Of a stretch of DNA of 64,000 nt, positions 1 to 64,000 are shown piece by piece. The notes below the pieces were generated by a model. That model did not search any database. It was not told where the DNA came from and was given only the letters and a program-made list of their open reading frames with translations. Numbering within the stretch: the first letter of the stretch is position 1; every line of letters starts with the position of its first letter. Source of the stretch: an uncultured Acidobacteriota bacterium (GTDB lineage Bacteria > Acidobacteriota > Thermoanaerobaculia > UBA5066 > Gp7-AA6). The position numbers were made by a program, and so were the translations under genes. Location: NCBI GenBank assembly GCA_963776755.1, contig CAVZNW010000002.1, positions 269,733 through 333,732 on the forward strand, in the 5' to 3' direction.

Positions 1-995
1 GGCGCCGCTGGAACGGGGTCTCCCGCCGGGACCGCTGGGCGCTCGTCGGCGGGCAGCTCGTGACCCCGGTCGAGCAACGCGACCCGCCGTTCTGGGTCTG
101 GAACGCGGCGCTGTCCCAGCTCTACATGTCGTCGTATCACCTGGCTCCGGAGTCCCTCGGCGCCTACCTCGACGCGCTCCAGCGGGCCCGCATCGACTAC
201 CTCGTGGGCTACTCCTCGTCGCTCTACGCGCTGGCCGTCGGGGCGCTGGCGGCCCGGCGCCGGCTGCCCATGAAGGTGGCGGTGACCAACGCCGAGCCGC
301 TCTTCGACTACCAGCGCGAGGCGATCGGCGCTGCCTTCGACTGCCCGGTCCGCGAGACCTACGGCATGGCCGAGATCGTGGCGGGCGCGAGCGAATGCGG
401 GTCGGGCCGGCTGCACCTCTGGCCGGAGGTCGGATGGGTGGAGGCGGGCGGCGGCGGGGCGGGCGAGCCTGCGGACCTCATCGCCACGGGGCTCCTCAAC
501 GCCGACATGCCCCTGATCCGGTATCGGGTCGGGGACCGCGCGGCGCTGTCGCCGGCGTCCCTCGCCGGGTGCGCCTGCGGCCGGACGCTGCCGACGCTCG
601 ACGCGATCGAGGGCCGCGCCGACGACGCGCTGTACACCGCGGACGGCCGCCGCATCGGCCGCCTCGATCCGGTCTTCAAGTCGCGGCTGCCGATCGTCGA
701 GGCGCAGATCGTGCAGGAGTCGCTGCGGCGTCTCGTCGTACGCTACGTGCCGGCGGAGGGATTCGACCCGGCGGCCGCGACGGCGATCGCCGACCGTCTC
801 CGGGAACGGCTGGGCGACGTCGCGGTGGTCCTGGAGGAAGTCCGCGCGATCCCGAGGGACGGCAACGGCAAGTTCCGCGCCGTCGTCTGCGCGCTGCCGC
901 GGGAAGAGCGCGCGGCGCTGGAGGCCGACTTCCGGCGCCGGAGCGGCGAGGTTCGGGATTCGAGGACGGCGAAGAGAACGGAAATGGGAGGGTAG
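1..995 (+). CDS. Phenylacetate-CoA ligase-like adenylate-forming enzyme (CapK/PaaK family), 5' truncated
   Basis: ORF 60-995 is open from the window edge. Motifs TNAEPL, ETYGMAE, MPLIRYRVGD, IEGRADD and GKFRAV are typical of PaaK/CapK-like proteins in polysaccharide clusters. Confidence 0.8.
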   Translation, partial: RRWNGVSRRDRWALVGGQLVTPVEQRDPPFWVWNAALSQLYMSSYHLAPESLGAYLDALQRARIDYLVGYSSSLYALAVGALAARRRLPMKVAVTNAEPLFDYQREAIGAAFDCPVRETYGMAEIVAGASECGSGRLHLWPEVGWVEAGGGGAGEPADLIATGLLNADMPLIRYRVGDRAALSPASLAGCACGRTLPTLDAIEGRADDALYTADGRRIGRLDPVFKSRLPIVEAQIVQESLRRLVVRYVPAEGFDPAAATAIADRLRERLGDVAVVLEEVRAIPRDGNGKFRAVVCALPREERAALEADFRRRSGEVRDSRTAKRTEMGG

Positions 996-1042
996 TGTGG
1001 GGAATGGCATTGAGACTTCTGTGAAAGGACACTAGGACCCGC

Positions 1043-2353
1043 ATGCGTGTTCTCGTCTGGGGCCTCGGCTACGTGGGCACGGTCACCGCGGCCTGCCTGG
1101 CCGAAATGGGTCATGACGTCGTCGGTGTCGATCCGAGCGTGCCGAAGGTCGACGCGATCAACGCCGGCCGGAGCGCCATCAAGGAGCCCGAGCTGCCCGA
1201 GCTGGTGGCGCGCGGGGTTTCGGCGGGCCGCCTCAAGGCGGCGGCCGAGGGCGCGTCGCGGGTCGCCGAGGCGGACTTCTCGCTCGTCTGCGTCGGCACG
1301 CCCTCCGCGGCCGACGGCAGCCCGGTGCTCGACTTCCTGCGCCGCGTGGCGGAGGACATCGGCCGCGGCCTGCGGAGCTCGGCTCGGCCGCACGTGGTCA
1401 TCGTGCGCAGCACCGTGTTTCCGGGAACGACGCGAAGCGTCTTCCTCCCGATTCTCGAGCAGCATTCGGGCCGGAAGGCCGGGGCCGGGTTCGGCCTCGT
1501 CTTCAACCCCGAGTTCCTCCGGGAGACGACGGCCGTCCGCGATTTTCACGATGCGCCCTACACGGTGATCGGCGAGCTCGACGAGGCCTCGGGCGCGGCG
1601 GCGGCGTCGCTGTTCGAGCGGCTCTCGGCGCCGGTGCACCGCGTGGCGCTCGAGGAGGCCGAGCTCCTGAAGCTCGCCAACAACGCGTTTCACGCGCTCA
1701 AGGTCGGCTTCGCCAACGAGATCGGCCGGCTCGGGGCGGCCCTGGAGCTCGACGCCGCGGCCGTGATGCAGCTCGTCTGCGCCGACCGCAAGCTCAACAT
1801 CTCGCCCGCGTACCTGAAGCCGGGCTTCGCCTTCGGCGGCTCCTGCCTGCCGAAGGACCTGCGTTCGCTGGTGCACCACGGCGAGCGCCGCGGCGTCCAG
1901 CTCCCGATCCTGCGCGGGGTCCTGCAGAGCAACCGCGAGCAGATCGAGGCCGCGCGCGTGCGGATCTCGGACCTCAACGTGCGGCAGATCGCGATCCTCG
2001 GCCTCGGCTTCAAGGCCGGCACCGACGACCTGCGCGAGAGCCCCGTCATCGCCCTGATCCGGGATCTCTGGCAGGACGGCCTCGACCTGCGCGTCCACGA
2101 CCCGGACATCCGGCTCGAGGAGATGCTCGGCAGCAACCGGGAGTACCTGCAGCGCCAGCTGCCCCAGATCCGGGAAATCCTCCGCGAGCGTGTCGAGGAC
2201 TGCCTCGAGGGCTGCGAAGCGGTCGTCCTCACGCAGCGCCGCCCCGGGTTCGAGGACGCGGTCGTCCGGCTCGCCCCGGGCGTGCCGCGCGTCGACCTCT
2301 TCGGCGCGGGGCCGGCGGGGTCGCGGCAGGCGGCGGGGTCGCATGAGCGCTGA
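1043..2353 (+). CDS. UDP-glucose/GDP-mannose dehydrogenase family nucleotide-sugar dehydrogenase
   Basis: Intact ORF with GLGYVG Rossmann motif, CVGTP, RSTVFPGT, NPEFLRE, catalytic GGSCLPKD and FKAGTDDLRESP. Confidence 0.93.
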   Translation: MRVLVWGLGYVGTVTAACLAEMGHDVVGVDPSVPKVDAINAGRSAIKEPELPELVARGVSAGRLKAAAEGASRVAEADFSLVCVGTPSAADGSPVLDFLRRVAEDIGRGLRSSARPHVVIVRSTVFPGTTRSVFLPILEQHSGRKAGAGFGLVFNPEFLRETTAVRDFHDAPYTVIGELDEASGAAAASLFERLSAPVHRVALEEAELLKLANNAFHALKVGFANEIGRLGAALELDAAAVMQLVCADRKLNISPAYLKPGFAFGGSCLPKDLRSLVHHGERRGVQLPILRGVLQSNREQIEAARVRISDLNVRQIAILGLGFKAGTDDLRESPVIALIRDLWQDGLDLRVHDPDIRLEEMLGSNREYLQRQLPQIREILRERVEDCLEGCEAVVLTQRRPGFEDAVVRLAPGVPRVDLFGAGPAGSRQAAGSHER

Positions 2354-3626
2354 GCCGGTGAAGGCCCGCCGCTGGCTCGTCGTGAGCCAGTACTACGCGC
2401 CCGAGATGGGAGCGCCCCAGATCCGCCTGAGGTGCGTCGTGCGCGAGCTCCGCCGCCACGGCATCGCGGTCGAGGTGCTCACCGCGCTGCCCAACTATCC
2501 CGCCGGCGTGATCTTCGACGGATATCGGGGCCGATGGTCGGTCCGCGAGACGATCGACGGCGTCGACGTGCATCGCACCTGGGTGCACGGCGCCACCGGC
2601 AAGTCGGCGAGGGCGCGGCTGGCGAACTACTTCAGCTTCACGCTGTCGGCCCTGCTCGCCGTCGCGCGGGCCCCGCGCCCGGACCTCATCTTCCTCGAGT
2701 CGCAGCCGCTGTCGCTCGGCGTCGTCGGCCTGTTTGCGAAGTGGTTCCGGGGCGTGCCGTACGTCTACAACGTGCCGGACCTGCAGGTCGACGTGGCGCG
2801 GCAGATGGGGTTCCTCCGCAACGAGACGCTGCTGAAGGTGGCCACCGGGCTCGAGAACCTCTTCCTTCGCCGGGCCGAACGGGTCTCGACCGTGACCGAG
2901 GACTTCATGCGCCACTTCGTCGGCCGGGGCGTCGAGGCCGATCGCGTGACCTTCCTGCCCAACGGCGCCGACACGGAATTCCTGCGGCCGCGGGACCCGG
3001 ACCCGGCCCTGCTGGAACGGTGGGGCCTGAGGGGCAAGAAGGTGTTCCTCTACGTCGGAACGCACGCCTTCTACCACGGGCTCGACACGCTCATCGAGGC
3101 GGCAGAGAAGCTCAAGGACCGCGGCGATCTCGCGTTCCTGCTGGTCGGCGACGGCCCGGAACGGCCGCGCCTGAAGCGACTCGCCGAGGAGAAGGGGCTG
3201 AAGAACGTCGTCTTCGGAGCCTCGCCGTACGACGAGATGGACCGTCTCTACTCGATCGCCTGGGCTTCGGTCGCGACCCTGCGCAACATCGAAGTGGCCA
3301 AGGGGATGCGCCTCTCGAAGATCTTCCCGTCGCTGTCCTGCGCGGTGCCGGTCGTCTACGCGGGCGCGGGCGAGGCCGCGGGAATCCTGCGCGACCGCCG
3401 GTGCGGCGTGGTGACGCCGCCCGAGGACTCCGGGGCGCTCGCGGCCGCGCTCGCCGCCCTCGCGGACGATCCCGCGCGGCGGGCGGCGATGGGGAGGGCG
3501 GGCCGGGACCTCGTCCTCGCGGACTACAGCTGGAAGACGATCGTCGAACGGTGGCTTGAGCAGATCGGATGGATGGGGAAGGCCGAGGAGAGCGGGGATG
3601 TCGCGTCCCGAAGCGCCGGGCGCTGA
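2343..3626 (+). CDS. Glycosyltransferase family 4 (WcaI/WbuB-like)
   Basis: ATG at 2343 overlaps the upstream stop. Motifs SQYYAPEMGA, TALPNYP, YNVPDLQ, FLPNGAD, LVGDGPE and SKIFPSLSCAVPVV. Confidence 0.88.
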   Translation: MSAEPVKARRWLVVSQYYAPEMGAPQIRLRCVVRELRRHGIAVEVLTALPNYPAGVIFDGYRGRWSVRETIDGVDVHRTWVHGATGKSARARLANYFSFTLSALLAVARAPRPDLIFLESQPLSLGVVGLFAKWFRGVPYVYNVPDLQVDVARQMGFLRNETLLKVATGLENLFLRRAERVSTVTEDFMRHFVGRGVEADRVTFLPNGADTEFLRPRDPDPALLERWGLRGKKVFLYVGTHAFYHGLDTLIEAAEKLKDRGDLAFLLVGDGPERPRLKRLAEEKGLKNVVFGASPYDEMDRLYSIAWASVATLRNIEVAKGMRLSKIFPSLSCAVPVVYAGAGEAAGILRDRRCGVVTPPEDSGALAAALAALADDPARRAAMGRAGRDLVLADYSWKTIVERWLEQIGWMGKAEESGDVASRSAGR

Positions 3627-4353
3627 CGCGGCGGCGGCCGCCGCGGCCGACCGCGCAGCCGCCGAGCGGGAGCGCATCGAAGCCGAGTACCGCCGGCGCG
3701 AGGCGGAGATCGACCCGGATCGGTACGCCGCGTGGCAGCCCGCGGAGCTCTTCTTCCGGAGCGAGCGGCGCCGCGTGGCGGCGGAGCTGCTGCGCAGGGC
3801 CGGGGTCTTCCCGCGGCCGGGGGACGACTGCCTGGAGATCGGGTACGGCGCCCTGGGCTGGATGGGGGAGCTTCTCTGCTTCGGCCTGCGGGAAGCCGAT
3901 CTGCACGGCATCGAGCTCGATCCGGTGCGCTTTGCCCGGGCGAAGGAAGCGCTCCCCGCGGCGGACCTGCGGCAGGGCGACGCGTCCGCGCTGCCGTGGC
4001 CCGCGGCGACGTTTCGCCTCGTCATCGCTTCGACGCTGATGTCCTCGATTCTCGACGAGGCCATGCGCCGACAGATCGCCCGGGAGATGACCCGGGTCCT
4101 CGCGCCCGGAGGCGCCGTCCTCTGGTACGACTTCACCGTCAACAACCCCGCCAATCCCCACGTCCGCGGGATCCGATCCCGCGAGGTCGCCGCGCTCTTT
4201 CCCGGCCTGAAGAACCGCGCGCACCGGACCGTGACGCTGGCGCCGCCCGTCGCCCGCCGCGTGGCCCCCTGGAGCTGGCTCGCCGCGAGCGTTCTCGAAG
4301 CGCTTCCCTTTCTTCGCACGCACCTGCTGACGGTGCTCGTAAAGGAGTCCTGA
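3598..4353 (+). CDS. Class I SAM-dependent methyltransferase
   Basis: LEIGYGALG motif I, LHGIELD, GDASALPW, and LAPGGAVLWYDF. Confidence 0.85.
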   Translation: MSRPEAPGADAAAAAAADRAAAERERIEAEYRRREAEIDPDRYAAWQPAELFFRSERRRVAAELLRRAGVFPRPGDDCLEIGYGALGWMGELLCFGLREADLHGIELDPVRFARAKEALPAADLRQGDASALPWPAATFRLVIASTLMSSILDEAMRRQIAREMTRVLAPGGAVLWYDFTVNNPANPHVRGIRSREVAALFPGLKNRAHRTVTLAPPVARRVAPWSWLAASVLEALPFLRTHLLTVLVKES

Positions 4354-5611
4354 ATGAAGGAGTCGGTCCCTTACTTTCGCCCGGAGATCGGTGAGGACGA
4401 GGTCCAGGAGGTGGTTTCGGCGCTGCGCTCGGGCTGGCTGACGACCGGGCCGCGCGTCAAGCGCTTCGAGGACGAGTTCGCGGCGGCAGTCGGCGCGCCG
4501 CACGCGGTTGCCGTCAACTCGTGCCACCGCGGCCCTCCACCTGGCCGTCGAGGCGCTCGGCCTGAAGGCGCGGCGAGGCCGTCCTCGTCCCGACCATGAC
4601 GTTCGCCGCCACGGCCGAGGTCGTGCGGTACCTCGGCGCCATCCCGATCCTGGTCGACTGCGACCCGGTGACGCTCAACATCGACCTCGACGACGCCGAG
4701 CCGCAAGCTCGACGCGCTCGCGGCGGCGCAGGCTCCCGGCGAAGGTCTCCTGCGGGCGGCCCGGTCGGGATCATCCCGGTCCACGTCGGCGGCCTGATGA
4801 TGGACATCGCCCGCACTCCGCGCCTTCGCCGAAGCGCACAGCGGCTCTGGGTCGTCGAGGACGCCGCGCACGCGTTTCCGGCGGCCTGGCGGCCGCCGCG
4901 GCGGGCGCCTGGCAGCGCTGCGGCGAGCGACACGTCGGCCGTCAGCTGCTTCTCCTTCTACGCCAACAAGACGATCACGACCGGCGAAGGGGGCATGGCG
5001 GTCACGGCCGACGCCCGAGCTCGCCGAGCGGATGCGGCTGCATGTCGCTCCACGGACTGTCGCACGACGCCTGGAACCGCTACAGCGGCGGCGGCAAGCT
5101 GGGACTACCGGATCGTCGCGCCCGGGCTTCAAGTACAACCTGACGGACGTCGCGGCGGCGATCGGCATCCACCAGCTCGCGCGCGCCGAGGCGATGCGCC
5201 AGGAGCGCGAGACGATCGCCGGCGGCTCTACCGCGACGCCTGGCCGGACATCGACGAGGTGGAGCTGCCGCCTGGCCGGACGACCGGGTCCACGCCTGGC
5301 ACCTGTTTCCGATCCGGCTGCGGCTCGATCGGCTCGCGATCGACCGCGACGCCTTCATCGACGAGCTCAAGGCCCGCGGCGTCGGCTGCTCCGTCCACTG
5401 GCGGCCGCTGCACCTCCACCCTACTACGAGGAGACGTTCGGCTGGAGGGCGGAGGACCTGCCCGTGGCCACGCGCGTCTGGGAACAGCTCGTGAGCCTTC
5501 CCCTCTTTCCGGGCATGCGGCCGGGAGAGATCGCGCACGTGGTCGGAAACCGTGCGCGCCATCGCTCGCGAGCACGCGGCCGCCGCGCGTGCCGCGACGG
5601 GGAGGCCCTGA
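4354..5611 (+). CDS. DegT/DnrJ/EryC1/StrS family PLP aminotransferase (reconstructed across frameshifts)
   Basis: [58 protein letters not shown] and LSLPLF are found in successive frames. Confidence 0.88.
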
Positions 5612-6258
5612 ACATCCAGAGCCCGTCCGCGGCCCCGCGCTCGGGCGGCGGACTTCCGCGCTGGGTCGAGGTCCCGATGGCACTCGTCGGCCTGGCGGCG
5701 GCGGCGCCCATCATCGCCGCCGCGGGAATCGCGATCGCCGCCGGCAGCGGCCTTCCCGTGTTCTTTCGCCAGGTCCGCGTCGGGCGCCATGGAAGGCCCT
5801 TCACGCTCGTGAAGCTGCGGACGATGCGGGGGGCGGCGAGCGGGCCGCAGGTCACCTCCCGCGGCGATGCGCGCATCACCCCCGTCGGTCGCTTCCTGCG
5901 TCGGACCAAGCTCGACGAGCTGCCCGAGCTCTGGAACGTCCTGCGCGGCGAGATGTCGTTCGTCGGCCCCCGGCCGGAAGTGCCCGGCTACGTCGACGCC
6001 GCGGACCCCGTTTGGGCCGAGATCTTGCAGGTCCGTCCAGGTCTGACGGACCCGGTGACAATCCGTTTGAGAGACGAGGAGGGACTGCTGGAGAAAGTCG
6101 AAGGCGACAGGGAGCGGTACTACAAGGAAACCCTTCAGCCCATTAAACTTAAGGGCTACCTGGACTACCTCGGGGCCAGGACGTGGAGGTCGGACGTTCG
6201 CGTGATTTTCGAGACTCTCGGGGCCGTCCTCCGCACGAAAGGGTCACCGGCATCTTGA
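5608..6258 (+). CDS. Phosphoglycosyl transferase (Bac_transf, PglC/WcaJ-like)
   Basis: FFRQVRVGRHGRPFTLVKLRTM, RITPVGRFLRRTKLDELPELWNVLRGEMSFVGPRPE and VRPGLTD. The start is uncertain (possible CTG at 5608 overlapping the upstream TGA). Confidence 0.88.
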   Translation: MNIQSPSAAPRSGGGLPRWVEVPMALVGLAAAAPIIAAAGIAIAAGSGLPVFFRQVRVGRHGRPFTLVKLRTMRGAASGPQVTSRGDARITPVGRFLRRTKLDELPELWNVLRGEMSFVGPRPEVPGYVDAADPVWAEILQVRPGLTDPVTIRLRDEEGLLEKVEGDRERYYKETLQPIKLKGYLDYLGARTWRSDVRVIFETLGAVLRTKGSPAS

Positions 6259-6283
6259 AAATCTTGCTCCATTGCCTTACCGT
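6255..6283 (+). promoter_or_regulatory. Possible sigma70-type promoter for the dehydratase gene
   Basis: TTGAAA (6255-6260), a 17 nt spacer and TACCGT (6278-6283) in an AT-rich patch. Confidence 0.35.
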
Positions 6284-6421
6284 TTCACGTTCAAATCAAA
6301 TGAGTTCAGCCGCCGTCGGGCGGGGAGGAACGAGTGCCGCGGCGCCGCGACATTCCTTCATCCCCTTCCCGGAAGCGAATCGAGTGAGCGCCGGACTCCA
6401 ACGGCAGAGGGCGGATTTGTC

Positions 6422-8372
<1,951 letters not shown>

Positions 8373-8432
8373 GCGCCTTTCCGCGCGGCTGTCCCTTGGA
8401 TGTCCCGACCGGGGCCAAGCCTCGCGCGGGCC

Positions 8433-9930
8433 TCAGCGCCCGGAGGGCCGCTCGACCGTGCGCGGCGCCCTCGGATCGGGCGCCGAGGTCTCGGGCCCCC
8501 GGCGAGCGTGCTCCGTCGTGATCAGGACGAAGGCGTTGAACTCCGGCCCGGTGGGCGGCGGGGCGGGCCAGCCGACCGGCGCGGCGACCGTCAGTCCCGC
8601 CATCGGAATCGAAACCGGGCCGCTCTCGTAGGTTCCCGCCACGACCGGCTCGCCGAAGAAGTCCTGGACGTTGCGGATCTCGAAGCGGTCGCCGGGCGCG
8701 AGGATCGCGCCGAGGTCGACGTCGACGGCGGACTTCAGGTCCCAGTTGTAGATCGTGATGTTGGCGCGGCCCGGCTCGTACTGGTTGGGGCGGAGGAAGA
8801 TGCGCTGGCCGGTCGGGCGTTGAGCCAGGTAGTCGTTCTCCGGGTAGTGCGCCGGTGCGACGCCGGCGACGGAGCCCAGGAACGTGTTGCCCGTCATGGA
8901 AACAGGGAGGCACTTCACGAAGACCACGCCGTTGGATGCGTAGTTGTCGGTGACCACCGCGTCGGTGCACCCCGCCTGGAAACCCACGTCGAGCGCCGAG
9001 ACCGGGCCGCCCGTCGGGTAGTAGAGGAGGTTGTCCCGGATCGTCGGGCTCCTCGCGACGCGACCGCCGCCGAGCAGGAGATTGCGACCGCCGGACGACG
9101 ACAGGTCGCCGGAGTTGAACACCGTGTTGCCTTCGATGTCGAAGTTGTCGAGGGGCGCGGCGTCGGAGCCATAGGCGTGGATTCCGTGGCTGAATCCGGA
9201 AAATATGATGTTGTCGGCGATGCGCTTGGTGCCGGTTTCGTTCTGCGTGTAGATGCCGTGGCCGTGGCCGCGGTCGGCCGATTCCCAGCCGTTGTAATAG
9301 ATCAGCGAGCCGTAGACCTCTCCGTCGATCGCCTCTTTCCAGAAGCTGACCCCTTGCCGCGTGTCGTGCAGAACGAGATTGATGAAGCGCAGGCCCGGCC
9401 CGGTCGTGGAGCCCTGGTTCGTCAGGACGGCCTCGCCCCTGGGAATCTCCGAGCCGGACGGCCACGAGCCCGTCGAGGAGGTCTGTCGGAGCGGATCGGA
9501 GCTGGTGACTTCGAACCCCCAGTACCAGGTGTACGACCCTTCGACCGTCAGGATCGCGGATCCATTGGTGGCGCCGCCATCCAGAGTCGCTCGTTCTCCC
9601 GGAAGAGCCCGGACGATGATCGGACGATCCGCGGCCCCCTCGAGTCGGCTTCGGTAGGCCCCCGCGTAGGTTCCTCCGCGGAGCCAGATGGTGTCGCCGG
9701 CCTCGACCCCGGAGGAGCCCGACAGCGCAGTCGCGAGGTCCCACGGGTCCCCTGCGGTCCCGCGGCCCTGGGGACGCCCCGTGGGCGACGCATAGAACGA
9801 GCTGCCCGGAACCGGTCGAGGAGACCGTCGTGAGTGCGGATTCGCTCGCAGCCGTCTGTGCGCCGGCCGAACAAAGCACGCTGGCGCTGCAGGCGAGCAG
9901 CCCGACCGCAATTCTCGTGCGGGGATTCAC
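8433..9930 (-). CDS. Secreted right-handed parallel beta-helix protein, paralog 1 (no SLH)
   Basis: GTG at 9930 gives a signal peptide (NPRTRIAVGLLACSASVLCSAGA) that joins ORF 8433-9911 through one indel near 9800. [27 protein letters not shown] and GHGHGIYTQN fit the DUF1565/pectate-lyase-like fold. Confidence 0.78.
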
Positions 9931-9942
9931 GCTGGGATTGTA
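9931..9942 (-). promoter_or_regulatory. -10 element positioned for a leaderless transcript
   Basis: On the minus strand, TACAAT (9942-9937) is followed by 6 nt and then the GTG start at 9930. There is no Shine-Dalgarno. Confidence 0.55.
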
Positions 9943-10092
9943 CGGCCAAGCGGGGGTTCGGAGTGTGAGCCCGACCACGGGGTCCGTTACCCCAGGGCTG
10001 ACAGGGACCTACCGCCCTTAGGGATGGGTTAAGGACCCGAACGAGATCGTCGCCAGGTCGCCGGCCGGCACACGGAGCGCGGGATCCGAGGC

Positions 10093-12004
10093 TTACGGGG
10101 TGAGGGCGAAGGTCCGGACGAGCAGGGTTGCCATGGGACCCCGTTTGACGGGCGCCGCGGGGCAAAAGCGGCCGCCCCCGCAGCCCGAGCTGATTCCCCG
10201 GTTCGCAAGGTCCTCGATCCAGGCTGCGGCGAAGGCGTTGGCCGGGACGTCCGAAAAGACGGTCCCCGTCGCGGCCGGTGGCGCGTACGCTGCGCCGAGA
10301 CTCGATCGCAGCAGGAAAATTGCCATCTGTGCCCGGCTGATCGCCGAGCCGGGGCAGTAGATGTTGGTGCCGCATCCGCCGGTGATCCCTTCCGAGGCGA
10401 GCGCCTCGATCCAGTCCGCGGCGAAGGCGTTGGCCGGAACGTCGTCGAAGACCGCACCCGAAGCCGGGGCCGGAACCTAGGCCGCAGCCATGCGCGCTGC
10501 GGAGCAGGAACACCGCCATCTGGTCACGGCGAACGACCTGGTCGGGCAGTAGTCGCCGCTGCCGCAGCCGGCGGTCACCCCGGCGGCCGCGAGAGTCACG
10601 ATGTCGTCGTGATGGGGGTTGGATGGGAACACGTCCAGGAACTCGTTCGGGCCTGGAGCCGCAATGCAGGACATATGCGTTGAAATCGGGGCCTGTGACC
10701 GCGGGCGCGGGCCAGCCGACCGGCGCGCTCGGCGCCAGATTCGTCGGGAGCGAGATCGGAGATCCGTCGTACGTTCCCGACACGACGGGGAAGCCGAACA
10801 TGTCCTGCGCGTTGCGGATTTCGAAGGCCTGGCCGGACGGTGAGGATCGAGCTGAGATCGACGGAGACGGACGACAGCGCGTCCCAGTTGAACACCGTGA
10901 TGTGCGCGCGACCCGTCTCGTACTGGTTCGGCCGCAGGAAGACCTTCACGCCCGTCGGCCGGGAGGAGTAGAAGCTGTTGTCCGGGAACTGGCCCGGCGT
11001 GAATCCCTGGATCGAACCGTAGAAGCGTGTTGCCGGTGATGGTCATCGAGCTGCAATACACGGCGACGTTGTTGGCGATGTAGTTGTTCGTCACCGTCGG
11101 ACTCTGGCAATTCGACCCGAACAGGCCGAGCTTGAGCGCCGTGGTGGGGCCGCCGGCGTAGTAGAGCGAGTTGCTGATCAGCTTCGGGTTCAGGGTCTGA
11201 CCCTCACCTCCGACCAGCACGTTCCGCGTGAAATCGCCGCCGATCCCGTTCAGGAAGATCGTGTTGCCCTCGAGGCTCGATGTCGTCGACGTACGCCGCG
11301 GACGAACCGTAGAACTGGGCGCCCTCTCCGAAGTTGGAAGAAGACGATGCTGTCGGTCACCCTCTTGGTGTTCCCGGCATTGGTTCTGGCCGTAGACGCC
11401 GTGGCCGTGCCCGTCGTCCGGGCGCTGCCAGCCGTTGTAGTAGACGATGCTGCCGTAGATCTCGGAGTTCGTCGCTTCGTCCCAGAAGCTGAAGCCCTGG
11501 CGCGTGTCGTGGACGATCATGTTGATGAACTTCAGGCCGTCGTGGGTGCGTGCTCTGGTCGATCACGACGCCCTCGCCGCGCGGGATCTCCGTCCCGTTG
11601 GGGCCGGGGCCGGACACGGAGGAGACCCGGTCCGTGTTCGAGGACATGACCTCGAAGCCCCAGTACCAGGTGTAGGCCCCCTTCACGAAGAAGATCGGCA
11701 GCCCGCTGGAATTGCCGCCGTCGATGATCGCGCGCTCGCCGGGGTATTGCCGAACGATGATCGGATTGGTCGCGCCGCCCGTCAACTTGCTCGTGTACCG
11801 CCCCGGGTACGTGCCGCCCCGCAGCCAGATCGTGTCGCCGGGCTGGACGGCGCCGGGTTGATCGAGCGCCGTCTGCAGCTTCCATGGACTGGCGAGGCTG
11901 CCGTTGCCGCTCCCGCTGGCGGCGGGCGAAACGTAGAAATCCGAGGCGGCGGCGAACGAGGCGCAGAGAGCCAGGGCCGCTGCACCGACGATCCGCTGAC
12001 TCAT
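10093..12004 (-). CDS. Secreted beta-helix protein, paralog 2, with three C-terminal SLH repeats (frameshifted)
   Basis: Signal peptide MSQRIVGAAALALCASFAAA, the same beta-helix head as paralog 1, then three repeats of F.DV....WIE.LA..GI..GCG...YCP....R.QMA.FL at about 10093-10650. Confidence 0.8.
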
Positions 12005-12033
12005 GTTCCGATGTTACGCAGGCGCGGCCCCGA

Positions 12034-12069
12034 AGGCTACTGTCCCTTCAAGCGTTCCGTGGGACAGGT
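12034..12069 (-). promoter_or_regulatory. Conserved upstream motif pair ACCTGTCC ... CAGTAGCCT
   Basis: Plus-strand AGGCTACTG (12034-12042) and GGACAGGT (12062-12069). Both elements recur at 15084-15092 and 15111-15117 at nearly the same distance from the paralog's start codon. Confidence 0.55.
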
Positions 12070-12108
12070 TCCGCGGCCTTGCGGCCGCTGGCCACAGGGG
12101 CAGGCGCG

Positions 12109-15052
12109 CTACTGCAGGCCGAAGGCGCGGACGAGGAAGGCCGCCATCTGCCCGCGCGAGTTCGGGAGGTTCGGGCAGAAAATGCCGGTACCGCATCCCG
12201 AGGTGATTCCCTCGCGCGCCAGCTCTTCGACCCAGGGCGTGAACGGATCGTTGATCTGGAGGTCGGTGAACATGCCGGTCGCCGGGGGCGGGGCGTATCC
12301 CGCCGCGTGGGTGGCCCGCAGAATGAAGACCGCCATCTGCGCCCGGGTCACGATGCCGTTGGGACAGTAGCGGCCGCTGCCGCAGCCGGAGCTGATCCCC
12401 TCGTCGGCGAGCTGTTCGATCCACGCCGCCGCGAAGGAGCCCGCGGGGACGTCGCTGAAGACCGTCCCCGTCGCCGCCGGGGGAGCGTAGCCGCTGCCGT
12501 GCTTGCTCTTGAGCAGGAAGACGGCCATCTGGGCCCGGGTCACGCCGCTGGACGGGCAATAGAGGCCGTTGCCGCAGCCGGTCGTGATGTCGTTGTCGGC
12601 GATCGTCTCGATGAACTCGTAGAACGGGTTCGACGGGGGCGCGTCCGCGAACGTCGTCACGTTGCCCTCGGTCGGGACGAAGTCCGGATCGTTGGTCACG
12701 ATGATGCGATCGACCAGGCTGCCGACCTCGCGTCCGTCCAGTTCAATCCAGTTCGACCCGGCCTGGAGCGTCACGATCCGCGGGTCGAGGGTCAGCGGGA
12801 TCCCGGTCCCGGCCCGGCCGTTCAGGATCGACCACTGCCAGTCCGGCGACCAGGTGCCTTCCGCGAGGTCGTAGACGTCCGTGCCGTTTCCCGCCGCGTT
12901 GGCGAAGAACGAGTCCTTCGTGGCGCTCGTCGCGAGCACCCGGCACCAGACGTAATAGTTGCCGCTCGCCGGAACGTTGAAGTTCCAGCGCGCCGAGCCG
13001 GCATCGCTGCTGCTGGTCGAGACGAACTGGCCACCGAACGTTCTCGTGGAGCTGCCGACGGCCATCGGAGCGGTCACCGTTCCCGGATTCGGCTTCGAGT
13101 CGCAGGATGAACGGCACCGGCGTGGGCGTCGGGGTTCCCGTGGGCGCGGGCGTGCTGGTGCGCGTCGGCGTCGCGGTCGGCGGCGGCGGGGTGGGCGTGC
13201 GCGTCGGGGTCGGCGTGGCCGTCGGAGGCGCCGGAGTCGGAGTGGCGGTCGGAGGCGCGGCCGTAAAGGTCGGCGTCGGCGTCGAAGTCGGGGGCGCCGG
13301 CGTATGGGTCGCGGTCGGAGGAACCGGCGTGGCCGTCGGCGTGGGGGTCGGTGACGGTCCGTCGGTCGGCGTGAGCGTGGCGGTCGGTGTGAGCGTGGCG
13401 GTGGGGGTGGCCGTGGGAGGCGCCGGAGTCGGCGTGTCGGTCGGTGTCGCCGTCGGCGGCGGGGGCGTGGGCGTCCACGTCGCCGTTGGCGTCGCGGTCG
13501 GCGTGAAGGTCGCGGTCGGCGTGAACGTCGCGGTTCGCGTCGGCGTGGCGGTCGGCGTCGACGTGGCGGTCGGCGTCCGGGTGGCCGTCGGCGTCGAAGT
13601 CGGCGGCGGCGGCGTCGGGGTTCGCGTGGCCGTGGGGGTCGCGGTCTTCGTCGCCGTCGGCGTGGCCGTCGGCGAGCCGCCGGGCGACGCGGGCAGCAGC
13701 AGGAAGACGTTGAAGTCGAGGCCGGTGTTGGGAGGCGTCGGCCAGCCGATCGGCGCGGCCGGCGTCAGGTTCATCGGAAGCGAGATCAGCGAGCCGTCGT
13801 ACGTACCGGAGACGATCGGCCGCGCCCAGGACGTCCTGCCCATTGCGGATCTCGAAGCCCTGGCCCGGCGTGAGCACGCCGCTCAGGTCCACGGAGACGG
13901 TGGACTGCGCCGCCCAGTTGAACACCGTGATGTTGGCCCGACCGGCCTCGTACTGGTTGGGGCGAATGAAAACCTTCACGCCCGTGGGGCGGGAGGAGTA
14001 GTAGGTGTTGTTCGGGAACTGGGTCGGCGTGAACCCCTCGATCGAGCCGTAGAACGTGTTGCCGTTGATGGTCATCGAGTTGCAGAAGACCGTGACGTTG
14101 TTCGCGATGTAGTTGTTCGTGACAGTGCGGGCTCTGGCAGTTCGGCGCCGGACAGCCCGAGCTTGAGCGCGGTCGTCGGACCGCCCGGCGAGTAGAAGAG
14201 GTAGTTGCTGATGAGCTTCGGGTTCTGAGACGGGGCCTCGCCGCCGACGAGCGCATTGCGCGTGTAGCCCGTCGAGGCCGTTCTGGAAGAGCCGTGTTGC
14301 CTTCGAGCTGGATGTTGTTGATGACCGCCGCGGAGGAGCCGTAGAACTGGAGGCCTTCGCCGAAATTGGAAAACACGATGCTGTCGGTGACCTTCTTGGT
14401 GTCGATCCGGTTCTGGCCGTAGACACCGTGGCCGTGGCCGTCGTCCGGGGCGCTCCAGCCGTTGTAGTAGACTGATGCTGCCGTAGATCTCGGAGTTCGT
14501 CGCTTCGTCCCAGAAGCTGAAGCCCTGGCGCGTGTCGTGGACGATCATGTTGATGAACTTCAGGCCGTCGTGGGCGGTGCTCTGGTCGATCACGACGCCC
14601 TCGCCGCGAGGGATCTCGGTGCCGTTCGGGCCCGGGCCGGACACCGAGGAGACCCGGTCCGTGTTCGAGGACATCACCTCGAAGCCCCAGTACCAGGTGT
14701 AGGCGCCCTTCGACGAAGAAGATCGGCGATCCCGTTGGAGTTGCCCCCGTCGATGATCGCGCGTTCGCCGGCGTACTGCCGCACGAATGATCGGATTGCT
14801 CGCAGCTTCCGGTCAGCTGACTCGTGTACGTCCCGGTGTACGTCCCTCCCCGCAGCCAGATCGTGTCGCCCGGCATGCACGGCCGACGGATGGTTCAGCG
14901 CCGTCTGCAGCTTCCAGGGGTTCCCGATGGTCCCGTTGCCGCTGGAGCTCGCGCGTCGGGGAGACGTAAAACTCGCTGGCCCCGGCGACACCCGCGAGAG
15001 CCATGAGCAGAGCAAGGCTCAGGCCGGGTGTCCGCCGAAACGCGAATCTCAT
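12109..15052 (-). CDS. Secreted beta-helix protein, paralog 3: beta-helix, long Pro/Thr stalk, CBM6/35-like beta-sandwich, three SLH repeats (frameshifted)
   Basis: ATG at 15052 gives the signal peptide [25 protein letters not shown]. The head closely matches paralog 2. A PTATPT linker spans 13110-13690, followed by [24 protein letters not shown] and SLH repeats at 12109-12660. Confidence 0.8.
13110..13690 (-). repeat. Coding low-complexity Pro/Thr tandem repeat, about 190 aa
   Basis: Translates as [31 protein letters not shown]... in ORF 12743-13843. Confidence 0.9.
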
Positions 15053-15083
15053 GACGTGGAGGATGCCCTCTCCGGCGCTCCGC

Positions 15084-15156
15084 AGGCTACTGGTCACGAA
15101 GGCCGAAGACGGACAGGAGCCCGTTGAGGAGGCAGCTACTGTTCTCACGGACAGGT
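15084..15156 (-). promoter_or_regulatory. Duplicated motif pair upstream of paralog 3, including a lux-box-like 20-mer
   Basis: AGGCTACTG (15084-15092), GGACAGG (15111-15117), then TACTGT-N8-ACAGGT (15137-15156), which fits CTG-N10-CAG. Confidence 0.55.
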
Positions 15157-15319
15157 TCCGGGTGGCGCGATCCTCCGAACAGCCTTTGAATCGCGTGTTT
15201 CTTGTCCGGATGAGAGGTGGGCGCCGCGGGCAGGTGCAGCAAAAGTACAGGTGACGTCGGCGGCTCCCGGCGACGCCTGGCAAAACGGGCGGGATACTTG
15301 CTAGGAGCCCATAGTCACA

Positions 15320-16084
15320 ATGCTCGGTCGTCACGCGTACAAATCCCAGAGCGGCGGTCGTCGCTGGCTGTACCGCGTCTGGGGCGCTCCGTCCATCCAC
15401 GTCCGCCAGAAGTGGTCGGCGGTCTGGCCGCTCGTTTCCGAGCTGCCCCAGCAGGATCTCGAGATCCTCGACCTCGGTTGCGGCAAGGGCGACTGGGTGC
15501 TCGAGATCGCCGCGCGCCGGCCCGGCTGGAAAGTGATCGGCGTCGACCGGAGCCACGAAGCCGTCGCGAGTGCGGAGGCCGGCGTGGGCGCGCTGGCGCT
15601 CGAAAACGTCCGTCTGCGGGTCAGCGATTTTTTCGACTACGCGGCGCAAAAGCCCTTCGACGTCGTCCTGTCGATCGCCGCGATCCACTACGCGGCGCGC
15701 GACGGGCGCATCGATGAATTGTTCGATCGTATGCGATCGTGGGTCAAACCGGGAGGGCGTCTTCTTCTGCTCGTTCCCCGCCGGCGCGCCCGGGTTCCGT
15801 TCTGGCGCCGGCTGCCCCATCAGGAGTGGCATGCGGTCTTCTCGGCGGCGGATCTGCTTCGCCTCTGCGAGGAGCACGGCTTTGCGGTCGAATCGCTCTC
15901 GGGCACGGTCGGGCCTCGCAGGACGGCCGCCAAGCAGATCGATTGGCTGGTCAACTCCCGCTGGCCCGCCCTGCGCTCGCTGGCCTATCCCCTGATCTGG
16001 CTCCTGAGCGCCACCGAACCGGCCGTGTTCGCTTCGCGCCAGATCCCGACGGCGTTCTGGACACTTTCCGCGCGGGCCCATTGA
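15320..16084 (+). CDS. Class I SAM-dependent methyltransferase
   Basis: ILDLGCGKG, VIGVDRS, DVVLSIAAIHY and VKPGGRLLL. Confidence 0.88.
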   Translation: MLGRHAYKSQSGGRRWLYRVWGAPSIHVRQKWSAVWPLVSELPQQDLEILDLGCGKGDWVLEIAARRPGWKVIGVDRSHEAVASAEAGVGALALENVRLRVSDFFDYAAQKPFDVVLSIAAIHYAARDGRIDELFDRMRSWVKPGGRLLLLVPRRRARVPFWRRLPHQEWHAVFSAADLLRLCEEHGFAVESLSGTVGPRRTAAKQIDWLVNSRWPALRSLAYPLIWLLSATEPAVFASRQIPTAFWTLSARAH

Positions 16085-16142
16085 TTCGATCGGCCCCCGC
16101 CCCGGATCAGCGGTCTCTCCGTGCCCGGCCGGCGTGCGAAAT

Positions 16143-16162
16143 ACCTGTCCCTGGGTACAGGT
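16143..16162. promoter_or_regulatory. lux-box-like palindrome ACCTGT-CCCTGGGT-ACAGGT
   Basis: Perfect 6-bp arms with an 8 nt spacer. It ends 6 nt upstream of a candidate TTGCTC-N17-TACCCT promoter (16169-16197). Confidence 0.6.
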
Positions 16163-16204
16163 TCGCCCTTGCTCCGGCGCTCCAAAAAACGTACCCTGCC
16201 GTCA

Positions 16205-16879
16205 GTGTCGAAAGGTGTTCCGCGCCGTCGGGCTACGGTCTGCTTGCTTGCCTTCCACCCGCTCGTGCTTTCGGAGTTCGAGCGGCTTCTCGCGGAGCAT
16301 CCGCTCGCGGTCACGCCCCGGCGCCTGGAGCCCGACCTGATCGCCGACCCGGCGAAGCTGAACGTTCCGCGGGCCTCCGTCTACGTGGTGGAAAGCCATG
16401 CGCACCGCCCGACGACCGAGGCGCTCGTCGTCGGGGTGATCGGGCGGCAGCCGGCGGCCCGGGTCCTGGTGGTCGCCGAGAAGTTCGGGCAGGCGGAAGC
16501 CTTCCCGCTGCTTCGACTCGGCGCCAAGGGTCTCCTGACGTTTGCCGAGGCCTCGGAGCAGCTCGCGCGCGCGGTGTTGGAGGTCGCGAGCGGCGGCTTC
16601 TGGGTCCCGCGCTCCCTGCTGTCGAGCTTCGTGGACGAGACCATCAGCTCGGTCCGGCGCCCCCGGGGGCCCGTCGGCCCGGCCCGGCTGTCCCGCCGGG
16701 AGAAGGAAGTTCTGGAGGCGCTGCTCGAGAATCTGTCCAACAAGGAGATCGCGAGCAAGCTCAACATGTCCGAGCGAACGGCCAAGTTCCATGTTTCCAA
16801 TCTGTTGGCCAAGTACGGGGTACGCCGGCGGGCCGACCTGATCCTCCTGACCTACACGCAGCTCGAGAAGCCCGTCTAG
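16205..16879 (+). CDS. LuxR/NarL-family HTH regulator with an atypical (pseudo) receiver domain
   Basis: C-terminal LSRREKEVLEALLENLSNKEIASKLNMSERTAKFHVSNLLAKYGV. The N-terminal REC-like fold ends in GAKGLL..LARAVLEVASGGFW. The in-frame GTG at 16205 is preferred over 16121 because it follows a -10 element. Confidence 0.88.
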   Translation: MSKGVPRRRATVCLLAFHPLVLSEFERLLAEHPLAVTPRRLEPDLIADPAKLNVPRASVYVVESHAHRPTTEALVVGVIGRQPAARVLVVAEKFGQAEAFPLLRLGAKGLLTFAEASEQLARAVLEVASGGFWVPRSLLSSFVDETISSVRRPRGPVGPARLSRREKEVLEALLENLSNKEIASKLNMSERTAKFHVSNLLAKYGVRRRADLILLTYTQLEKPV

Positions 16880-16887
16880 CGGGCCCT

Positions 16888-16916
16888 TTGACAGGGCCCC
16901 GGGCGTCGAATAGCCT
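16888..16916 (+). promoter_or_regulatory. Sigma70 promoter of the PQQ-dehydrogenase/SLH genes
   Basis: TTGACA (16888-16893), a 17 nt spacer and TAGCCT (16911-16916). Confidence 0.7.
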
Positions 16917-16946
16917 GCAACCTCTACCGACAACAGAGATTCAAGG

Positions 16947-19900
16947 ATGAAGAGGCCTCTGCTCGCCGCCGCATTTGTATTGGCCGTCACAAACGGCCTG
17001 GCGGGCGCGGTGCTGCCCGCGGGATTCACGGAAACCTCCTGGAGCGGGATCACCAATCCGACGGCGATGGCGGTCGCTCCGGACGGCCGGCTCTTCGTCT
17101 GCGAGCAGGGCGGCAAGCTCCGCGTCATCAAGAACGGCGTCGCTGCTGCCGACGCCGTTCGTGACGCTGACCGTCGATTCCGCCGGCGAGCGGGGCCTTC
17201 TCGGCGTCGCGTTCGACCCGAACTTCCTCTCCAACCAGTACGTCTACGTCTACTACACGGTACCGGGCTCGCCGTCGCACAACCGGCTCTCGCCGCTTCA
17301 CGGCCAACGGCGACGTCGCGCTCTCCGGGCAGCGAGCTCGATTCTTCTCGAGTTGAACGACCTGACGTCGCCACCAACCACAACGGCGGCGCCATCCACT
17401 TCGGCACCGACGGGAAGCTCTACGTCGCGGTCGGCGACAACGCGACCGGCTCGAACTCGCAGACGCTGACCAACCTCAAGGGCAAGATCCTCCGCGATCG
17501 GCGTGCCGCCGGACCCGCGATTCCGACCGACAACCCCTTCTACGGCCAGGCGACCGGCAACAACCGCGCGATCTGGGCCCTCGGCCTGCGCAACCCGTTC
17601 ACCTTCGGTGTTCAGCCGGGGACCGGCCGGATCGTTCATCAACGACGTCGGGGAGAACACCTGGGAGGAGATCAACGACGGCGACGCCGGCGACAACTAC
17701 GGCTGGCCGACGTCCGAGGGCGACTGCAACAATCCCGAGCTACGAGGACCCCCTCTACACGTACAACCACTCGCGGAGCGTGCTCGATCACCGGCGGCGA
17801 CTTCTACAACCCCGACGTTCCGCAGTTCCCGGCGAGCTACGTCGGCAAGTACTTCTTCGCCGACTACTGCGGCGGCTGGATCAAGTACATCGATCCGGCC
17901 TCCGGCACGCCCAGCGCCACCACCTTCGCGACCGGAATCTCGAGCCCGGTCGACGTCCGGACGGACTTCAACGGGTACCTCTACTACCTCGCCCGCGGCG
18001 AGGGCAAGGTCTACCGGATCACGTACACGGGCTCGAACGCCCCCACGATCACGGAGAACCCGCAGAGCCAGCTGATCTCGACGGGCCACCCGGTCACCTT
18101 CACCGTCAGCGCGACGGGCCAGGCGCCTCTCTCCTACCAGTGGCAGCGCAATTCGACGGACATCGGCGGCGCGACCGTCTTCCTCCTACACGATCGCCTC
18201 GGTCGGCAGCGGCGACAACGGCGCCCAGTTCCGCTGCATCGTCTCCAACGCAGTTCCCCCGAGCGCCACGAGCGCGCAGGCGACGCTGACGGTGACGTCG
18301 AACCAGCCGCCCGCGGCCACGATCTCCTCGCCCACGGCGGGCACGACCTACGGCGGAGGCGACACGATCGCCTATGCGGGCAGCGCCAGCGACCCGGAGA
18401 CGGGCGCCTTGCCGGCTTCGGCCTTCACCTGGTGGGTCAACTTCCACCACGACACGCACTTCCATCCGTTCCTGCAGCCGACGAGCGGCGAGACGAGCGG
18501 CTCGATCACGATCCCGTCGTTCGGCGAGACCTCGGCCAACGTCTGGTACCGGATCCACCTCTCGGTCGTCGATCCGGCGGGCCTGACGGACGAGACGTAC
18601 GTCGACGTGATTCCGCGGACCACGACGATGACGCTCTCGACCAATCCCAACGGCCTTCAGCTCACGCTCGACGGACAGCCGTTCACGGCGCCGCTCGACG
18701 TCGTCGGCGTCGAAGGGATCCGGCGCACGCTCGGCGCGCCGTCGCCCCAGTCCTCGGGGGGCAACACCTACAACTACGTTTCCTGGTCCGACGGCGGGCT
18801 CCAGACCCACGACATCTTCACGCCCGTGTCCGACACGACCTACACGGCGCTGTACACCAGCGGCCCGACGCCGACCTTCACGCGCACGAACACGCCGACG
18901 ATGACCCGGACGGCCACGGCGACGGCGACCCGCACGGCGACCCCCACGGCGAGCCCGACGCCGCCCTCGGGCTCGCTGCCGCCGCCCTGGGCGCAGCAGG
19001 ACGTCGGCTCGCCGGGGGTCGCCGGGAGCGCGGGGTACGCGAGCGGCGTCTTCGCCGTGACCGGGTCGGGCGCGGACATCGAAGAGGCGTCGGACCAGTT
19101 CCACTACGTCTACCAGACGTTGAACGGCGACGGCACGATCCAGGCGCGCGTCGCGACGCAGCAGAACACGGACCCGTGGGCCAAGACCGGCGTCATGATG
19201 CGCGAGACCCTCCTGGCCGGCTCGAAGCACGCGATGATGGCGATCACGCCGAGCAACGGCCTGATCTTCCAGCGCCGCACCTCGACCGGCGGGGCCACCT
19301 CCTCGACGTTCGGCGCGGCCGTCGCCGCGCCGTACTGGGTCCGGATCGTGCGGGCCGGGCTCGAGCTTCAGCGCCTACAGCTCGCCGGACGGCTCCACCT
19401 GGACGCTGCTCGGCACGAGCACGATCACGATGGCGACGAGCATCGTGGTGGGCCTCCCGGTGACGAGCCACAACAACTCGGTGCTCGGCACCGCGACCTT
19501 CGACAACGTCGCGGTCACGCCGACGATCACACCGACGCCCTCGTTCACGGCGACGGTGACCAGCACCTCGACCCCCTCTCGGACGCCGACGCAGACCTGG
19601 ACCTCGACGGTCACGCCGTCGCGGACGAACACGCCGACGTTCACGTCCTCGCCGACGGCCTCGCGCACGCCGACGCAGACGCCGACGGGGTCGGCGACGC
19701 CCACACGGACTGCGACGGCGACCGCCTCGCGCACACCGACGCAGACGGCGACGGGATCGGCCACGGCGACGCGGACGGCGACCGCCACGGCGACCCGCAC
19801 GCCGACGGTCACCGCGACCCAGCCCGCCGGAGTGCCGCCGCCCTGGGTGCAGCAGGACGTCGGAGCGGTGGGGCTGCCCGGCACCGCGACCTATGCGGGC

Positions 19901-21478
19901 GGCGCGTTCGGCGTCGACGCCTCCGGAACGGACATCGAGGAGACGTCGGACCAGTTCCACTACGTCTACCAGGTCCTGACGGGCGACGGCGCGATCCAGG
20001 CCCGCGTCGCCGCCATCGAGAACACCGACCCGTGGGCCAAGGGCGGCGTCATGATCCGCGAGACCCTCGCGGCGGACTCGAAGCACGCGATGATGGCTCT
20101 CACGCCCGCCAACGGCCTCGTCTTCCAGCGGCGGCCGACGACCGGGGGCACGACCGACAGCACGTTGGGGGCCGCCGTCTCCGCGCCTTACTGGGTGCGG
20201 GTCGTCCGGACAGGCTCGACCCTCGCCGGCTACAGCTCGCCGGACGGCGCCACCTGGACGCTCGTGGGATCGACCACGATCAGCATGTCCTCGAGCGTCC
20301 TCGCGGGGATGCCGCTGACGAGCCACAACAACTCCCTGCTCTGCTCGGCCACCCTCGACAACGTCCTGTTCTCGCCGACGATCACGCCGACGCCGAGCCA
20401 TACGCCGACGCAGACGCTCACGTTCACCCCGTCGCAGACGCCGACCCAGACGCCGACGCAGACTCGAACTTCATCGCCGACGGCGAGCCGCACGGCGACC
20501 GCGACCAACACGGCCTCCGCGACGCCGACGAACACGCCGACCGCGACCCGGACGGGATCGGCGACCGCGACGCCGACCCGGACCAACACGCCCACCGTCA
20601 CCCCGGCCGCGCCGACGGTTTCTTCGATCGCGCCGACCTCCGGCCCGGCCGCCGCGGGCAACGCCGTCTCGGTGGGCGGCTCGAGCTTCCAGCCGGGGGC
20701 GACGCTCAAGATCGGCGGCGCCGCGGCGACGACCGTGGTCGTCGTCAACGGCGGCCAGATCACCGGCAAGACGCCGGGGCTGTCGGCCGGCACGCTCAAC
20801 GACGTGACGGTGACGAACCCCGGTAATCTCTCCTCGACGCTGACGAAGGGCTGGTTCGCCGACTTCTCCGACGTGCCCCAGGCCAACCCGTTCCACGGCG
20901 ACATCGAGACCGTCTTCCGGGACGGGATCACCGGCGGCTGCGGCGCGGGCCAGTACTGCCCGACCAATCTCGTCACGCGCGCCCAGATGGCCGTCTTCCT
21001 CCTGAAGGGGATGCACGGGGGCGCCTACGCGCCGCCGGCCTGCTCGACCACGGTGTTCGCCGACGTGCCGTGCCCGGGCGGCCCGTTCGTCGACTGGGTC
21101 AATCAGCTGTCCGCGGAGGGCATCACCAGCGGCTGCGGCGGAGGCAACTATTGCCCGAACAGTTCACTCACCCGGGCGCAGATGGCCGTGTTCCTGCTCC
21201 GGGGCGAGCACGGGAGCGCCTACGCTCCGCCCGCGTGCAGCGCGACGGTCTTCGCCGACGTGCCGTGTCCCGGGGGTGCGAACGTGAACTGGATCAACCA
21301 GCTCGCCTCCGAGGGTGTGACCGCCGGCTGCGGCAACGGGAACTACTGCCCGGCGGCCGCGACTCCGCGCCAGCAGATGGCCACGTTCCTCGTGCGCACC
21401 TTCGGCCTGACTTCGCTCGCCGGGCGAACGCCGGTCACCCGGCCGGCGGACCTGCGTCCCGGCGTGAGGCGTCCCTAG
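16947..21478 (+). CDS. Secreted PQQ-dependent glucose/sorbosone dehydrogenase (GSDH) multidomain protein 1: GSDH, Ig, PKD-like, two ConA-like domains, Pro/Thr stalks, IPT/TIG, three SLH (frameshifted)
   Basis: Signal peptide [62 protein letters not shown] and ITGGDFY, then LSYQWQRN (Ig), two PWx[21 protein letters not shown] domains, [12 protein letters not shown] (TIG) and SLH repeats. Confidence 0.85.
18860..20610 (+). repeat. Three coding Pro/Thr/Ser linkers (about 18860-18960, 19520-19830 and 20380-20610) flanking two duplicated domains of about 180 aa
   Basis: [11 protein letters not shown] and [13 protein letters not shown]-type translations. The domains at about 18975-19515 and about 19835-20375 are similar at DNA and protein level. 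Confidence 0.85.
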
Positions 21479-21479
21479 G

Positions 21480-24387
21480 GTGCGGCGCCCGCTCGGCGCT
21501 CTGCTCCTGCTCCTCGCCGCCGCCGTCTCCGGCGGAGCCAGCCTGCCGGCGGGCTTCACCGAAACCTCCTGGAGCGGCATCACGAATCCCACGGCGATGG
21601 CGTTCGCGCCGGACGGCCGGCTCTTCGTCTGCCAGCAGGGCGGGGCGCTGCGCGTCATCAAGAACGGCGCGCTGCTGGCGACGCCGTTCCTGACGCTGAC
21701 CGTCGATTCGAACGGCGAGCGCGGCCTGCTCGGCGTCGCGTTCGACCCCAACTTCCTGCCGAACGCAGTACGTCTACGTCTACTACACGGCGCCGACGCT
21801 CGCCGCCGCACAACCGCGTCAGCCGCTTCACCGCCGAACGGCGACGTCGCCGGCTGCCGGCAGCGAGGTCATCCTTCTCGAGCTCAACAACCTGACGAGC
21901 GCCACGAACCACAACGGCGGCGCGATCCACTTCGGGCCGACGGCAAGCTGTACGTCGCGGTCGGCGAGAACGCCAACAGCGCCAACTCGCAGATCGCTGA
22001 CGAACCTGCTCGGGCAAGATCCTGCGCATCGACAGCCGACGGCACGATCCCGACCGACAATCCGTTCTTCACGACGGCCGACGCGGCGAACAACCGCGCG
22101 ATCTGGGCGCTCGGCCTGCGCAACCCGTTCACCTTCGCCTTCCAGCCCGGCACCGGGCCGGATGTTCATCAACGACGTCGGGCGAGAACACCTGGGAGGA
22201 GATCAACGACGGAATCGCCGGCGCCAACTACGGCTGGCCGACGTGCGAAGGGCGACTGCAGCAACCCGAGCTACGTACCGGACCCCTTCTACACGTACAA
22301 CCACATCACGGTCGGCTGCGCGATCACCGGCGGCGACTTCTACAACCCGGACGTGCCGCAGTTTCCGGCGAGCTACGTCGGCAAGTACTTCTTCGCCGAC
22401 TACTGCGGCGGCTGGATCAAGACCATCGACCCGACGTCGGGCTCGCCGACCGGCGACGACGTTCGCGACGGGGATCTCGAGCCCGGTCGACGTCCACGCG
22501 GACTTCGACGGGAACCTGTATTACCGTCGCCCGCGGCGAGCAACACAGGTCTACCGGGTCACGTACACCGGCTCGAACGCGCCGACGATCACGCAGGACC
22601 CGCTGAGCCAGCTCGATCTCCGTCGGCCACCCGGCGACCTTCAGCGTGAGCGCGTCGGGCGCGGCGCCGCTCTCGTACCAGTGGCAGCGCAACAGCGTCG
22701 ACATTCCCCGGGCGACGCTGTCGTCCTACACGATCGGCTCGGTCGGCCCTCGGCGACAACGGGGACCAGTTCCGGTGCGTCGTCACCAACGGAATCCTCC
22801 CGAACGCGACGAGCGCGCAGGCGACGCTGACGGTGACGTCGAACCAGCCGCCCACGGCGACGATCACGCTGCCGACGGCCGGGACGACGTACGCGGGCGG
22901 CGACACGATCGACTATTCGGGCACGGCGACGGACCCGGAGGACGGGCACGCTGCCCGGCCCGCGCCTTCACCTGGTGGGTGAACTTCCACCACGACACGC
23001 ACTTCCATCCGTTCCTCCAGCCCGACGACGGGCTCGACGAGCGGCTCGTTCACGATCCCGACGGTCGGCGAGACCTCCGCCAACGTCTGGTACCGGATCC
23101 ATCTCCAGGTCGTCGACCCGGCGGGCCTGACCGACGAGAAGTACGTCGACGTCATCCCGCGGACCGTCCACGATCACTCTGGCAACGAGCCCCAACGGCC
23201 TGCAGCTCACCCTCGACGGCCAGCCGCTGACTGCGCCGCAGGCGATCGTCGGCGTCGAGGGGATCATCCGGACTCTCGGCGCGCCCTCGCCGCAGTCCTC
23301 GGGCGGAGTCACCTACACCTACTTCGGCTGGTCCGACGGCGGCACGCAGACGCACGACATCTCGACACCCGTCAGCGACACGACCTACACGGCCAGCTTC
23401 ACGGGCGGCCCGACGCCGACGTTCACCTTCACGGGCAGCCCGACCCCCACGTTCACGCCTTCGCGGACTCCGACGCCGTCGCCGACCCCGGTCGCACCGA
23501 CCGTCTCGTCGATCGCCCCGTCCTCCGGCCCGGCCGCCGGCGGGACCGGCGTCACGGTGACCGGCTCGAGCTTCGTCAACGGCGCGACGCTGAAGCTCGG
23601 AGGCGTTGCGGCCGGGATCCGTCACGGTCGTCGGCCCGACGCAGATCACGGGCAACGCGCCCGCGCTTTCCGCCGGAACGCTCAACGACGTCCTGGTCAC
23701 CAACCCGGGAAACGGCCTGGGCACGCTGCCGCGGGGCTGGTTCGCCGATTTCGTCGGACGTGCCCCAGGCCAACATCTTCCACGGCGACGTCGAGACGAT
23801 CTTCCGCGGCGGCGTCACGGCCGGATGCGGGGGAGGCAACTACTGCCCGGCAGCCTCGTGACGCGCGCGCAGATGGCGGTCTTCCTGCTGAAGGGCGAGC
23901 ACGGCGGCAGCTACCAGCCCCCGGCCTGCTCGGCGACGGTTTTCGCGGACGTCCCGTGTCCCGGGCGGCCCGTTCGTCGACTGGATCAACCAGCTCGCGG
24001 CCGAGGGCATCACGGGCGGGTGCGGCGGCGGCAACTACTGCCCCTCGAATCCGCTCACGCGGGCGCAGATGGCGGTTTTCCTGCTGAAGGGCAAGCACGG
24101 CAGCGCCTACCAGCCGCCGGCCTGCTCGGCCACGGTCTTCGGCGGACGTGCCTTGCCCGGCGGCGCCGTTCGTCGACTGGGTCAACGAGCTTGCGGCCGA
24201 GGGCATCACCGCCGGCTGCGGCGGCGGCAACTACTGCCCGACGGCCGGCACGCCGCGCGGGCAGATGGCGACCTTCCTCGTCCGGACCTTCGGCCGTCCT
24301 GCTCGCCTGGCCCGGGCTCCGGCGAGCGGGGGCCGGCGCCCGGCGACCCTGATCCGCCGGACCAGGCCCCCGGACGCGGCGTGTTGA
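21480..24387 (+). CDS. Secreted GSDH multidomain protein 2: GSDH, Ig, PKD-like, short stalk, IPT/TIG, three SLH (frameshifted)
   Basis: GTG start and signal peptide [19 protein letters not shown]. The head is very close to protein 1 ([20 protein letters not shown]). It lacks the two ConA-like domains. Confidence 0.82.
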
Positions 24388-24412
24388 CAGGTCCGCCCTG
24401 CTTACGTATTCT
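24384..24412 (+). promoter_or_regulatory. Sigma70 promoter of the rplM-rpsI-rpsB-tsf operon
   Basis: TTGACA (24384-24389), a 17 nt spacer and TATTCT (24407-24412). Confidence 0.8.
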
Positions 24413-24495
24413 TACGCGCCCTCGAAACGGGGGCTCCGCCCGGGCCCGCCCTCGGCGCGGGCCTACCTTGAGAGTCTTGAATTAGGGGTTTGCAG

Positions 24496-24942
24496 ATGGC
24501 TTCTGGCACATCGACGGTAAAGGCAGCCGACGTCCGCCACGACTGGTTCGTGGTGGACGCCTCCGGCCAGGTCCTCGGCCGCCTCGCGACCAGGGTGGCG
24601 CGCATTCTCTCGGGCAAGCACCGGGCGAACTACGTGCCGTACCTCGACATGGGCGACTTCGTCGTCGTGACCAACGCCGAGAAGGTCAAGCTGACCGGCG
24701 CCAAGCTCGACGACGAAGGTCTATCGCCACCACACGGGTTTCCCGGGCGGCCTGAAGACGGTCGGGGCGCGCGAGCAGCAGGCGAAGTATCCCGAGCGCA
24801 TGATCGAGGACGCGGTGCGCGGGAATGCTCCCGAAGACCAAGCTCGGCCGCAAGCAGTTGAAGAAGCTCAAGGTCTACCGCGGGGACAAGCACCCGCACG
24901 AGGCGCAGCAGCCTCGCCCGTTGAAGGTCGTCGGCCGCTTAG
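24496..24942 (+). CDS. rplM: 50S ribosomal protein L13
   Basis: [37 protein letters not shown] and [17 protein letters not shown] across indels. Confidence 0.95.
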
Positions 24943-24971
24943 GCCGCGCAAGTCGAAAGCTCGGAGGAGTC

Positions 24972-25366
24972 TTGGCAGTCGACATCCAACACAGGGCGAC
25001 CGGACGGCGGAAGACCTCGATGGCGCGCGTCCGGCTCGTCCGGGCACGGGCGCGATCACCGTCAACAAGCGCTCCATCGACGACTACTTCCCCAACGACG
25101 TCCTCAAGATGGTCATCAAGCAGCCGCTCCAGGCGACCGAGACGGTCGAGAAGTTCGACATCCTCGTCGACGGTCGCCGGCGGCGGGCCGCCGGGCAGGC
25201 CGGGGCGATCCGCCACGGCATCTCGCGCGCGCTGATCGAGTACAACCTCGAGCTGCGCAAGAAGCTCAAGAAGGAAGGCTTCCTGACGCGCGACCCCCGG
25301 ATGAAGGAACGCAAGAAGTACGGACAGCACGGCGCGCGCGCCCGCTTCCAGTTCAGCAAGCGGTAA
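24972..25366 (+). CDS. rpsI: 30S ribosomal protein S9
   Basis: TTG start after [33 protein letters not shown] and [26 protein letters not shown]. Confidence 0.95.
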
Positions 25367-25412
25367 AGACGGCTCAGTCGCAGCTCGAGGCGACGGACAA
25401 GGGAGGTGTGAT

Positions 25413-26188
<776 letters not shown>

Positions 26189-26198
26189 ATCCGGAAGG

Positions 26199-26253
26199 CA
26201 GGGCAGCAGGAAGCAGTCGAGCGGGGACCCGGCTCGACCGGCTCCTGCGCCTG
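26199..26253 (+). other. Long imperfect hairpin in the rpsB-tsf spacer
   Basis: Nested pairings CAGG/CCTG, GCAGG/CCTGC, AGC/GCT and GTCGAGC/GCTCGAC. Confidence 0.5.
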
Positions 26254-26288
26254 ACCGACCGCGCAACTCGTAAGGAACTGGGGAAATC

Positions 26289-27169
26289 ATGGAAATCAAC
26301 TCCAAGCTCGTCGAACGATCTGCGCACCGAGACCGGCGCCGGAATGATGGACTGCAAGAAGGCGCTGGTCGAAGCCGCAGGGCGACTTCGACGAGGCCAA
26401 GAAGATCCTCCGCAAGAAGGGCCTCGCCGCCGCGGCGTCGAAGGCCGGCCGCGCGACCTCCGAGGGCCTCGTCGTGGCGCACGTCACGGTCAAGGGCGCG
26501 GTGCTCGTCGAGGTCAACTGCGAGACGGACTTCGTCGCGCGCACCGAGGACTTCCGCGTCTTCGCCGAGAAGCTCGCGGACCGGATCGCGGCGCACGACG
26601 CCTTCGGCGACACGCGCAGCGGGCGACGTGACCGAGCTCGCGAAGCTGTCCTGGCCGGCCGGGGAGACCGTCGGCGACGCGGTCACGCAGATGGTCGCGG
26701 TCCTCAAGGAGAACATCCAGATCCGGCGCTTCGCGCGTCTGACGCCGCGGGCCGACGAGACTTTCGCGAGCTACATCCACGGCAACGGCCGGATCGGCGT
26801 CGTCGTCGGCCTGCCCGGCGGCGACGAGGCGCTCGGCAAGGACCTCGCGATGCACATCGCCGCGTCCGACCCGCGCTTCGCGGCGCGCGGGCGAGGTGTC
26901 GCCCGAGATCCTCGCGACCGAGCGCGAGATCGCGCGCGCCCAGGCCACGGCGGCCGGCAAGCCCGCCAACGTCGTCGAGCGGATCGCCGACGGGAAGGTC
27001 GAGAAGTTCTACCAGGAGGCCGTGCTCGTCGAGCAGGCCTTCGTGAAGGATCCCGAGAAGACGGTCGGCCAGGTCGATCGTCGAGCGGGCCGGCAAGGGC
27101 GCCCTGGACCTGCGCTTCGTCCGGTTCAAGCTGGGCGAAGGCCTCGGCCGCGCCGAAGAAGCGGCCTAG
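26289..27169 (+). CDS. tsf: Translation elongation factor Ts
   Basis: [42 protein letters not shown] and RFKLGEG across indels. Confidence 0.95.
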
Positions 27170-27343
27170 CCTCGGCTTCGCTAGCAGCGCGCTTCGCGGG
27201 CGACCGGAGGGAGGCGGAGGTCGCTCGCGGGAGCCTTGCTCGCTGCGAGGATTCGGGCGCGTCACCTCTTCGGTCGAGCTTCGACGATGCGCCCGAGTTC
27301 GCAGATTTCGACCGTGGCGACGATCATAGATAATCCGCTTCGC

Positions 27344-28079
27344 ATGTCGCAGACGCCCGTCTATCGCCGGATCCTCCTGAAGCTCTCGGGGGAGGCGTTG
27401 ATGGGGGACCAGAAGTTCGGGATCGCTCCGGACGTCGTCGCCCGGCTCGCCGACGAGATCAAGGACGTCCACGCCCTGGGCGTCGAGACCGCGATCGTCA
27501 TCGGCGGCGGCAACATCATCCGGGGCGTCTCCGCGGCGGCGCAGGGCATCGACCGCGTCGCCGGCGACCACATGGGCCTCCTCGCGACGGTGATCAACGG
27601 GCTCGCCCTCCAGGACGCGCTCGAGAAGCGCGGGGTGACCACGCGCCTGATGTCCGCGGTCGAGATGCGCCAGATCGCCGAGCCGTTCATCCGGCGGCGG
27701 GCGATCCGCCACCTGGAGAAGGGGCGCGTCGTCGTCTTCGTCGGGGGAACGGGCAATCCCTTCTTCACGACCGACTCGGCCGCGGCGCTGCGGGCCAACG
27801 AGATCCACGCCGACGTCCTCCTGAAGGCGACGAAGGTCGACGGCGTCTACGACGCCGACCCGAACCGGGACAGCGGAGCGAAGTTCCTCCGGACGCTGAC
27901 GTACCGGCAGGCCCTGGAGGCGGGGCTGCAGGTCATGGACGCCGCGGCGGTCGCGCTCTGCATGGACAACGGGATCCCGATCAAGGTCTTCAACCTCAAG
28001 GTCAAGGGCAACATCCAGCGCGTCGTCGTCGGCGAGGACATCGGCTCGCTGGTCAGCCGCAGGGGGAGCCGAGGCATGA
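27344..28079 (+). CDS. pyrH: UMP kinase
   Basis: [48 protein letters not shown] and VDGVYDADP. The 3' end is inferred (ATGA overlap with frr). Confidence 0.96.
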
Positions 28080-28632
28080 GGCAGGAGCTCAAGGACATCG
28101 AGAAGCAGATGACCGACGCCGATCGCGGCGCTGAAGGAGCGGTTCAAGACGCTGCGCACCGGGCGCGCGAACCTCGGCATGCTCGACGGGATCCTGGTGT
28201 CGGCCTACGGCGCCGACGTCGCCGATCAACCAGGTGGCCAACCTCTCGGTGCCCGAGCCCACCATGATCGTCGCGGCGCCCTGGGACCCGAAGATGGCCG
28301 TCGAGATCGAGCGCGCCATCCGCAAGTCCGAGCTCGGCCTGAACCCGCAGAACGACGGCAAGGTCGTGCGCATCCCGATCCCGGCGCTGACCGAGGAGCG
28401 CCGCAAGGATCTCGCCAAGACGGCGCACCACATGGCCGAGGAGGCGCGCGTCGAGATCCGCCGGTACCGCCACGAGGGCAACGACCGGATCAAGAAGATG
28501 TTCAAGGACAAGAAGATCTCCGAGGACGACGAGCGCCGCGGTCTCGAGGAGTCCCAGAAGCTCACCGACAGGAAGATCAAGGAAGTCGACGACCTCCTGA
28601 AGTCCAAGGAGCAGGAGATCCTGGCCGTCTGA
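28076..28632 (+). CDS. frr: Ribosome recycling factor
   Basis: [43 protein letters not shown] and ISEDDER. Confidence 0.95.
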
Positions 28633-29748
28633 GTGCCCGACTCCGGCATCGTGGTCGTCGGGGCTGGAGTCGTCGGTCTGGCGATTGCGGCCCGCCTCGC
28701 TCGCGACCATCCCGACCTCATCATTCTCGATCGCAATCCTCGATACGGGATGGAGTCGTCGAGCCGCAACAGTCAGGTGATCCACGCCGGGATCTACTAT
28801 CCGCCGGCATCGCTGAAGGCCCGGCTGTGCGTCGAGGGCAACGCGCGGCTCTACGCCCTCTGCTCGGCCCACGACATCCCGCACCGCCGCGTCGGCAAGA
28901 TCATCACTGCGGTCGCTGCGGAAGAGCTCCCCGTGTTGGAGACGATCTTCGAGAACGCTCGAGCCAGCGGCGTGACACTCGAGCGGCTCTCCGAGACGCA
29001 AGCCCGGTCTCTCGAGCCTCGCATGAGCACGGTCGGTGCCCTCTGGTCGGAGACGTCGGGCATCATCGACGCCCACGGCCTGATGGACTACTTCGCGCGC
29101 TCGGCCCTTTCGTCCGGTGCCATCCTCTATGCCGACGCAAGACTGGTTGCTCTCGAGCCGGCCCCGGGCGGCTATCGATTGACGGTCCGGCGGGCCGGCG
29201 AACTGGAGTCCTTCACGGCCGAGCGTGTCGTGAACTCGGCCGGGCTCGACGCGGACACCGTGGCGTCGATGGCCGGCATCGATGTGGACGCGGCCGGCTA
29301 CCGGCTGCATTACTGCAAGGGGAGCTACTTCTCGGCGCCGCCGAGGGCGGCGCGCGAGGTATCGCATCTCGTCTACCCGGTCCCGGCGAAGGAAAGTCTC
29401 GGAGTCCATGTCGTTCTCGACATTGGCGGCCGCCTGCGTTTCGGCCCCGATGCGGAGTACCTGGACGGGCGGGAGCTCGATTACCGCGTCGATCCGGCCC
29501 GGCGGGCAGCATTTGGCGCGGCCGCCCGGCGTCTCCTGCCGGAGATCCGGGACGAGGACCTCGAGCCGGACATCAGCGGAATCCGCCCAAAGTTGCAGGG
29601 CCCGGGTGAGCGCGTTCGAGACTTCGTCATTGCCGACGAGGCGGAGCGCAGCCTCCCTGGCTTCTTTAATCTCGTCGGCATCGAGTCGCCCGGCTTGACT
29701 GCGGCTCCCGCGATCGCCGAGCACGTGGCGGCCCTCGTCGAGGACTAG
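28633..29748 (+). CDS. FAD-dependent oxidoreductase, L-2-hydroxyglutarate oxidase (LhgO)-like family
   Basis: VVGAGVVGLA, SSRNSQVIHAGIYY, VVNSAGLDAD, KGSYF, LGVHV..FGPDAE, SGIRPK and GIESPGLTAA. Confidence 0.85.
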   Translation: MPDSGIVVVGAGVVGLAIAARLARDHPDLIILDRNPRYGMESSSRNSQVIHAGIYYPPASLKARLCVEGNARLYALCSAHDIPHRRVGKIITAVAAEELPVLETIFENARASGVTLERLSETQARSLEPRMSTVGALWSETSGIIDAHGLMDYFARSALSSGAILYADARLVALEPAPGGYRLTVRRAGELESFTAERVVNSAGLDADTVASMAGIDVDAAGYRLHYCKGSYFSAPPRAAREVSHLVYPVPAKESLGVHVVLDIGGRLRFGPDAEYLDGRELDYRVDPARRAAFGAAARRLLPEIRDEDLEPDISGIRPKLQGPGERVRDFVIADEAERSLPGFFNLVGIESPGLTAAPAIAEHVAALVED

Positions 29749-29780
29749 AGCGCGCAACCGACGGCACCGCGCGCCTGAAT

Positions 29781-31275
29781 TCAGGGCCGGGCGGCGTAGA
29801 TCGTCGCCGTGGAGTCGCGTGCGACGACGACGAGGTCGGCCGCCCCCTCGAACTCCTCGACCGAAGGCAGGCGGGGCGAGTAGCCGCCCGCCAGGCGCGC
29901 CGTCACTCCGCGCTGCGAACGTAGGATCTCGAGCGCTCGCGTCAGATCGGAAGCGTAGAGGCCGTTGGGCCGGCGGTTCATCGGGAAGTACCGGACCGGG
30001 AAACGGCGGGCCTGGATTCCGGTGACGTAGAAGAGAGCCTCCGGGTCCGACGCGTAGACGGGTCGGCCCGCCCAGGGCGGACCCCTGAGCTCATGGAGCA
30101 CGGAGGCCGCCATCGCCCGGCTGGTGAATTCCGCCCCGTCCTGGAAGAGCAGCCACCCCCGGCCGGCCGCCAGGGCTCCCGACGCCGCGACGAAGGCCGC
30201 GGCCGCGGCCGCAAGAGCTCGTCGCCGCCGGAGCGGGAGGTCGGGGTCCGACATCGCCCGGTCGAGGACGAGGGCGAAAAGCAGGAGCACGGCGAAGTAC
30301 ACGGGGAGCCAGTGACGCGTGCCGGCGGCGATGGTGGAGTCCACGAAGAGGTGAACGACCACCATGAACACCGCGTAGAGCGGGAGAAACGTCAGCAGCA
30401 GCCGCTCGAACGGGCTGCGGGCCGGCGCGCCGGGGCGCCGCGCGCGCAGGGCGAGCCACACCAGGGCGGTGATCGCGGCGGCGAGGAGCGCGATGCGGAC
30501 CGGCGCCGGAGCCCGCGACGGGAGAATCCAGGTCGAGAGCTCCCTGACGAACCGGGCTGCCACGCCCGCGGCCGGCGGGCGCAAGGCGATCTCGCGATTG
30601 AGGGCGCCGCCCGTGGCGCCGATGTTTCGCCCCATCCAGACCCCGAGCGGCAGGGCAGCGAGCGCCGAGAAGGCGCCCGTCTCGAGGAGTCGCGCGCGCC
30701 AGGGGGCAGCCGGCCGGGAGAGGATCGCGAGCCCGGCCGCTGCCGCCAGCGGAAGGTACGAGTAGCGCGTGGCGAGCGCGAGGCCGACACAGAGCCCGGA
30801 AAGGGCCAGCCACCGCCATGCCGGGGTCTCGAGAAAACGGGCCGCCAGGGCGAGCCCGAGGAATCCCAGGAAGAGCGCGAGCGGGTCCGACATGACGCGG
30901 CAGTACTGCTCGAGCAGAACGCGGGAGGTCAGGACCAGGAGAGCTGCCAGGACTGCCGAACCCTTCCAGCGGGCATATCGGCGCACGGCGACCGCGGCCA
31001 GGACGATCGTCGCGCCGAAGAGGACCGCGTTGAGCAGGCGTGCCGCTTCGGTGCCGCTCCAGCCGAGCCGACCGAGCGTATGGAGCGCCAGGGGAAAGAG
31101 CGGGCAGAAGAGGCTCATGGTCGGGGAATCCGAGCCCGGATTCGCGGCGAAGTCGAGGTAGGCGATCGAATCCCAGCTGACGACCGGGCCGTAACCGGAA
31201 GTCGCGAGCCAGCGCGACGGCGATGCCGGCGGCGCCGAGCACAAGGGCGGGGGCGAGGGATCCCCGGGTCTCCAC
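29781..31275 (-). CDS. Polytopic membrane protein, GT-C fold (ArnT/PMT, GT39/83-like) glycosyltransferase
   Basis: Many transmembrane segments, an N-terminal loop SWDSIAY, PLFPLAL, MSDPLALFL, ATRYSYL and a soluble C-terminal domain. The start is reconstructed across one indel. Confidence 0.62.
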
Positions 31276-31442
31276 GGGGGCAGCGCCGCCGCCGGCGTTT
31301 TCCGGGCGGACGGGGCTCACGGCCTGCCTAGGGTATCCCGGTCGGCCCCAGGCGTTCCCGGCCGGACCCGGGGTGTGGGATCCTCGTCCGGCGTGAGACA
31401 AGCCGACCTTCGTCTCCGGCCCGCCGCCGGGGTCGCCGCGTC

Positions 31443-32106
31443 ATGACCGCCCTGCTCCTCGTCGTGGCAGCAGGCAGCGGAACTCGCCTGGGCCGCAGCG
31501 AGCCGAAGGCGCTCGTATCCCTCGCCGGCCGGCCGCTGCTCGCCTGGACGCTCGAGTCGCTGGCGCCCGGCCGGGTTTGCTCGGACCGTCGTGACGGCGC
31601 CGGCCGACCGCCTCGAGGACTTCCGGCGCATCGCCGGAGACGGCGTCCGGGTCGTGGCCGGGGGAGAGACGCGCTCGGGCTCGGTGCGCGCGGGACTTGC
31701 GGCGCTCGCGGCTTCCGACGCGGACGTCGTCGCTGTGCACGACGCGGCGCGGCCGCTCGTCACGGCCGCCGAGGCGGCCGCGGTCGCGGACGCCGCCGAC
31801 CGGACGGGAGCGGCCATCGCCGCGATCCCGGTGGTCGACACGATCAAGGTCGCGGCGGACGGCCGGATCGTTCGCACGCTCGACCGGTCGCAGCTCGTCG
31901 CCGCCGCCACGCCGCAGGCCTTTCGGACGCCGATCCTGCGCCGCGCTCTCGACTCGGGCCGCGACGCGACCGACGAGGCCGCGCTGTGCGAGGATCTCGG
32001 CATCCCGGTGACCGTCGTGGCGGTTTCGCGCCTCGGGTTCAAGATCACGACCCCGGCGGACCTGGAGCTCGCGGAGGCGATTCTCCGGGCGCGCGCCCGG
32101 AGCTGA
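31443..32106 (+). CDS. ispD: 2-C-methyl-D-erythritol 4-phosphate cytidylyltransferase
   Basis: AAGSGTRLG..PKAL, GGETRSGSV, VHDAARP, VDTIK, TPQAF, TDEAAL and KITTPADL. Confidence 0.93.
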
Positions 32107-32115
32107 GGAGAGAGC

Positions 32116-32599
32116 ATGCTGCCCAGAGTCGGAATCGGATTCGACGCGCATCCGTTCGCCGCGGGGCGGCCGCTGCGTCTGGGCGGCGTGGCGATCGCTG
32201 CACGACGCCGGCCTCGAGGGACACTCGGACGGCGACGCCCTGCTCCACGCGCTGACGGACGCGGTCCTCGGAGCCGCGGGTCTGGGCTCGATCGGCGACC
32301 ACTTTCCTCCGAGCGATCCGGCGTGGAAGGGCGCCGACAGCGCGACCTTCCTGCGGAAGGCCCGCGAGCTCGCCGGCGGGCAGGGCCTCACGATCGGCAA
32401 CGTCGACGCGATCGTCGTTGCCGAAGCGCCGAAGATCGCGCCGCACGTCGCGGCCATCCGTGCCCGGATCGCGGAGATCCTGGGCGTCGAGGCCTCCGCC
32501 GTCAGCGTGCGCGGGACGAGCTCCAACGGCCTCGGCTTCACGGGCCGCCGCGACGGGCTCGCGGCTATGGCGGTGGTGCTCCTGACGGGCTCCCGGTGA
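32116..32599 (+). CDS. ispF: 2-C-methyl-D-erythritol 2,4-cyclodiphosphate synthase
   Basis: RVGIGFDAH, GHSDGDALLHALTDA, IGDHFPPSDP.WKGADS, NVDA and APKIAP. Confidence 0.93.
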
Positions 32600-33325
32600 T
32601 CCTCGCCCGCCTCCACCCCATCGAGGAGGCCATCCGGGCCCGGCCGCGCGAGATCGAGTGGGTGCTCTTCGACTCGCAGCGCCGGGACCGGCGGATCAAC
32701 GAGTTGAAGCAGCTCTGCCGCAGCCAGGGCGTGGCGGTTCGCTACGGGCAGTCCGGCGGCGCTCGATCGGCTCGCCTCGGGCCACCAGGGTGCCGTGGCC
32801 CGGATCGCGGTCCGGGGCTACCTGGAGGAGGAGGCGGCCCTTTCGGGACGGCCGGGGGCCCGGTTCCTGCTGGTCCTGGACGAGGTGCAGGATCCGCACA
32901 ACCTCGGCGCCGCGATCCGGGTGGCCGAAGGGCTGGGGGCCGGGGTGGTCGTCCCGGAGCGGGGCTCGGCCCCCCTTTCGGAGGCCGTCTCCAGAAGCTC
33001 GGCCGGCGCGGTGGAGCGGGTGCCGATCATTCGGGCCAAGAACCTCCGCCGGTTCATCGATCGCCTTAAGAATGAAGGGTTTCAGGTGATCGGCCTCGAC
33101 CCGGCGGGGCAGGTGATCTACGACCTCGACCTGAAGGGCGACCTGGCGCTGGTGCTCGGGGCGGAGGGCAAGGGCATCCGCCGGCTCGTTCGGGAGGGCT
33201 GCGATGCCCTGGCGCGCCTGCCCATGGCCGGTCAGCTCGGGTCCCTGAACGTCTCCACCGCGGCTGCGGCGGCCGGTTACGAGGCCCTCCGCCAAAGGAG
33301 CTCGGAGGCCCAAAAGAGGTCTTGA
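32596..33325 (+). CDS. rlmB: 23S rRNA Gm2251 2'-O-methyltransferase (TrmH/SpoU family)
   Basis: HQGAVAR, LDEVQDPHNLGAAIR, RSSAGAVE, LVLGAEGKGIR and SLNVSTAAA. Confidence 0.9.
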
Positions 33326-33350
33326 TCGAGTGGTTTGCCGCTGCTAGACT
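33322..33350 (+). promoter_or_regulatory. Sigma70 promoter (extended -10) of the tRNA-tuf operon
   Basis: TTGATC (33322-33327), a 17 nt spacer ending TGC, and TAGACT (33345-33350). Confidence 0.65.
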
Positions 33351-33384
33351 CCGCGATTCACGCCGGTGGGGGTAGCTCTTGGTG

Positions 33385-33395
33385 TGTTCTTTGAA
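33385..33395 (+). promoter_or_regulatory. boxA-like antitermination element
   Basis: TGTTCTTTGAA in the leader between the promoter and the first tRNA. It resembles rrn boxA (TGCTCTTTAACA in E. coli). Confidence 0.45.
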
Positions 33396-33445
33396 TGCCG
33401 GCTGGGACTCCGTATCGCGGGTTCGCCGTACACGTGTGCGTCGCC

Positions 33446-33521
33446 GCCGGCGTAGCTCAATTGGTAGAGCATCCGATTTGTAATCGGAAGGTTGCGGGTT
33501 CGAGTCCCATCGCCGGCTCCA
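33446..33521 (+). tRNA. tRNA-Thr (TGT)
   Basis: Cloverleaf with GCCGGCG/CGCCGGC acceptor stem, TCCGA-TTTGTAA-TCGGA anticodon arm, TTCGA loop and encoded CCA. Confidence 0.95.
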
Positions 33522-33566
33522 GAGACGTCCCAGCGGCGGGACGGTCAGGTTGTGGTTCCCGAGCAC

Positions 33567-33653
33567 GGGCAGTTGGCCGAGTGGTTAATGGCAGCAGACT
33601 GTAAATCTGCCGCGCTTCGCGCTACGGAGGTTCGAATCCTTCACTGCCCACCA
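33567..33653 (+). tRNA. tRNA-Tyr (GTA)
   Basis: GGGCAGT/ACTGCCC acceptor stem, GCAGA-CTGTAAA-TCTGC anticodon arm, long variable arm and CCA. Confidence 0.96.
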
Positions 33654-33676
33654 TTCGATCAGCGAGTCGCAAAAGC

Positions 33677-33751
33677 GCGGGAGTAACTCAGGGGTAGAGT
33701 CACAGCCTTCCAAGCTGTTGGTCGCGGGTTCGAATCCCGTCTCCCGCTCCA
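33677..33751 (+). tRNA. tRNA-Gly (TCC)
   Basis: GCGGGAG/CTCCCGC acceptor stem, ACAGC-CTTCCAA-GCTGT anticodon arm and CCA. Confidence 0.96.
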
Positions 33752-33758
33752 TCGGCGA

Positions 33759-33850
33759 GAAATCGGGAAGCGGAAATCGGTCATCGAGAGAAGAGAGACG
33801 ACAGAGTCATGCCGCAGCGAGTTCGATCGCCGATTCCCGATTTCCGATTC
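33759..33850. repeat. Short inverted heptamer-like repeats in the tRNA-Gly to tRNA-Thr spacer
   Basis: GAAATCGGGAAGCGGAAATCGG (about 33759-33780) is complementary to CCGATTCCCGATTTCCGATTC (about 33830-33850). Confidence 0.55.
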
Positions 33851-33863
33851 ACGGATCGGAAGC

Positions 33864-33939
33864 GCCCACGTAGCTCAGTCGGTAGAGCACGTCCTTGGTA
33901 AGGACGAGGTCACCAGTTCAATCCTGGTCGTGGGCTCCA
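33864..33939 (+). tRNA. tRNA-Thr (GGT)
   Basis: GCCCACG/CGTGGGC acceptor stem, GTCCT-TGGTA-AGGAC in the anticodon arm and CCA. Confidence 0.96.
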
Positions 33940-33983
33940 GAGGTCGCAACGGCGAGCGCGTAGGGCGTAGGGTGAGGGACGAG

Positions 33984-35184
<1,201 letters not shown>

Positions 35185-35196
35185 GGGGGCGCGACG

Positions 35197-35352
35197 ATGC
35201 GGGAAAACATTCAGTCTGGCGTGTGCGCGAGTGCAAGCGGCGCAACTACACGACGACGAAGAACAAGAAGACCAACACCGAGAAGCTCGAGCTGTCGCAA
35301 GTACTGCCGCTTCTGCCGGAAGCACACGGCGCACAAGGAAGGCAAGGTCTAG
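35197..35352 (+). CDS. rpmG: 50S ribosomal protein L33 (Zn-binding C+ type)
   Basis: Reconstructed [37 protein letters not shown]. Confidence 0.88.
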
Positions 35353-35364
35353 GACGGATCCGAT

Positions 35365-35440
35365 AGGGGTGTAGCTCAATTGGTAGAGCGGCGGTCTCCA
35401 AAACCGGAGGTTGGGGGTTCGAATCCCTCCTCCCCTGCCA
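35365..35440 (+). tRNA. tRNA-Trp (CCA)
   Basis: AGGGGTG...CTCCCCTGCCA, CTCCAAA anticodon loop and canonical position before secE. Two stem mismatches are present. Confidence 0.9.
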
Positions 35441-35446
35441 TAGCCG

Positions 35447-35713
35447 ATGGAGCGACGGGATATCGAGCAGAGCGAACAGGCGATGATGCCGATCAAAGAA
35501 TGGTGGCCAACGGACGCGAGACTTCTTCCGCGACGTGTGGTCCGAGATCGAAGAAGGTCACGCTGGCCCGGCCGGACGAGGTCGTCGGGCACGACGGTCG
35601 TCGTGATCGTCGCCGTGCTTCTGTTCGGCTTCTACCTGTTCCTGGTCGACAGCGGGCTCGTCCTGGCTCGTCGACAAGGTCTATCCGGGCCGTCGGGAGT
35701 CGTCGGCGCATGA
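35447..35713 (+). CDS. secE: Preprotein translocase subunit SecE (frameshifted)
   Basis: Reconstructed [37 protein letters not shown], between tRNA-Trp and nusG. Confidence 0.85.
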
Positions 35714-36262
35714 TCGACCGACGACGAAGGCGCAAGAGCTGGTACATCGTCCACACCTACTCGGGCTTCGAGGAGCGGGTGCGGGAGAACCTGCGGCAGC
35801 GCATCGAGGCGCTCGGGCATGCAGGACGACGTTCGGCGAGATCCGGATCCCGACCGAGACGGTCGTCGAGATGAAGGGCGGCAAGAGCGCGAGATCCAGC
35901 GCAAGTTCTTCCCCGGCTACATCCTCGTCGAGATGGAGATGTCCGACGAGGCCTGGCACCTGGTCAAGAACACGCCCAAGGTGACCGGCTTCGTCGGCTC
36001 CGGCAAGAAGCCGACGCCGCTGACCGCAGGAGGAGGTCGACCAGATCCTCCACCAGGTCGACGTCGACGAAGGAGAAGCCGAAGCCGAAGCACACGTTCG
36101 AGAAGGGCGAGCACGGTCCGGATCACGGACGGGCCGTTCACCAATTTCACCGGCGTGGTCGAGGAGGTCAACCTCGACCGCTCGACGCTGAAGGTCATGG
36201 TCACGATCTTCGGCCGCTCGACCCCGGTGGAGCTCGAGTTCCTCCAGGTCCAGAAGCTGTAA
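35710..36262 (+). CDS. nusG: Transcription termination/antitermination factor NusG
   Basis: [44 protein letters not shown] and [12 protein letters not shown]. Confidence 0.96.
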
Positions 36263-36279
36263 GCGAGGAAGACGAGCGC

Positions 36280-36707
36280 ATGGCGAAGAAAATCACCGGT
36301 TACGTCAAGCTGCAGATCCCGGCCGGCAAGGCGACGCCGGCGCCGCCGGTCGGCCCGGCGCTCGGCCAGCAGGGCGTCAACATCATGGACTTCTGCAAGA
36401 ACTTCAACGCGAAGACCGCGAAGCACGAAGGGCCTGATCATCCCGGTCGTCATCACGGTCTACTCGGACCGCTCCTACACGCTTCATCACGAAGACGCCG
36501 CCGGCGTCGATCCTGCTGCTGAAGGCGGCGGGCGTCGCGAAGGGCTCGGGCGACGCCGAACAAGGACGAAGGTCGGCAAGGTCACGAAGGAGCAGGTCGA
36601 GGAGATCGCGAAGACCAAGATGCCGGACCTGAACGCGGCGGACCTCGCCGGCGGCGATCCGGATCGTCGAGGGCACCGCGCGCTCGATGGGCATCGAGGT
36701 CGTTTAA
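36280..36707 (+). CDS. rplK: 50S ribosomal protein L11
   Basis: [38 protein letters not shown] and [10 protein letters not shown]. Confidence 0.96.
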
Positions 36708-36801
36708 GGCATTCGAATCACGGTTCCGGCGAGTCGCGCTCACGGCACGGAGTCGGAGACTCGAGCCGCGACGCGGATCGTTTGCACGACGAAGGAGGAC
36801 G

Positions 36802-37506
36802 ATGGCCAAGAGCGGCAAGAAGTTCCTGGCGGCCAAGGCGAAGGTCGAGAGCGCGCCCCTACCCGCTGCCCGAGGCGGTCACGCTGCGTCGCGCAGACGT
36901 GCGTTACGCCAAGTTCGACGAGACCGTCGAGGTCGCGATGCGGCTCGGCGTCGACCCGAAGCACGCCGACCAGATGGTGCGCGGCACGGTCGTCCTCCCG
37001 CACGGCACCGGCAAGTCCAAGCGCGTGCGCGGTCATCGCCTCGCGGCGAGAAGATCAAGGAGGCCGCAGGAGGCCGGCGCCGACCTCGTCGGGGCGCGAG
37101 GACCTGGTCGAGAAGATCCAGGGCGGCTTGCTCGACTTCGAGGCGGTCGTCGCGACCCCGGACATGATGCGGCTCGGTCGGCAAGCTCGGCAAGGTGCTC
37201 GGGCCCGCGCGGCCTGATGCCGAACCCGAAGACCGGCACCGTCACGTTCGACGTCGGCAAGGCCGTCCAGGAGATCAAGGCCGGCAAGGTCGAGTTCCGC
37301 GTCGACAAGACGGCGATCATCCACGCCCCGATCGGCAAGATCTCCTTCGACGAGAAGAAGCTCGAGGAGAACGCCGCGGCGCTCATCAAGGCGGTGCTCA
37401 AGGCGAAGCCCGCGGCGGCCAAGGGCAAGTACTTCCGGACCGTCTCCATCTCTTCGACGATGGGCCCGGGCGTCGAGATCGACACGACGTCGATCGGGCC
37501 GCGTAA
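36802..37506 (+). CDS. rplA: 50S ribosomal protein L1
   Basis: [47 protein letters not shown] and STMGPG. Confidence 0.96.
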
Positions 37507-37525
37507 GGCGAGTGAGGAGACGACG

Positions 37526-38088
37526 ATGAACCGCACCGAAAAAGCAGAAGCTGCGTCGAGGCCCTCGCGAGCGGCCTGGCGCAGGCCTCGAACGCGTTCC
37601 TGTTCGAGTTCACGGGGCTCACGGTGCCCGAGGTGACCGAGCTGCGCCGCCAGGTCCGGGGCACGCGAGTCGACGTACCTCGTCGTCAAGAACACGCTCG
37701 CCCTGCGGGCGATCGAGGGCACAGCCCTCGAGGCGCTCAGCGAGCACTTCACCGGCGCCGACCGCGGTGGCGTACAACCGAGGCGACGCCGGTCGCGCTC
37801 GCCAAGGTCGCTGACGACCTTCGCGCAAGGACGAACCCGAACCTGCGTGTTCAAGGGCGGCCTCGTCGACGGGCAGGCCGGTCGCCGGCGACCGAGATCA
37901 AGACGATCGCCGAGCTGCCGAGCCGCGAGGAGCTCGTCGTCGAAGCTGCTCTTCCTCATGCAGTCGCCGATGCGGCGCCTCGTGACGGTGTTGACGGGCC
38001 GATCCGCAACCTCGCGGTGCGTGCTCGAGCCAGATCGCGGAGCAGAAAGTCGAAATCCGGGCCGGCCGACGCCGCGCCTGCGAATTGA
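37526..38088 (+). CDS. rplJ: 50S ribosomal protein L10
   Basis: [26 protein letters not shown] and LPSREEL. Confidence 0.9.
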
Positions 38089-38120
38089 GTTTGCAACGAA
38101 GAATGAGGAGAGAGAAGATC

Positions 38121-38504
38121 ATGGCGATGACCGCAGAGAACTTCGTCAAGGAAATCGAGGGGATGACGGTCCTCGAGCTCAACACCCTCGTCAAGGCGCT
38201 CGAGGAGAAGTTCGGCGTCTCGGCCGCGGCGATGGCGATGCCGGTGGCGGCGGCCGGCGCCGGCGGCCGCCGCGGCCCCGGCCGAGGAAGAGCAGACCGA
38301 GTTCACCGTCATCCTCGGCCGCGGCCGGCGACAAGATCAACGACGATCAAGGTCGTCCGCGAGGTCACGAGCCTCGGCCTCAAGGAGGCCAAGGACCTCG
38401 TCGACGGCGCCCCGGCGACGCTCAAGGAAGGCGTCTCCAAGGACGAGGCCGCCACGATCAAGAAGAAGTTCGAGGAAGTCGGCGCCAAGGTGGAGATCAA
38501 GTAG
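38121..38504 (+). CDS. rplL: 50S ribosomal protein L7/L12
   Basis: [43 protein letters not shown] and [10 protein letters not shown]. Confidence 0.96.
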
Positions 38505-38650
38505 ATCGTCGGACTCGGGAAGACCGTGTTGTCTGATGCCGCCCCCGGTGAGGACGGGCGGTCCGCCCGGCGTCCGCGTCCTCGGTCGTGCCTCAGTTGC
38601 GAGGGCGCGAAGCGTCCCTCGCGCTGACAGGAGAGTCTGAATGACTGACA

Positions 38651-42943
<4,293 letters not shown>

Positions 42944-43014
42944 AGGATCTCGAATCGGGCGCAGCGTCTCACTGGATAGCGTGCTGCGACAGCGCTCAGC
43001 GAGCGCCAAGCGGC

Positions 43015-47237
<4,223 letters not shown>

Positions 47238-47263
47238 CGTCGAAGTCCCCAGGTCTCGATTGC

Positions 47264-47293
47264 ACGGGGCCCGCGACGGGCCCCGTTTCGTTT
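47264..47293 (+). terminator. Intrinsic terminator after rpoC
   Basis: Stem ACGGGGCCC (47264-47272) / GGGCCCCGT (47278-47286) with a 5 nt loop, followed by TTCGTTT. Confidence 0.7.
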
Positions 47294-47458
47294 GGCCCGC
47301 CGAGCCGGGTTTCGTTACTTCGGCTCTACAGCGAAATAGGCCCGCGCCTTCGACGGTCTCGCATATACTCGCGCGTCCCCGGTCCGGGCGGCCGGTCCGG
47401 GAACGCGCGGCGGCCGAGCCCGGATGCGGGGAAGTCGCTCAGGGGCAGGGGTTTTCGC

Positions 47459-47487
47459 TTGACAGACCCCCCTCCGGCGCGTACGAT
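47459..47487 (+). promoter_or_regulatory. Sigma70 promoter of the str operon
   Basis: TTGACA (47459-47464), a 17 nt spacer and TACGAT (47482-47487). Confidence 0.8.
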
Positions 47488-47614
47488 TCGCGGGTTTTTC
47501 CTCTGGACTCGGGCGAGCCGGTGGGCCTGTCTCGCCGATCCGAAGTAAAGCGGTTTACGGTCGATCTCGGGTCCTTCCACGGCTCCGGGGGACTCGGGGA
47601 GATCAGGAGAGTCG

Positions 47615-47993
47615 ATGCCGACAATTTCTCAGCTCGTCCGGAAGGGCCGCGAGCGGCTCGCGGTGAAGACCGCGTCGCCCGCCCTGCAGCGCTCGCCCGC
47701 AGAAGCGCGGCGTCTGCACGCGCGTCTACACCACGACGCCGAAGAAGCCGAACTCGGCGCTGCGCAAGGTCGCGCGCGTGCGCCTGACGAACGGGATCGA
47801 GGTCACGACCTACATCCCGGGCGTCGGCCACAACCTCCAGGAGCACTCGATCGTGCATGATCCGCGGCGGCCGCGTGAAGGACCTGCCCGGGCGTCCGCT
47901 ACCACGTCATCCGCGGAACGCTCGACGCGGTCGGCGTCGCCGAACCGCAAGCAGGGCCGTTCCAAGTACGGCGCCAAGCGCCCGAAGGCTTAA
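47615..47993 (+). CDS. rpsL: 30S ribosomal protein S12
   Basis: [38 protein letters not shown] and [10 protein letters not shown]. Confidence 0.97.
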
Positions 47994-48003
47994 GGACAAG
48001 ACG

Positions 48004-48476
<473 letters not shown>

Positions 48477-48517
48477 CGCCGAAACCGAACGAACCGAAAC
48501 AGCACTTCACTCAAACC

Positions 48518-50620
48518 ATGCCGCGCACACACTCCTCTCAAAGACACCCGCAACATCGGCATCATGGCGCACATCGACGCCGGGAAGACGACGACGACCG
48601 AGCGCATCCTCTATCTACACCGGCGTCAACTACAAGATCGGCGAGGTCCACGAAGGCACCGCGACGATGGACTGGATGGTCCAGGAGCAGGAGCGCGGCA
48701 TCACGATCACGTCGGCCGCGACGACCTGCTTCTGGAAGCGACATCCGCATCAACATCATCGACACGCCCGGGCCACGTCGACTTCACGGCCGAGGTCGAG
48801 CGCTCGCTGCGCGTCCTCGACGGCGCGGTCGCCGTCTTCGACGCGGTCGCCGGCGTCGAGCCGCAGTCCGAGACCGTCTGGCGCCAGGCCAACCGCTACG
48901 GCGTCCCGCGCATCGCCTTCGTCAACAAGATGGACCGCATCGGCGCCGACTTCCCGCGCTGCGTCGAGATGATGAAGACGAAGCTGAACGCCAAGCCCGC
49001 GCCCGATCCAGATCCCCTGGGGCACCGAGGCGAGCTCACGCGGCATCATCGACCTCGTCGAGATGAAGGCGCATCGAGTTCCAGGACGACGACGCTCAGG
49101 GCTCGAAGTTCGACATCGCTCGACATCCCGGCCGACATGCAGGACGAGGCCGACAAGTACCGCGAGAATGCTCATCGAGGCGGTCGCCGAGACCGACGAC
49201 GCCCTGCTCGAGAAGTACCTCCACGGCGGCAAGGTCGACCGGCCGAGGAGATCAAGGCCGCCCTGCGCCGGGCGACGATCGCGGGCCACGTCCAGCCGGT
49301 CATCTGCGGCTCCGCCTTCAAGAACAAGGGCGTCCAGCAGCTGCTCGACGCGGTCGTCGACTACCTCCCGTCGCCCCTCGACGTCCCGCCGATCAAGGGC
49401 CACGACGACGTCGGCGCGGAGCTCGAGCGCCCGGCCGTCCGACGACGCGCCCGTTCTCGGCCCTCGATCTTCAAGATCATGACCGACCCGTTCGTCGGCC
49501 AGCTCGCCTTCTTCCGCGTCTACTCCGGCCACCTCGACGCCGGATCGCGGCGTCTACAACTCGACCAAGGACACGACGCGAGCGCATCGGCCGCTCCTGA
49601 AGATGCACGCCAACAAGCGCGAGGAGATCAAGGAGGTCTGGGCCGGCGACATCGCCGCGGCCGTCGGGCCTGAAGAACGTCCCGACCGGCGACACGATCT
49701 GCGACGAGGACAACCCGGTCATCCTCGAGGCGATGAACTTCCCCGAGCCCGGTCATCGCGGTCGCGATCGAGCCGAAGACCAAGGCCGACCAGGAAAAGA
49801 TGGGCATGGCGCTCGCCAAGCTCATGCAGGAAGACCCGACCTTCAAGGTCCACACGGACAAGGAGACGGGCCAGACGATCATCCGCGGCATGGGCGAGCT
49901 GCACCTCGAGATCATCATCGGACCGCATGGTGCGCGAGTTCAACGTCGGCGCCAACGTCGGCAAGCCCCAGGTCGCCTACCGCGAGGCGATCACGAAGGA
50001 AGCCGAGGGCCACGGCCGGTTCATCCGCCAGACCGGCGGCCGCGGCCAGTACGGCGACGTGCAAGATCCGCATCAAGCCCGGCCGAGGAAGGCCACGACT
50101 TCGTCTTCGAGAACGAGATCAAGGGCGGCGCGATCCCGAAGGAGTTCATCAAGCCGATCGAGCAGGGGATCAAGGAAGCGCTCGAGACGGGCATCCTCGC
50201 CGGCTACCCGACGACGGGCGTCCACGTCGAGCTCTACGACGGCTCGTACCACGACGTCGACTCCTCGGAAATGGCCTTCAAGATCGCCGGCTCGCATGGC
50301 CTACCAGGACGCCGCCAAGAAGGCCAAGCCGATCCTCAAGGAGCCGATCATGGACGTCGAGGTCGTCGTCCCCGAGGACTACATGGGCGACGTCATCGGC
50401 GACCTCAACTCGCGCCGCGGGCACATCAAGCACATGGAGCCGCGCGGCGGGCGTGCAGGTCATCACGGCGCGCGTGCCGCTGTCGGAGATGTTCGGCTAC
50501 TCGACCAACCTGCGCTCCATGACGCAGGGCCGCGGCAACTACACGATGCAGTTCGCCGCCTACGACGAGGTCCCGCAGACCGTCAGCGAAGAGATCATCG
50601 CCAAGGTCGGCAGCAAGTAA
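48518..50620 (+). CDS. fusA: Elongation factor G
   Basis: [68 protein letters not shown] and LRSMTQGRG. Confidence 0.98.
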
Positions 50621-50651
50621 CGCTTCGGTCGTTCGAGATTGGTGAGGAGCG

Positions 50652-51845
<1,194 letters not shown>

Positions 51846-51881
51846 TCGAATCGAGAGCGCTCAAGAGCAGCGAGCGAGCAC

Positions 51882-52206
51882 ATGGCCGAAGAACGACAAG
51901 ATCCGGATCCGCCTCAAGGCGTTCGACTACCGGATCCTCGACCAGTCGGCGACGCGAGATCGTCGACACGGCGAGGCGCACCGGGCGCGAAGGTCGCGGG
52001 CCCGATTCCGCTGCCGACGGCCGATCTCGCGCTACACGGTCAACCGCTCGCCGCACGTGGACAAGAAGTCGCGCGAGCAGTTCGAGATGCGGACGCACAA
52101 GCGGCTGCTCGACATCCTCGAGCCGACGTCGCAGACGGTGGACGCGCTGATGAAGCTCGAGCTGCCGGCCGGCGTCGACGTCGAGATCAAGGCCTTCGGG
52201 AAGTAA
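51882..52206 (+). CDS. rpsJ: 30S ribosomal protein S10
   Basis: [39 protein letters not shown] and [10 protein letters not shown]. Confidence 0.96.
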
Positions 52207-52220
52207 GAGTCGAGCGAGCG

Positions 52221-52877
52221 ATGGCCGTACACGGCATCATCGGCAAGAAGGTGGGCATGACCCAGATCTTCGACGGCCGGACGGCACGGTCGTGCCGGTC
52301 ACGGTCGTCCAGGCCGGGCCCGTGCCTCGTCGTCCAGAAGAAGACCGCCGACAAGGACGGCTACGACGCCGTCCAGATCGGCCTCGTCGGCGCGCGGCCG
52401 GACCGCCGCGCCAACAAGGCGGCGCAGGGGCCACTTCGAGAAGGCCGGCGTCGCGCCGATGCGGACGCTCATGGAAGTGCGAGGCCGACAAGGGCGACGA
52501 GCTGAAGCCCGGCGACAAGGTCCTCTGCGACATCGTTCGCCGAGAAGGACCACGTCGACGTCATCGGCACCTCCAAGGGCAAGGGCTTCCTGGGCGTCAT
52601 CGCGCGCCACGACTTCCGCGGCGGCGCGCGCGACGCACGGCTCGATGTTCCACCGCGCGCCGGGCTCGATCGGCCCGTCGGCCTTCCCGTCGCGCGTCTA
52701 TCCCGGCACGCGCTCCTCGGGCCGGCTGGGCGGCCGGCAGTCGACGACCAAGAACCTCGTCGTCGTGCGCGTCGACGCCGAGAAGAACCTCCTCTACATC
52801 TCGCGGCGCGGTCCCGGGCGCCCGGAACTCGATCGTGAAGATCGTGCGCTCGAGCTTCGCGCAAGAAGAAGGCGTAA
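52221..52877 (+). CDS. rplC: 50S ribosomal protein L3
   Basis: [39 protein letters not shown] and VDAEKNLL. Confidence 0.95.
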
Positions 52878-52882
52878 GACGC

Positions 52883-53519
52883 ATGGCCAAGATCCCCGTC
52901 ATGGAACTGGAAGAAGGAGCAGGTCGGGCGAGGTCGACCTGCCCGCCGGACGTCTTCGCCTATCCGTACCGCAAGCACCTCGTGTGGGAGGTCGTCAAGG
53001 CGTACCTCGCGGGCCAGCGCGCCGGCACCCACAAGACGAAGGTTCGCTCCGAGGTCTCCGGCTCCGGCAAGAAGCCCTTCAAGCAGAAGGGCACGGGCCG
53101 CGCCCGGCAGGGCGGCGGCCGTCCGCCGATCCACCGCCACGGCGGCACCGTCCACGGCCCCGTGCCGCGCTCGCTACGCGCAGGACGTGTCCGTCGGCGA
53201 GAAGAAGAACGCGCTCAAGGCGGTCCTCTCGCGCCGCGCCGCGGAAGAGCGGATCGTCGTCATCGACAGGCTCGACGTCGCGAGCACCAAGACGAAGGAC
53301 CTCGTCACGGCGCATCGGCGCGCTCGGCATCGAGGGCAAGACGCTCTTCGTCGACGCCCGCGGCAACGACGAACTTCGTCGCGGGCCTCGCGCAACGTCA
53401 AGGCGTGGAAGCTCGTCGACCCGCTCGGCGTCAACGTCTACGACGTCCTCGCTCACGGCACGCTCGTGCTCACCAAGCAGGCGCTCTCGCGCGTGGTCGA
53501 GAACCTGGGAGGCGAGTGA
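52883..53519 (+). CDS. rplD: 50S ribosomal protein L4
   Basis: [37 protein letters not shown] and NVYDVL. Confidence 0.95.
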
Positions 53520-53811
53520 TGGATGCGCAGCAGGATCATCCGCCGGCCCCTCATCACCGAGAAGGCCGACGCGGCTGAAGGAAGCGTCGAACACGGTCTG
53601 CTTCGAGGTCGACACGCGGCGCCAACAAGATCGAGGTTCGCCGCGCCGTCGAGAAGCTCTTCGGGGTCAAGGTGCGTCGACGTCCGCGTCGCCAACCGTG
53701 CACGGCAAGATGAAGCGCATGGGCCGGTTCGTCGGCCAGCGCACGGCCTGGAAAAAGGCCTACGTCCGGCTCGCGCCGGACCAGAAGATCGAGTTCTTCG
53801 AGGGCGTGTAA
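53519..53811 (+). CDS. rplW: 50S ribosomal protein L23
   Basis: [27 protein letters not shown] and WKKAYVRL. Confidence 0.93.
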
Positions 53812-54650
53812 TGGCAGCCTCAAGAAGTTCAAACCGACCTCCGCCGGGCGTCCGGTTCCAGACGACGCTCGACTTCGAGGAGCTCTCGCACGGTCCGCCC
53901 GGAGAAGCGCCTGACGGTCGGACTGCGCACGACCGGCGGCCGCAACAACCAGGGCCGGACGACCTCCCGCTTCATGGGCGGCGGCCACAAGCGGCGCTAC
54001 CGCGATCATCGACTTCCGGCGCGACAAGCAGGACATCCCGGCGAAGGTCGCCTCGATCGAGTACGACCCGAACCGCTCGGCGCGGATCGCGCTGCTGCAC
54101 TACGCCGACGGCGAGAAGCGCTACATCCTCGCGCCCAACGGCCTCGCGGTCGGCGCCACGGTGGTGTCGGGCCCGACGGCCGACATCCTGCCGGGCAACG
54201 CGCTGCCGCTGAAGGCGATCCCGCTCGGCACGACGATCCACAACATCGAGCTGACGCCGCGGCAAGGGCGGCCAGCTCGTGCGGTCGGCCGGCGCGGCCG
54301 CGCAGCTGATGGCCAAGGAAGGCGACGTACGCGCAGGTGCGCCTGCCCTCGGGCGAGGTGCGCGAGGTCCACATCGAGTGCTACGCGACGATCGGCCAGG
54401 TCGGCAACCTCGAGCACGAGAACGTCTCGATCGGCAAGGCCGGCCGCAACCGCTGGCTCGGCTGGCGGCCGCACAACCGCGGCGTCGTCGATGAACCCGG
54501 TCGACCACCCGATGGGCGGCGGCGAGGGCAAGACCTCCGGCGGCCGCCACCCGACCTCGCCGTGGGGCTGGAAGACCAAGGGCATGAAGACCCGCAACAA
54601 CAAGCGCACCGACGGATTCATCGTCCGCCGGCGCAAGTCGAAGGTCATAA
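53811..54650 (+). CDS. rplB: 50S ribosomal protein L2
   Basis: [45 protein letters not shown] and DHPMGGGEG. Confidence 0.96.
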
Positions 54651-54653
54651 CCG

Positions 54654-54999
54654 ATGGCACGTTCGATCAAGAAGGGCCCGTTCGTCGACGACCACCTCAT
54701 CAAGAAGGTGGCAGCGCTGAACGCGACCCGCGAGAAGAAGGTCGTCAAGACCTGGTCGCGGCGCTCGACGATCATCCCCGACATGGTCGGGCACACGATC
54801 GCCGTGCACAACGGCACGCAAGTTCATCCCGGTGTACGTCACCGAGAACATGGTCGGCCACAAGCTCGGCGAGTTCGCGCCGACCCGGATCTTCAAGGGC
54901 CACGGCGGCAAGAAGGCGGCGGAGGCCGGCGCGGCGGTCGCCGGAAAGCCGGTCTCGGCTCCGGGCGCGGCCCCGGCCGCGGCCGCGCCGAAGGCTTGA
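54654..54999 (+). CDS. rpsS: 30S ribosomal protein S19 with an Ala/Pro-rich C-terminal extension
   Basis: [21 protein letters not shown] and [16 protein letters not shown], then [27 protein letters not shown]. Confidence 0.95.
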
Positions 55000-55006
55000 G
55001 GAAGCG

Positions 55007-55348
55007 ATGAAGGCCACCGCGAGACTCCGGTACATGAAGGGCTCCGCGCAGAAGGTGCGCCTGGTGGCCGACCTCGTCCGCGGCAAGTCGGTCAACGACG
55101 CGGTCGCGATCCTGCGCCACGCGAAGAAGGTCGCTGCGCGCGACCTCCTGAAGACCCTGCGCTCGGCCGTCGCCAACGCCGAGCAGAAGGAAGCGCACGC
55201 TCGACGTCGACCAGCTCGTGCGTCCGCAAGATCACGGTCGACAAGGGTCCGCAGGAGAAGCGCGTCCGGCCGGCGCCGATGGGCCGCGCGCTTCCGCGTC
55301 CTCCACCGCAAGAGCCACGTGACGATCGAACTCTCGGACGAGGCGTAA
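55007..55348 (+). CDS. rplV: 50S ribosomal protein L22
   Basis: [31 protein letters not shown] and SHVTIEL. Confidence 0.95.
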
Positions 55349-55356
55349 GGAGCACC

Positions 55357-56015
55357 ATGGGTCAGAAAGTCCATCCCTACGGATTCCGGCTCGGCTTCAA
55401 CCGGACCTGGCACTCGCGCTGGTTCTCGGAGAAGGACTACCTGAAGCTCCTGCACGACGACCTGCAAGCTGCGCAAGGAGCTGAAGCGGCGCCTGTCGCA
55501 CGCCGGCGTGTCCGAGATCGACATCGAGCGCTTCGCCGGGCAAGCTCAAGGTCAACATCCAGACCGTCGCGGCCGGGGATCATCATCGGCAAGCGCGGCG
55601 CCGAGGTGGACAAGCTCCGCGACGAGCTCCAGAAGCGGACCGGCACGCGAGGTCCACATCAACATCATCGAGATCCAGCGCCCCGAGACGGACGCCCAGC
55701 TCGTCGCCGAGTCGATCGCCATGCAGCTCGAGCGCCGCGTCGCGTTCCGCCGCGCGATGAAGAAGGGCGATCGAGTCGGCGTTCCGCTTCGGCGCCCAGG
55801 GGATCAAGATCCGCTGCGCCGGCCGCCTGAACGGCGCCGAGATCGCGCGCTCCGAGTGGTACCAGGAGGGGCGCCTGCCGCTCCACACGCTCAAGGCCGA
55901 CATCGACTACGGCTTCGCCGAGGCGAACACGACGTACGGGAAGATCGGCGTGAAGGTCTGGATCTACCGCGGCGAGCAGCACAAGGCCAAGAACCGCCGC
56001 AAGAGCGCGGCGTAA
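55357..56015 (+). CDS. rpsC: 30S ribosomal protein S3
   Basis: [47 protein letters not shown] and [10 protein letters not shown]. Confidence 0.96.
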
Positions 56016-56031
56016 GGCGAGAGTGTCCGTC

Positions 56032-56458
56032 ATGTTGATGCCTTCGAAGGTCAAGTATCAGAAAGCAGCAGCGCGGCCGCATGCGGGGCAAGGCCTACCG
56101 CGGCGGCGAGCTCGCGTTCGGCGACATCGGCCTCCAGGTGCTCGAGCCCGGCTGGATCACCGCGCGGCAGATCGAGGCCGGCCGCATCGCGATGACGCGC
56201 GCCGTCAAGCGCGGCGGCAAGATCTGGATCCGGATCTTCCCGGACAAGCCGTACACGAAGAAGCCCGCCGAGACGCGCATGGGCAAGGGCAAGGGCGCGC
56301 CGGAGGGCTGGGTCGCCGTGGTCAAGCCCGGCCGCATCCTCTACGAGATGGAGGGCGTCGACTTCGCCACGGGCAAGGAGGCGCTCGATCTCGCGGCCGA
56401 CAAGCTCGGCCTGAAGACGCGCATGGTGACCCGCGCGTCCGAGATGGAGATCCGATGA
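56032..56458 (+). CDS. rplP: 50S ribosomal protein L16
   Basis: [35 protein letters not shown] and PGRILYE. Confidence 0.96.
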
Positions 56459-56673
56459 AGAAGAAGGAACGCGAGACGCTCGCCCAGCAGGAGCGACGCG
56501 GACCTCGCCGAGAAGGAGAAGCAGCTGCGAGGAGGCGTCCTGGAAGCTGCGGCTCCAGAAGTCGACGGGGCAGCTCGAGAACCCGAGCCGGCTGCGGACG
56601 ATCCGGCGCGACATCGCGCGCGTCAAGACGTACCAGCGGGCGCTGGAGCTGAAGGCGGAGGCAGGTCAAGTGA
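56455..56673 (+). CDS. rpmC: 50S ribosomal protein L29
   Basis: [21 protein letters not shown], between rplP and rpsQ. Confidence 0.9.
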
Positions 56674-56943
56674 GCGAAACGGTCGAAGCACGAAGAGCCG
56701 CGCGACGAAGATCGGTCGCGTGGTGTCCGACAAGATGCACAAGACGATCGTCGTCGAGGTGGAGCGCCGCGTGCAGCACGCGCGAGTACACGCGGACGAT
56801 CAAGCGGACGAGCCGCTTCCACGCCCACGACGAGGCGAACGCGGCCAAGGTCGGCGACCGCGTCCGGATCGAAGAGACGCGGCCGCTCTCGAAGCTGAAG
56901 CGCTGGCGGCTGTCGCGAAATCCTCGTGAAGGCGCAGGCGTAG
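56670..56943 (+). CDS. rpsQ: 30S ribosomal protein S17
   Basis: [37 protein letters not shown]. Confidence 0.93.
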
Positions 56944-56953
56944 GGAGAACGCC

Positions 56954-57332
56954 ATGATCCAGATGGGAACCATCCTCGAGGTGGCCGACAATTCCGGGCG
57001 CGCGCAAGATCGCCTGCATCCGGATGCGCGGCGGCTCGGCCGGCCAGTACGCCGGCCTCGGCGACATCATCACCGCCTCGGTCAAGGAGGCGGCTCCCGA
57101 CTCGCCGTTCGTCGAGAAGCACGGCAAGCGCGTCGTGCGGGCGGTGATCGTCCGCACGCGGCGCAAGCACCGGCGCAAGGACGGCTCGTACATCCGCTTC
57201 GACGACAACGCGGCGGTCCTGATCTCCAACGAGGGCGAGCCGATCGGGACGCGCGTGTTCGGCCCGGTGGCCCGCGAGCTGCGCGAGAAGAAGTTCATGA
57301 AGATCATCTCGCTCGCACCGGAAGTGCTGTGA
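56954..57332 (+). CDS. rplN: 50S ribosomal protein L14
   Basis: [34 protein letters not shown] and [13 protein letters not shown]. Confidence 0.96.
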
Positions 57333-57664
57333 TGAAGCAAGCCGAAGCCCAAGCTGAAGAAGAACGACACGGTGGTCGTGATCGCGGGCAAGGACCGGGG
57401 CCGGCAGGGCCAGATCCTGCGCGTGCTCCCGGCGAAGGGCCGCGTGATCGTCGAGCGCGTCAACATGATCAAGCGGCACACGCGGCCCGAACCCGGCCAA
57501 GAACATCGCCGGCGGGATCTCGGAGAGGGAAGCCGCGATCCACATCTCCAACGTGATGCTCGTCGACCCGGACCGCAACGTCGCGAACGCGGATCGGCCG
57601 CCGCCGCGACGCGGAGGGCAACCCGGAGCGCGTCGCCAAGAAGAGCGGCGCGGTGCTCGCGTAG
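57332..57664 (+). CDS. rplX: 50S ribosomal protein L24
   Basis: [26 protein letters not shown] and IHISNVML. Confidence 0.93.
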
Positions 57665-57684
57665 CAGAAGCGAAACGAACGACA

Positions 57685-58230
57685 ATGGCAGCGAGACTCA
57701 AAGAACGGTACGTCAAGGAAGTCGCCCCGGCTCTGAAGAAGGAGTTCGGGATCGACAACGTCATGGCCGATTCCGCGGATCGAGAAGATCGTCCTGAACA
57801 TGGGCCTCGGCGAGGCCGTCGCCGAACCCCAAGATGCTCGACGGCGCGGCCGAGGAGCTGTCGTCGATCGCCGGCCAGCGCGCCATCGTGACGAAGGCGA
57901 AGAAGTCGATCGCGACGTACAAGCTGCGCGACCGGGATGCCGATCGGCGCGCGGGTGACGCTGCGCGGCGACCGGATGTGGGAGTTCCTCGACCGGCTGA
58001 TCAACATCGCCCTGCCGCGCGTGCGCGACTTCCGCGGCGTGTCGCGCAAGGCGTTCGACGGCCGGGGCAACTACACGCTCGGCGTGCGGGACCACTTCAT
58101 CTTCCCGGAGATCGACTACGCGAAGACCGACAAGTCGAAGGGACTGAACGTGACGATCGTGACGACGGCGGGACGGGACGACCGGGCGAAGGCGCTGCTG
58201 GCCGAGCTCGGCATGCCGTTCGCCAAGTAG
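57685..58230 (+). CDS. rplE: 50S ribosomal protein L5
   Basis: [36 protein letters not shown] and [10 protein letters not shown]. Confidence 0.96.
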
Positions 58231-58249
58231 GCAGACAGGACGACAGACG

Positions 58250-58435
58250 ATGGCCACACGTGCAATGCGAATCAAGGCGGCGAGGAAGCCGAAGTTCATG
58301 ACGCGGACGGTCCGCCGCTGCCGCGTCTGCGGCCGGCCGCGGAGCGTCCTCCGCAAGTTCGGCCTGTGCCGCATCTGTTTCCGTCAGAACGCCAACCAGG
58401 GGTACATCCCGGGCGTTCTGAAGGCTTCGTGGTGA
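58250..58435 (+). CDS. rpsN: 30S ribosomal protein S14, Zn-binding type Z (61 aa)
   Basis: Intact ORF with [20 protein letters not shown] and IPGVLKASW. Confidence 0.96.
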
Positions 58436-58440
58436 GCGCG

Positions 58441-58844
58441 ATGAAAACGAGCGATCCGCTGAGCGACCTGTTCGACCCGCCTGCGCAACGGCATGCGCGC
58501 CGGCCACGACCGCGTGGACGTGCCCGCCTCGCGCCTGAAGGAGGCCGTCCTGAAGGTCCTCGAGGAGGAGGGCTTCATCGCCTCCTACCGCAAGGTGCAG
58601 GAGGACGGGCGGCCCGGTCCTGCGCGTCGGCCTCAAGTACGACCACGAGGGCGAGCCGATCGTGTCGGGCATCGAGCGCGTCTCGCGGCCCGGGCCGCCG
58701 CGTCTACGCGAAGGCCGACGCGATTCCCGCAGGTCCTCGGCGGCCTCGGCGTGTCGATCGTCTCGACGTCGCAGGGCATCGTGACCGGACCAGGCGGCGC
58801 GACAGTCGCGCCTGGGCGGCGAAGTCCTCTGCAACGTCTGGTGA
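58441..58844 (+). CDS. rpsH: 30S ribosomal protein S8
   Basis: [38 protein letters not shown] and GGEVLCNVW. Confidence 0.94.
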
Positions 58845-58860
58845 GGAGAGGAGCACAGTC

Positions 58861-59410
58861 GTGTCGCGTATAGGAAAAATGCCGGTCGACGATCCCCAAG
58901 GGGGTCGAGGTCAAGGCGGACGGCGGAACGGTCCGCGTCAAGGGGCCCGAAGGGCGAGCTCGTCGAGCGCCATCCCGGCCGGGTCTGACCGTGTCCGTCG
59001 CCGACGGCCAGGTGAAGATCGCCCGCGGCATCGGACGAGCCGCACGCGCGCGCCGTGCCACGGCCTCCTGCGCAGCCTCGTGGCCAACACGGTCGAGGGC
59101 GTCACGAAGGGCTTCACCCGCGAGCTCGAGATCTCGGGCGTCGGCTACAAGGCCGAGGTCAAGGGCAAGTCGGTCGTCTTCTCGCTCGGCTACTCGCACC
59201 CGGTCGACTTCCCGATCCCCGAGGGGATCGCGATCGCGATCGACGCCAAGGCCGGGCAAGATGACGGTCACGGGCGCCGACAAGCAGAAGGTCGGCCAGA
59301 CGGCGGCGGAGATCCGCAAGCTCCGCGTGCCCGACCCGTACAAGGCCAAGGGAATCAAGTACGCCAACGAAGTGATCCGGCGCAAGGTCGGCAAGGCCGG
59401 CGGGAAGTAA
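58861..59410 (+). CDS. rplF: 50S ribosomal protein L6
   Basis: [27 protein letters not shown] and [11 protein letters not shown]. Confidence 0.95.
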
Positions 59411-59412
59411 TC

Positions 59413-59786
59413 ATGAACCGATCGCAAGCACGCACGGAAGCGCGGCGACGAGGTCCGCCTGCCGGATCCGCGCAGAGGGTCCGCGGCGCCGCGGAGCGGC
59501 CGCGGCTGGCCGTCTTCAAGAGCGGCCGCCACATCTACGCCCAGGTCATCGACGACGGCCAGGGCGCGACGCTCGCGCACGCCTCGTCGCTCGACGCGGG
59601 CCTGCGCAAGGACGGGCCGAAGGGCGGCTCGCGCGAGGCCGCCGGCAAGGTCGGCGACGCTCGTCGCCGAGCGCGCGAAGAAGGCCGGCGTCACCAAGGT
59701 CGTCTTCGACCGCGGCGGCTATCGCTACCACGGCAGGGTCAAGGCCCTCGCCGACGCCGCCCGCGCAGGGCGGCCTGGAGTTCTAG
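59413..59786 (+). CDS. rplR: 50S ribosomal protein L18
   Basis: [38 protein letters not shown] and GLEF. Confidence 0.95.
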
Positions 59787-59813
59787 AGTCGTGGGCACGA
59801 CGGGGAGAACGCG

Positions 59814-60368
59814 ATGAGCAGCAACCGGGGCCCGAGGGCGCCGCGCGAGCGCGAGAAAGAGCGGGACGCGCAGGGGCGCGAGCTCATCGACCGCGTCGTC
59901 CACATCAACCGCGTGACGAAGGTCGTCAAGGGCGGCAAGAACTTCTCGTTCTCGGCGCTCGTCGTCGTCGGCGACGGCCAGGGCCGGGTCGGCTACGGCT
60001 CGGGCAAGGCCAAGGAAGTCCCGATGGCCATCAAGAAGGGGATCGAGATGGCCAAGAAGAACATGCAGAAGGTCTCGCTGAAGGGAACGACGATCCCGCA
60101 CGCGGTCATCGGCGTCTACGGCGCGGGCCGCGTGCTGCTGAAGCCGGCCGCGGCCGGCACGGGCGTCATCGCGGGCGGACCGGTGCGCGCGGTCCTCGAG
60201 TCGGTCGGCATCCAGGACATCCTGACGAAGTCGCTGCGGACGACCAACCCGCACAACGTCATCAAGGCGACGTTCGACGGGCTGCTGCGCCTGCAGGAAC
60301 GAGGACGAGATCGCGCAGCGCGGCGGGGCCGCACCGGCGGCCGAGCCCGCGCGGAGGAGAAGGCGTGA
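59814..60368 (+). CDS. rpsE: 30S ribosomal protein S5
   Basis: [31 protein letters not shown] and [15 protein letters not shown]. Confidence 0.96.
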
Positions 60369-60597
60369 CCGAGACGGGCAAGGCGCCGAGAAGGCGGACG
60401 CGAAGGAAGGGTCGGCAAGGGCCGCCTCGACGATCACGCTCGTCAAGAGCGGCATCTGCACGCCGAAGGACCAGAAGGCGACGCTCGTGGGCCTCGGGTT
60501 CGGCCGCATCGGCAGGAGCGTCGTGCGCGAGGACTCGCCGGCGGTGCGCGGCATGATCCGCAAGGTCCGCCACCTCGTCGAAGTGACGAAGGGCTAA
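60365..60597 (+). CDS. rpmD: 50S ribosomal protein L30 with a short N-terminal extension
   Basis: [37 protein letters not shown]. Confidence 0.9.
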
Positions 60598-60602
60598 CGA
60601 TC

Positions 60603-61248
60603 ATGGTCGAGAAGAAGAAGACGACGACGAAGCCGCGGCTCCGGCCGGCGAAGAAGCCGGCCGCAAGGCGGCCGCGGCGAAGGCCGCTCGCGAAGGCGGC
60701 GGCGAAGGCCGCGCGGCTCCGGCCCGACGCCGAAGGCTCCGGCCGCCGCGCGCCCGCCGCGGCCGCAGAAGAAGGCGGCCGCCGGCGGCCGCGCGTCCCG
60801 CGGCGACGGGCGTCCACGACCTGGCGCCCGGCCGCCGGGCGCGACGCACTACCGCAAGCGCGTCGGCCGCGGCCCGGGCTCGCGGCCACGGCAAGACCGC
60901 CGGCCGCGGCAACAAGGGCCAGAAGTCGCGCTCCGGCTACCGGCACCAGCGCGGCTTCGAGGGCGGCCAGATGCCGCTCCACCGCCGGGTGCCCAAGCGC
61001 GGCTTCACCAACATCTTCCGCGTCGAGTACGACATCGTCAACCTCTCCGACCTCGACCGGTTCGAGGCCGGCGCGACCGTCACGCCGGAGACGCTGGCCG
61101 CGGCGCGGCTCGCGCGCAAGAGCCGTCCGGTCAAGATCCTCGGCGACGGCGAGATCAAGAAGGCTCTGACGGTGTCGGCCCACAAGTTCTCGGCGTCGGC
61201 GAAGGCCCGGATCGAGGCGGCCGGCGGCCGCTGCGAGGTGCTGTCCCG

Positions 61249-61252
<4 letters not shown>
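60603..61252 (+). CDS. rplO: 50S ribosomal protein L15 with an Ala/Lys/Pro-rich N-terminal extension of about 65-70 aa
   Basis: The core ([50 protein letters not shown]) starts only at about 60809. Confidence 0.93.

Positions 61253-64000
<2,748 letters not shown>

Follow-up and report, generated by a model that had tools for sequence, protein, structure and literature searches.

Does the stretch between positions 8433 and 24387 of the window (the whole 64,000 nucleotides of Acidobacteriota DNA that were analysed) encode a discrete, undescribed system, in which the same glycan-degrading and sugar-oxidising heads are displayed at different distances from the envelope, as an earlier note on this DNA had proposed? 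The explanation that we favour, with a probability of roughly 0.7, is that this locus, conserved in a Thermoanaerobaculia genus, codes for Sec-exported, SLH-anchored modular envelope proteins with two head types. A beta-helix head would be made in three forms, i.e., released, on a short tether, and on a long tether with a CBM-like domain, and the other head, a GSDH propeller combined with an Ig domain and a His-cluster beta-sandwich in a module of very wide occurrence, would exist in a short-tether and a long-tether version.

Gene content and reading of the locus

After frameshift stitching, the five genes (A-E) were found at essentially the coordinates noted earlier, and the architectures described for them hold. 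Genes A to C lie on the minus strand and share the beta-helix head. Gene A (8433..9950, with the upper limit at about 9950) codes for an anchorless protein of ~490 aa, with a signal peptide, a Pel9A-like right-handed beta-helix head and a C-terminal beta-sandwich. It contains the ORF 8433-9911, with one frameshift near the N-terminus and possibly another near the C-terminus. Gene B (10093..12004, ~635 aa) joins signal peptide and head directly to three Cys-containing SLH repeats, and its intact homologues (~630 aa) carry PF22842 and PF00395. In gene C (12109..15052, ~980 aa) the head is followed by a ~195-aa Pro/Thr linker, a CBM35/Golvesin_C-like beta-sandwich and three SLH repeats; the assignment of the CBM-like domain reflects weak Golvesin_C and CBM_35 matches in the orthologues P0007 and P0017.

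Genes D and E lie on the plus strand and carry the GSDH head. Gene D (16947..21478, ~1505 aa) starts with a signal peptide and a six-bladed GSDH propeller (PDB sequence match 2ISM, E=8e-29), followed by an Ig domain, a His-cluster Big_7-like domain, an InlB-B-like domain, two ConA-like DUF1349 domains preceded, separated and followed by PT linkers, and then TIG and three SLH repeats. Its orthologue in the related locus L001 is P0126 (1596 aa). Gene E (21480..24387, ~960 aa) has a signal peptide, the GSDH, Ig and two-beta-sandwich head module of gene D, a short PT linker, TIG and three SLH repeats; its orthologue P0124 is intact at 960 aa (model pLDDT 85.9). The signal peptides were identified by eye at all five N-termini, in agreement with the earlier reading. 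The two groups diverge, as had been described, from a central pair of plus-strand genes: a class I SAM methyltransferase (15320..16084; Pfam Methyltransf_23, E=2.5e-20) and a GerE/LuxR-type HTH regulator (16121..16879; Pfam GerE, E=6e-17) located upstream of gene D.

A codon-usage dynamic programme inferred and stitched 51 frameshifts across the five genes (2 frame changes in A, 10 in B, 9 in C, 12 in D and 18 in E), gene A being the only one with a single open frame, and the stitched sequences contain local errors. The breaks are most likely assembly errors because rpsI, rpsB and a CapD-like gene of the same window are also broken and the genome, in 4 contigs, scores 55.7% complete. With two ribosomal protein genes affected as well, a pseudogene reading is unlikely. 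No homopolymer enrichment was seen near the inferred shift sites.

The copies are true, diverged paralogs. Gene A is 66-67% identical to B and C at the nucleotide level (52% to B as protein), the heads of B and C are 83% identical, those of D and E 84%, and orthologues of each class are present in other MAGs. The assembly duplication of one gene, which the earlier note had named as a refutation of its reading, is thus ruled out.

Conservation and mosaic evolution of heads and anchors

The same architecture and synteny do occur in other Acidobacteriota. At least 12 related species-level Thermoanaerobaculia/Acidobacteriota MAGs have the locus in the same order, in which the GSDH genes are followed by luxR, sometimes the methyltransferase, and then the long, short and head-only beta-helix genes. 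The regulator shows 79-95% amino acid identity at the syntenic position in the 13 related loci listed, and the methyltransferase is kept beside it in relatives (L001/L003 and L016 have it in the corresponding place). The two head families are large, one numbering over 1,000 relatives and the other over 6,000, and the same size classes are found among at least 1298 homologues.

Within the beta-helix family, heads and anchors have different histories. The SLH modules fall into a 'short' clade (support 98/96) and a 'long' clade (97/98), the latter including gene C, whereas the heads pair by genome and not by class. Monophyly of the long heads was rejected (delta lnL 1243, AU p=0.0009, for a test group defined after the tree was seen). 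Long and short heads are 58-100% identical within a genome compared to a median of 53-54% between genomes, and the pattern is reversed for the anchors. In the genome L048, the two heads have the same protein sequence over the 339 aligned residues (100% identity), with anchors that are only 64% identical; in the genomes L006, L007 and L020, head identity is not above anchor identity. Because anchors of one class are orthologues from genome to genome and the heads pair within genomes, these sequences suggest that gene conversion limited to the heads keeps one beta-helix head on two stalks. The GSDH pair behaves differently: across three genomes, the Ig+X regions group by class (that of gene D with the other two-DUF1349 copies), i.e., ordinary orthology, and concerted evolution of these heads is not seen. 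The claim that the same heads sit on short and long stalks stands for both head types, and the beta-helix heads are more alike within genomes than their anchors; the GSDH pair shows no sign of homogenisation.

Such a pattern would fit functional stalk lengths: class-wise orthologous anchors are combined with heads that have become alike inside each genome, most simply through gene conversion limited to the heads. Taken further, it would mean display in tiers of height, with one beta-helix activity released, held near the wall, and held at a distance from it together with a CBM, the propeller placed at two heights, and selection holding the heads the same and the stalks different. The order and the three size classes kept in the MAGs speak for this, as do the homogenised heads on orthologous anchors and the L048 pair. 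But gene conversion between tandem repeats is possible without selection for sameness, the GSDH pair shows only orthology, and an outer membrane is likely in this organism (see below), so that we regard tiered display as rather unlikely.

SLH anchoring and the cell envelope

SLH anchoring is a textbook means of surface display in Firmicutes, and in diderms SLH domains are chiefly recognised for outer-membrane tethering. A literature search for SLH proteins of Acidobacteria or Thermoanaerobaculia brought up nothing relevant. A genome-wide HMM search gave three SLH repeats in each of B-E (Pfam SLH E=7.9e-18 for C and 2.2e-11 for D), and the AF2 model of P0124 contains three helical SLH units at 768-936. 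The genome as a whole has 310 SLH repeats in ~116 loci, with ~91 triple-SLH proteins, 85 of them with C-terminal modules, and elsewhere it carries a tandem array of ~26 SLH genes whose heads are adhesin-like beta-helix repeats. The expansion is genus-wide (17 of 18 same-genus genomes) and almost missing from the other members of the phylum sampled: among 120 such genomes, 23 were positive, with 0-2 hits each. The locus is a small part of this genus-wide expansion and not a stand-alone system, and the view of it as a discrete undescribed system has to be given up. Porins of the OmpM/SlpA type were also considered and rejected, as the single-SLH loci prove to code for secreted proteins of small size that end in an SLH repeat.

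The closest comparators are the multimodular glycan-active SLH enzymes of Firmicutes, such as XynA1 of Paenibacillus sp. [quoted passage not shown] The proteins of this locus share with them the Sec signal, a catalytic-type head, CBM/Ig-like spacers, Pro/Thr linkers and the triple SLH, and the genome also has one CsaB-type polysaccharide pyruvyl transferase (PF04230, 159 bits, C4:322170-323081) ~4 kb from an SLH gene. By analogy with the Firmicutes trimers, the ligand of the C-terminal triple SLH modules would most likely be a pyruvylated polymer of the cell wall. Compared to what these papers describe, the differences are an Acidobacteriota host with Omp85 genes, Cys in the SLH repeats, uncharacterised head families, ~90 such proteins per genome, and a conserved head-only/short/long triad with head homogenisation.

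Because Omp85/BamA genes are present in the genome, the cell likely has an outer membrane and is a diderm, and this puts surface exposure in question. SLH anchoring in such a cell would normally place proteins on peptidoglycan beneath the outer membrane, and the five products may be periplasmic instead of surface-displayed. This leads to another explanation, drawn by analogy with AlgG, AlgL or PelA, in which wall-tethered periplasmic enzymes would process a glycan of the organism itself, be it EPS, a protein glycan or the secondary cell-wall polymer, that the adjacent cluster makes, and would not be nutrient scavengers. Gene A indeed abuts a conserved set of plus-strand glycan-biosynthesis genes (1043..8372), identified by Pfam as UDP-glucose/GDP-mannose dehydrogenase, methyltransferase, DegT aminotransferase with Bac_transf, and a frameshifted CapD/PglF-like dehydratase, and the same neighbours are found in the relative L003. 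Sec export with SLH anchoring would, given Omp85, lead to periplasmic peptidoglycan, and among the fold matches of the beta-helix head are AlgE4 and AlgE6, both mannuronan C5-epimerases, and RbmB, a matrix lyase. But the cluster converges on gene A and is not in an operon with it, head-only beta-helix homologues occur in many phyla outside this neighbourhood, and extracellular enzymes are where parts such as the CBM-like domain, DUF1349, TIG and the long PT linkers are typically met. A role in processing the cell's own glycan is in our assessment improbable.

The two head families

The model of the beta-helix head is a right-handed parallel beta-helix (AF2 pLDDT 94.6). Its best Foldseek match is the PL9 lyase 1RU4 (E=4.6e-10, TM 0.49-0.56), and the matches extend over PL9, PL6 and GH136 enzymes to phage tailspikes, all at TM ~0.5 and at most 16% identity. 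The support for describing the heads as glycan-degrading is this fold similarity, and the description is not upheld as a statement of fact. By sequence, searches of Pfam, NCBIfam and PDB (single sequence and profile) for a CAZy-type family gave only N-cap or generic matches: Pfam Beta_helix (PF13229) in gene A at E=1.8e-5, near threshold, and NCBIfam PelN/PelX over the N-cap alone at 21-37 bits against cut-offs of 740-1490. PF22842 (Pel9A-like_beta_helix) is a precomputed hit on record, whereas our own Pfam scans list just PF13229. With the PL9 lyases (Pel9A, 1RU4; BT4170, 5OLQ/5OLR) the head shares the right-handed parallel helix and the N-terminal cap motif YVSP...GD.I.L.GG.Y; unlike them it has no sequence match past the cap and carries its own conserved motif, D-x-G-H-G-H-G-x-Y. 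GH28-like motifs were also considered for this head and dropped, as they are spaced differently and GH28 comes far down the list of fold matches. Across 73 sequences with ~50% overall identity, H149, D150, H185, Y188 and R109 are invariant and a Lys is also conserved. The head, which has a conserved His/Asp/Tyr/Lys groove, probably acts as a lyase or hydrolase on polysaccharides.

The GSDH heads match PF07995 (E=4.6e-23 and 5.5e-21), and the propeller of P0124 superposes on 2ISM and 3A9G at TM 0.86-0.88, with 28-29% identity to Asd-type dehydrogenases. In common with the soluble PQQ aldose sugar dehydrogenases (E. coli YliI/Asd 2G8S, T. thermophilus 2ISM, P. aerophilum 3A9G/3A9H) and the sGDH of A. 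calcoaceticus, they have six blades, the HNGG His, the LRNP pair and NYGWP. Both motifs named earlier are present, HNGG aligning with HSGG, HNGG and HFGG, and LRNP with HRNP and IRNP. The heads keep the catalytic His, as well as the Arg-Asn pair, which contacts the PQQ quinone oxygens (R215 and N216 are invariant and H145 is present in at least 90% of 60 aligned relatives), but the two arginines for the PQQ carboxylates are absent. In sGDH, Arg406 and Arg408 bind the PQQ carboxylates (PMC6881789). The HMM alignment places S-P-V opposite the R-I-R of 2G8S, and SSPVD is conserved across the family, unlike RIRDV in YliI, RLREV in 2ISM and the arginine pair of sGDH. Further departures from the soluble PQQ dehydrogenases are Phe or Tyr for the Gln of RNPQG, an extra conserved Arg in GERGLLG, and the constant fusion of the propeller to the Ig, His-cluster Big_7-like and B-repeat domains. 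The His-cluster domain has no PDB sequence match and only weak Big_7, PKD and Flg_new_2 matches.

The best TIGR02111 (pqqC) match in this genome, scored 55.7% complete, reached 42 bits against a cut-off of 240, and uptake of external PQQ is possible. Because the RxR arginines are missing in the family and pqqC was not found, sugar oxidation, as claimed for these heads, is doubtful. A survey of six-bladed PQQ/AA12-type propellers (Voutsinos et al. 2026, bioRxiv 10.64898/2026.07.10.737718) required nine PQQ-binding residues, a set present in only 483 of its 2,290 propellers. Those propellers, like the ones here, are secreted and six-bladed, and they are abundant in Acidobacteria, often at carbohydrate loci; unlike the PQQ set of that study, the present family misses at least the C-terminal Arg equivalent and its conserved locus has no adjoining cytochrome gene. 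More tentatively, the GSDH, Ig and His-cluster module may be a propeller enzyme without PQQ dependence, or have a novel mode of PQQ/metal binding.

Non-catalytic heads, with the propeller binding a ligand like HHIP and the beta-helix serving as an adhesin, or both as S-layer-like coat proteins, would account for the missing carboxylate arginines and pqqC, for the strong fold matches to HHIP propellers and for the adhesin-like heads of the ~26-gene array; this is distinctly unlikely, as the 60 relatives show little or no variation in NYGWP, the RN pair and the catalytic His, and the His, Asp, Tyr and Arg of the beta-helix remain invariant at ~50% overall identity.

A wider form of the favoured explanation can be put forward only tentatively and is rather unlikely: the SLH/pyruvylated-polymer anchor would be a general display platform of a diderm (~90 proteins), gene conversion would keep one head on a short and a long stalk beside a released copy, tether length would be under selection, and the propeller would possibly be non-PQQ or have new PQQ/metal binding. 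For the conserved SLH locus itself, some consequences are more immediate. Both head families are uncharacterised, and the database name "PQQ-dependent sugar dehydrogenase" is not fully backed by the residues of the GSDH family. Some 90 enzyme- or adhesin-like SLH proteins in a genus of soil Acidobacteriota raise the question of where they are placed when the cell has an outer membrane. The head-only/short/long triad, in which homogenised heads are combined with orthologous anchors, amounts to a natural experiment on tether length in envelope enzymes.

Architecture of the five-gene array and the state of its assembly

Five genes for secreted proteins, here called A to E, occupy positions 8433-24387 of the window, and their head types, stalks and SLH repeats are confirmed at the gene level as the earlier note had described them. 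Three genes on the minus strand carry the beta-helix head: gene A (8433-~9950), with a signal peptide and the head but no anchor; gene B (10093-12004), with the head and three SLH repeats; and gene C (12109-15052), with the head, a Pro/Thr linker of ~195 aa, a CBM35/Golvesin_C-like domain and three SLH repeats. These are referred to below as the head-only, short and long forms, respectively. The other two genes are on the plus strand. Gene D (16947-21478) has a GSDH propeller, an Ig domain and two beta-sandwich domains at its N-terminal side, the remainder consisting of three PT linkers with two DUF1349 (ConA-like) domains, TIG and three SLH repeats, and gene E (21480-24387) joins the same head module to a short linker, TIG and three SLH repeats. 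A SAM methyltransferase and a GerE/LuxR regulator sit between the two groups. The signal peptides previously claimed for all five proteins are visible at each N-terminus when judged by eye. The copies within A-C and D-E are true paralogs and not the assembly duplications whose possibility the earlier note had raised, with nucleotide identities of 66-84% (A versus B/C, 66-67%, or ~50% at the amino acid level; B versus C heads, 83%; D versus E heads, 84%).

Uninterrupted open frames are almost absent among the genes of this region. A frame-switching dynamic programme, using a codon-usage model trained on 654 long ORFs of the same genome, required 51 frame changes to stitch the five genes (A 2, B 10, C 9, D 12 and E 18). 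Local errors remain in the stitched sequences; for the Pro/Thr linkers, native ORFs were read instead. Downstream of gene E, as in relatives, lie rplM, rpsI and rpsB (24490-25904); rpsI and rpsB are frameshifted, and a CapD-like gene of the same window is likewise broken, although such genes cannot be pseudogenes. Because these genes are broken too, and because the genome (4.4 Mb, 70% G+C; the window is C2:269733-333732) scores only 55.7% for completeness despite being in just four contigs, we read the breaks in A-E as assembly errors. The 51 inferred breaks show no enrichment near homopolymers. Orthologues in relatives (P0124, P0126, P0005, P0071 and P0082) are intact.

Conserved gene order and the histories of heads and anchors

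At least 1298 relatives of the beta-helix head are on record and fall into three recurring size classes (~470-500, ~630 and ~920-1080 aa), with 2-4 copies on several contigs. One related MAG has the entire arrangement on a contig of 1.27 Mb, in the order glycan genes, head-only, short, long, methyltransferase, GerE regulator and three GSDH genes, and then rplM-rpsI-rpsB as in the window. Across GTDB species genomes, 573 loci with the head were found in Acidobacteriota, Planctomycetota, Verrucomicrobiota and other phyla. Among the fetched loci, the triad of long (CBM and SLH), short (SLH) and head-only genes keeps the same order in at least 12 species-level Thermoanaerobaculia/Acidobacteriota MAGs, in most of which luxR and GSDH genes lie at the other side of the triad; outside this clade the head occurs without SLH. 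A glycan-biosynthesis cluster (1043-8372), encoding a UDP-sugar dehydrogenase, a methyltransferase, a DegT aminotransferase with Bac_transf and a CapD/PglF-like dehydratase, is convergent on gene A, and one relative's locus (L003) keeps this adjacency. That gene A adjoins a conserved glycan cluster speaks for an alternative to the reading we prefer, namely that the A-E proteins process the cell's own glycan in the periplasm.

In the tree of SLH modules, sequences from different genomes fall into a short clade (8 rows, support 98/96) and a long clade (11 rows, 97/98); the long and short genes are therefore old orthologues. In the head tree, long and short heads pair within genomes in nearly every lineage, and the head-only copy is orthologous across genomes in part; forcing all long heads into one group, which was defined after the tree was seen, is 1243 log-likelihood units worse (AU p=0.0009). 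Long and short proteins of the same genome are 58-100% identical in their heads and 53-64% in their anchors (83% in locus L030), whereas between genomes the median identities within a class are 53-54% for heads and 62-68% for anchors. Head-limited gene conversion is the simplest explanation of this contrast. In L048 (439-6600) the aligned long and short heads (339 residues) are 100% identical as protein but the SLH anchors only 64%, as though conversion or replacement limited to the head had taken place very recently; L043, L022 and L030 are further loci with the head/anchor contrast. Such conversion fits, but does not prove, the usefulness of one head on two tethers. A rival explanation goes further and holds that the heads are deliberately displayed in tiers of height. 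In the GSDH genes, the Ig and beta-sandwich regions after the propeller group by class and give no hint of homogenisation.

Fold and conserved residues of the two heads

An AlphaFold2 model of the beta-helix head (73 sequences; pLDDT 94.6) consists of a right-handed beta-helix and a C-terminal beta-sandwich. Its top Foldseek match is the PL9 enzyme Pel9A (E=4.6e-10, TM ~0.5, 16% identity), and further leading matches are a PL9 rhamnogalacturonan lyase, PL6 lyases, GH136, phage tailspikes, AlgE epimerases and RbmB; sequence searches with the head matched nothing beyond its N-terminal cap motif. H149, D150, H185 (within D-x-G-H-G-H-G-x-Y), Y188 and R109 are invariant, which in the model suggests a ligand or catalytic site across successive rungs, the rung placement being taken from the secondary-structure string and not from coordinates. 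A carbohydrate-active head is the best inference, the rival view being that the A-E heads are non-catalytic binding proteins.

Relatives of the ~640-aa module of GSDH, Ig and two beta-sandwiches number more than 6,666 and carry many different C-terminal appendages, among which the TIG and SLH form is confined to Thermoanaerobaculia-like MAGs. A model of an intact gene E orthologue (P0124; pLDDT 85.9) superposes its propeller on Asd-type PQQ dehydrogenases with TM 0.86-0.88. The sugar oxidation proposed earlier for these heads is doubtful: the reported HNGG and LRNP motifs are conserved, with the catalytic His and the Arg-Asn pair, as is NYGWP, but the arginines for the PQQ carboxylates are replaced. 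C-terminal arginines (Arg406/Arg408 in sGDH) bind these carboxylates (PMC6881789); in a profile alignment the head has S-P-V opposite R-I-R of E. coli YliI, where 2ISM carries RLREV, and this substitution is family-wide. In addition, pqqC was not found in this 55.7% complete genome (top match 42 bits, cut-off 240), and the full PQQ signature is kept in only 483 of 2,290 six-bladed propellers (bioRxiv 10.64898/2026.07.10.737718). These data argue against a standard PQQ site and leave PQQ dependence unproven, and the database name "PQQ-dependent sugar dehydrogenase" should not be equated with the function of the family. About six further GSDH-propeller loci lie elsewhere in the genome (contig positions C1:1970, C2:2033355, C4:352347 and C2:2362845-2373758), and in several cases the propeller is part of a long ORF with SLH repeats at its end.

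The Big_7-like beta-sandwich after the Ig domain (~18290-18900 in D, ~22830-23440 in E; residues 457-557 of P0124) has an invariant FHHDTHxHP His cluster together with conserved Asp and Glu, and may form a metal site. It always follows GSDH and Ig, in a module with more than 6,000 relatives, and neither Pfam nor the sequences of the PDB gave a match to it.

SLH repeats across the genome and the genus

Searched with an HMM of the SLH repeats in the window itself, the genome yielded 310 repeats in 116 loci, including 91 triple modules, 85 of them at the extreme C-terminus. The same-genus genomes show this expansion in 17 of 18 cases (28-318 candidate sites each), compared with SLH matches in 23 of 120 genomes sampled from the phylum outside the genus (1-2 each). 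The expansion is therefore genus-wide, and patchy within the order, so that the A-E locus, which the earlier note rated its best candidate for an undescribed system, does not stand alone. An array far larger than A-E lies at C1:68000-143000, where ~26 tandem genes on one strand each encode a protein that has a signal peptide and a "TFTVTNTNDSGPGSLRQAI..." beta-helix-repeat head, followed by TIG and three SLH repeats that contain Cys.

A single SLH repeat terminates ~23 small secreted proteins. Clustered examples of 250-330 aa, with a ~200-aa domain and one C-terminal SLH, might trimerise into one SLH module and are found at C2:1483500-1500950 and C2:1231177-1233014; OmpM/SlpA-like porins were considered and rejected for these small secreted proteins. 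The only match to a CsaB-type pyruvyl transferase (C4:322170-323081) forms part of an open frame of 1282 aa; SLH genes lie ~4 kb away, at C4:326801-330219. The host is probably diderm, since Omp85/BamA genes are present.

Overall, we give a probability of about 0.7 to the reading that the A-E products reach the envelope by Sec export, that their SLH trimers tether them to a pyruvylated polymer of the wall, and that they belong to an anchored proteome found throughout the genus. In this reading the beta-helix, probably active on polysaccharides, would come in three forms: released, on a short tether, and on a long tether with a CBM. From the Firmicutes enzymes that are anchored by SLH repeats, the present case differs in its host, a likely diderm member of the Acidobacteriota, in its uncharacterised heads, in its very large scale and in the mosaic evolution of heads and anchors.

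Follow-up and report, generated by a model that had tools for sequence, protein, structure and literature searches.

The regulators closest to the one considered here belong to families with well-described DNA-binding habits. The VpsT/QstR/BrpT/CsgD group of Vibrio and Enterobacteria, which controls matrix and surface components, joins a receiver-like N-terminus that is not phosphorylation-dependent to a LuxR helix-turn-helix. LuxR, LasR and TraR link the GerE/LuxR DNA-binding domain to an autoinducer-binding domain, and the lux box is a 20-bp dyad with ACCTGT...ACAGGT arms (CTG-N10-CAG). Within the NarL/FixJ family (RcsB, NarL, LiaR/VraR, DosR), RcsB dimers bind inverted repeats, the RcsB box, just upstream of the -35, the position that RcsB-type and other NarL-family activators occupy; NarL recognizes both 7-2-7 sites and lone heptamers, that is, isolated as well as paired half-sites. 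The Acidobacteriota are a dominant, mostly uncultured soil phylum, and to our knowledge almost nothing is known of their transcriptional control. Here we describe a palindromic operator in a metagenome-assembled genome from the Thermoanaerobaculia (Acidobacteriota). We consider it likely that this dyad is bound by a dimer of a neighbouring GerE/LuxR-type protein, Reg1, which would regulate about 20 envelope-gene promoters.

A dispersed 20-bp palindromic dyad, a probable operator

An earlier note on the window (the whole 64,000-nt stretch analysed) had drawn attention to short motifs upstream of Reg1 and of two SLH-anchored paralogs (Table 1). On rechecking the sequence, each motif and each distance to a start codon was found as described. 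The minus strand carries CCTGTCC at 12062-12068, 15111-15117 and 15149-15155 and CAGTAGCCT at 12034-12042 and 15084-15092, and a plus-strand CCTGTCC lies at 16144-16150. GGACAGGTTCCG stands at 12062-12073 and 15149-15160, and TACTGT-N8-ACAGGT at 15137-15156, with a further ACAGGT at 15247-15252. CCTGTCC lies 58, 59 and 55 nt from the ATG at 12004, the ATG at 15052 and the GTG at 16205, respectively, and CAGTAGCCT lies 30 and 32 nt from the first two. The near-equality of the CCTGTCC distances is numerically correct, but it does not reflect one promoter geometry: measured to the predicted -10, the heptamer is 41 nt upstream at the regulator and 21-22 nt upstream at paralogs 2 and 3.

Table 1. 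Features of the locus, in window coordinates.
Feature	Position	Strand	Remarks
Paralog 2: head domain as in paralog 3 and SLH repeats	10029..12004	-	frame breaks in the assembly
CAGTAGCCT of paralog 2	12034..12042	-	with upstream bases GGACAGTA, a half-site variant that would overlap the -10
Lone half-site ACCTGTCC, paralog 2	12062..12069	-	22 nt upstream of TAGCCT, predicted ~-42 to -35
Degenerate dyad GCCTGCCC-CTGT-GGCCAGCG, upstream of paralog 2	12086..12105	-	PWM 11.0
Paralog 3: secreted beta-helix-like head, Thr/Pro-rich linker, SLH repeats	12109..15052	-	SLH Pfam match
CAGTAGCCT of paralog 3	15084..15092	-	probable -10 TAGCCT (15084-15089), conserved CAG before it
Lone half-site CCTGTCC, paralog 3	15111..15117	-	predicted ~-40 to -34
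Dyad upstream of paralog 3, sense ACCTGTCC-GTGA-GAACAGTA	15137..15156		PWM 19.4, eighth best in genome
Half-site-like octamers GGGCAGGT (15228-15235) and GTACAGGT (15245-15252), between paralog 3 and methyltransferase	15228..15252	+	
SAM-dependent methyltransferase, between paralog 3 and regulator	15320..16084	+	Pfam Methyltransf_23/25
Operator dyad ACCTGTCC-CTGG-GTACAGGT before regulator gene	16143..16162		1 mismatch to consensus; PWM
Predicted regulator promoter: TTGCTC (16169-16174), 17 nt, TACCCT (16192-16197)	16169..16197	+	sequence reading
Reg1: pseudo-receiver and LuxR/GerE helix-turn-helix, 224 aa	16205..16879	+	Pfam, structure matches, AF2 model
Comparator GSDH-Ig-SLH promoter: TTGACA (16888-16893), 17 nt, TAGCCT (16911-16916)	16888..16916	+	no operator

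By itself, CCTGTCC shows little of the enrichment expected of a binding motif, with 6 copies in the window against 10.2 expected and an excess of merely 1.4-1.5x in non-coding DNA genome-wide, and ACCTGT shows none (87 against 81). The heptamer does belong to a real site, but as one half of it: CCTGTCC is the half-site of a 20-bp palindromic dyad, ACCTGTCC-N4-GGACAGGT, which would be the functional unit. The genome contains six sites with at most one mismatch to this dyad, all of them non-coding, and nine with at most two, eight of which fall in the non-coding class that makes up 10.5% of the genome. Half-site spacings from 0 to 16 other than N4, as well as the everted arrangement, return 0-1 sites each in this assembly, whose richness in indel errors means that spacings might be off by one base. 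None of 150 permuted half-site palindromes used as controls reaches six sites. At a PWM score of at least 14 the genome has 23 non-coding and 4 coding sites. As non-coding sites served to train the PWM, these figures are partly circular, and some of its high-scoring matches belong to an unrelated repeat family; the mismatch-based tests are free of the circularity. Lone half-sites are enriched about 1.9x genome-wide (18 against 9.5).

The earlier picture of a local regulon gives way to one of about 20 operators scattered across the genome, with the operator-regulator pair conserved in both Thermoanaerobaculia and Acidoferrales. These non-coding sites would together define a cell-envelope regulon, whose predicted targets are the regulator itself; the SLH-anchored beta-helix paralogs 2, 3 and 4; three GSDH-SLH genes; another SLH protein; outer-membrane and OmpA-like proteins; a NusG/UpxY-like gene; and a PSP1-like gene. 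Operators are retained in other genera before the NusG-like, PSP1, GSDH-SLH and C2:985846 targets.

Reg1 as the candidate operator-binding protein

The C-terminus of Reg1 is a GerE/LuxR helix-turn-helix (PF00196, E 6e-17). Pfam gives GerE alone; no autoinducer-binding domain (PF03472) appears, and a cutoff as loose as E = 10 yields no match in residues 1-149. Sequence searches match structures of VraR/LiaR, DevR, NarL, RcsB and VpsT, the matches being full-length for LiaR, RcsB, VraR, NarL and EvgA, and the AF2 model (pLDDT 87) adopts a (beta-alpha)5 receiver fold in a NarL/FixJ regulator architecture. The phospho-acceptor pocket, its positions assigned by eye against NarL/VraR alignments, is not conserved across the aligned family: AF or SP stands in place of the acidic pair, Ala or Gly in place of Thr/Ser, and Phe or Tyr in place of Lys, while the phospho-acceptor Asp is present in Acidoferrales (YVIDAH) and replaced by Glu in this lineage (YVVESH). 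No histidine kinase gene lies beside Reg1, which is flanked by the methyltransferase and a GSDH-SLH gene. All 26 aligned orthologs have the same GGFWVPR and the same recognition helix; between classes the helix, ERT(A/V)KFHVSNLL, is near-invariant, and we regard it as matching the invariant operator.

The dyad before the regulator gene scores 25.0 with the PWM, the second-best value in the genome, and stops 6 nt short of the predicted -35. It is found at the same place in four of six close orthologs (L005, L001, L003 and L006) and is missing before the gene in the other two (L002 and L004). In L001, L003 and L006 a paralog lies next to the regulator, transcribed divergently, and the two have one dyad in common; the methyltransferase gene is not at this position in L001 and L003. 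More broadly, 18 genomes with the regulator contain 124 dyads against 13 control-pattern matches and 147 Acidobacteriota genomes without it 132 against 157 (Fisher p = 1e-20), a comparison confounded by phylogeny, as few lineages supply the regulator-bearing genomes and the regulator was itself the route by which 14 of the 18 were picked. The neighbouring GerE/LuxR-type protein, already put forward in the earlier note, holds its place as the best candidate binder.

The dyad could be real and its binder nevertheless different, either Reg2 alone or an unrelated transcription factor, and to this we assign a small probability. Reg2 is a Reg1 paralog (58% identical) on another contig (C4:682529-683152), with an operator-like sequence of its own overlapping its -35. 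Because its recognition helix is identical to that of Reg1, the binder is not assignable to one protein and Reg2 could also bind the dyad; moreover, factors that are co-inherited are inseparable by co-occurrence. Against a different binder, the dyad sits, conserved, before Reg1; the Acidoferrales orthologs in dyad-enriched genomes are nearer to Reg1 (57-59% identity) than to Reg2 (47-50%); and a 20-bp CTG-N10-CAG dyad suits LuxR-type helix-turn-helix dimers.

Simple and composite promoters

At five promoters, with elements read from the sequence, 29-30 nt separate the end of the dyad from the predicted -10, which would place the dyad's centre at about -51.5, just upstream of the -35. As this is the position of RcsB/NarL-family activators, the bound protein would most likely activate by contacting RNA polymerase. 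The 7 nt between TACCCT and the GTG at 16205 would imply a leaderless regulator mRNA, and the regulator layout (TTGCnn, 17-18 nt, TAnCCT, ~7 nt, start codon) recurs in orthologs of two classes; an E. coli-type sigma-70 scan calls none of the predicted promoters, the regulator's included.

CAGTAGCCT, present twice in the window against 0.08 expected and three times in the 4.4-Mb genome, had been taken for a second activator box. It more probably includes a -10 hexamer, TAGCCT, to which a half-site core may be fused: we read TAGCCT as a -10 because it is 5.2x enriched in non-coding DNA and pairs over 17 nt with TTGACA at the GSDH gene. The regulator's own promoter is without CAGTAGCCT. The GSDH promoter does, as reported before, possess a TTGACA and have no CCTGTCC nearby. 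The rule drawn from it, that only weak -35 promoters need an activator, is partly right, but the dyad adjoins good -35 boxes (e.g., TTGACC and TTGATA) at other GSDH-SLH genes of this genome.

The half-sites of paralogs 2 and 3 are placed differently from those of the simple promoters, and the paralog promoters appear to be composite. Their predicted parts begin near -69 with a dyad, either full or degenerate. CCTGT(C/A)C follows as a lone half-site spanning roughly -41 to -35, the -35 box being missing, and the third conserved part is a CAGTAG containing the -10 (TAGnnT). At paralog 3, 19 nt separate the dyad from the lone half-site downstream, and 21 nt lie between that half-site and the TAGCCT -10; the degenerate dyad of paralog 2 and the full dyad of paralog 3 hold equal positions relative to the heptamer. 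Counterparts of these elements are found in L005: the paralog 3 dyad is GCCTGTAC-TCGG-GGACAGGA, with diverged flanks; the degenerate dyad of paralog 2 is kept as GCCTGCCC-GGTT-GGCCAGCT; its lone half-site is CCCTGTAC; GGACAGTA is represented by CCAGTAGTCT; and the octamer at 15245-15252 is GGACAGGT, forming there a GGACAGG-ATAA-GGACAGG direct repeat. A dyad at the position of that of paralog 3 is also present in L099, L106, L123, L104, L117 and others. About 13 paralog promoters of relatives have a common layout of dyad, 15-19 nt, CCTGT(C/A)C, 18-19 nt and CAGTAG, with diverged spacers; among 32 such promoters CAGTAG occurs in 20 and a dyad with a PWM score of at least 17 in 13.

This layout could also be read as CCTGT(C/A)C, 18-19 nt and CAGTAG serving as the -35 and -10 for an alternative sigma factor, the upstream dyad alone being a transcription-factor site. 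The 18-19 nt spacing is held in 13 of 15 aligned promoters, as in a promoter element; CAGTAG is invariant, while only 9 of 14 have T at the sixth position of TAGnnT; and a sigma-70-like -35 is absent from the paralog promoters. We nonetheless think this reading improbable: the bipartite motif occurs in this genome at paralogs 2 and 3 only, so it marks no wider promoter class; of the 8 bases of the operator half-site, the would-be -35 shares 7-8; the -10-side GG(A/C)CAGTA is a half-site variant found inside true dyads too (15137-15156; L099); and an ECF-type AAC/CGT signature is not conserved in the aligned promoters.

If Reg1 does occupy these sites, a bolder and decidedly more speculative reading, which we think has some chance of being right but is probably not, joins the observations into one scheme. 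The Reg1 family would be an undescribed phosphorylation-independent master regulator of the surface proteome, conserved in at least two Acidobacteriota classes with an invariant WVPR and an almost unchanged operator, and its targets would include SLH-anchored enzymes and outer-membrane proteins, joined in Acidoferrales by type IV pilus genes. At the paralog promoters the half-sites would stand in a ~12-bp register, with the dyad first, then a lone half-site substituting for the -35 and then a half-site core merged with the -10, and a higher-order oligomer would bracket the core promoter and replace -35 recognition.

That the upstream likenesses of paralogs 2 and 3 are functionless neutral remnants of a tandem duplication is very unlikely. 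The two genes, the frame of paralog 3 being broken several times in this assembly, are recent duplicates with 83% DNA identity over the head domain, and the identity of the exact 12-mer CGGAACCTGTCC may be residual or due to chance, because its flanks are unconserved in relatives. Yet the elements and their spacing persist at promoters of proteins just 50-60% identical in other species and genera, with unalignable sequence between them. The earlier contention that these are selected sites and not duplication debris is thus borne out: in many relatives, paralogous and orthologous promoters alike retain CCTGT(C/A)C and CAGTAG at fixed spacing while the intervening sequence diverges. Least credible of all is an RNA or DNA hairpin (terminator, stability element or REP-like repeat), for although an 8-bp stem with a 4-nt loop is feasible, one copy (C2:2366195) is followed by TTTTTCTT and several lie in tandem arrays directly downstream of SLH gene stops, only 6 of 112 consensus-deviating arm positions (57 sites) change in step on both arms, so that by this measure the dyad is a protein site, and besides, the arms, unlike the loop, are conserved in sequence between classes, the dyad is found between divergent genes and at a fixed distance to -10 boxes, and a terminator scan of 11900-17000 returned none.

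Comparison with known systems

As a LuxR/NarL-type dimer acting at a dyad operator, the proposed system is of an ordinary kind. What emerges is a concrete regulator-operator pairing in two classes, with a predicted target list that includes a NusG-like antiterminator and the pilus genes of Acidoferrales; purified protein and synthetic DNA would suffice for a study of surface-layer and biofilm regulation, with no need of a cultured strain. Reg1 has the overall fold of the NarL/FixJ family, and the combination of lone and paired half-sites resembles the layout of its sites; it departs from that family in that the acidic pocket, Thr/Ser and Lys are missing and there is no adjacent kinase gene. 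With the lux box the operator has in common its length and CTG-N10-CAG arms, and with LuxR/LasR/TraR Reg1 has in common the DNA-binding domain; 16143-16162 agrees at 14 of 20 positions with the Vibrio fischeri lux box. In contrast to those proteins, the N-terminus of Reg1 is a receiver fold with no autoinducer-binding domain, the predicted operator centre would differ from the -42.5 of the lux box, and the inner TCC/GGA is conserved here.

The VpsT/QstR/BrpT/CsgD group resembles Reg1 in N-terminal type, in DNA-binding domain and in the surface nature of the predicted targets. Sequence and fold match VpsT, yet identity is just 17-18%, and the match to the CsgD model is partial. WVPR is present in Reg1 and all 25 orthologs, and the canonical c-di-GMP motif W[F/L/M][T/S]R is absent from the alignment; the placement of WVPR at the VpsT motif position follows from match ranges rather than a residue-level alignment. 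The proline variant WLPR characterizes the c-di-GMP-independent QstR and BrpT (PMC6237807), and the W-x-P-R of Reg1 is a proline variant of the same kind. For QstR no common binding motif was definable, whereas the operator assigned here to Reg1 is a clear 20-bp dyad (PMC6237807). Reg1 also differs from the VpsT group in phylum and in its predicted SLH-anchored targets.

A 20-bp dyad is the unit of the shared motif

An earlier note on this stretch proposed that the heptamer CCTGTCC, accompanied by CAGTAGCCT at the first two, precedes the genes of two SLH-anchored beta-helix-like proteins (paralogs 2 and 3) and of a regulator, Reg1, as a local regulon. Every element that it listed was recovered in place and on the strand described, and the distances that it gave to the starts at ATG 12004, ATG 15052 and GTG 16205 are correct. 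The window has two copies of CAGTAGCCT, where 0.08 are expected, and the 4.4-Mb genome has three, of which the third (C2:2448313) has no gene downstream in that orientation. CCTGTCC shows no enrichment over the whole window (6 copies vs 10.2 expected) and is enriched only 1.4-1.5x in the genome's non-coding DNA, ACCTGT alone shows no enrichment, and relatives do not conserve the CGGA that flanks the exact 12-mer. Taken literally, the enrichment of ACCTGT/CCTGTCC on which the earlier note would have had its proposal judged is borderline; the strong signal resides instead in a dyad, ACCTGTCC-N4-GGACAGGT, derived from the conserved inner bases in genome-wide ACCTGT-N8-ACAGGT matches. Of the heptamers, the one at 16144-16150 forms the left half of such a dyad, the one at 15149-15155 belongs to another as one of its halves, and those at 12062-12068 and 15111-15117 stand alone as half-sites.

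When both half-sites were scanned across the genome at spacings of 0-16 and in the everted arrangement, the N4 spacing gave 6 sites at <=1 mismatch and 9 at <=2, every other arrangement gave 0-1 sites at one mismatch, and none of 150 permuted half-site palindromes gave 6 sites (mean 0.11). Eight of the nine sites fall in the non-coding 10.5% of the genome, as defined by a codon-usage window model (89.5% coding) that replaced a GC3-threshold mask covering only ~55% of the genome. A PWM built from the dyad sites returned, at a score >=14, 23 non-coding and 4 coding sites, a count that is partly circular and includes a few members of an unrelated repeat. Across 57 dyad sites of this and related genomes, only 6 of the 112 arm positions that depart from consensus are compensated on the opposite arm; it is thus the arm sequence itself that is conserved, as fits a protein site, and a hairpin or terminator is ruled out by the near absence of compensation.

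The repeat, GAAAAATGAAGACCTGACCCC, is abundant in non-coding DNA (84 copies at <=4 mismatches, 70 of them non-coding, e.g., C2:1758862-1759090 and C1:400486-400572; none in the window), which often pair in inverted orientation ~90-100 bp from each other, as MITE or REP elements do. Through it CTGACCC is the most over-represented non-coding 7-mer (225 vs 67 expected); GGTCAGGT, at the end of the repeat, is similar enough to the operator half-site to give a few false PWM matches.

Frame breaks are frequent in the assembly, and its completeness score is only 56% although it consists of just 4 contigs (4.4 Mb). Long genes are split into several frames at 8300-15052 and 16947-21478 of the window and genome-wide, a pattern that speaks for pervasive indel errors of long-read assembly and against true pseudogenes; in relatives, members of the same family have unbroken frames of 500-1000 aa. 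Single-base spacings are therefore to be treated with care.

The dyad and the regulator co-occur

The relatives that a search with the regulator protein yielded are MAGs from Thermoanaerobaculia and Acidoferrales/Terriglobia (Acidobacteriota). A dyad lies at the same place before the regulator in the related loci L005, L001, L003, and L006 and is missing from L002 and L004. In L001, L003, and L006, a paralog gene lies next to the regulator gene in divergent orientation, and the two share a single dyad; in the window and L005, a methyltransferase gene stands between them, and there are two dyads.

With dyads counted at <=2 mismatches and the reversed pattern as control, the 6 regulator-bearing Thermoanaerobaculia genomes contain 36 dyads vs 1 control match, and the 8 regulator-bearing Acidoferrales genomes 67 vs 8. 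The regulator is present in only 4 of 151 genomes in an even sample of Acidobacteriota, the 147 without it contain 132 dyads vs 157 control matches, and same-class and same-order genomes without it show no dyad enrichment. The overall ratios of dyads to control matches, 124:13 with the regulator vs 132:157 without (Fisher p = 1e-20), are confounded by phylogeny and by how the 14 genomes were chosen. This comparative evidence supports the earlier proposal that these are selected regulatory sites, putatively served by the neighbouring regulator; neutral duplication remnants are ruled out by the cross-species conservation. The original observation itself holds; its unit (a 20-bp dyad), its extent (genome-wide and conserved across two classes, not local), and the role given to CAGTAGCCT need correction.

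Predicted promoter layouts

The dyad before the regulator gene is separated by 6 nt from a predicted promoter downstream of it (TTGCTC, 17 nt, TACCCT, 7 nt, GTG). At the regulator, PSP1, NusG-like, GSDH2, and C2:2373015 promoters, the distance from the end of the dyad to a downstream TAnnnT or GATACT hexamer is 29-30 nt, a spacing found again at orthologous promoters. As predicted from sequence, this would place the dyad centre near -51.5, just upstream of -35, which is where RcsB-type activators of this regulator family sit; on this ground, activation would be somewhat favoured over repression. An E. coli-type promoter scan called none of the proposed promoters, and an Rfam scan of the window returned only tRNAs.

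CAGTAGCCT, described in the earlier note as a motif, is most likely mainly a -10 region, because TAGCCT is 5.2x enriched in non-coding DNA and is the predicted -10, paired with a consensus TTGACA at 17-nt spacing, of the promoter of the GSDH-Ig-SLH gene right after the regulator. Counted from this -10, the lone heptamer would occupy about -41 to -35, a stretch with no -35 box, and the full or degenerate dyad would fall near -69. The resulting three-part arrangement (dyad, 15-19 nt, CCTGT(C/A)C, 18-19 nt, CAGTAG) recurs at both L005 orthologs, at two genes of L003, at L001, and at ~10 further promoters in same-genus and same-order genomes; in 32 such promoters, the dyad PWM score is >=17 in 13 and CAGTAG is present in 20. 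The motifs are kept and the spacers between them are unalignable, the reverse of the loss of motifs with flanking similarity retained that the earlier note named as counting against it. The bases before CAGTAG are usually GG(A/C), and GG(A/C)CAGTA, which is also found inside true dyads (15137-15156 and the related locus L099), resembles a variant half-site that has merged with the -10. Together with the heptamer it forms an inverted repeat of N15-16 spacing that is not enriched elsewhere in the genome, and split dyads of N15/N16 spacing show no genome-wide enrichment. P1-type paralogs (window 8433-9911; L003c; L006a, L006b) are without all these motifs and have TACAAT-like -10 boxes.

Possibly, the core paralog promoter is instead read by an alternative sigma factor. 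However, the bipartite motif CTGT(C/A/T)C-N17-20-CAGTAG is found genome-wide only at paralogs 2 and 3, not as a general promoter class, and 7-8 of the 8 positions of its supposed -35 agree with the operator half-site. ECF-type (GGAAC...CGT) and sigma-54 readings of the paralog promoters were rejected for want of a conserved signature.

The methyltransferase gene is preceded, at window positions 15228-15252, by two more octamers that are half-site-like (GGGCAGGT, GTACAGGT), and L005 has a direct repeat, GGACAGG-ATAA-GGACAGG, at the same place.

The regulator protein

The 224-aa regulator has a GerE/LuxR helix-turn-helix and matches VraR/LiaR, DevR, NarL, RcsB, EvgA, and VpsT in sequence. Its receiver domain is unrecognised by Pfam, and its AlphaFold model (pLDDT 87) has the complete NarL/FixJ fold of receiver and helix-turn-helix. 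In an alignment of 26 orthologs, with pocket positions placed by eye against structure-match alignments, the acidic pair, Thr/Ser, and Lys of the phospho-acceptor pocket are missing, and the phospho-acceptor Asp position is Glu in this lineage. GGFWVPR is invariant across these orthologs and the recognition helix, ERT(A/V)KFHVSNLL, almost so. W-x-P-R is the version of the VpsT c-di-GMP motif (W[F/L/M][T/S]R) that carries proline, and it is the hallmark of QstR and BrpT, which are independent of c-di-GMP (PMC6237807); the alignment of WVPR to WLTR is drawn only from match ranges, and a PDB search with the linker region by itself did not retrieve VpsT.

Reg2 (C4:682529-683152, minus strand) is of the same family, with 58% identity and an identical recognition helix, and has WVGR where Reg1 has WVPR. 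Its predicted promoter (TTGCCC, 17-18 nt, TACCCT, near the ATG) overlaps an operator-like GTTGCCC-TCAC-GTACAGGA. Either of these paralogous regulators may bind the dyad.

Predicted regulon content

Putative operator dyads and the genes that they precede (C1 and C2, contigs of the genome; most target names come from reading translated sequences, not from a family search)
Position	Gene downstream	Remark
16143-16162	regulator itself	second-best site in genome
15137-15156	paralog 3	eighth-ranked site in genome
12086-12105		degenerate copy, GCCTGCCC-CTGT-GGCCAGCG
C2:378866	paralog 4	
C2:2362374, 2366195, 2373015	GSDH-SLH genes	three in tandem
C2:2350050	beta-helix SLH protein	
C2:516488	another SLH protein	
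C2:230163, 1902661	outer-membrane and OmpA-like proteins	
C2:236580	NusG/UpxY-like	
C2:2588603	PSP1-like	
C1:518578	5'-nucleotidase	

Orthologous dyads are retained in other genera before the NusG-like, PSP1, GSDH-SLH, and C2:985846 targets. In Acidoferrales, sites lie before pilB and a sensor kinase, an M23 peptidase, and outer-membrane/PKD, GWxTD, and YVTN-repeat proteins. The cell envelope is the theme common to these predicted targets. A glycan-synthesis cluster (window 1043-7873; UDP-glucose/GDP-mannose dehydrogenase, methyltransferase, DegT-type aminotransferase, and Polysacc_synt_2 dehydratase) lies upstream of the SLH paralogs.

The Acidoferrales loci show further arrangements. In L130, L133, and L135, the dyad lies between divergent pilB-type ATPase and sensor kinase genes, with an extra GGGACAGGT half-site 11-12 nt downstream of it, which is followed 7 nt later by a TTGACT -35, a further case of a dyad with a lone half-site. 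About 60-110 nt upstream of the regulator orthologs, L007-L077 share a second strongly conserved box, GTCAGTAACAATTCGTGAACA; these orthologs also have in common an operator-like ACTTGCCC-N4-GG(A/C)CAGTT overlapping the -35 (TTGCCC), which hints that autoregulation in that class follows another layout, perhaps a negative one.

No paper on this predicted regulon turned up in the library searched, and it is a new, undescribed example of an ordinary, known kind of system.

Follow-up and report, generated by a model that had tools for sequence, protein, structure and literature searches.

What reads a lux-box-like palindrome that stands in front of a LuxR-type regulator with no autoinducer-binding domain? 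The question is raised by a 64,000-nt stretch of DNA (hereafter, the window) from an uncultured Acidobacteriota bacterium of the GTDB lineage Thermoanaerobaculia; UBA5066; Gp7-AA6 (assembly GCA_963776755.1, contig CAVZNW010000002.1, positions 269,733–333,732 of the forward strand). A sequence-only reading of the window had singled out a 20-bp palindrome, ACCTGTCCCTGGGTACAGGT, at 16143–16162, upstream of a plus-strand regulator gene at 16205–16879, and had proposed an autoregulated factor that uses a lux-box-type operator without quorum sensing and sits at the hub of a surface-protein island. We find that the palindrome is a real, conserved cis-element. It is likely the operator of the adjacent regulator and of the one paralogue that has the same recognition helix, both acting without quorum sensing.

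A conserved palindrome in front of the regulator gene

The palindrome has the form ACCTGT-N8-ACAGGT, as originally described, and both of its 6-bp arms are perfect; the dyad is extended inward by two further pairs, CC/GG, for a total of 8 paired positions out of 10. It had been matched to the Vibrio fischeri lux box at 14 of 20 positions, both arms included, and the literature sequence of that box, ACCTGTAGGATCGTACAGGT (PMC4444344), gives the same count. Symmetry of this kind is in itself little proof, because the window holds 59 perfect inverted repeats of the 6-N8-6 type, of any sequence; the significance of the site comes from its conservation. The abundance of such repeats is also what would favour a functionless chance occurrence. 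However, the exact pattern is expected only 0.01 times per 64-kb window, its position is conserved across species and its sequence is enriched genome-wide, with ACCTGTCCCTGGGTACAGGT having the second-best weight-matrix score of the whole genome (25.3 bits), and we regard a chance origin as negligible.

Whether the site is a candidate operator at all depends on where the regulator gene starts, the list of open reading frames offering two possibilities, GTG 16121 and GTG 16205, of which the first would place the palindrome inside the coding sequence. Orthologues from at least 15 species of the same genus (79–97% identity) all start at the position equivalent to 16205, with either GTG or ATG. In one of them (G014, 97% identical) a start equivalent to 16121 is impossible, since the frame there is open for exactly 224 aa. 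We therefore reject 16121, and the box lies, as initially placed, 43–62 nt upstream of GTG 16205 and outside the coding sequence.

Upstream regions were scored with a weight matrix derived from the sites of the orthologues. The 26 loci whose protein is at least 78% identical fall into three groups: 17 have a box of more than 15 bits located 61–78 nt before the start codon, four show a weaker match in that place, and the box is lost in the remaining five, two of which carry the symmetric variant TGGCC-N4-GGCCA instead. Within 600 nt of coding sequence the best matrix score does not exceed 11.7 bits. A second genus of the same family is represented by G063 (57% protein identity), where the box ACCTGTCCGCCCGGGCAGGT scores 20.0 bits and the layout of box, -35, -10 and start codon is the same; in family f3 the box is present farther upstream of the gene. 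The box stands directly upstream of the regulator gene in three genera, as the sequence-only reading required of a true operator. The consensus has the core CTGTCC-N4-GGACAG and full arms of 8 bp, ACCTGTCC-N4-GGACAGGT.

The distribution of the box is narrow. Four distant homologues with the same recognition helix from other Acidobacteriota have no box upstream. Since neither an upstream box nor genome-wide enrichment was seen outside family f1 in the phylum sample, the operator in its present definition belongs to a single order. A phylum-wide test of co-occurrence was uninformative, as only six of the roughly 250 Acidobacteriota genomes sampled hold the regulator family, and phylogeny confounds the co-occurrence of box and regulator, which corresponds to about two to three independent lineages.

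Alignment of the orthologous upstream regions reveals three conserved blocks: the box, CTTGC, and GTA(C/A)CCT followed by the start codon. From this footprint we propose a -35 hexamer TTGCTC (16169–16174, plus strand), which begins 6 nt past the box and overlaps the CTTGC that is invariant among orthologues, and a -10 hexamer TACCCT (16192–16197, plus strand). The latter has invariant T, A, C and T columns in the alignment, and 27 homologues have a TAnnnT hexamer that begins 12–16 nt, in most cases 13 nt, ahead of the start codon. The two hexamers are separated by 17 nt. A promoter scan with the E. coli consensus does not call this promoter, so its assignment is a matter of phylogenetic footprinting only. 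The end of the -10 hexamer is 7 nt from GTG, and the regulator mRNA is therefore probably leaderless or nearly so; no Shine-Dalgarno sequence is seen before the start codon in the 27 homologues. The centre of the box would then be about 52 nt upstream of both the start codon and the transcription start site. Four promoters of this genome have a common layout of box, 5–6 nt, -35, 17–19 nt and -10, and two orthologues have about 12 extra nt between box and -35, roughly one helical turn. A box 6 nt upstream of the -35 and centred near -52 of a leaderless start would suit an activator, which makes positive autoregulation the more likely sign, guessed from position alone.

The palindrome could instead act as RNA. 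It begins 59 nt past the stop codon of a methyltransferase gene and can fold as a small hairpin of -8.4 kcal/mol, as might be expected of a terminator or stabiliser of the methyltransferase transcript. But it is followed by no T-run and a terminator scan gave no call; most relatives have a divergent gene upstream, so that nothing reads into the box; the arm sequence is conserved while the spacer varies; and copies of the sequence are found, in either orientation, in unlinked intergenic regions. We reject the hairpin reading as very improbable.

The regulator, its recognition helix and the box

The gene at 16205–16879 encodes a 224-aa protein that, judging by Pfam, its orthologues, an AlphaFold2 model and fold matches, joins a pseudo-receiver to a LuxR/GerE helix-turn-helix (HTH). 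The HTH (residues 161–215; 16685–16849, plus strand) matches Pfam GerE PF00196 with an E-value of 6e-17 (61.5 bits versus a cut-off of 23.5) and, in a PDB sequence search, the proteins GerE, DosR, CviR, VraR and NarL. Pfam matched neither Response_reg nor the autoinducer-binding domain Autoind_bind (PF03472) in the protein. The latter was not found anywhere in the 4.4-Mb genome either, in a search whose control detected the domain in E. coli. Presence of the GerE domain and absence of PF03472 had both been predicted. A search for the LuxI-type AHL synthase domain PF00765 gave no match in the genome and likewise none in the control genomes; LuxR solos do without such a synthase.

NCBIfam and PDB sequence searches align residues ~55–215 to the NarL-family proteins VraR/LiaR, DosR, ChrA, NarL, CsgD and VpsT. 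In the AlphaFold2 model, built from 44 homologues (pLDDT 86), a receiver fold of five strands and five helices, (beta-alpha)5, is followed by a linker helix (136–149) and a four-helix HTH. Foldseek retrieves full-length matches to RcsB, LiaR/VraR, NarL, ChrA and VpsT, with E-values of 1e-10 to 1e-8 for RcsB, LiaR, VraR and NarL. The receiver fold, which the model, PDB fold matches and alignments place at residues 10–128 (16232–16588, plus strand), agrees with the initial view that the N-terminus is receiver-like and not autoinducer-binding. By alignment and in the model, all five phosphorylation residues are replaced: A16 and F17 take the place of the DD pair, E63 of the acceptor Asp, A91 of the Thr/Ser and F113 of the Lys. 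E63, at the end of beta-3, occupies the acceptor position, where Asp is found in family f3 only. No histidine kinase gene is adjacent, the neighbours being the methyltransferase gene and a gene for a GSDH-type surface protein.

Two elements of the protein are invariant among the 44 homologues. The first is the recognition helix SERTAKFHVSN (residues 189–199; 16769–16801, plus strand). The second is the pair W133 and R136 of a W-V-P-R sequence directly before helix alpha-6 (16601–16612, plus strand), part of a family motif G-G-(F/L/Y)-W-V-(P/G)-R which in the paralogue reads W-V-G-R and in L079, a distant homologue, WLTR. Only two genes of the genome encode the SERTAKFHVSN helix, the window gene and its paralogue (C4:682529-683152; 58% identical), which has no box upstream of its own gene; the six other GerE-type proteins have different recognition helices.

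The helix provides the link between protein and box. In 3QP6, the structure of the quorum-sensing receptor CviR, the recognition helix is LNISERTVKFHVANVIRKL, against LNMSERTAKFHVSNLLAKY in the regulator: SERTVKFHVAN and SERTAKFHVSN are identical at 9 of 11 positions. The same positions give 7/11 for V. fischeri LuxR, taking its helix as quoted in the sequence-only reading, and ~6/11 for VraR and GerE. Among AHL receptors CviR is by far the best match (3.5e-7, versus ~1e-3 for LasR and SdiA). Over the whole HTH domain, however, the likeness to AHL receptors does not exceed that to GerE, DosR or VraR, so the earlier description of the helix as AHL-receptor-like stands for the helix but does not extend to the domain around it.

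PMC12114271, with reference to Stauff and Bassler, gives the ideal CviR site as the 16-bp palindrome CTGNCCNNNNGGNCAG, and the family consensus ACCTGTCC-N4-GGACAGGT fits this published site exactly. The same consensus is a dyad of 16–20 bp with the CTG-N10-CAG pattern of lux-type operators. The earlier label of a lux-box-type operator remains apt, but the true consensus with its 8-bp arms is nearer to the box of CviR than to that of V. fischeri. The combination of a near-identical helix and an identical operator design is the strongest argument from which we infer that the regulator family reads the box.

Local architecture and a predicted envelope regulon

Most relatives have, divergent from the regulator gene, a gene for a beta-helix/SLH surface protein (here on the minus strand, from ATG 15052), and a single box lies between the two promoters, ~70 nt upstream of that of the beta-helix gene. 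The beta-helix promoter of the relatives consists of a half-box CCTGT(C/A)C, 18–20 nt and then CCAGTAGCC, beside the box. In the genome under study and its two closest relatives only, a SAM-methyltransferase gene (15320–16084, plus strand; Pfam Methyltransf_23, 2.5e-20) is inserted between the beta-helix gene and the regulator. These genomes have two boxes, one beside each promoter: the second box, TACTGTTCTCACGGACAGGT (15137–15156; 18.8 bits), lies between the beta-helix/SLH and methyltransferase genes and is also present in the two closest relatives. The beta-helix/SLH gene itself is preceded by a promoter-like two-part element on the minus strand (15084–15117) made up of the half-box CCTGTCC, 18 nt and CAGTAGCCT, the last of which contains a -10-like hexamer TAGCCT. 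A beta-helix paralogue has the same two-part element, half-box plus CAGTAGCCT, at 12034–12069 on the minus strand, with a full-site score of only 8.9 bits.

We considered CCTGTCC-N18-CAGTAGCCT as a general alternative-sigma promoter, the -35 of which would explain the palindrome, and rejected it: only the two beta-helix promoters of the window carry the element. Occurrences of CAGTAGCC in the genome are almost always coding, as the reverse of GYC/GYW codons in SLH repeats.

The proposal that the regulator is the hub of a surface-protein island is supported by the conserved synteny with the divergent beta-helix/SLH gene. The GSDH gene immediately downstream, by contrast, has a strong promoter of its own, TTGACA-17-TAGCCT (16888–16916), and no box.

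The box also recurs far from the regulator. In the genome under study six sites score above 20 bits, versus one in a reversed-genome control, and nine score above 18 bits, versus two; of the 13 sites that exceed 16 bits, about 10 lie in intergenic DNA, 30–260 nt ahead of a gene. Downstream of these boxes are genes for two GSDH-PKD-DUF11 secreted proteins, a 720-aa protein with SLH-like repeats, an outer-membrane-like protein that heads a polysaccharide export/O-antigen-type locus and, in that locus, a NusG-like factor. The remaining targets encode a PSP1-domain protein, an isocitrate/isopropylmalate dehydrogenase homologue, a squalene-hopene cyclase and a small hypothetical protein.

When ACCTGTCC-N4-GGACAGGT is counted with up to two mismatches, the 25 genomes of the genus yield 115 hits versus 9 control hits. 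Family f3 yields 6 versus 1, and sister family f2, of whose nine genomes eight lack the regulator, 7 versus 3. Of the best sites in other species 20 were examined; nearly all are intergenic, and those upstream of the NusG-like, GSDH-PKD, PSP1 and 123-aa genes are orthologous counterparts of boxes in the genome under study. We infer that the further ~10 boxes mark a conserved regulon of envelope genes.

Because the recognition helix of the paralogue is identical, the box may be read by the paralogue rather than by the product of the adjacent gene. In its strict form this alternative has the paralogue as the only reader and the gene at 16205 as a cascade target that is not autoregulated. It would account for the genomes with a paralogue-type match only (G008, G009, G011 and G015–G017), which yet hold 2–7 boxes each, and for the missing box upstream of the paralogue. 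Identical helices, however, predict that both proteins bind, and the box accompanies the regulator gene from genus to genus; moreover, several of the genomes in question are incomplete, so that an orthologue may be missing from the assembly. Exclusive reading by the paralogue therefore seems unlikely to us.

To a similar degree we doubt that the box serves as operator for some unrelated transcription factor and resembles the CviR box only by coincidence. Such a factor would explain why G021 (73% complete) has six boxes and neither regulator nor paralogue in its assembly, and why the distant homologues with the same helix have no boxes. But it would leave to chance the near-identity of the recognition helix to that of CviR, whose box has an equal consensus; no other regulator gene is seen beside a box, and it is the gene of this regulator that has kept one directly upstream in three genera.

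Our preferred reading remains joint recognition by the regulator and its paralogue. A small family of LuxR-type factors of Thermoanaerobaculia, comprising the product of 16205–16879 and its paralogue, would read the palindrome as a dimer that places its two SERTAKFHVSN helices on the CTGTCC and GGACAG half-sites. In most relatives one box would serve both the regulator and the divergent beta-helix/SLH promoter; with the insertion of the methyltransferase gene, each promoter would have retained a copy of its own. The further boxes would bring in an envelope regulon of GSDH-PKD and SLH proteins, polysaccharide export with its NusG-like antiterminator, and PSP1.

A more far-reaching version, which we put forward tentatively and would lean slightly against, is that a CviR/LuxR-type helix acting on a CTG-N10-CAG box in Acidobacteriota, carried by a phosphorylation-dead receiver, controls, as a master switch, an S-layer-like and polysaccharide surface programme. 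The pseudo-receiver would then sense something else, if anything, for example c-di-GMP or a partner protein. Were this true, lux-box recognition would be a portable module, older or wider in use than quorum sensing.

All parts of the proposed system are of known kinds. What is new is that a receiver-type module is combined with a CviR-type helix and box, together with the predicted envelope regulon in an uncultured class; for Thermoanaerobaculia, known almost only from metagenome assemblies, this amounts to a testable prediction of regulator, operator and regulon. The lux/CviR-type combination of box and helix would not be confined to AHL receptors, which matters when quorum sensing is inferred from lux boxes, and the family may offer a natural case of how far the recognition helix alone sets operator choice in the LuxR superfamily.

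Comparison with known systems

The closest parallel in DNA recognition is CviR of Chromobacterium violaceum, with its nearly equal helix and an operator consensus of the same design; CviR, too, exerts positive feedback on its circuit, by way of cviI. It differs in that CviR has an N-terminal PF03472 domain and requires AHL from CviI, whereas here a receiver fold takes that place in a genome without PF03472, and the similarity of the whole HTH domain to CviR only equals that to DosR and GerE.

With the V. fischeri lux box the site has in common the 20-bp dyad and the ACCTGT/ACAGGT arms, and the helix of V. fischeri LuxR has SERT..FH..N in common with that of the regulator. The inner arm bases differ, AGG/CGT there and CC/GG here, and LuxR is AHL-dependent. 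Position differs too: the V. fischeri box overlaps the -35, with its centre at -42.5, whereas the box described here is centred near -52.

As full-length proteins, the best sequence and fold matches are regulators of the NarL/FixJ type (NarL, RcsB, LiaR/VraR and DosR), with equal domain order and linker helix. These, however, have the phosphorylation residues, all five of which are replaced in the present regulator, whose gene has no kinase gene adjacent. Their recognition helices have Val, Thr or Asn before the His, where the regulator, like AHL receptors, has Phe.

VpsT, QstR, BrpT and CsgD are LuxR-family matrix or biofilm regulators whose receiver-like domain is not under phosphorylation control. 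Members of this group join a receiver fold to a GerE HTH as the regulator does, and VpsT is among its structural matches; sequence identity is low (16–18%) and they come from a different phylum. VpsT binds c-di-GMP through a W[F/L/M][T/S]R motif at the base of helix alpha-6 (PMC7288161). QstR has the proline variant WLPR, functions without c-di-GMP, and a common binding motif was not found for it (PMC6237807). In sequence, the WVPR of the regulator resembles the WLTR of VpsT and especially the WLPR of QstR; alignment of the linker region to VpsT by PDB sequence search gave no meaningful matches. The VpsT group governs polysaccharide and surface-matrix genes, and the predicted targets of the regulator are of the same kind.

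Promoter-like and other elements around the regulator and surface-protein genes

Upstream of the beta-helix surface-protein gene we find a two-part element, CCTGTCC followed after 18 nt by CAGTAGCCT (15084-15117), and a second copy precedes another beta-helix paralogue (12034-12069). The half-box of this element occupies the expected -35 place. As a promoter-like element it is found in the genome under study only at these two positions; in relatives it adjoins the box, the predicted palindromic operator, of the LuxR/GerE-type regulator. In another family, f3, CTACTGGTCG-N3-TGTCAAAAAAAGAACAGG is conserved upstream of the box, approximately 150 nt before the regulator gene (loci L027, L028, L030 and L031). 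It is related to the genus element CTACTGG...ACAGG, but with an A-run.

Directly 3' of the regulator stop codon lies a hairpin, GGGCCC-tttgaca-GGGCCC, with a promoter-like element (16881-16916): a perfect TTGACA within the loop and 3' arm is followed 17 nt on by TAGCCT. The arrangement is kept in the closest relative and, judged by sequence, looks like a strong, box-independent promoter for the GSDH-type surface-protein gene at 16947.

Boxes elsewhere in the genus

The genome under study also carries boxes at 230163 and 236580 of its contig C2, within a polysaccharide locus (C2:226000-246000). The locus encodes an O-antigen-ligase-like membrane protein, an outer-membrane-like protein, a Wza-like export protein and an ABC-2 transporter pair, along with a NusG-like factor and a frameshifted nucleotide-sugar dehydrogenase and epimerase. 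These names come from reading the translations; the Pfam search covered only the outer-membrane-like protein, which had no match, and the NusG-like factor.

Tandem boxes, with starts spaced 25-30 bp, are located before the PSP1 gene of the same genome (C2:2588573-2588622) and before a NusG-like gene of G021, a genome of the same genus (locus L126, G021:C50, 2001-2045). This arrangement hints that two dimers bind cooperatively. The G021 assembly contains six boxes, and both the regulator and its paralogue are absent from it. Were this absence real, it would count against assigning the box to the regulator; with a completeness of 73%, it may instead reflect an assembly gap.

Broken surface-protein genes

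In the large surface-protein genes at 12109-15052 (minus strand) and 16947-19463 the coding sequence is interrupted: overlapping ORFs follow one another in shifted frames, and every one of them runs into Arg/Pro-rich nonsense. The assembly comprises four contigs totalling 4.4 Mb, its completeness score is only 56%, and its relatives, judging by their records, are soil MAGs from long reads. The frame breaks look like indel errors of long-read assembly rather than true pseudogenes.

A W-V-P-R motif in the regulator

Ahead of helix alpha-6 the regulator carries the motif W-V-P-R (16601-16612), the W and R of which are invariant among 44 homologues. In the paralogue the motif reads W-V-G-R; the canonical form, W-L-T-R, occurs in one distant homologue, L079. 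By its sequence, W-V-P-R appears similar to the proline variant of the c-di-GMP motif of VpsT.
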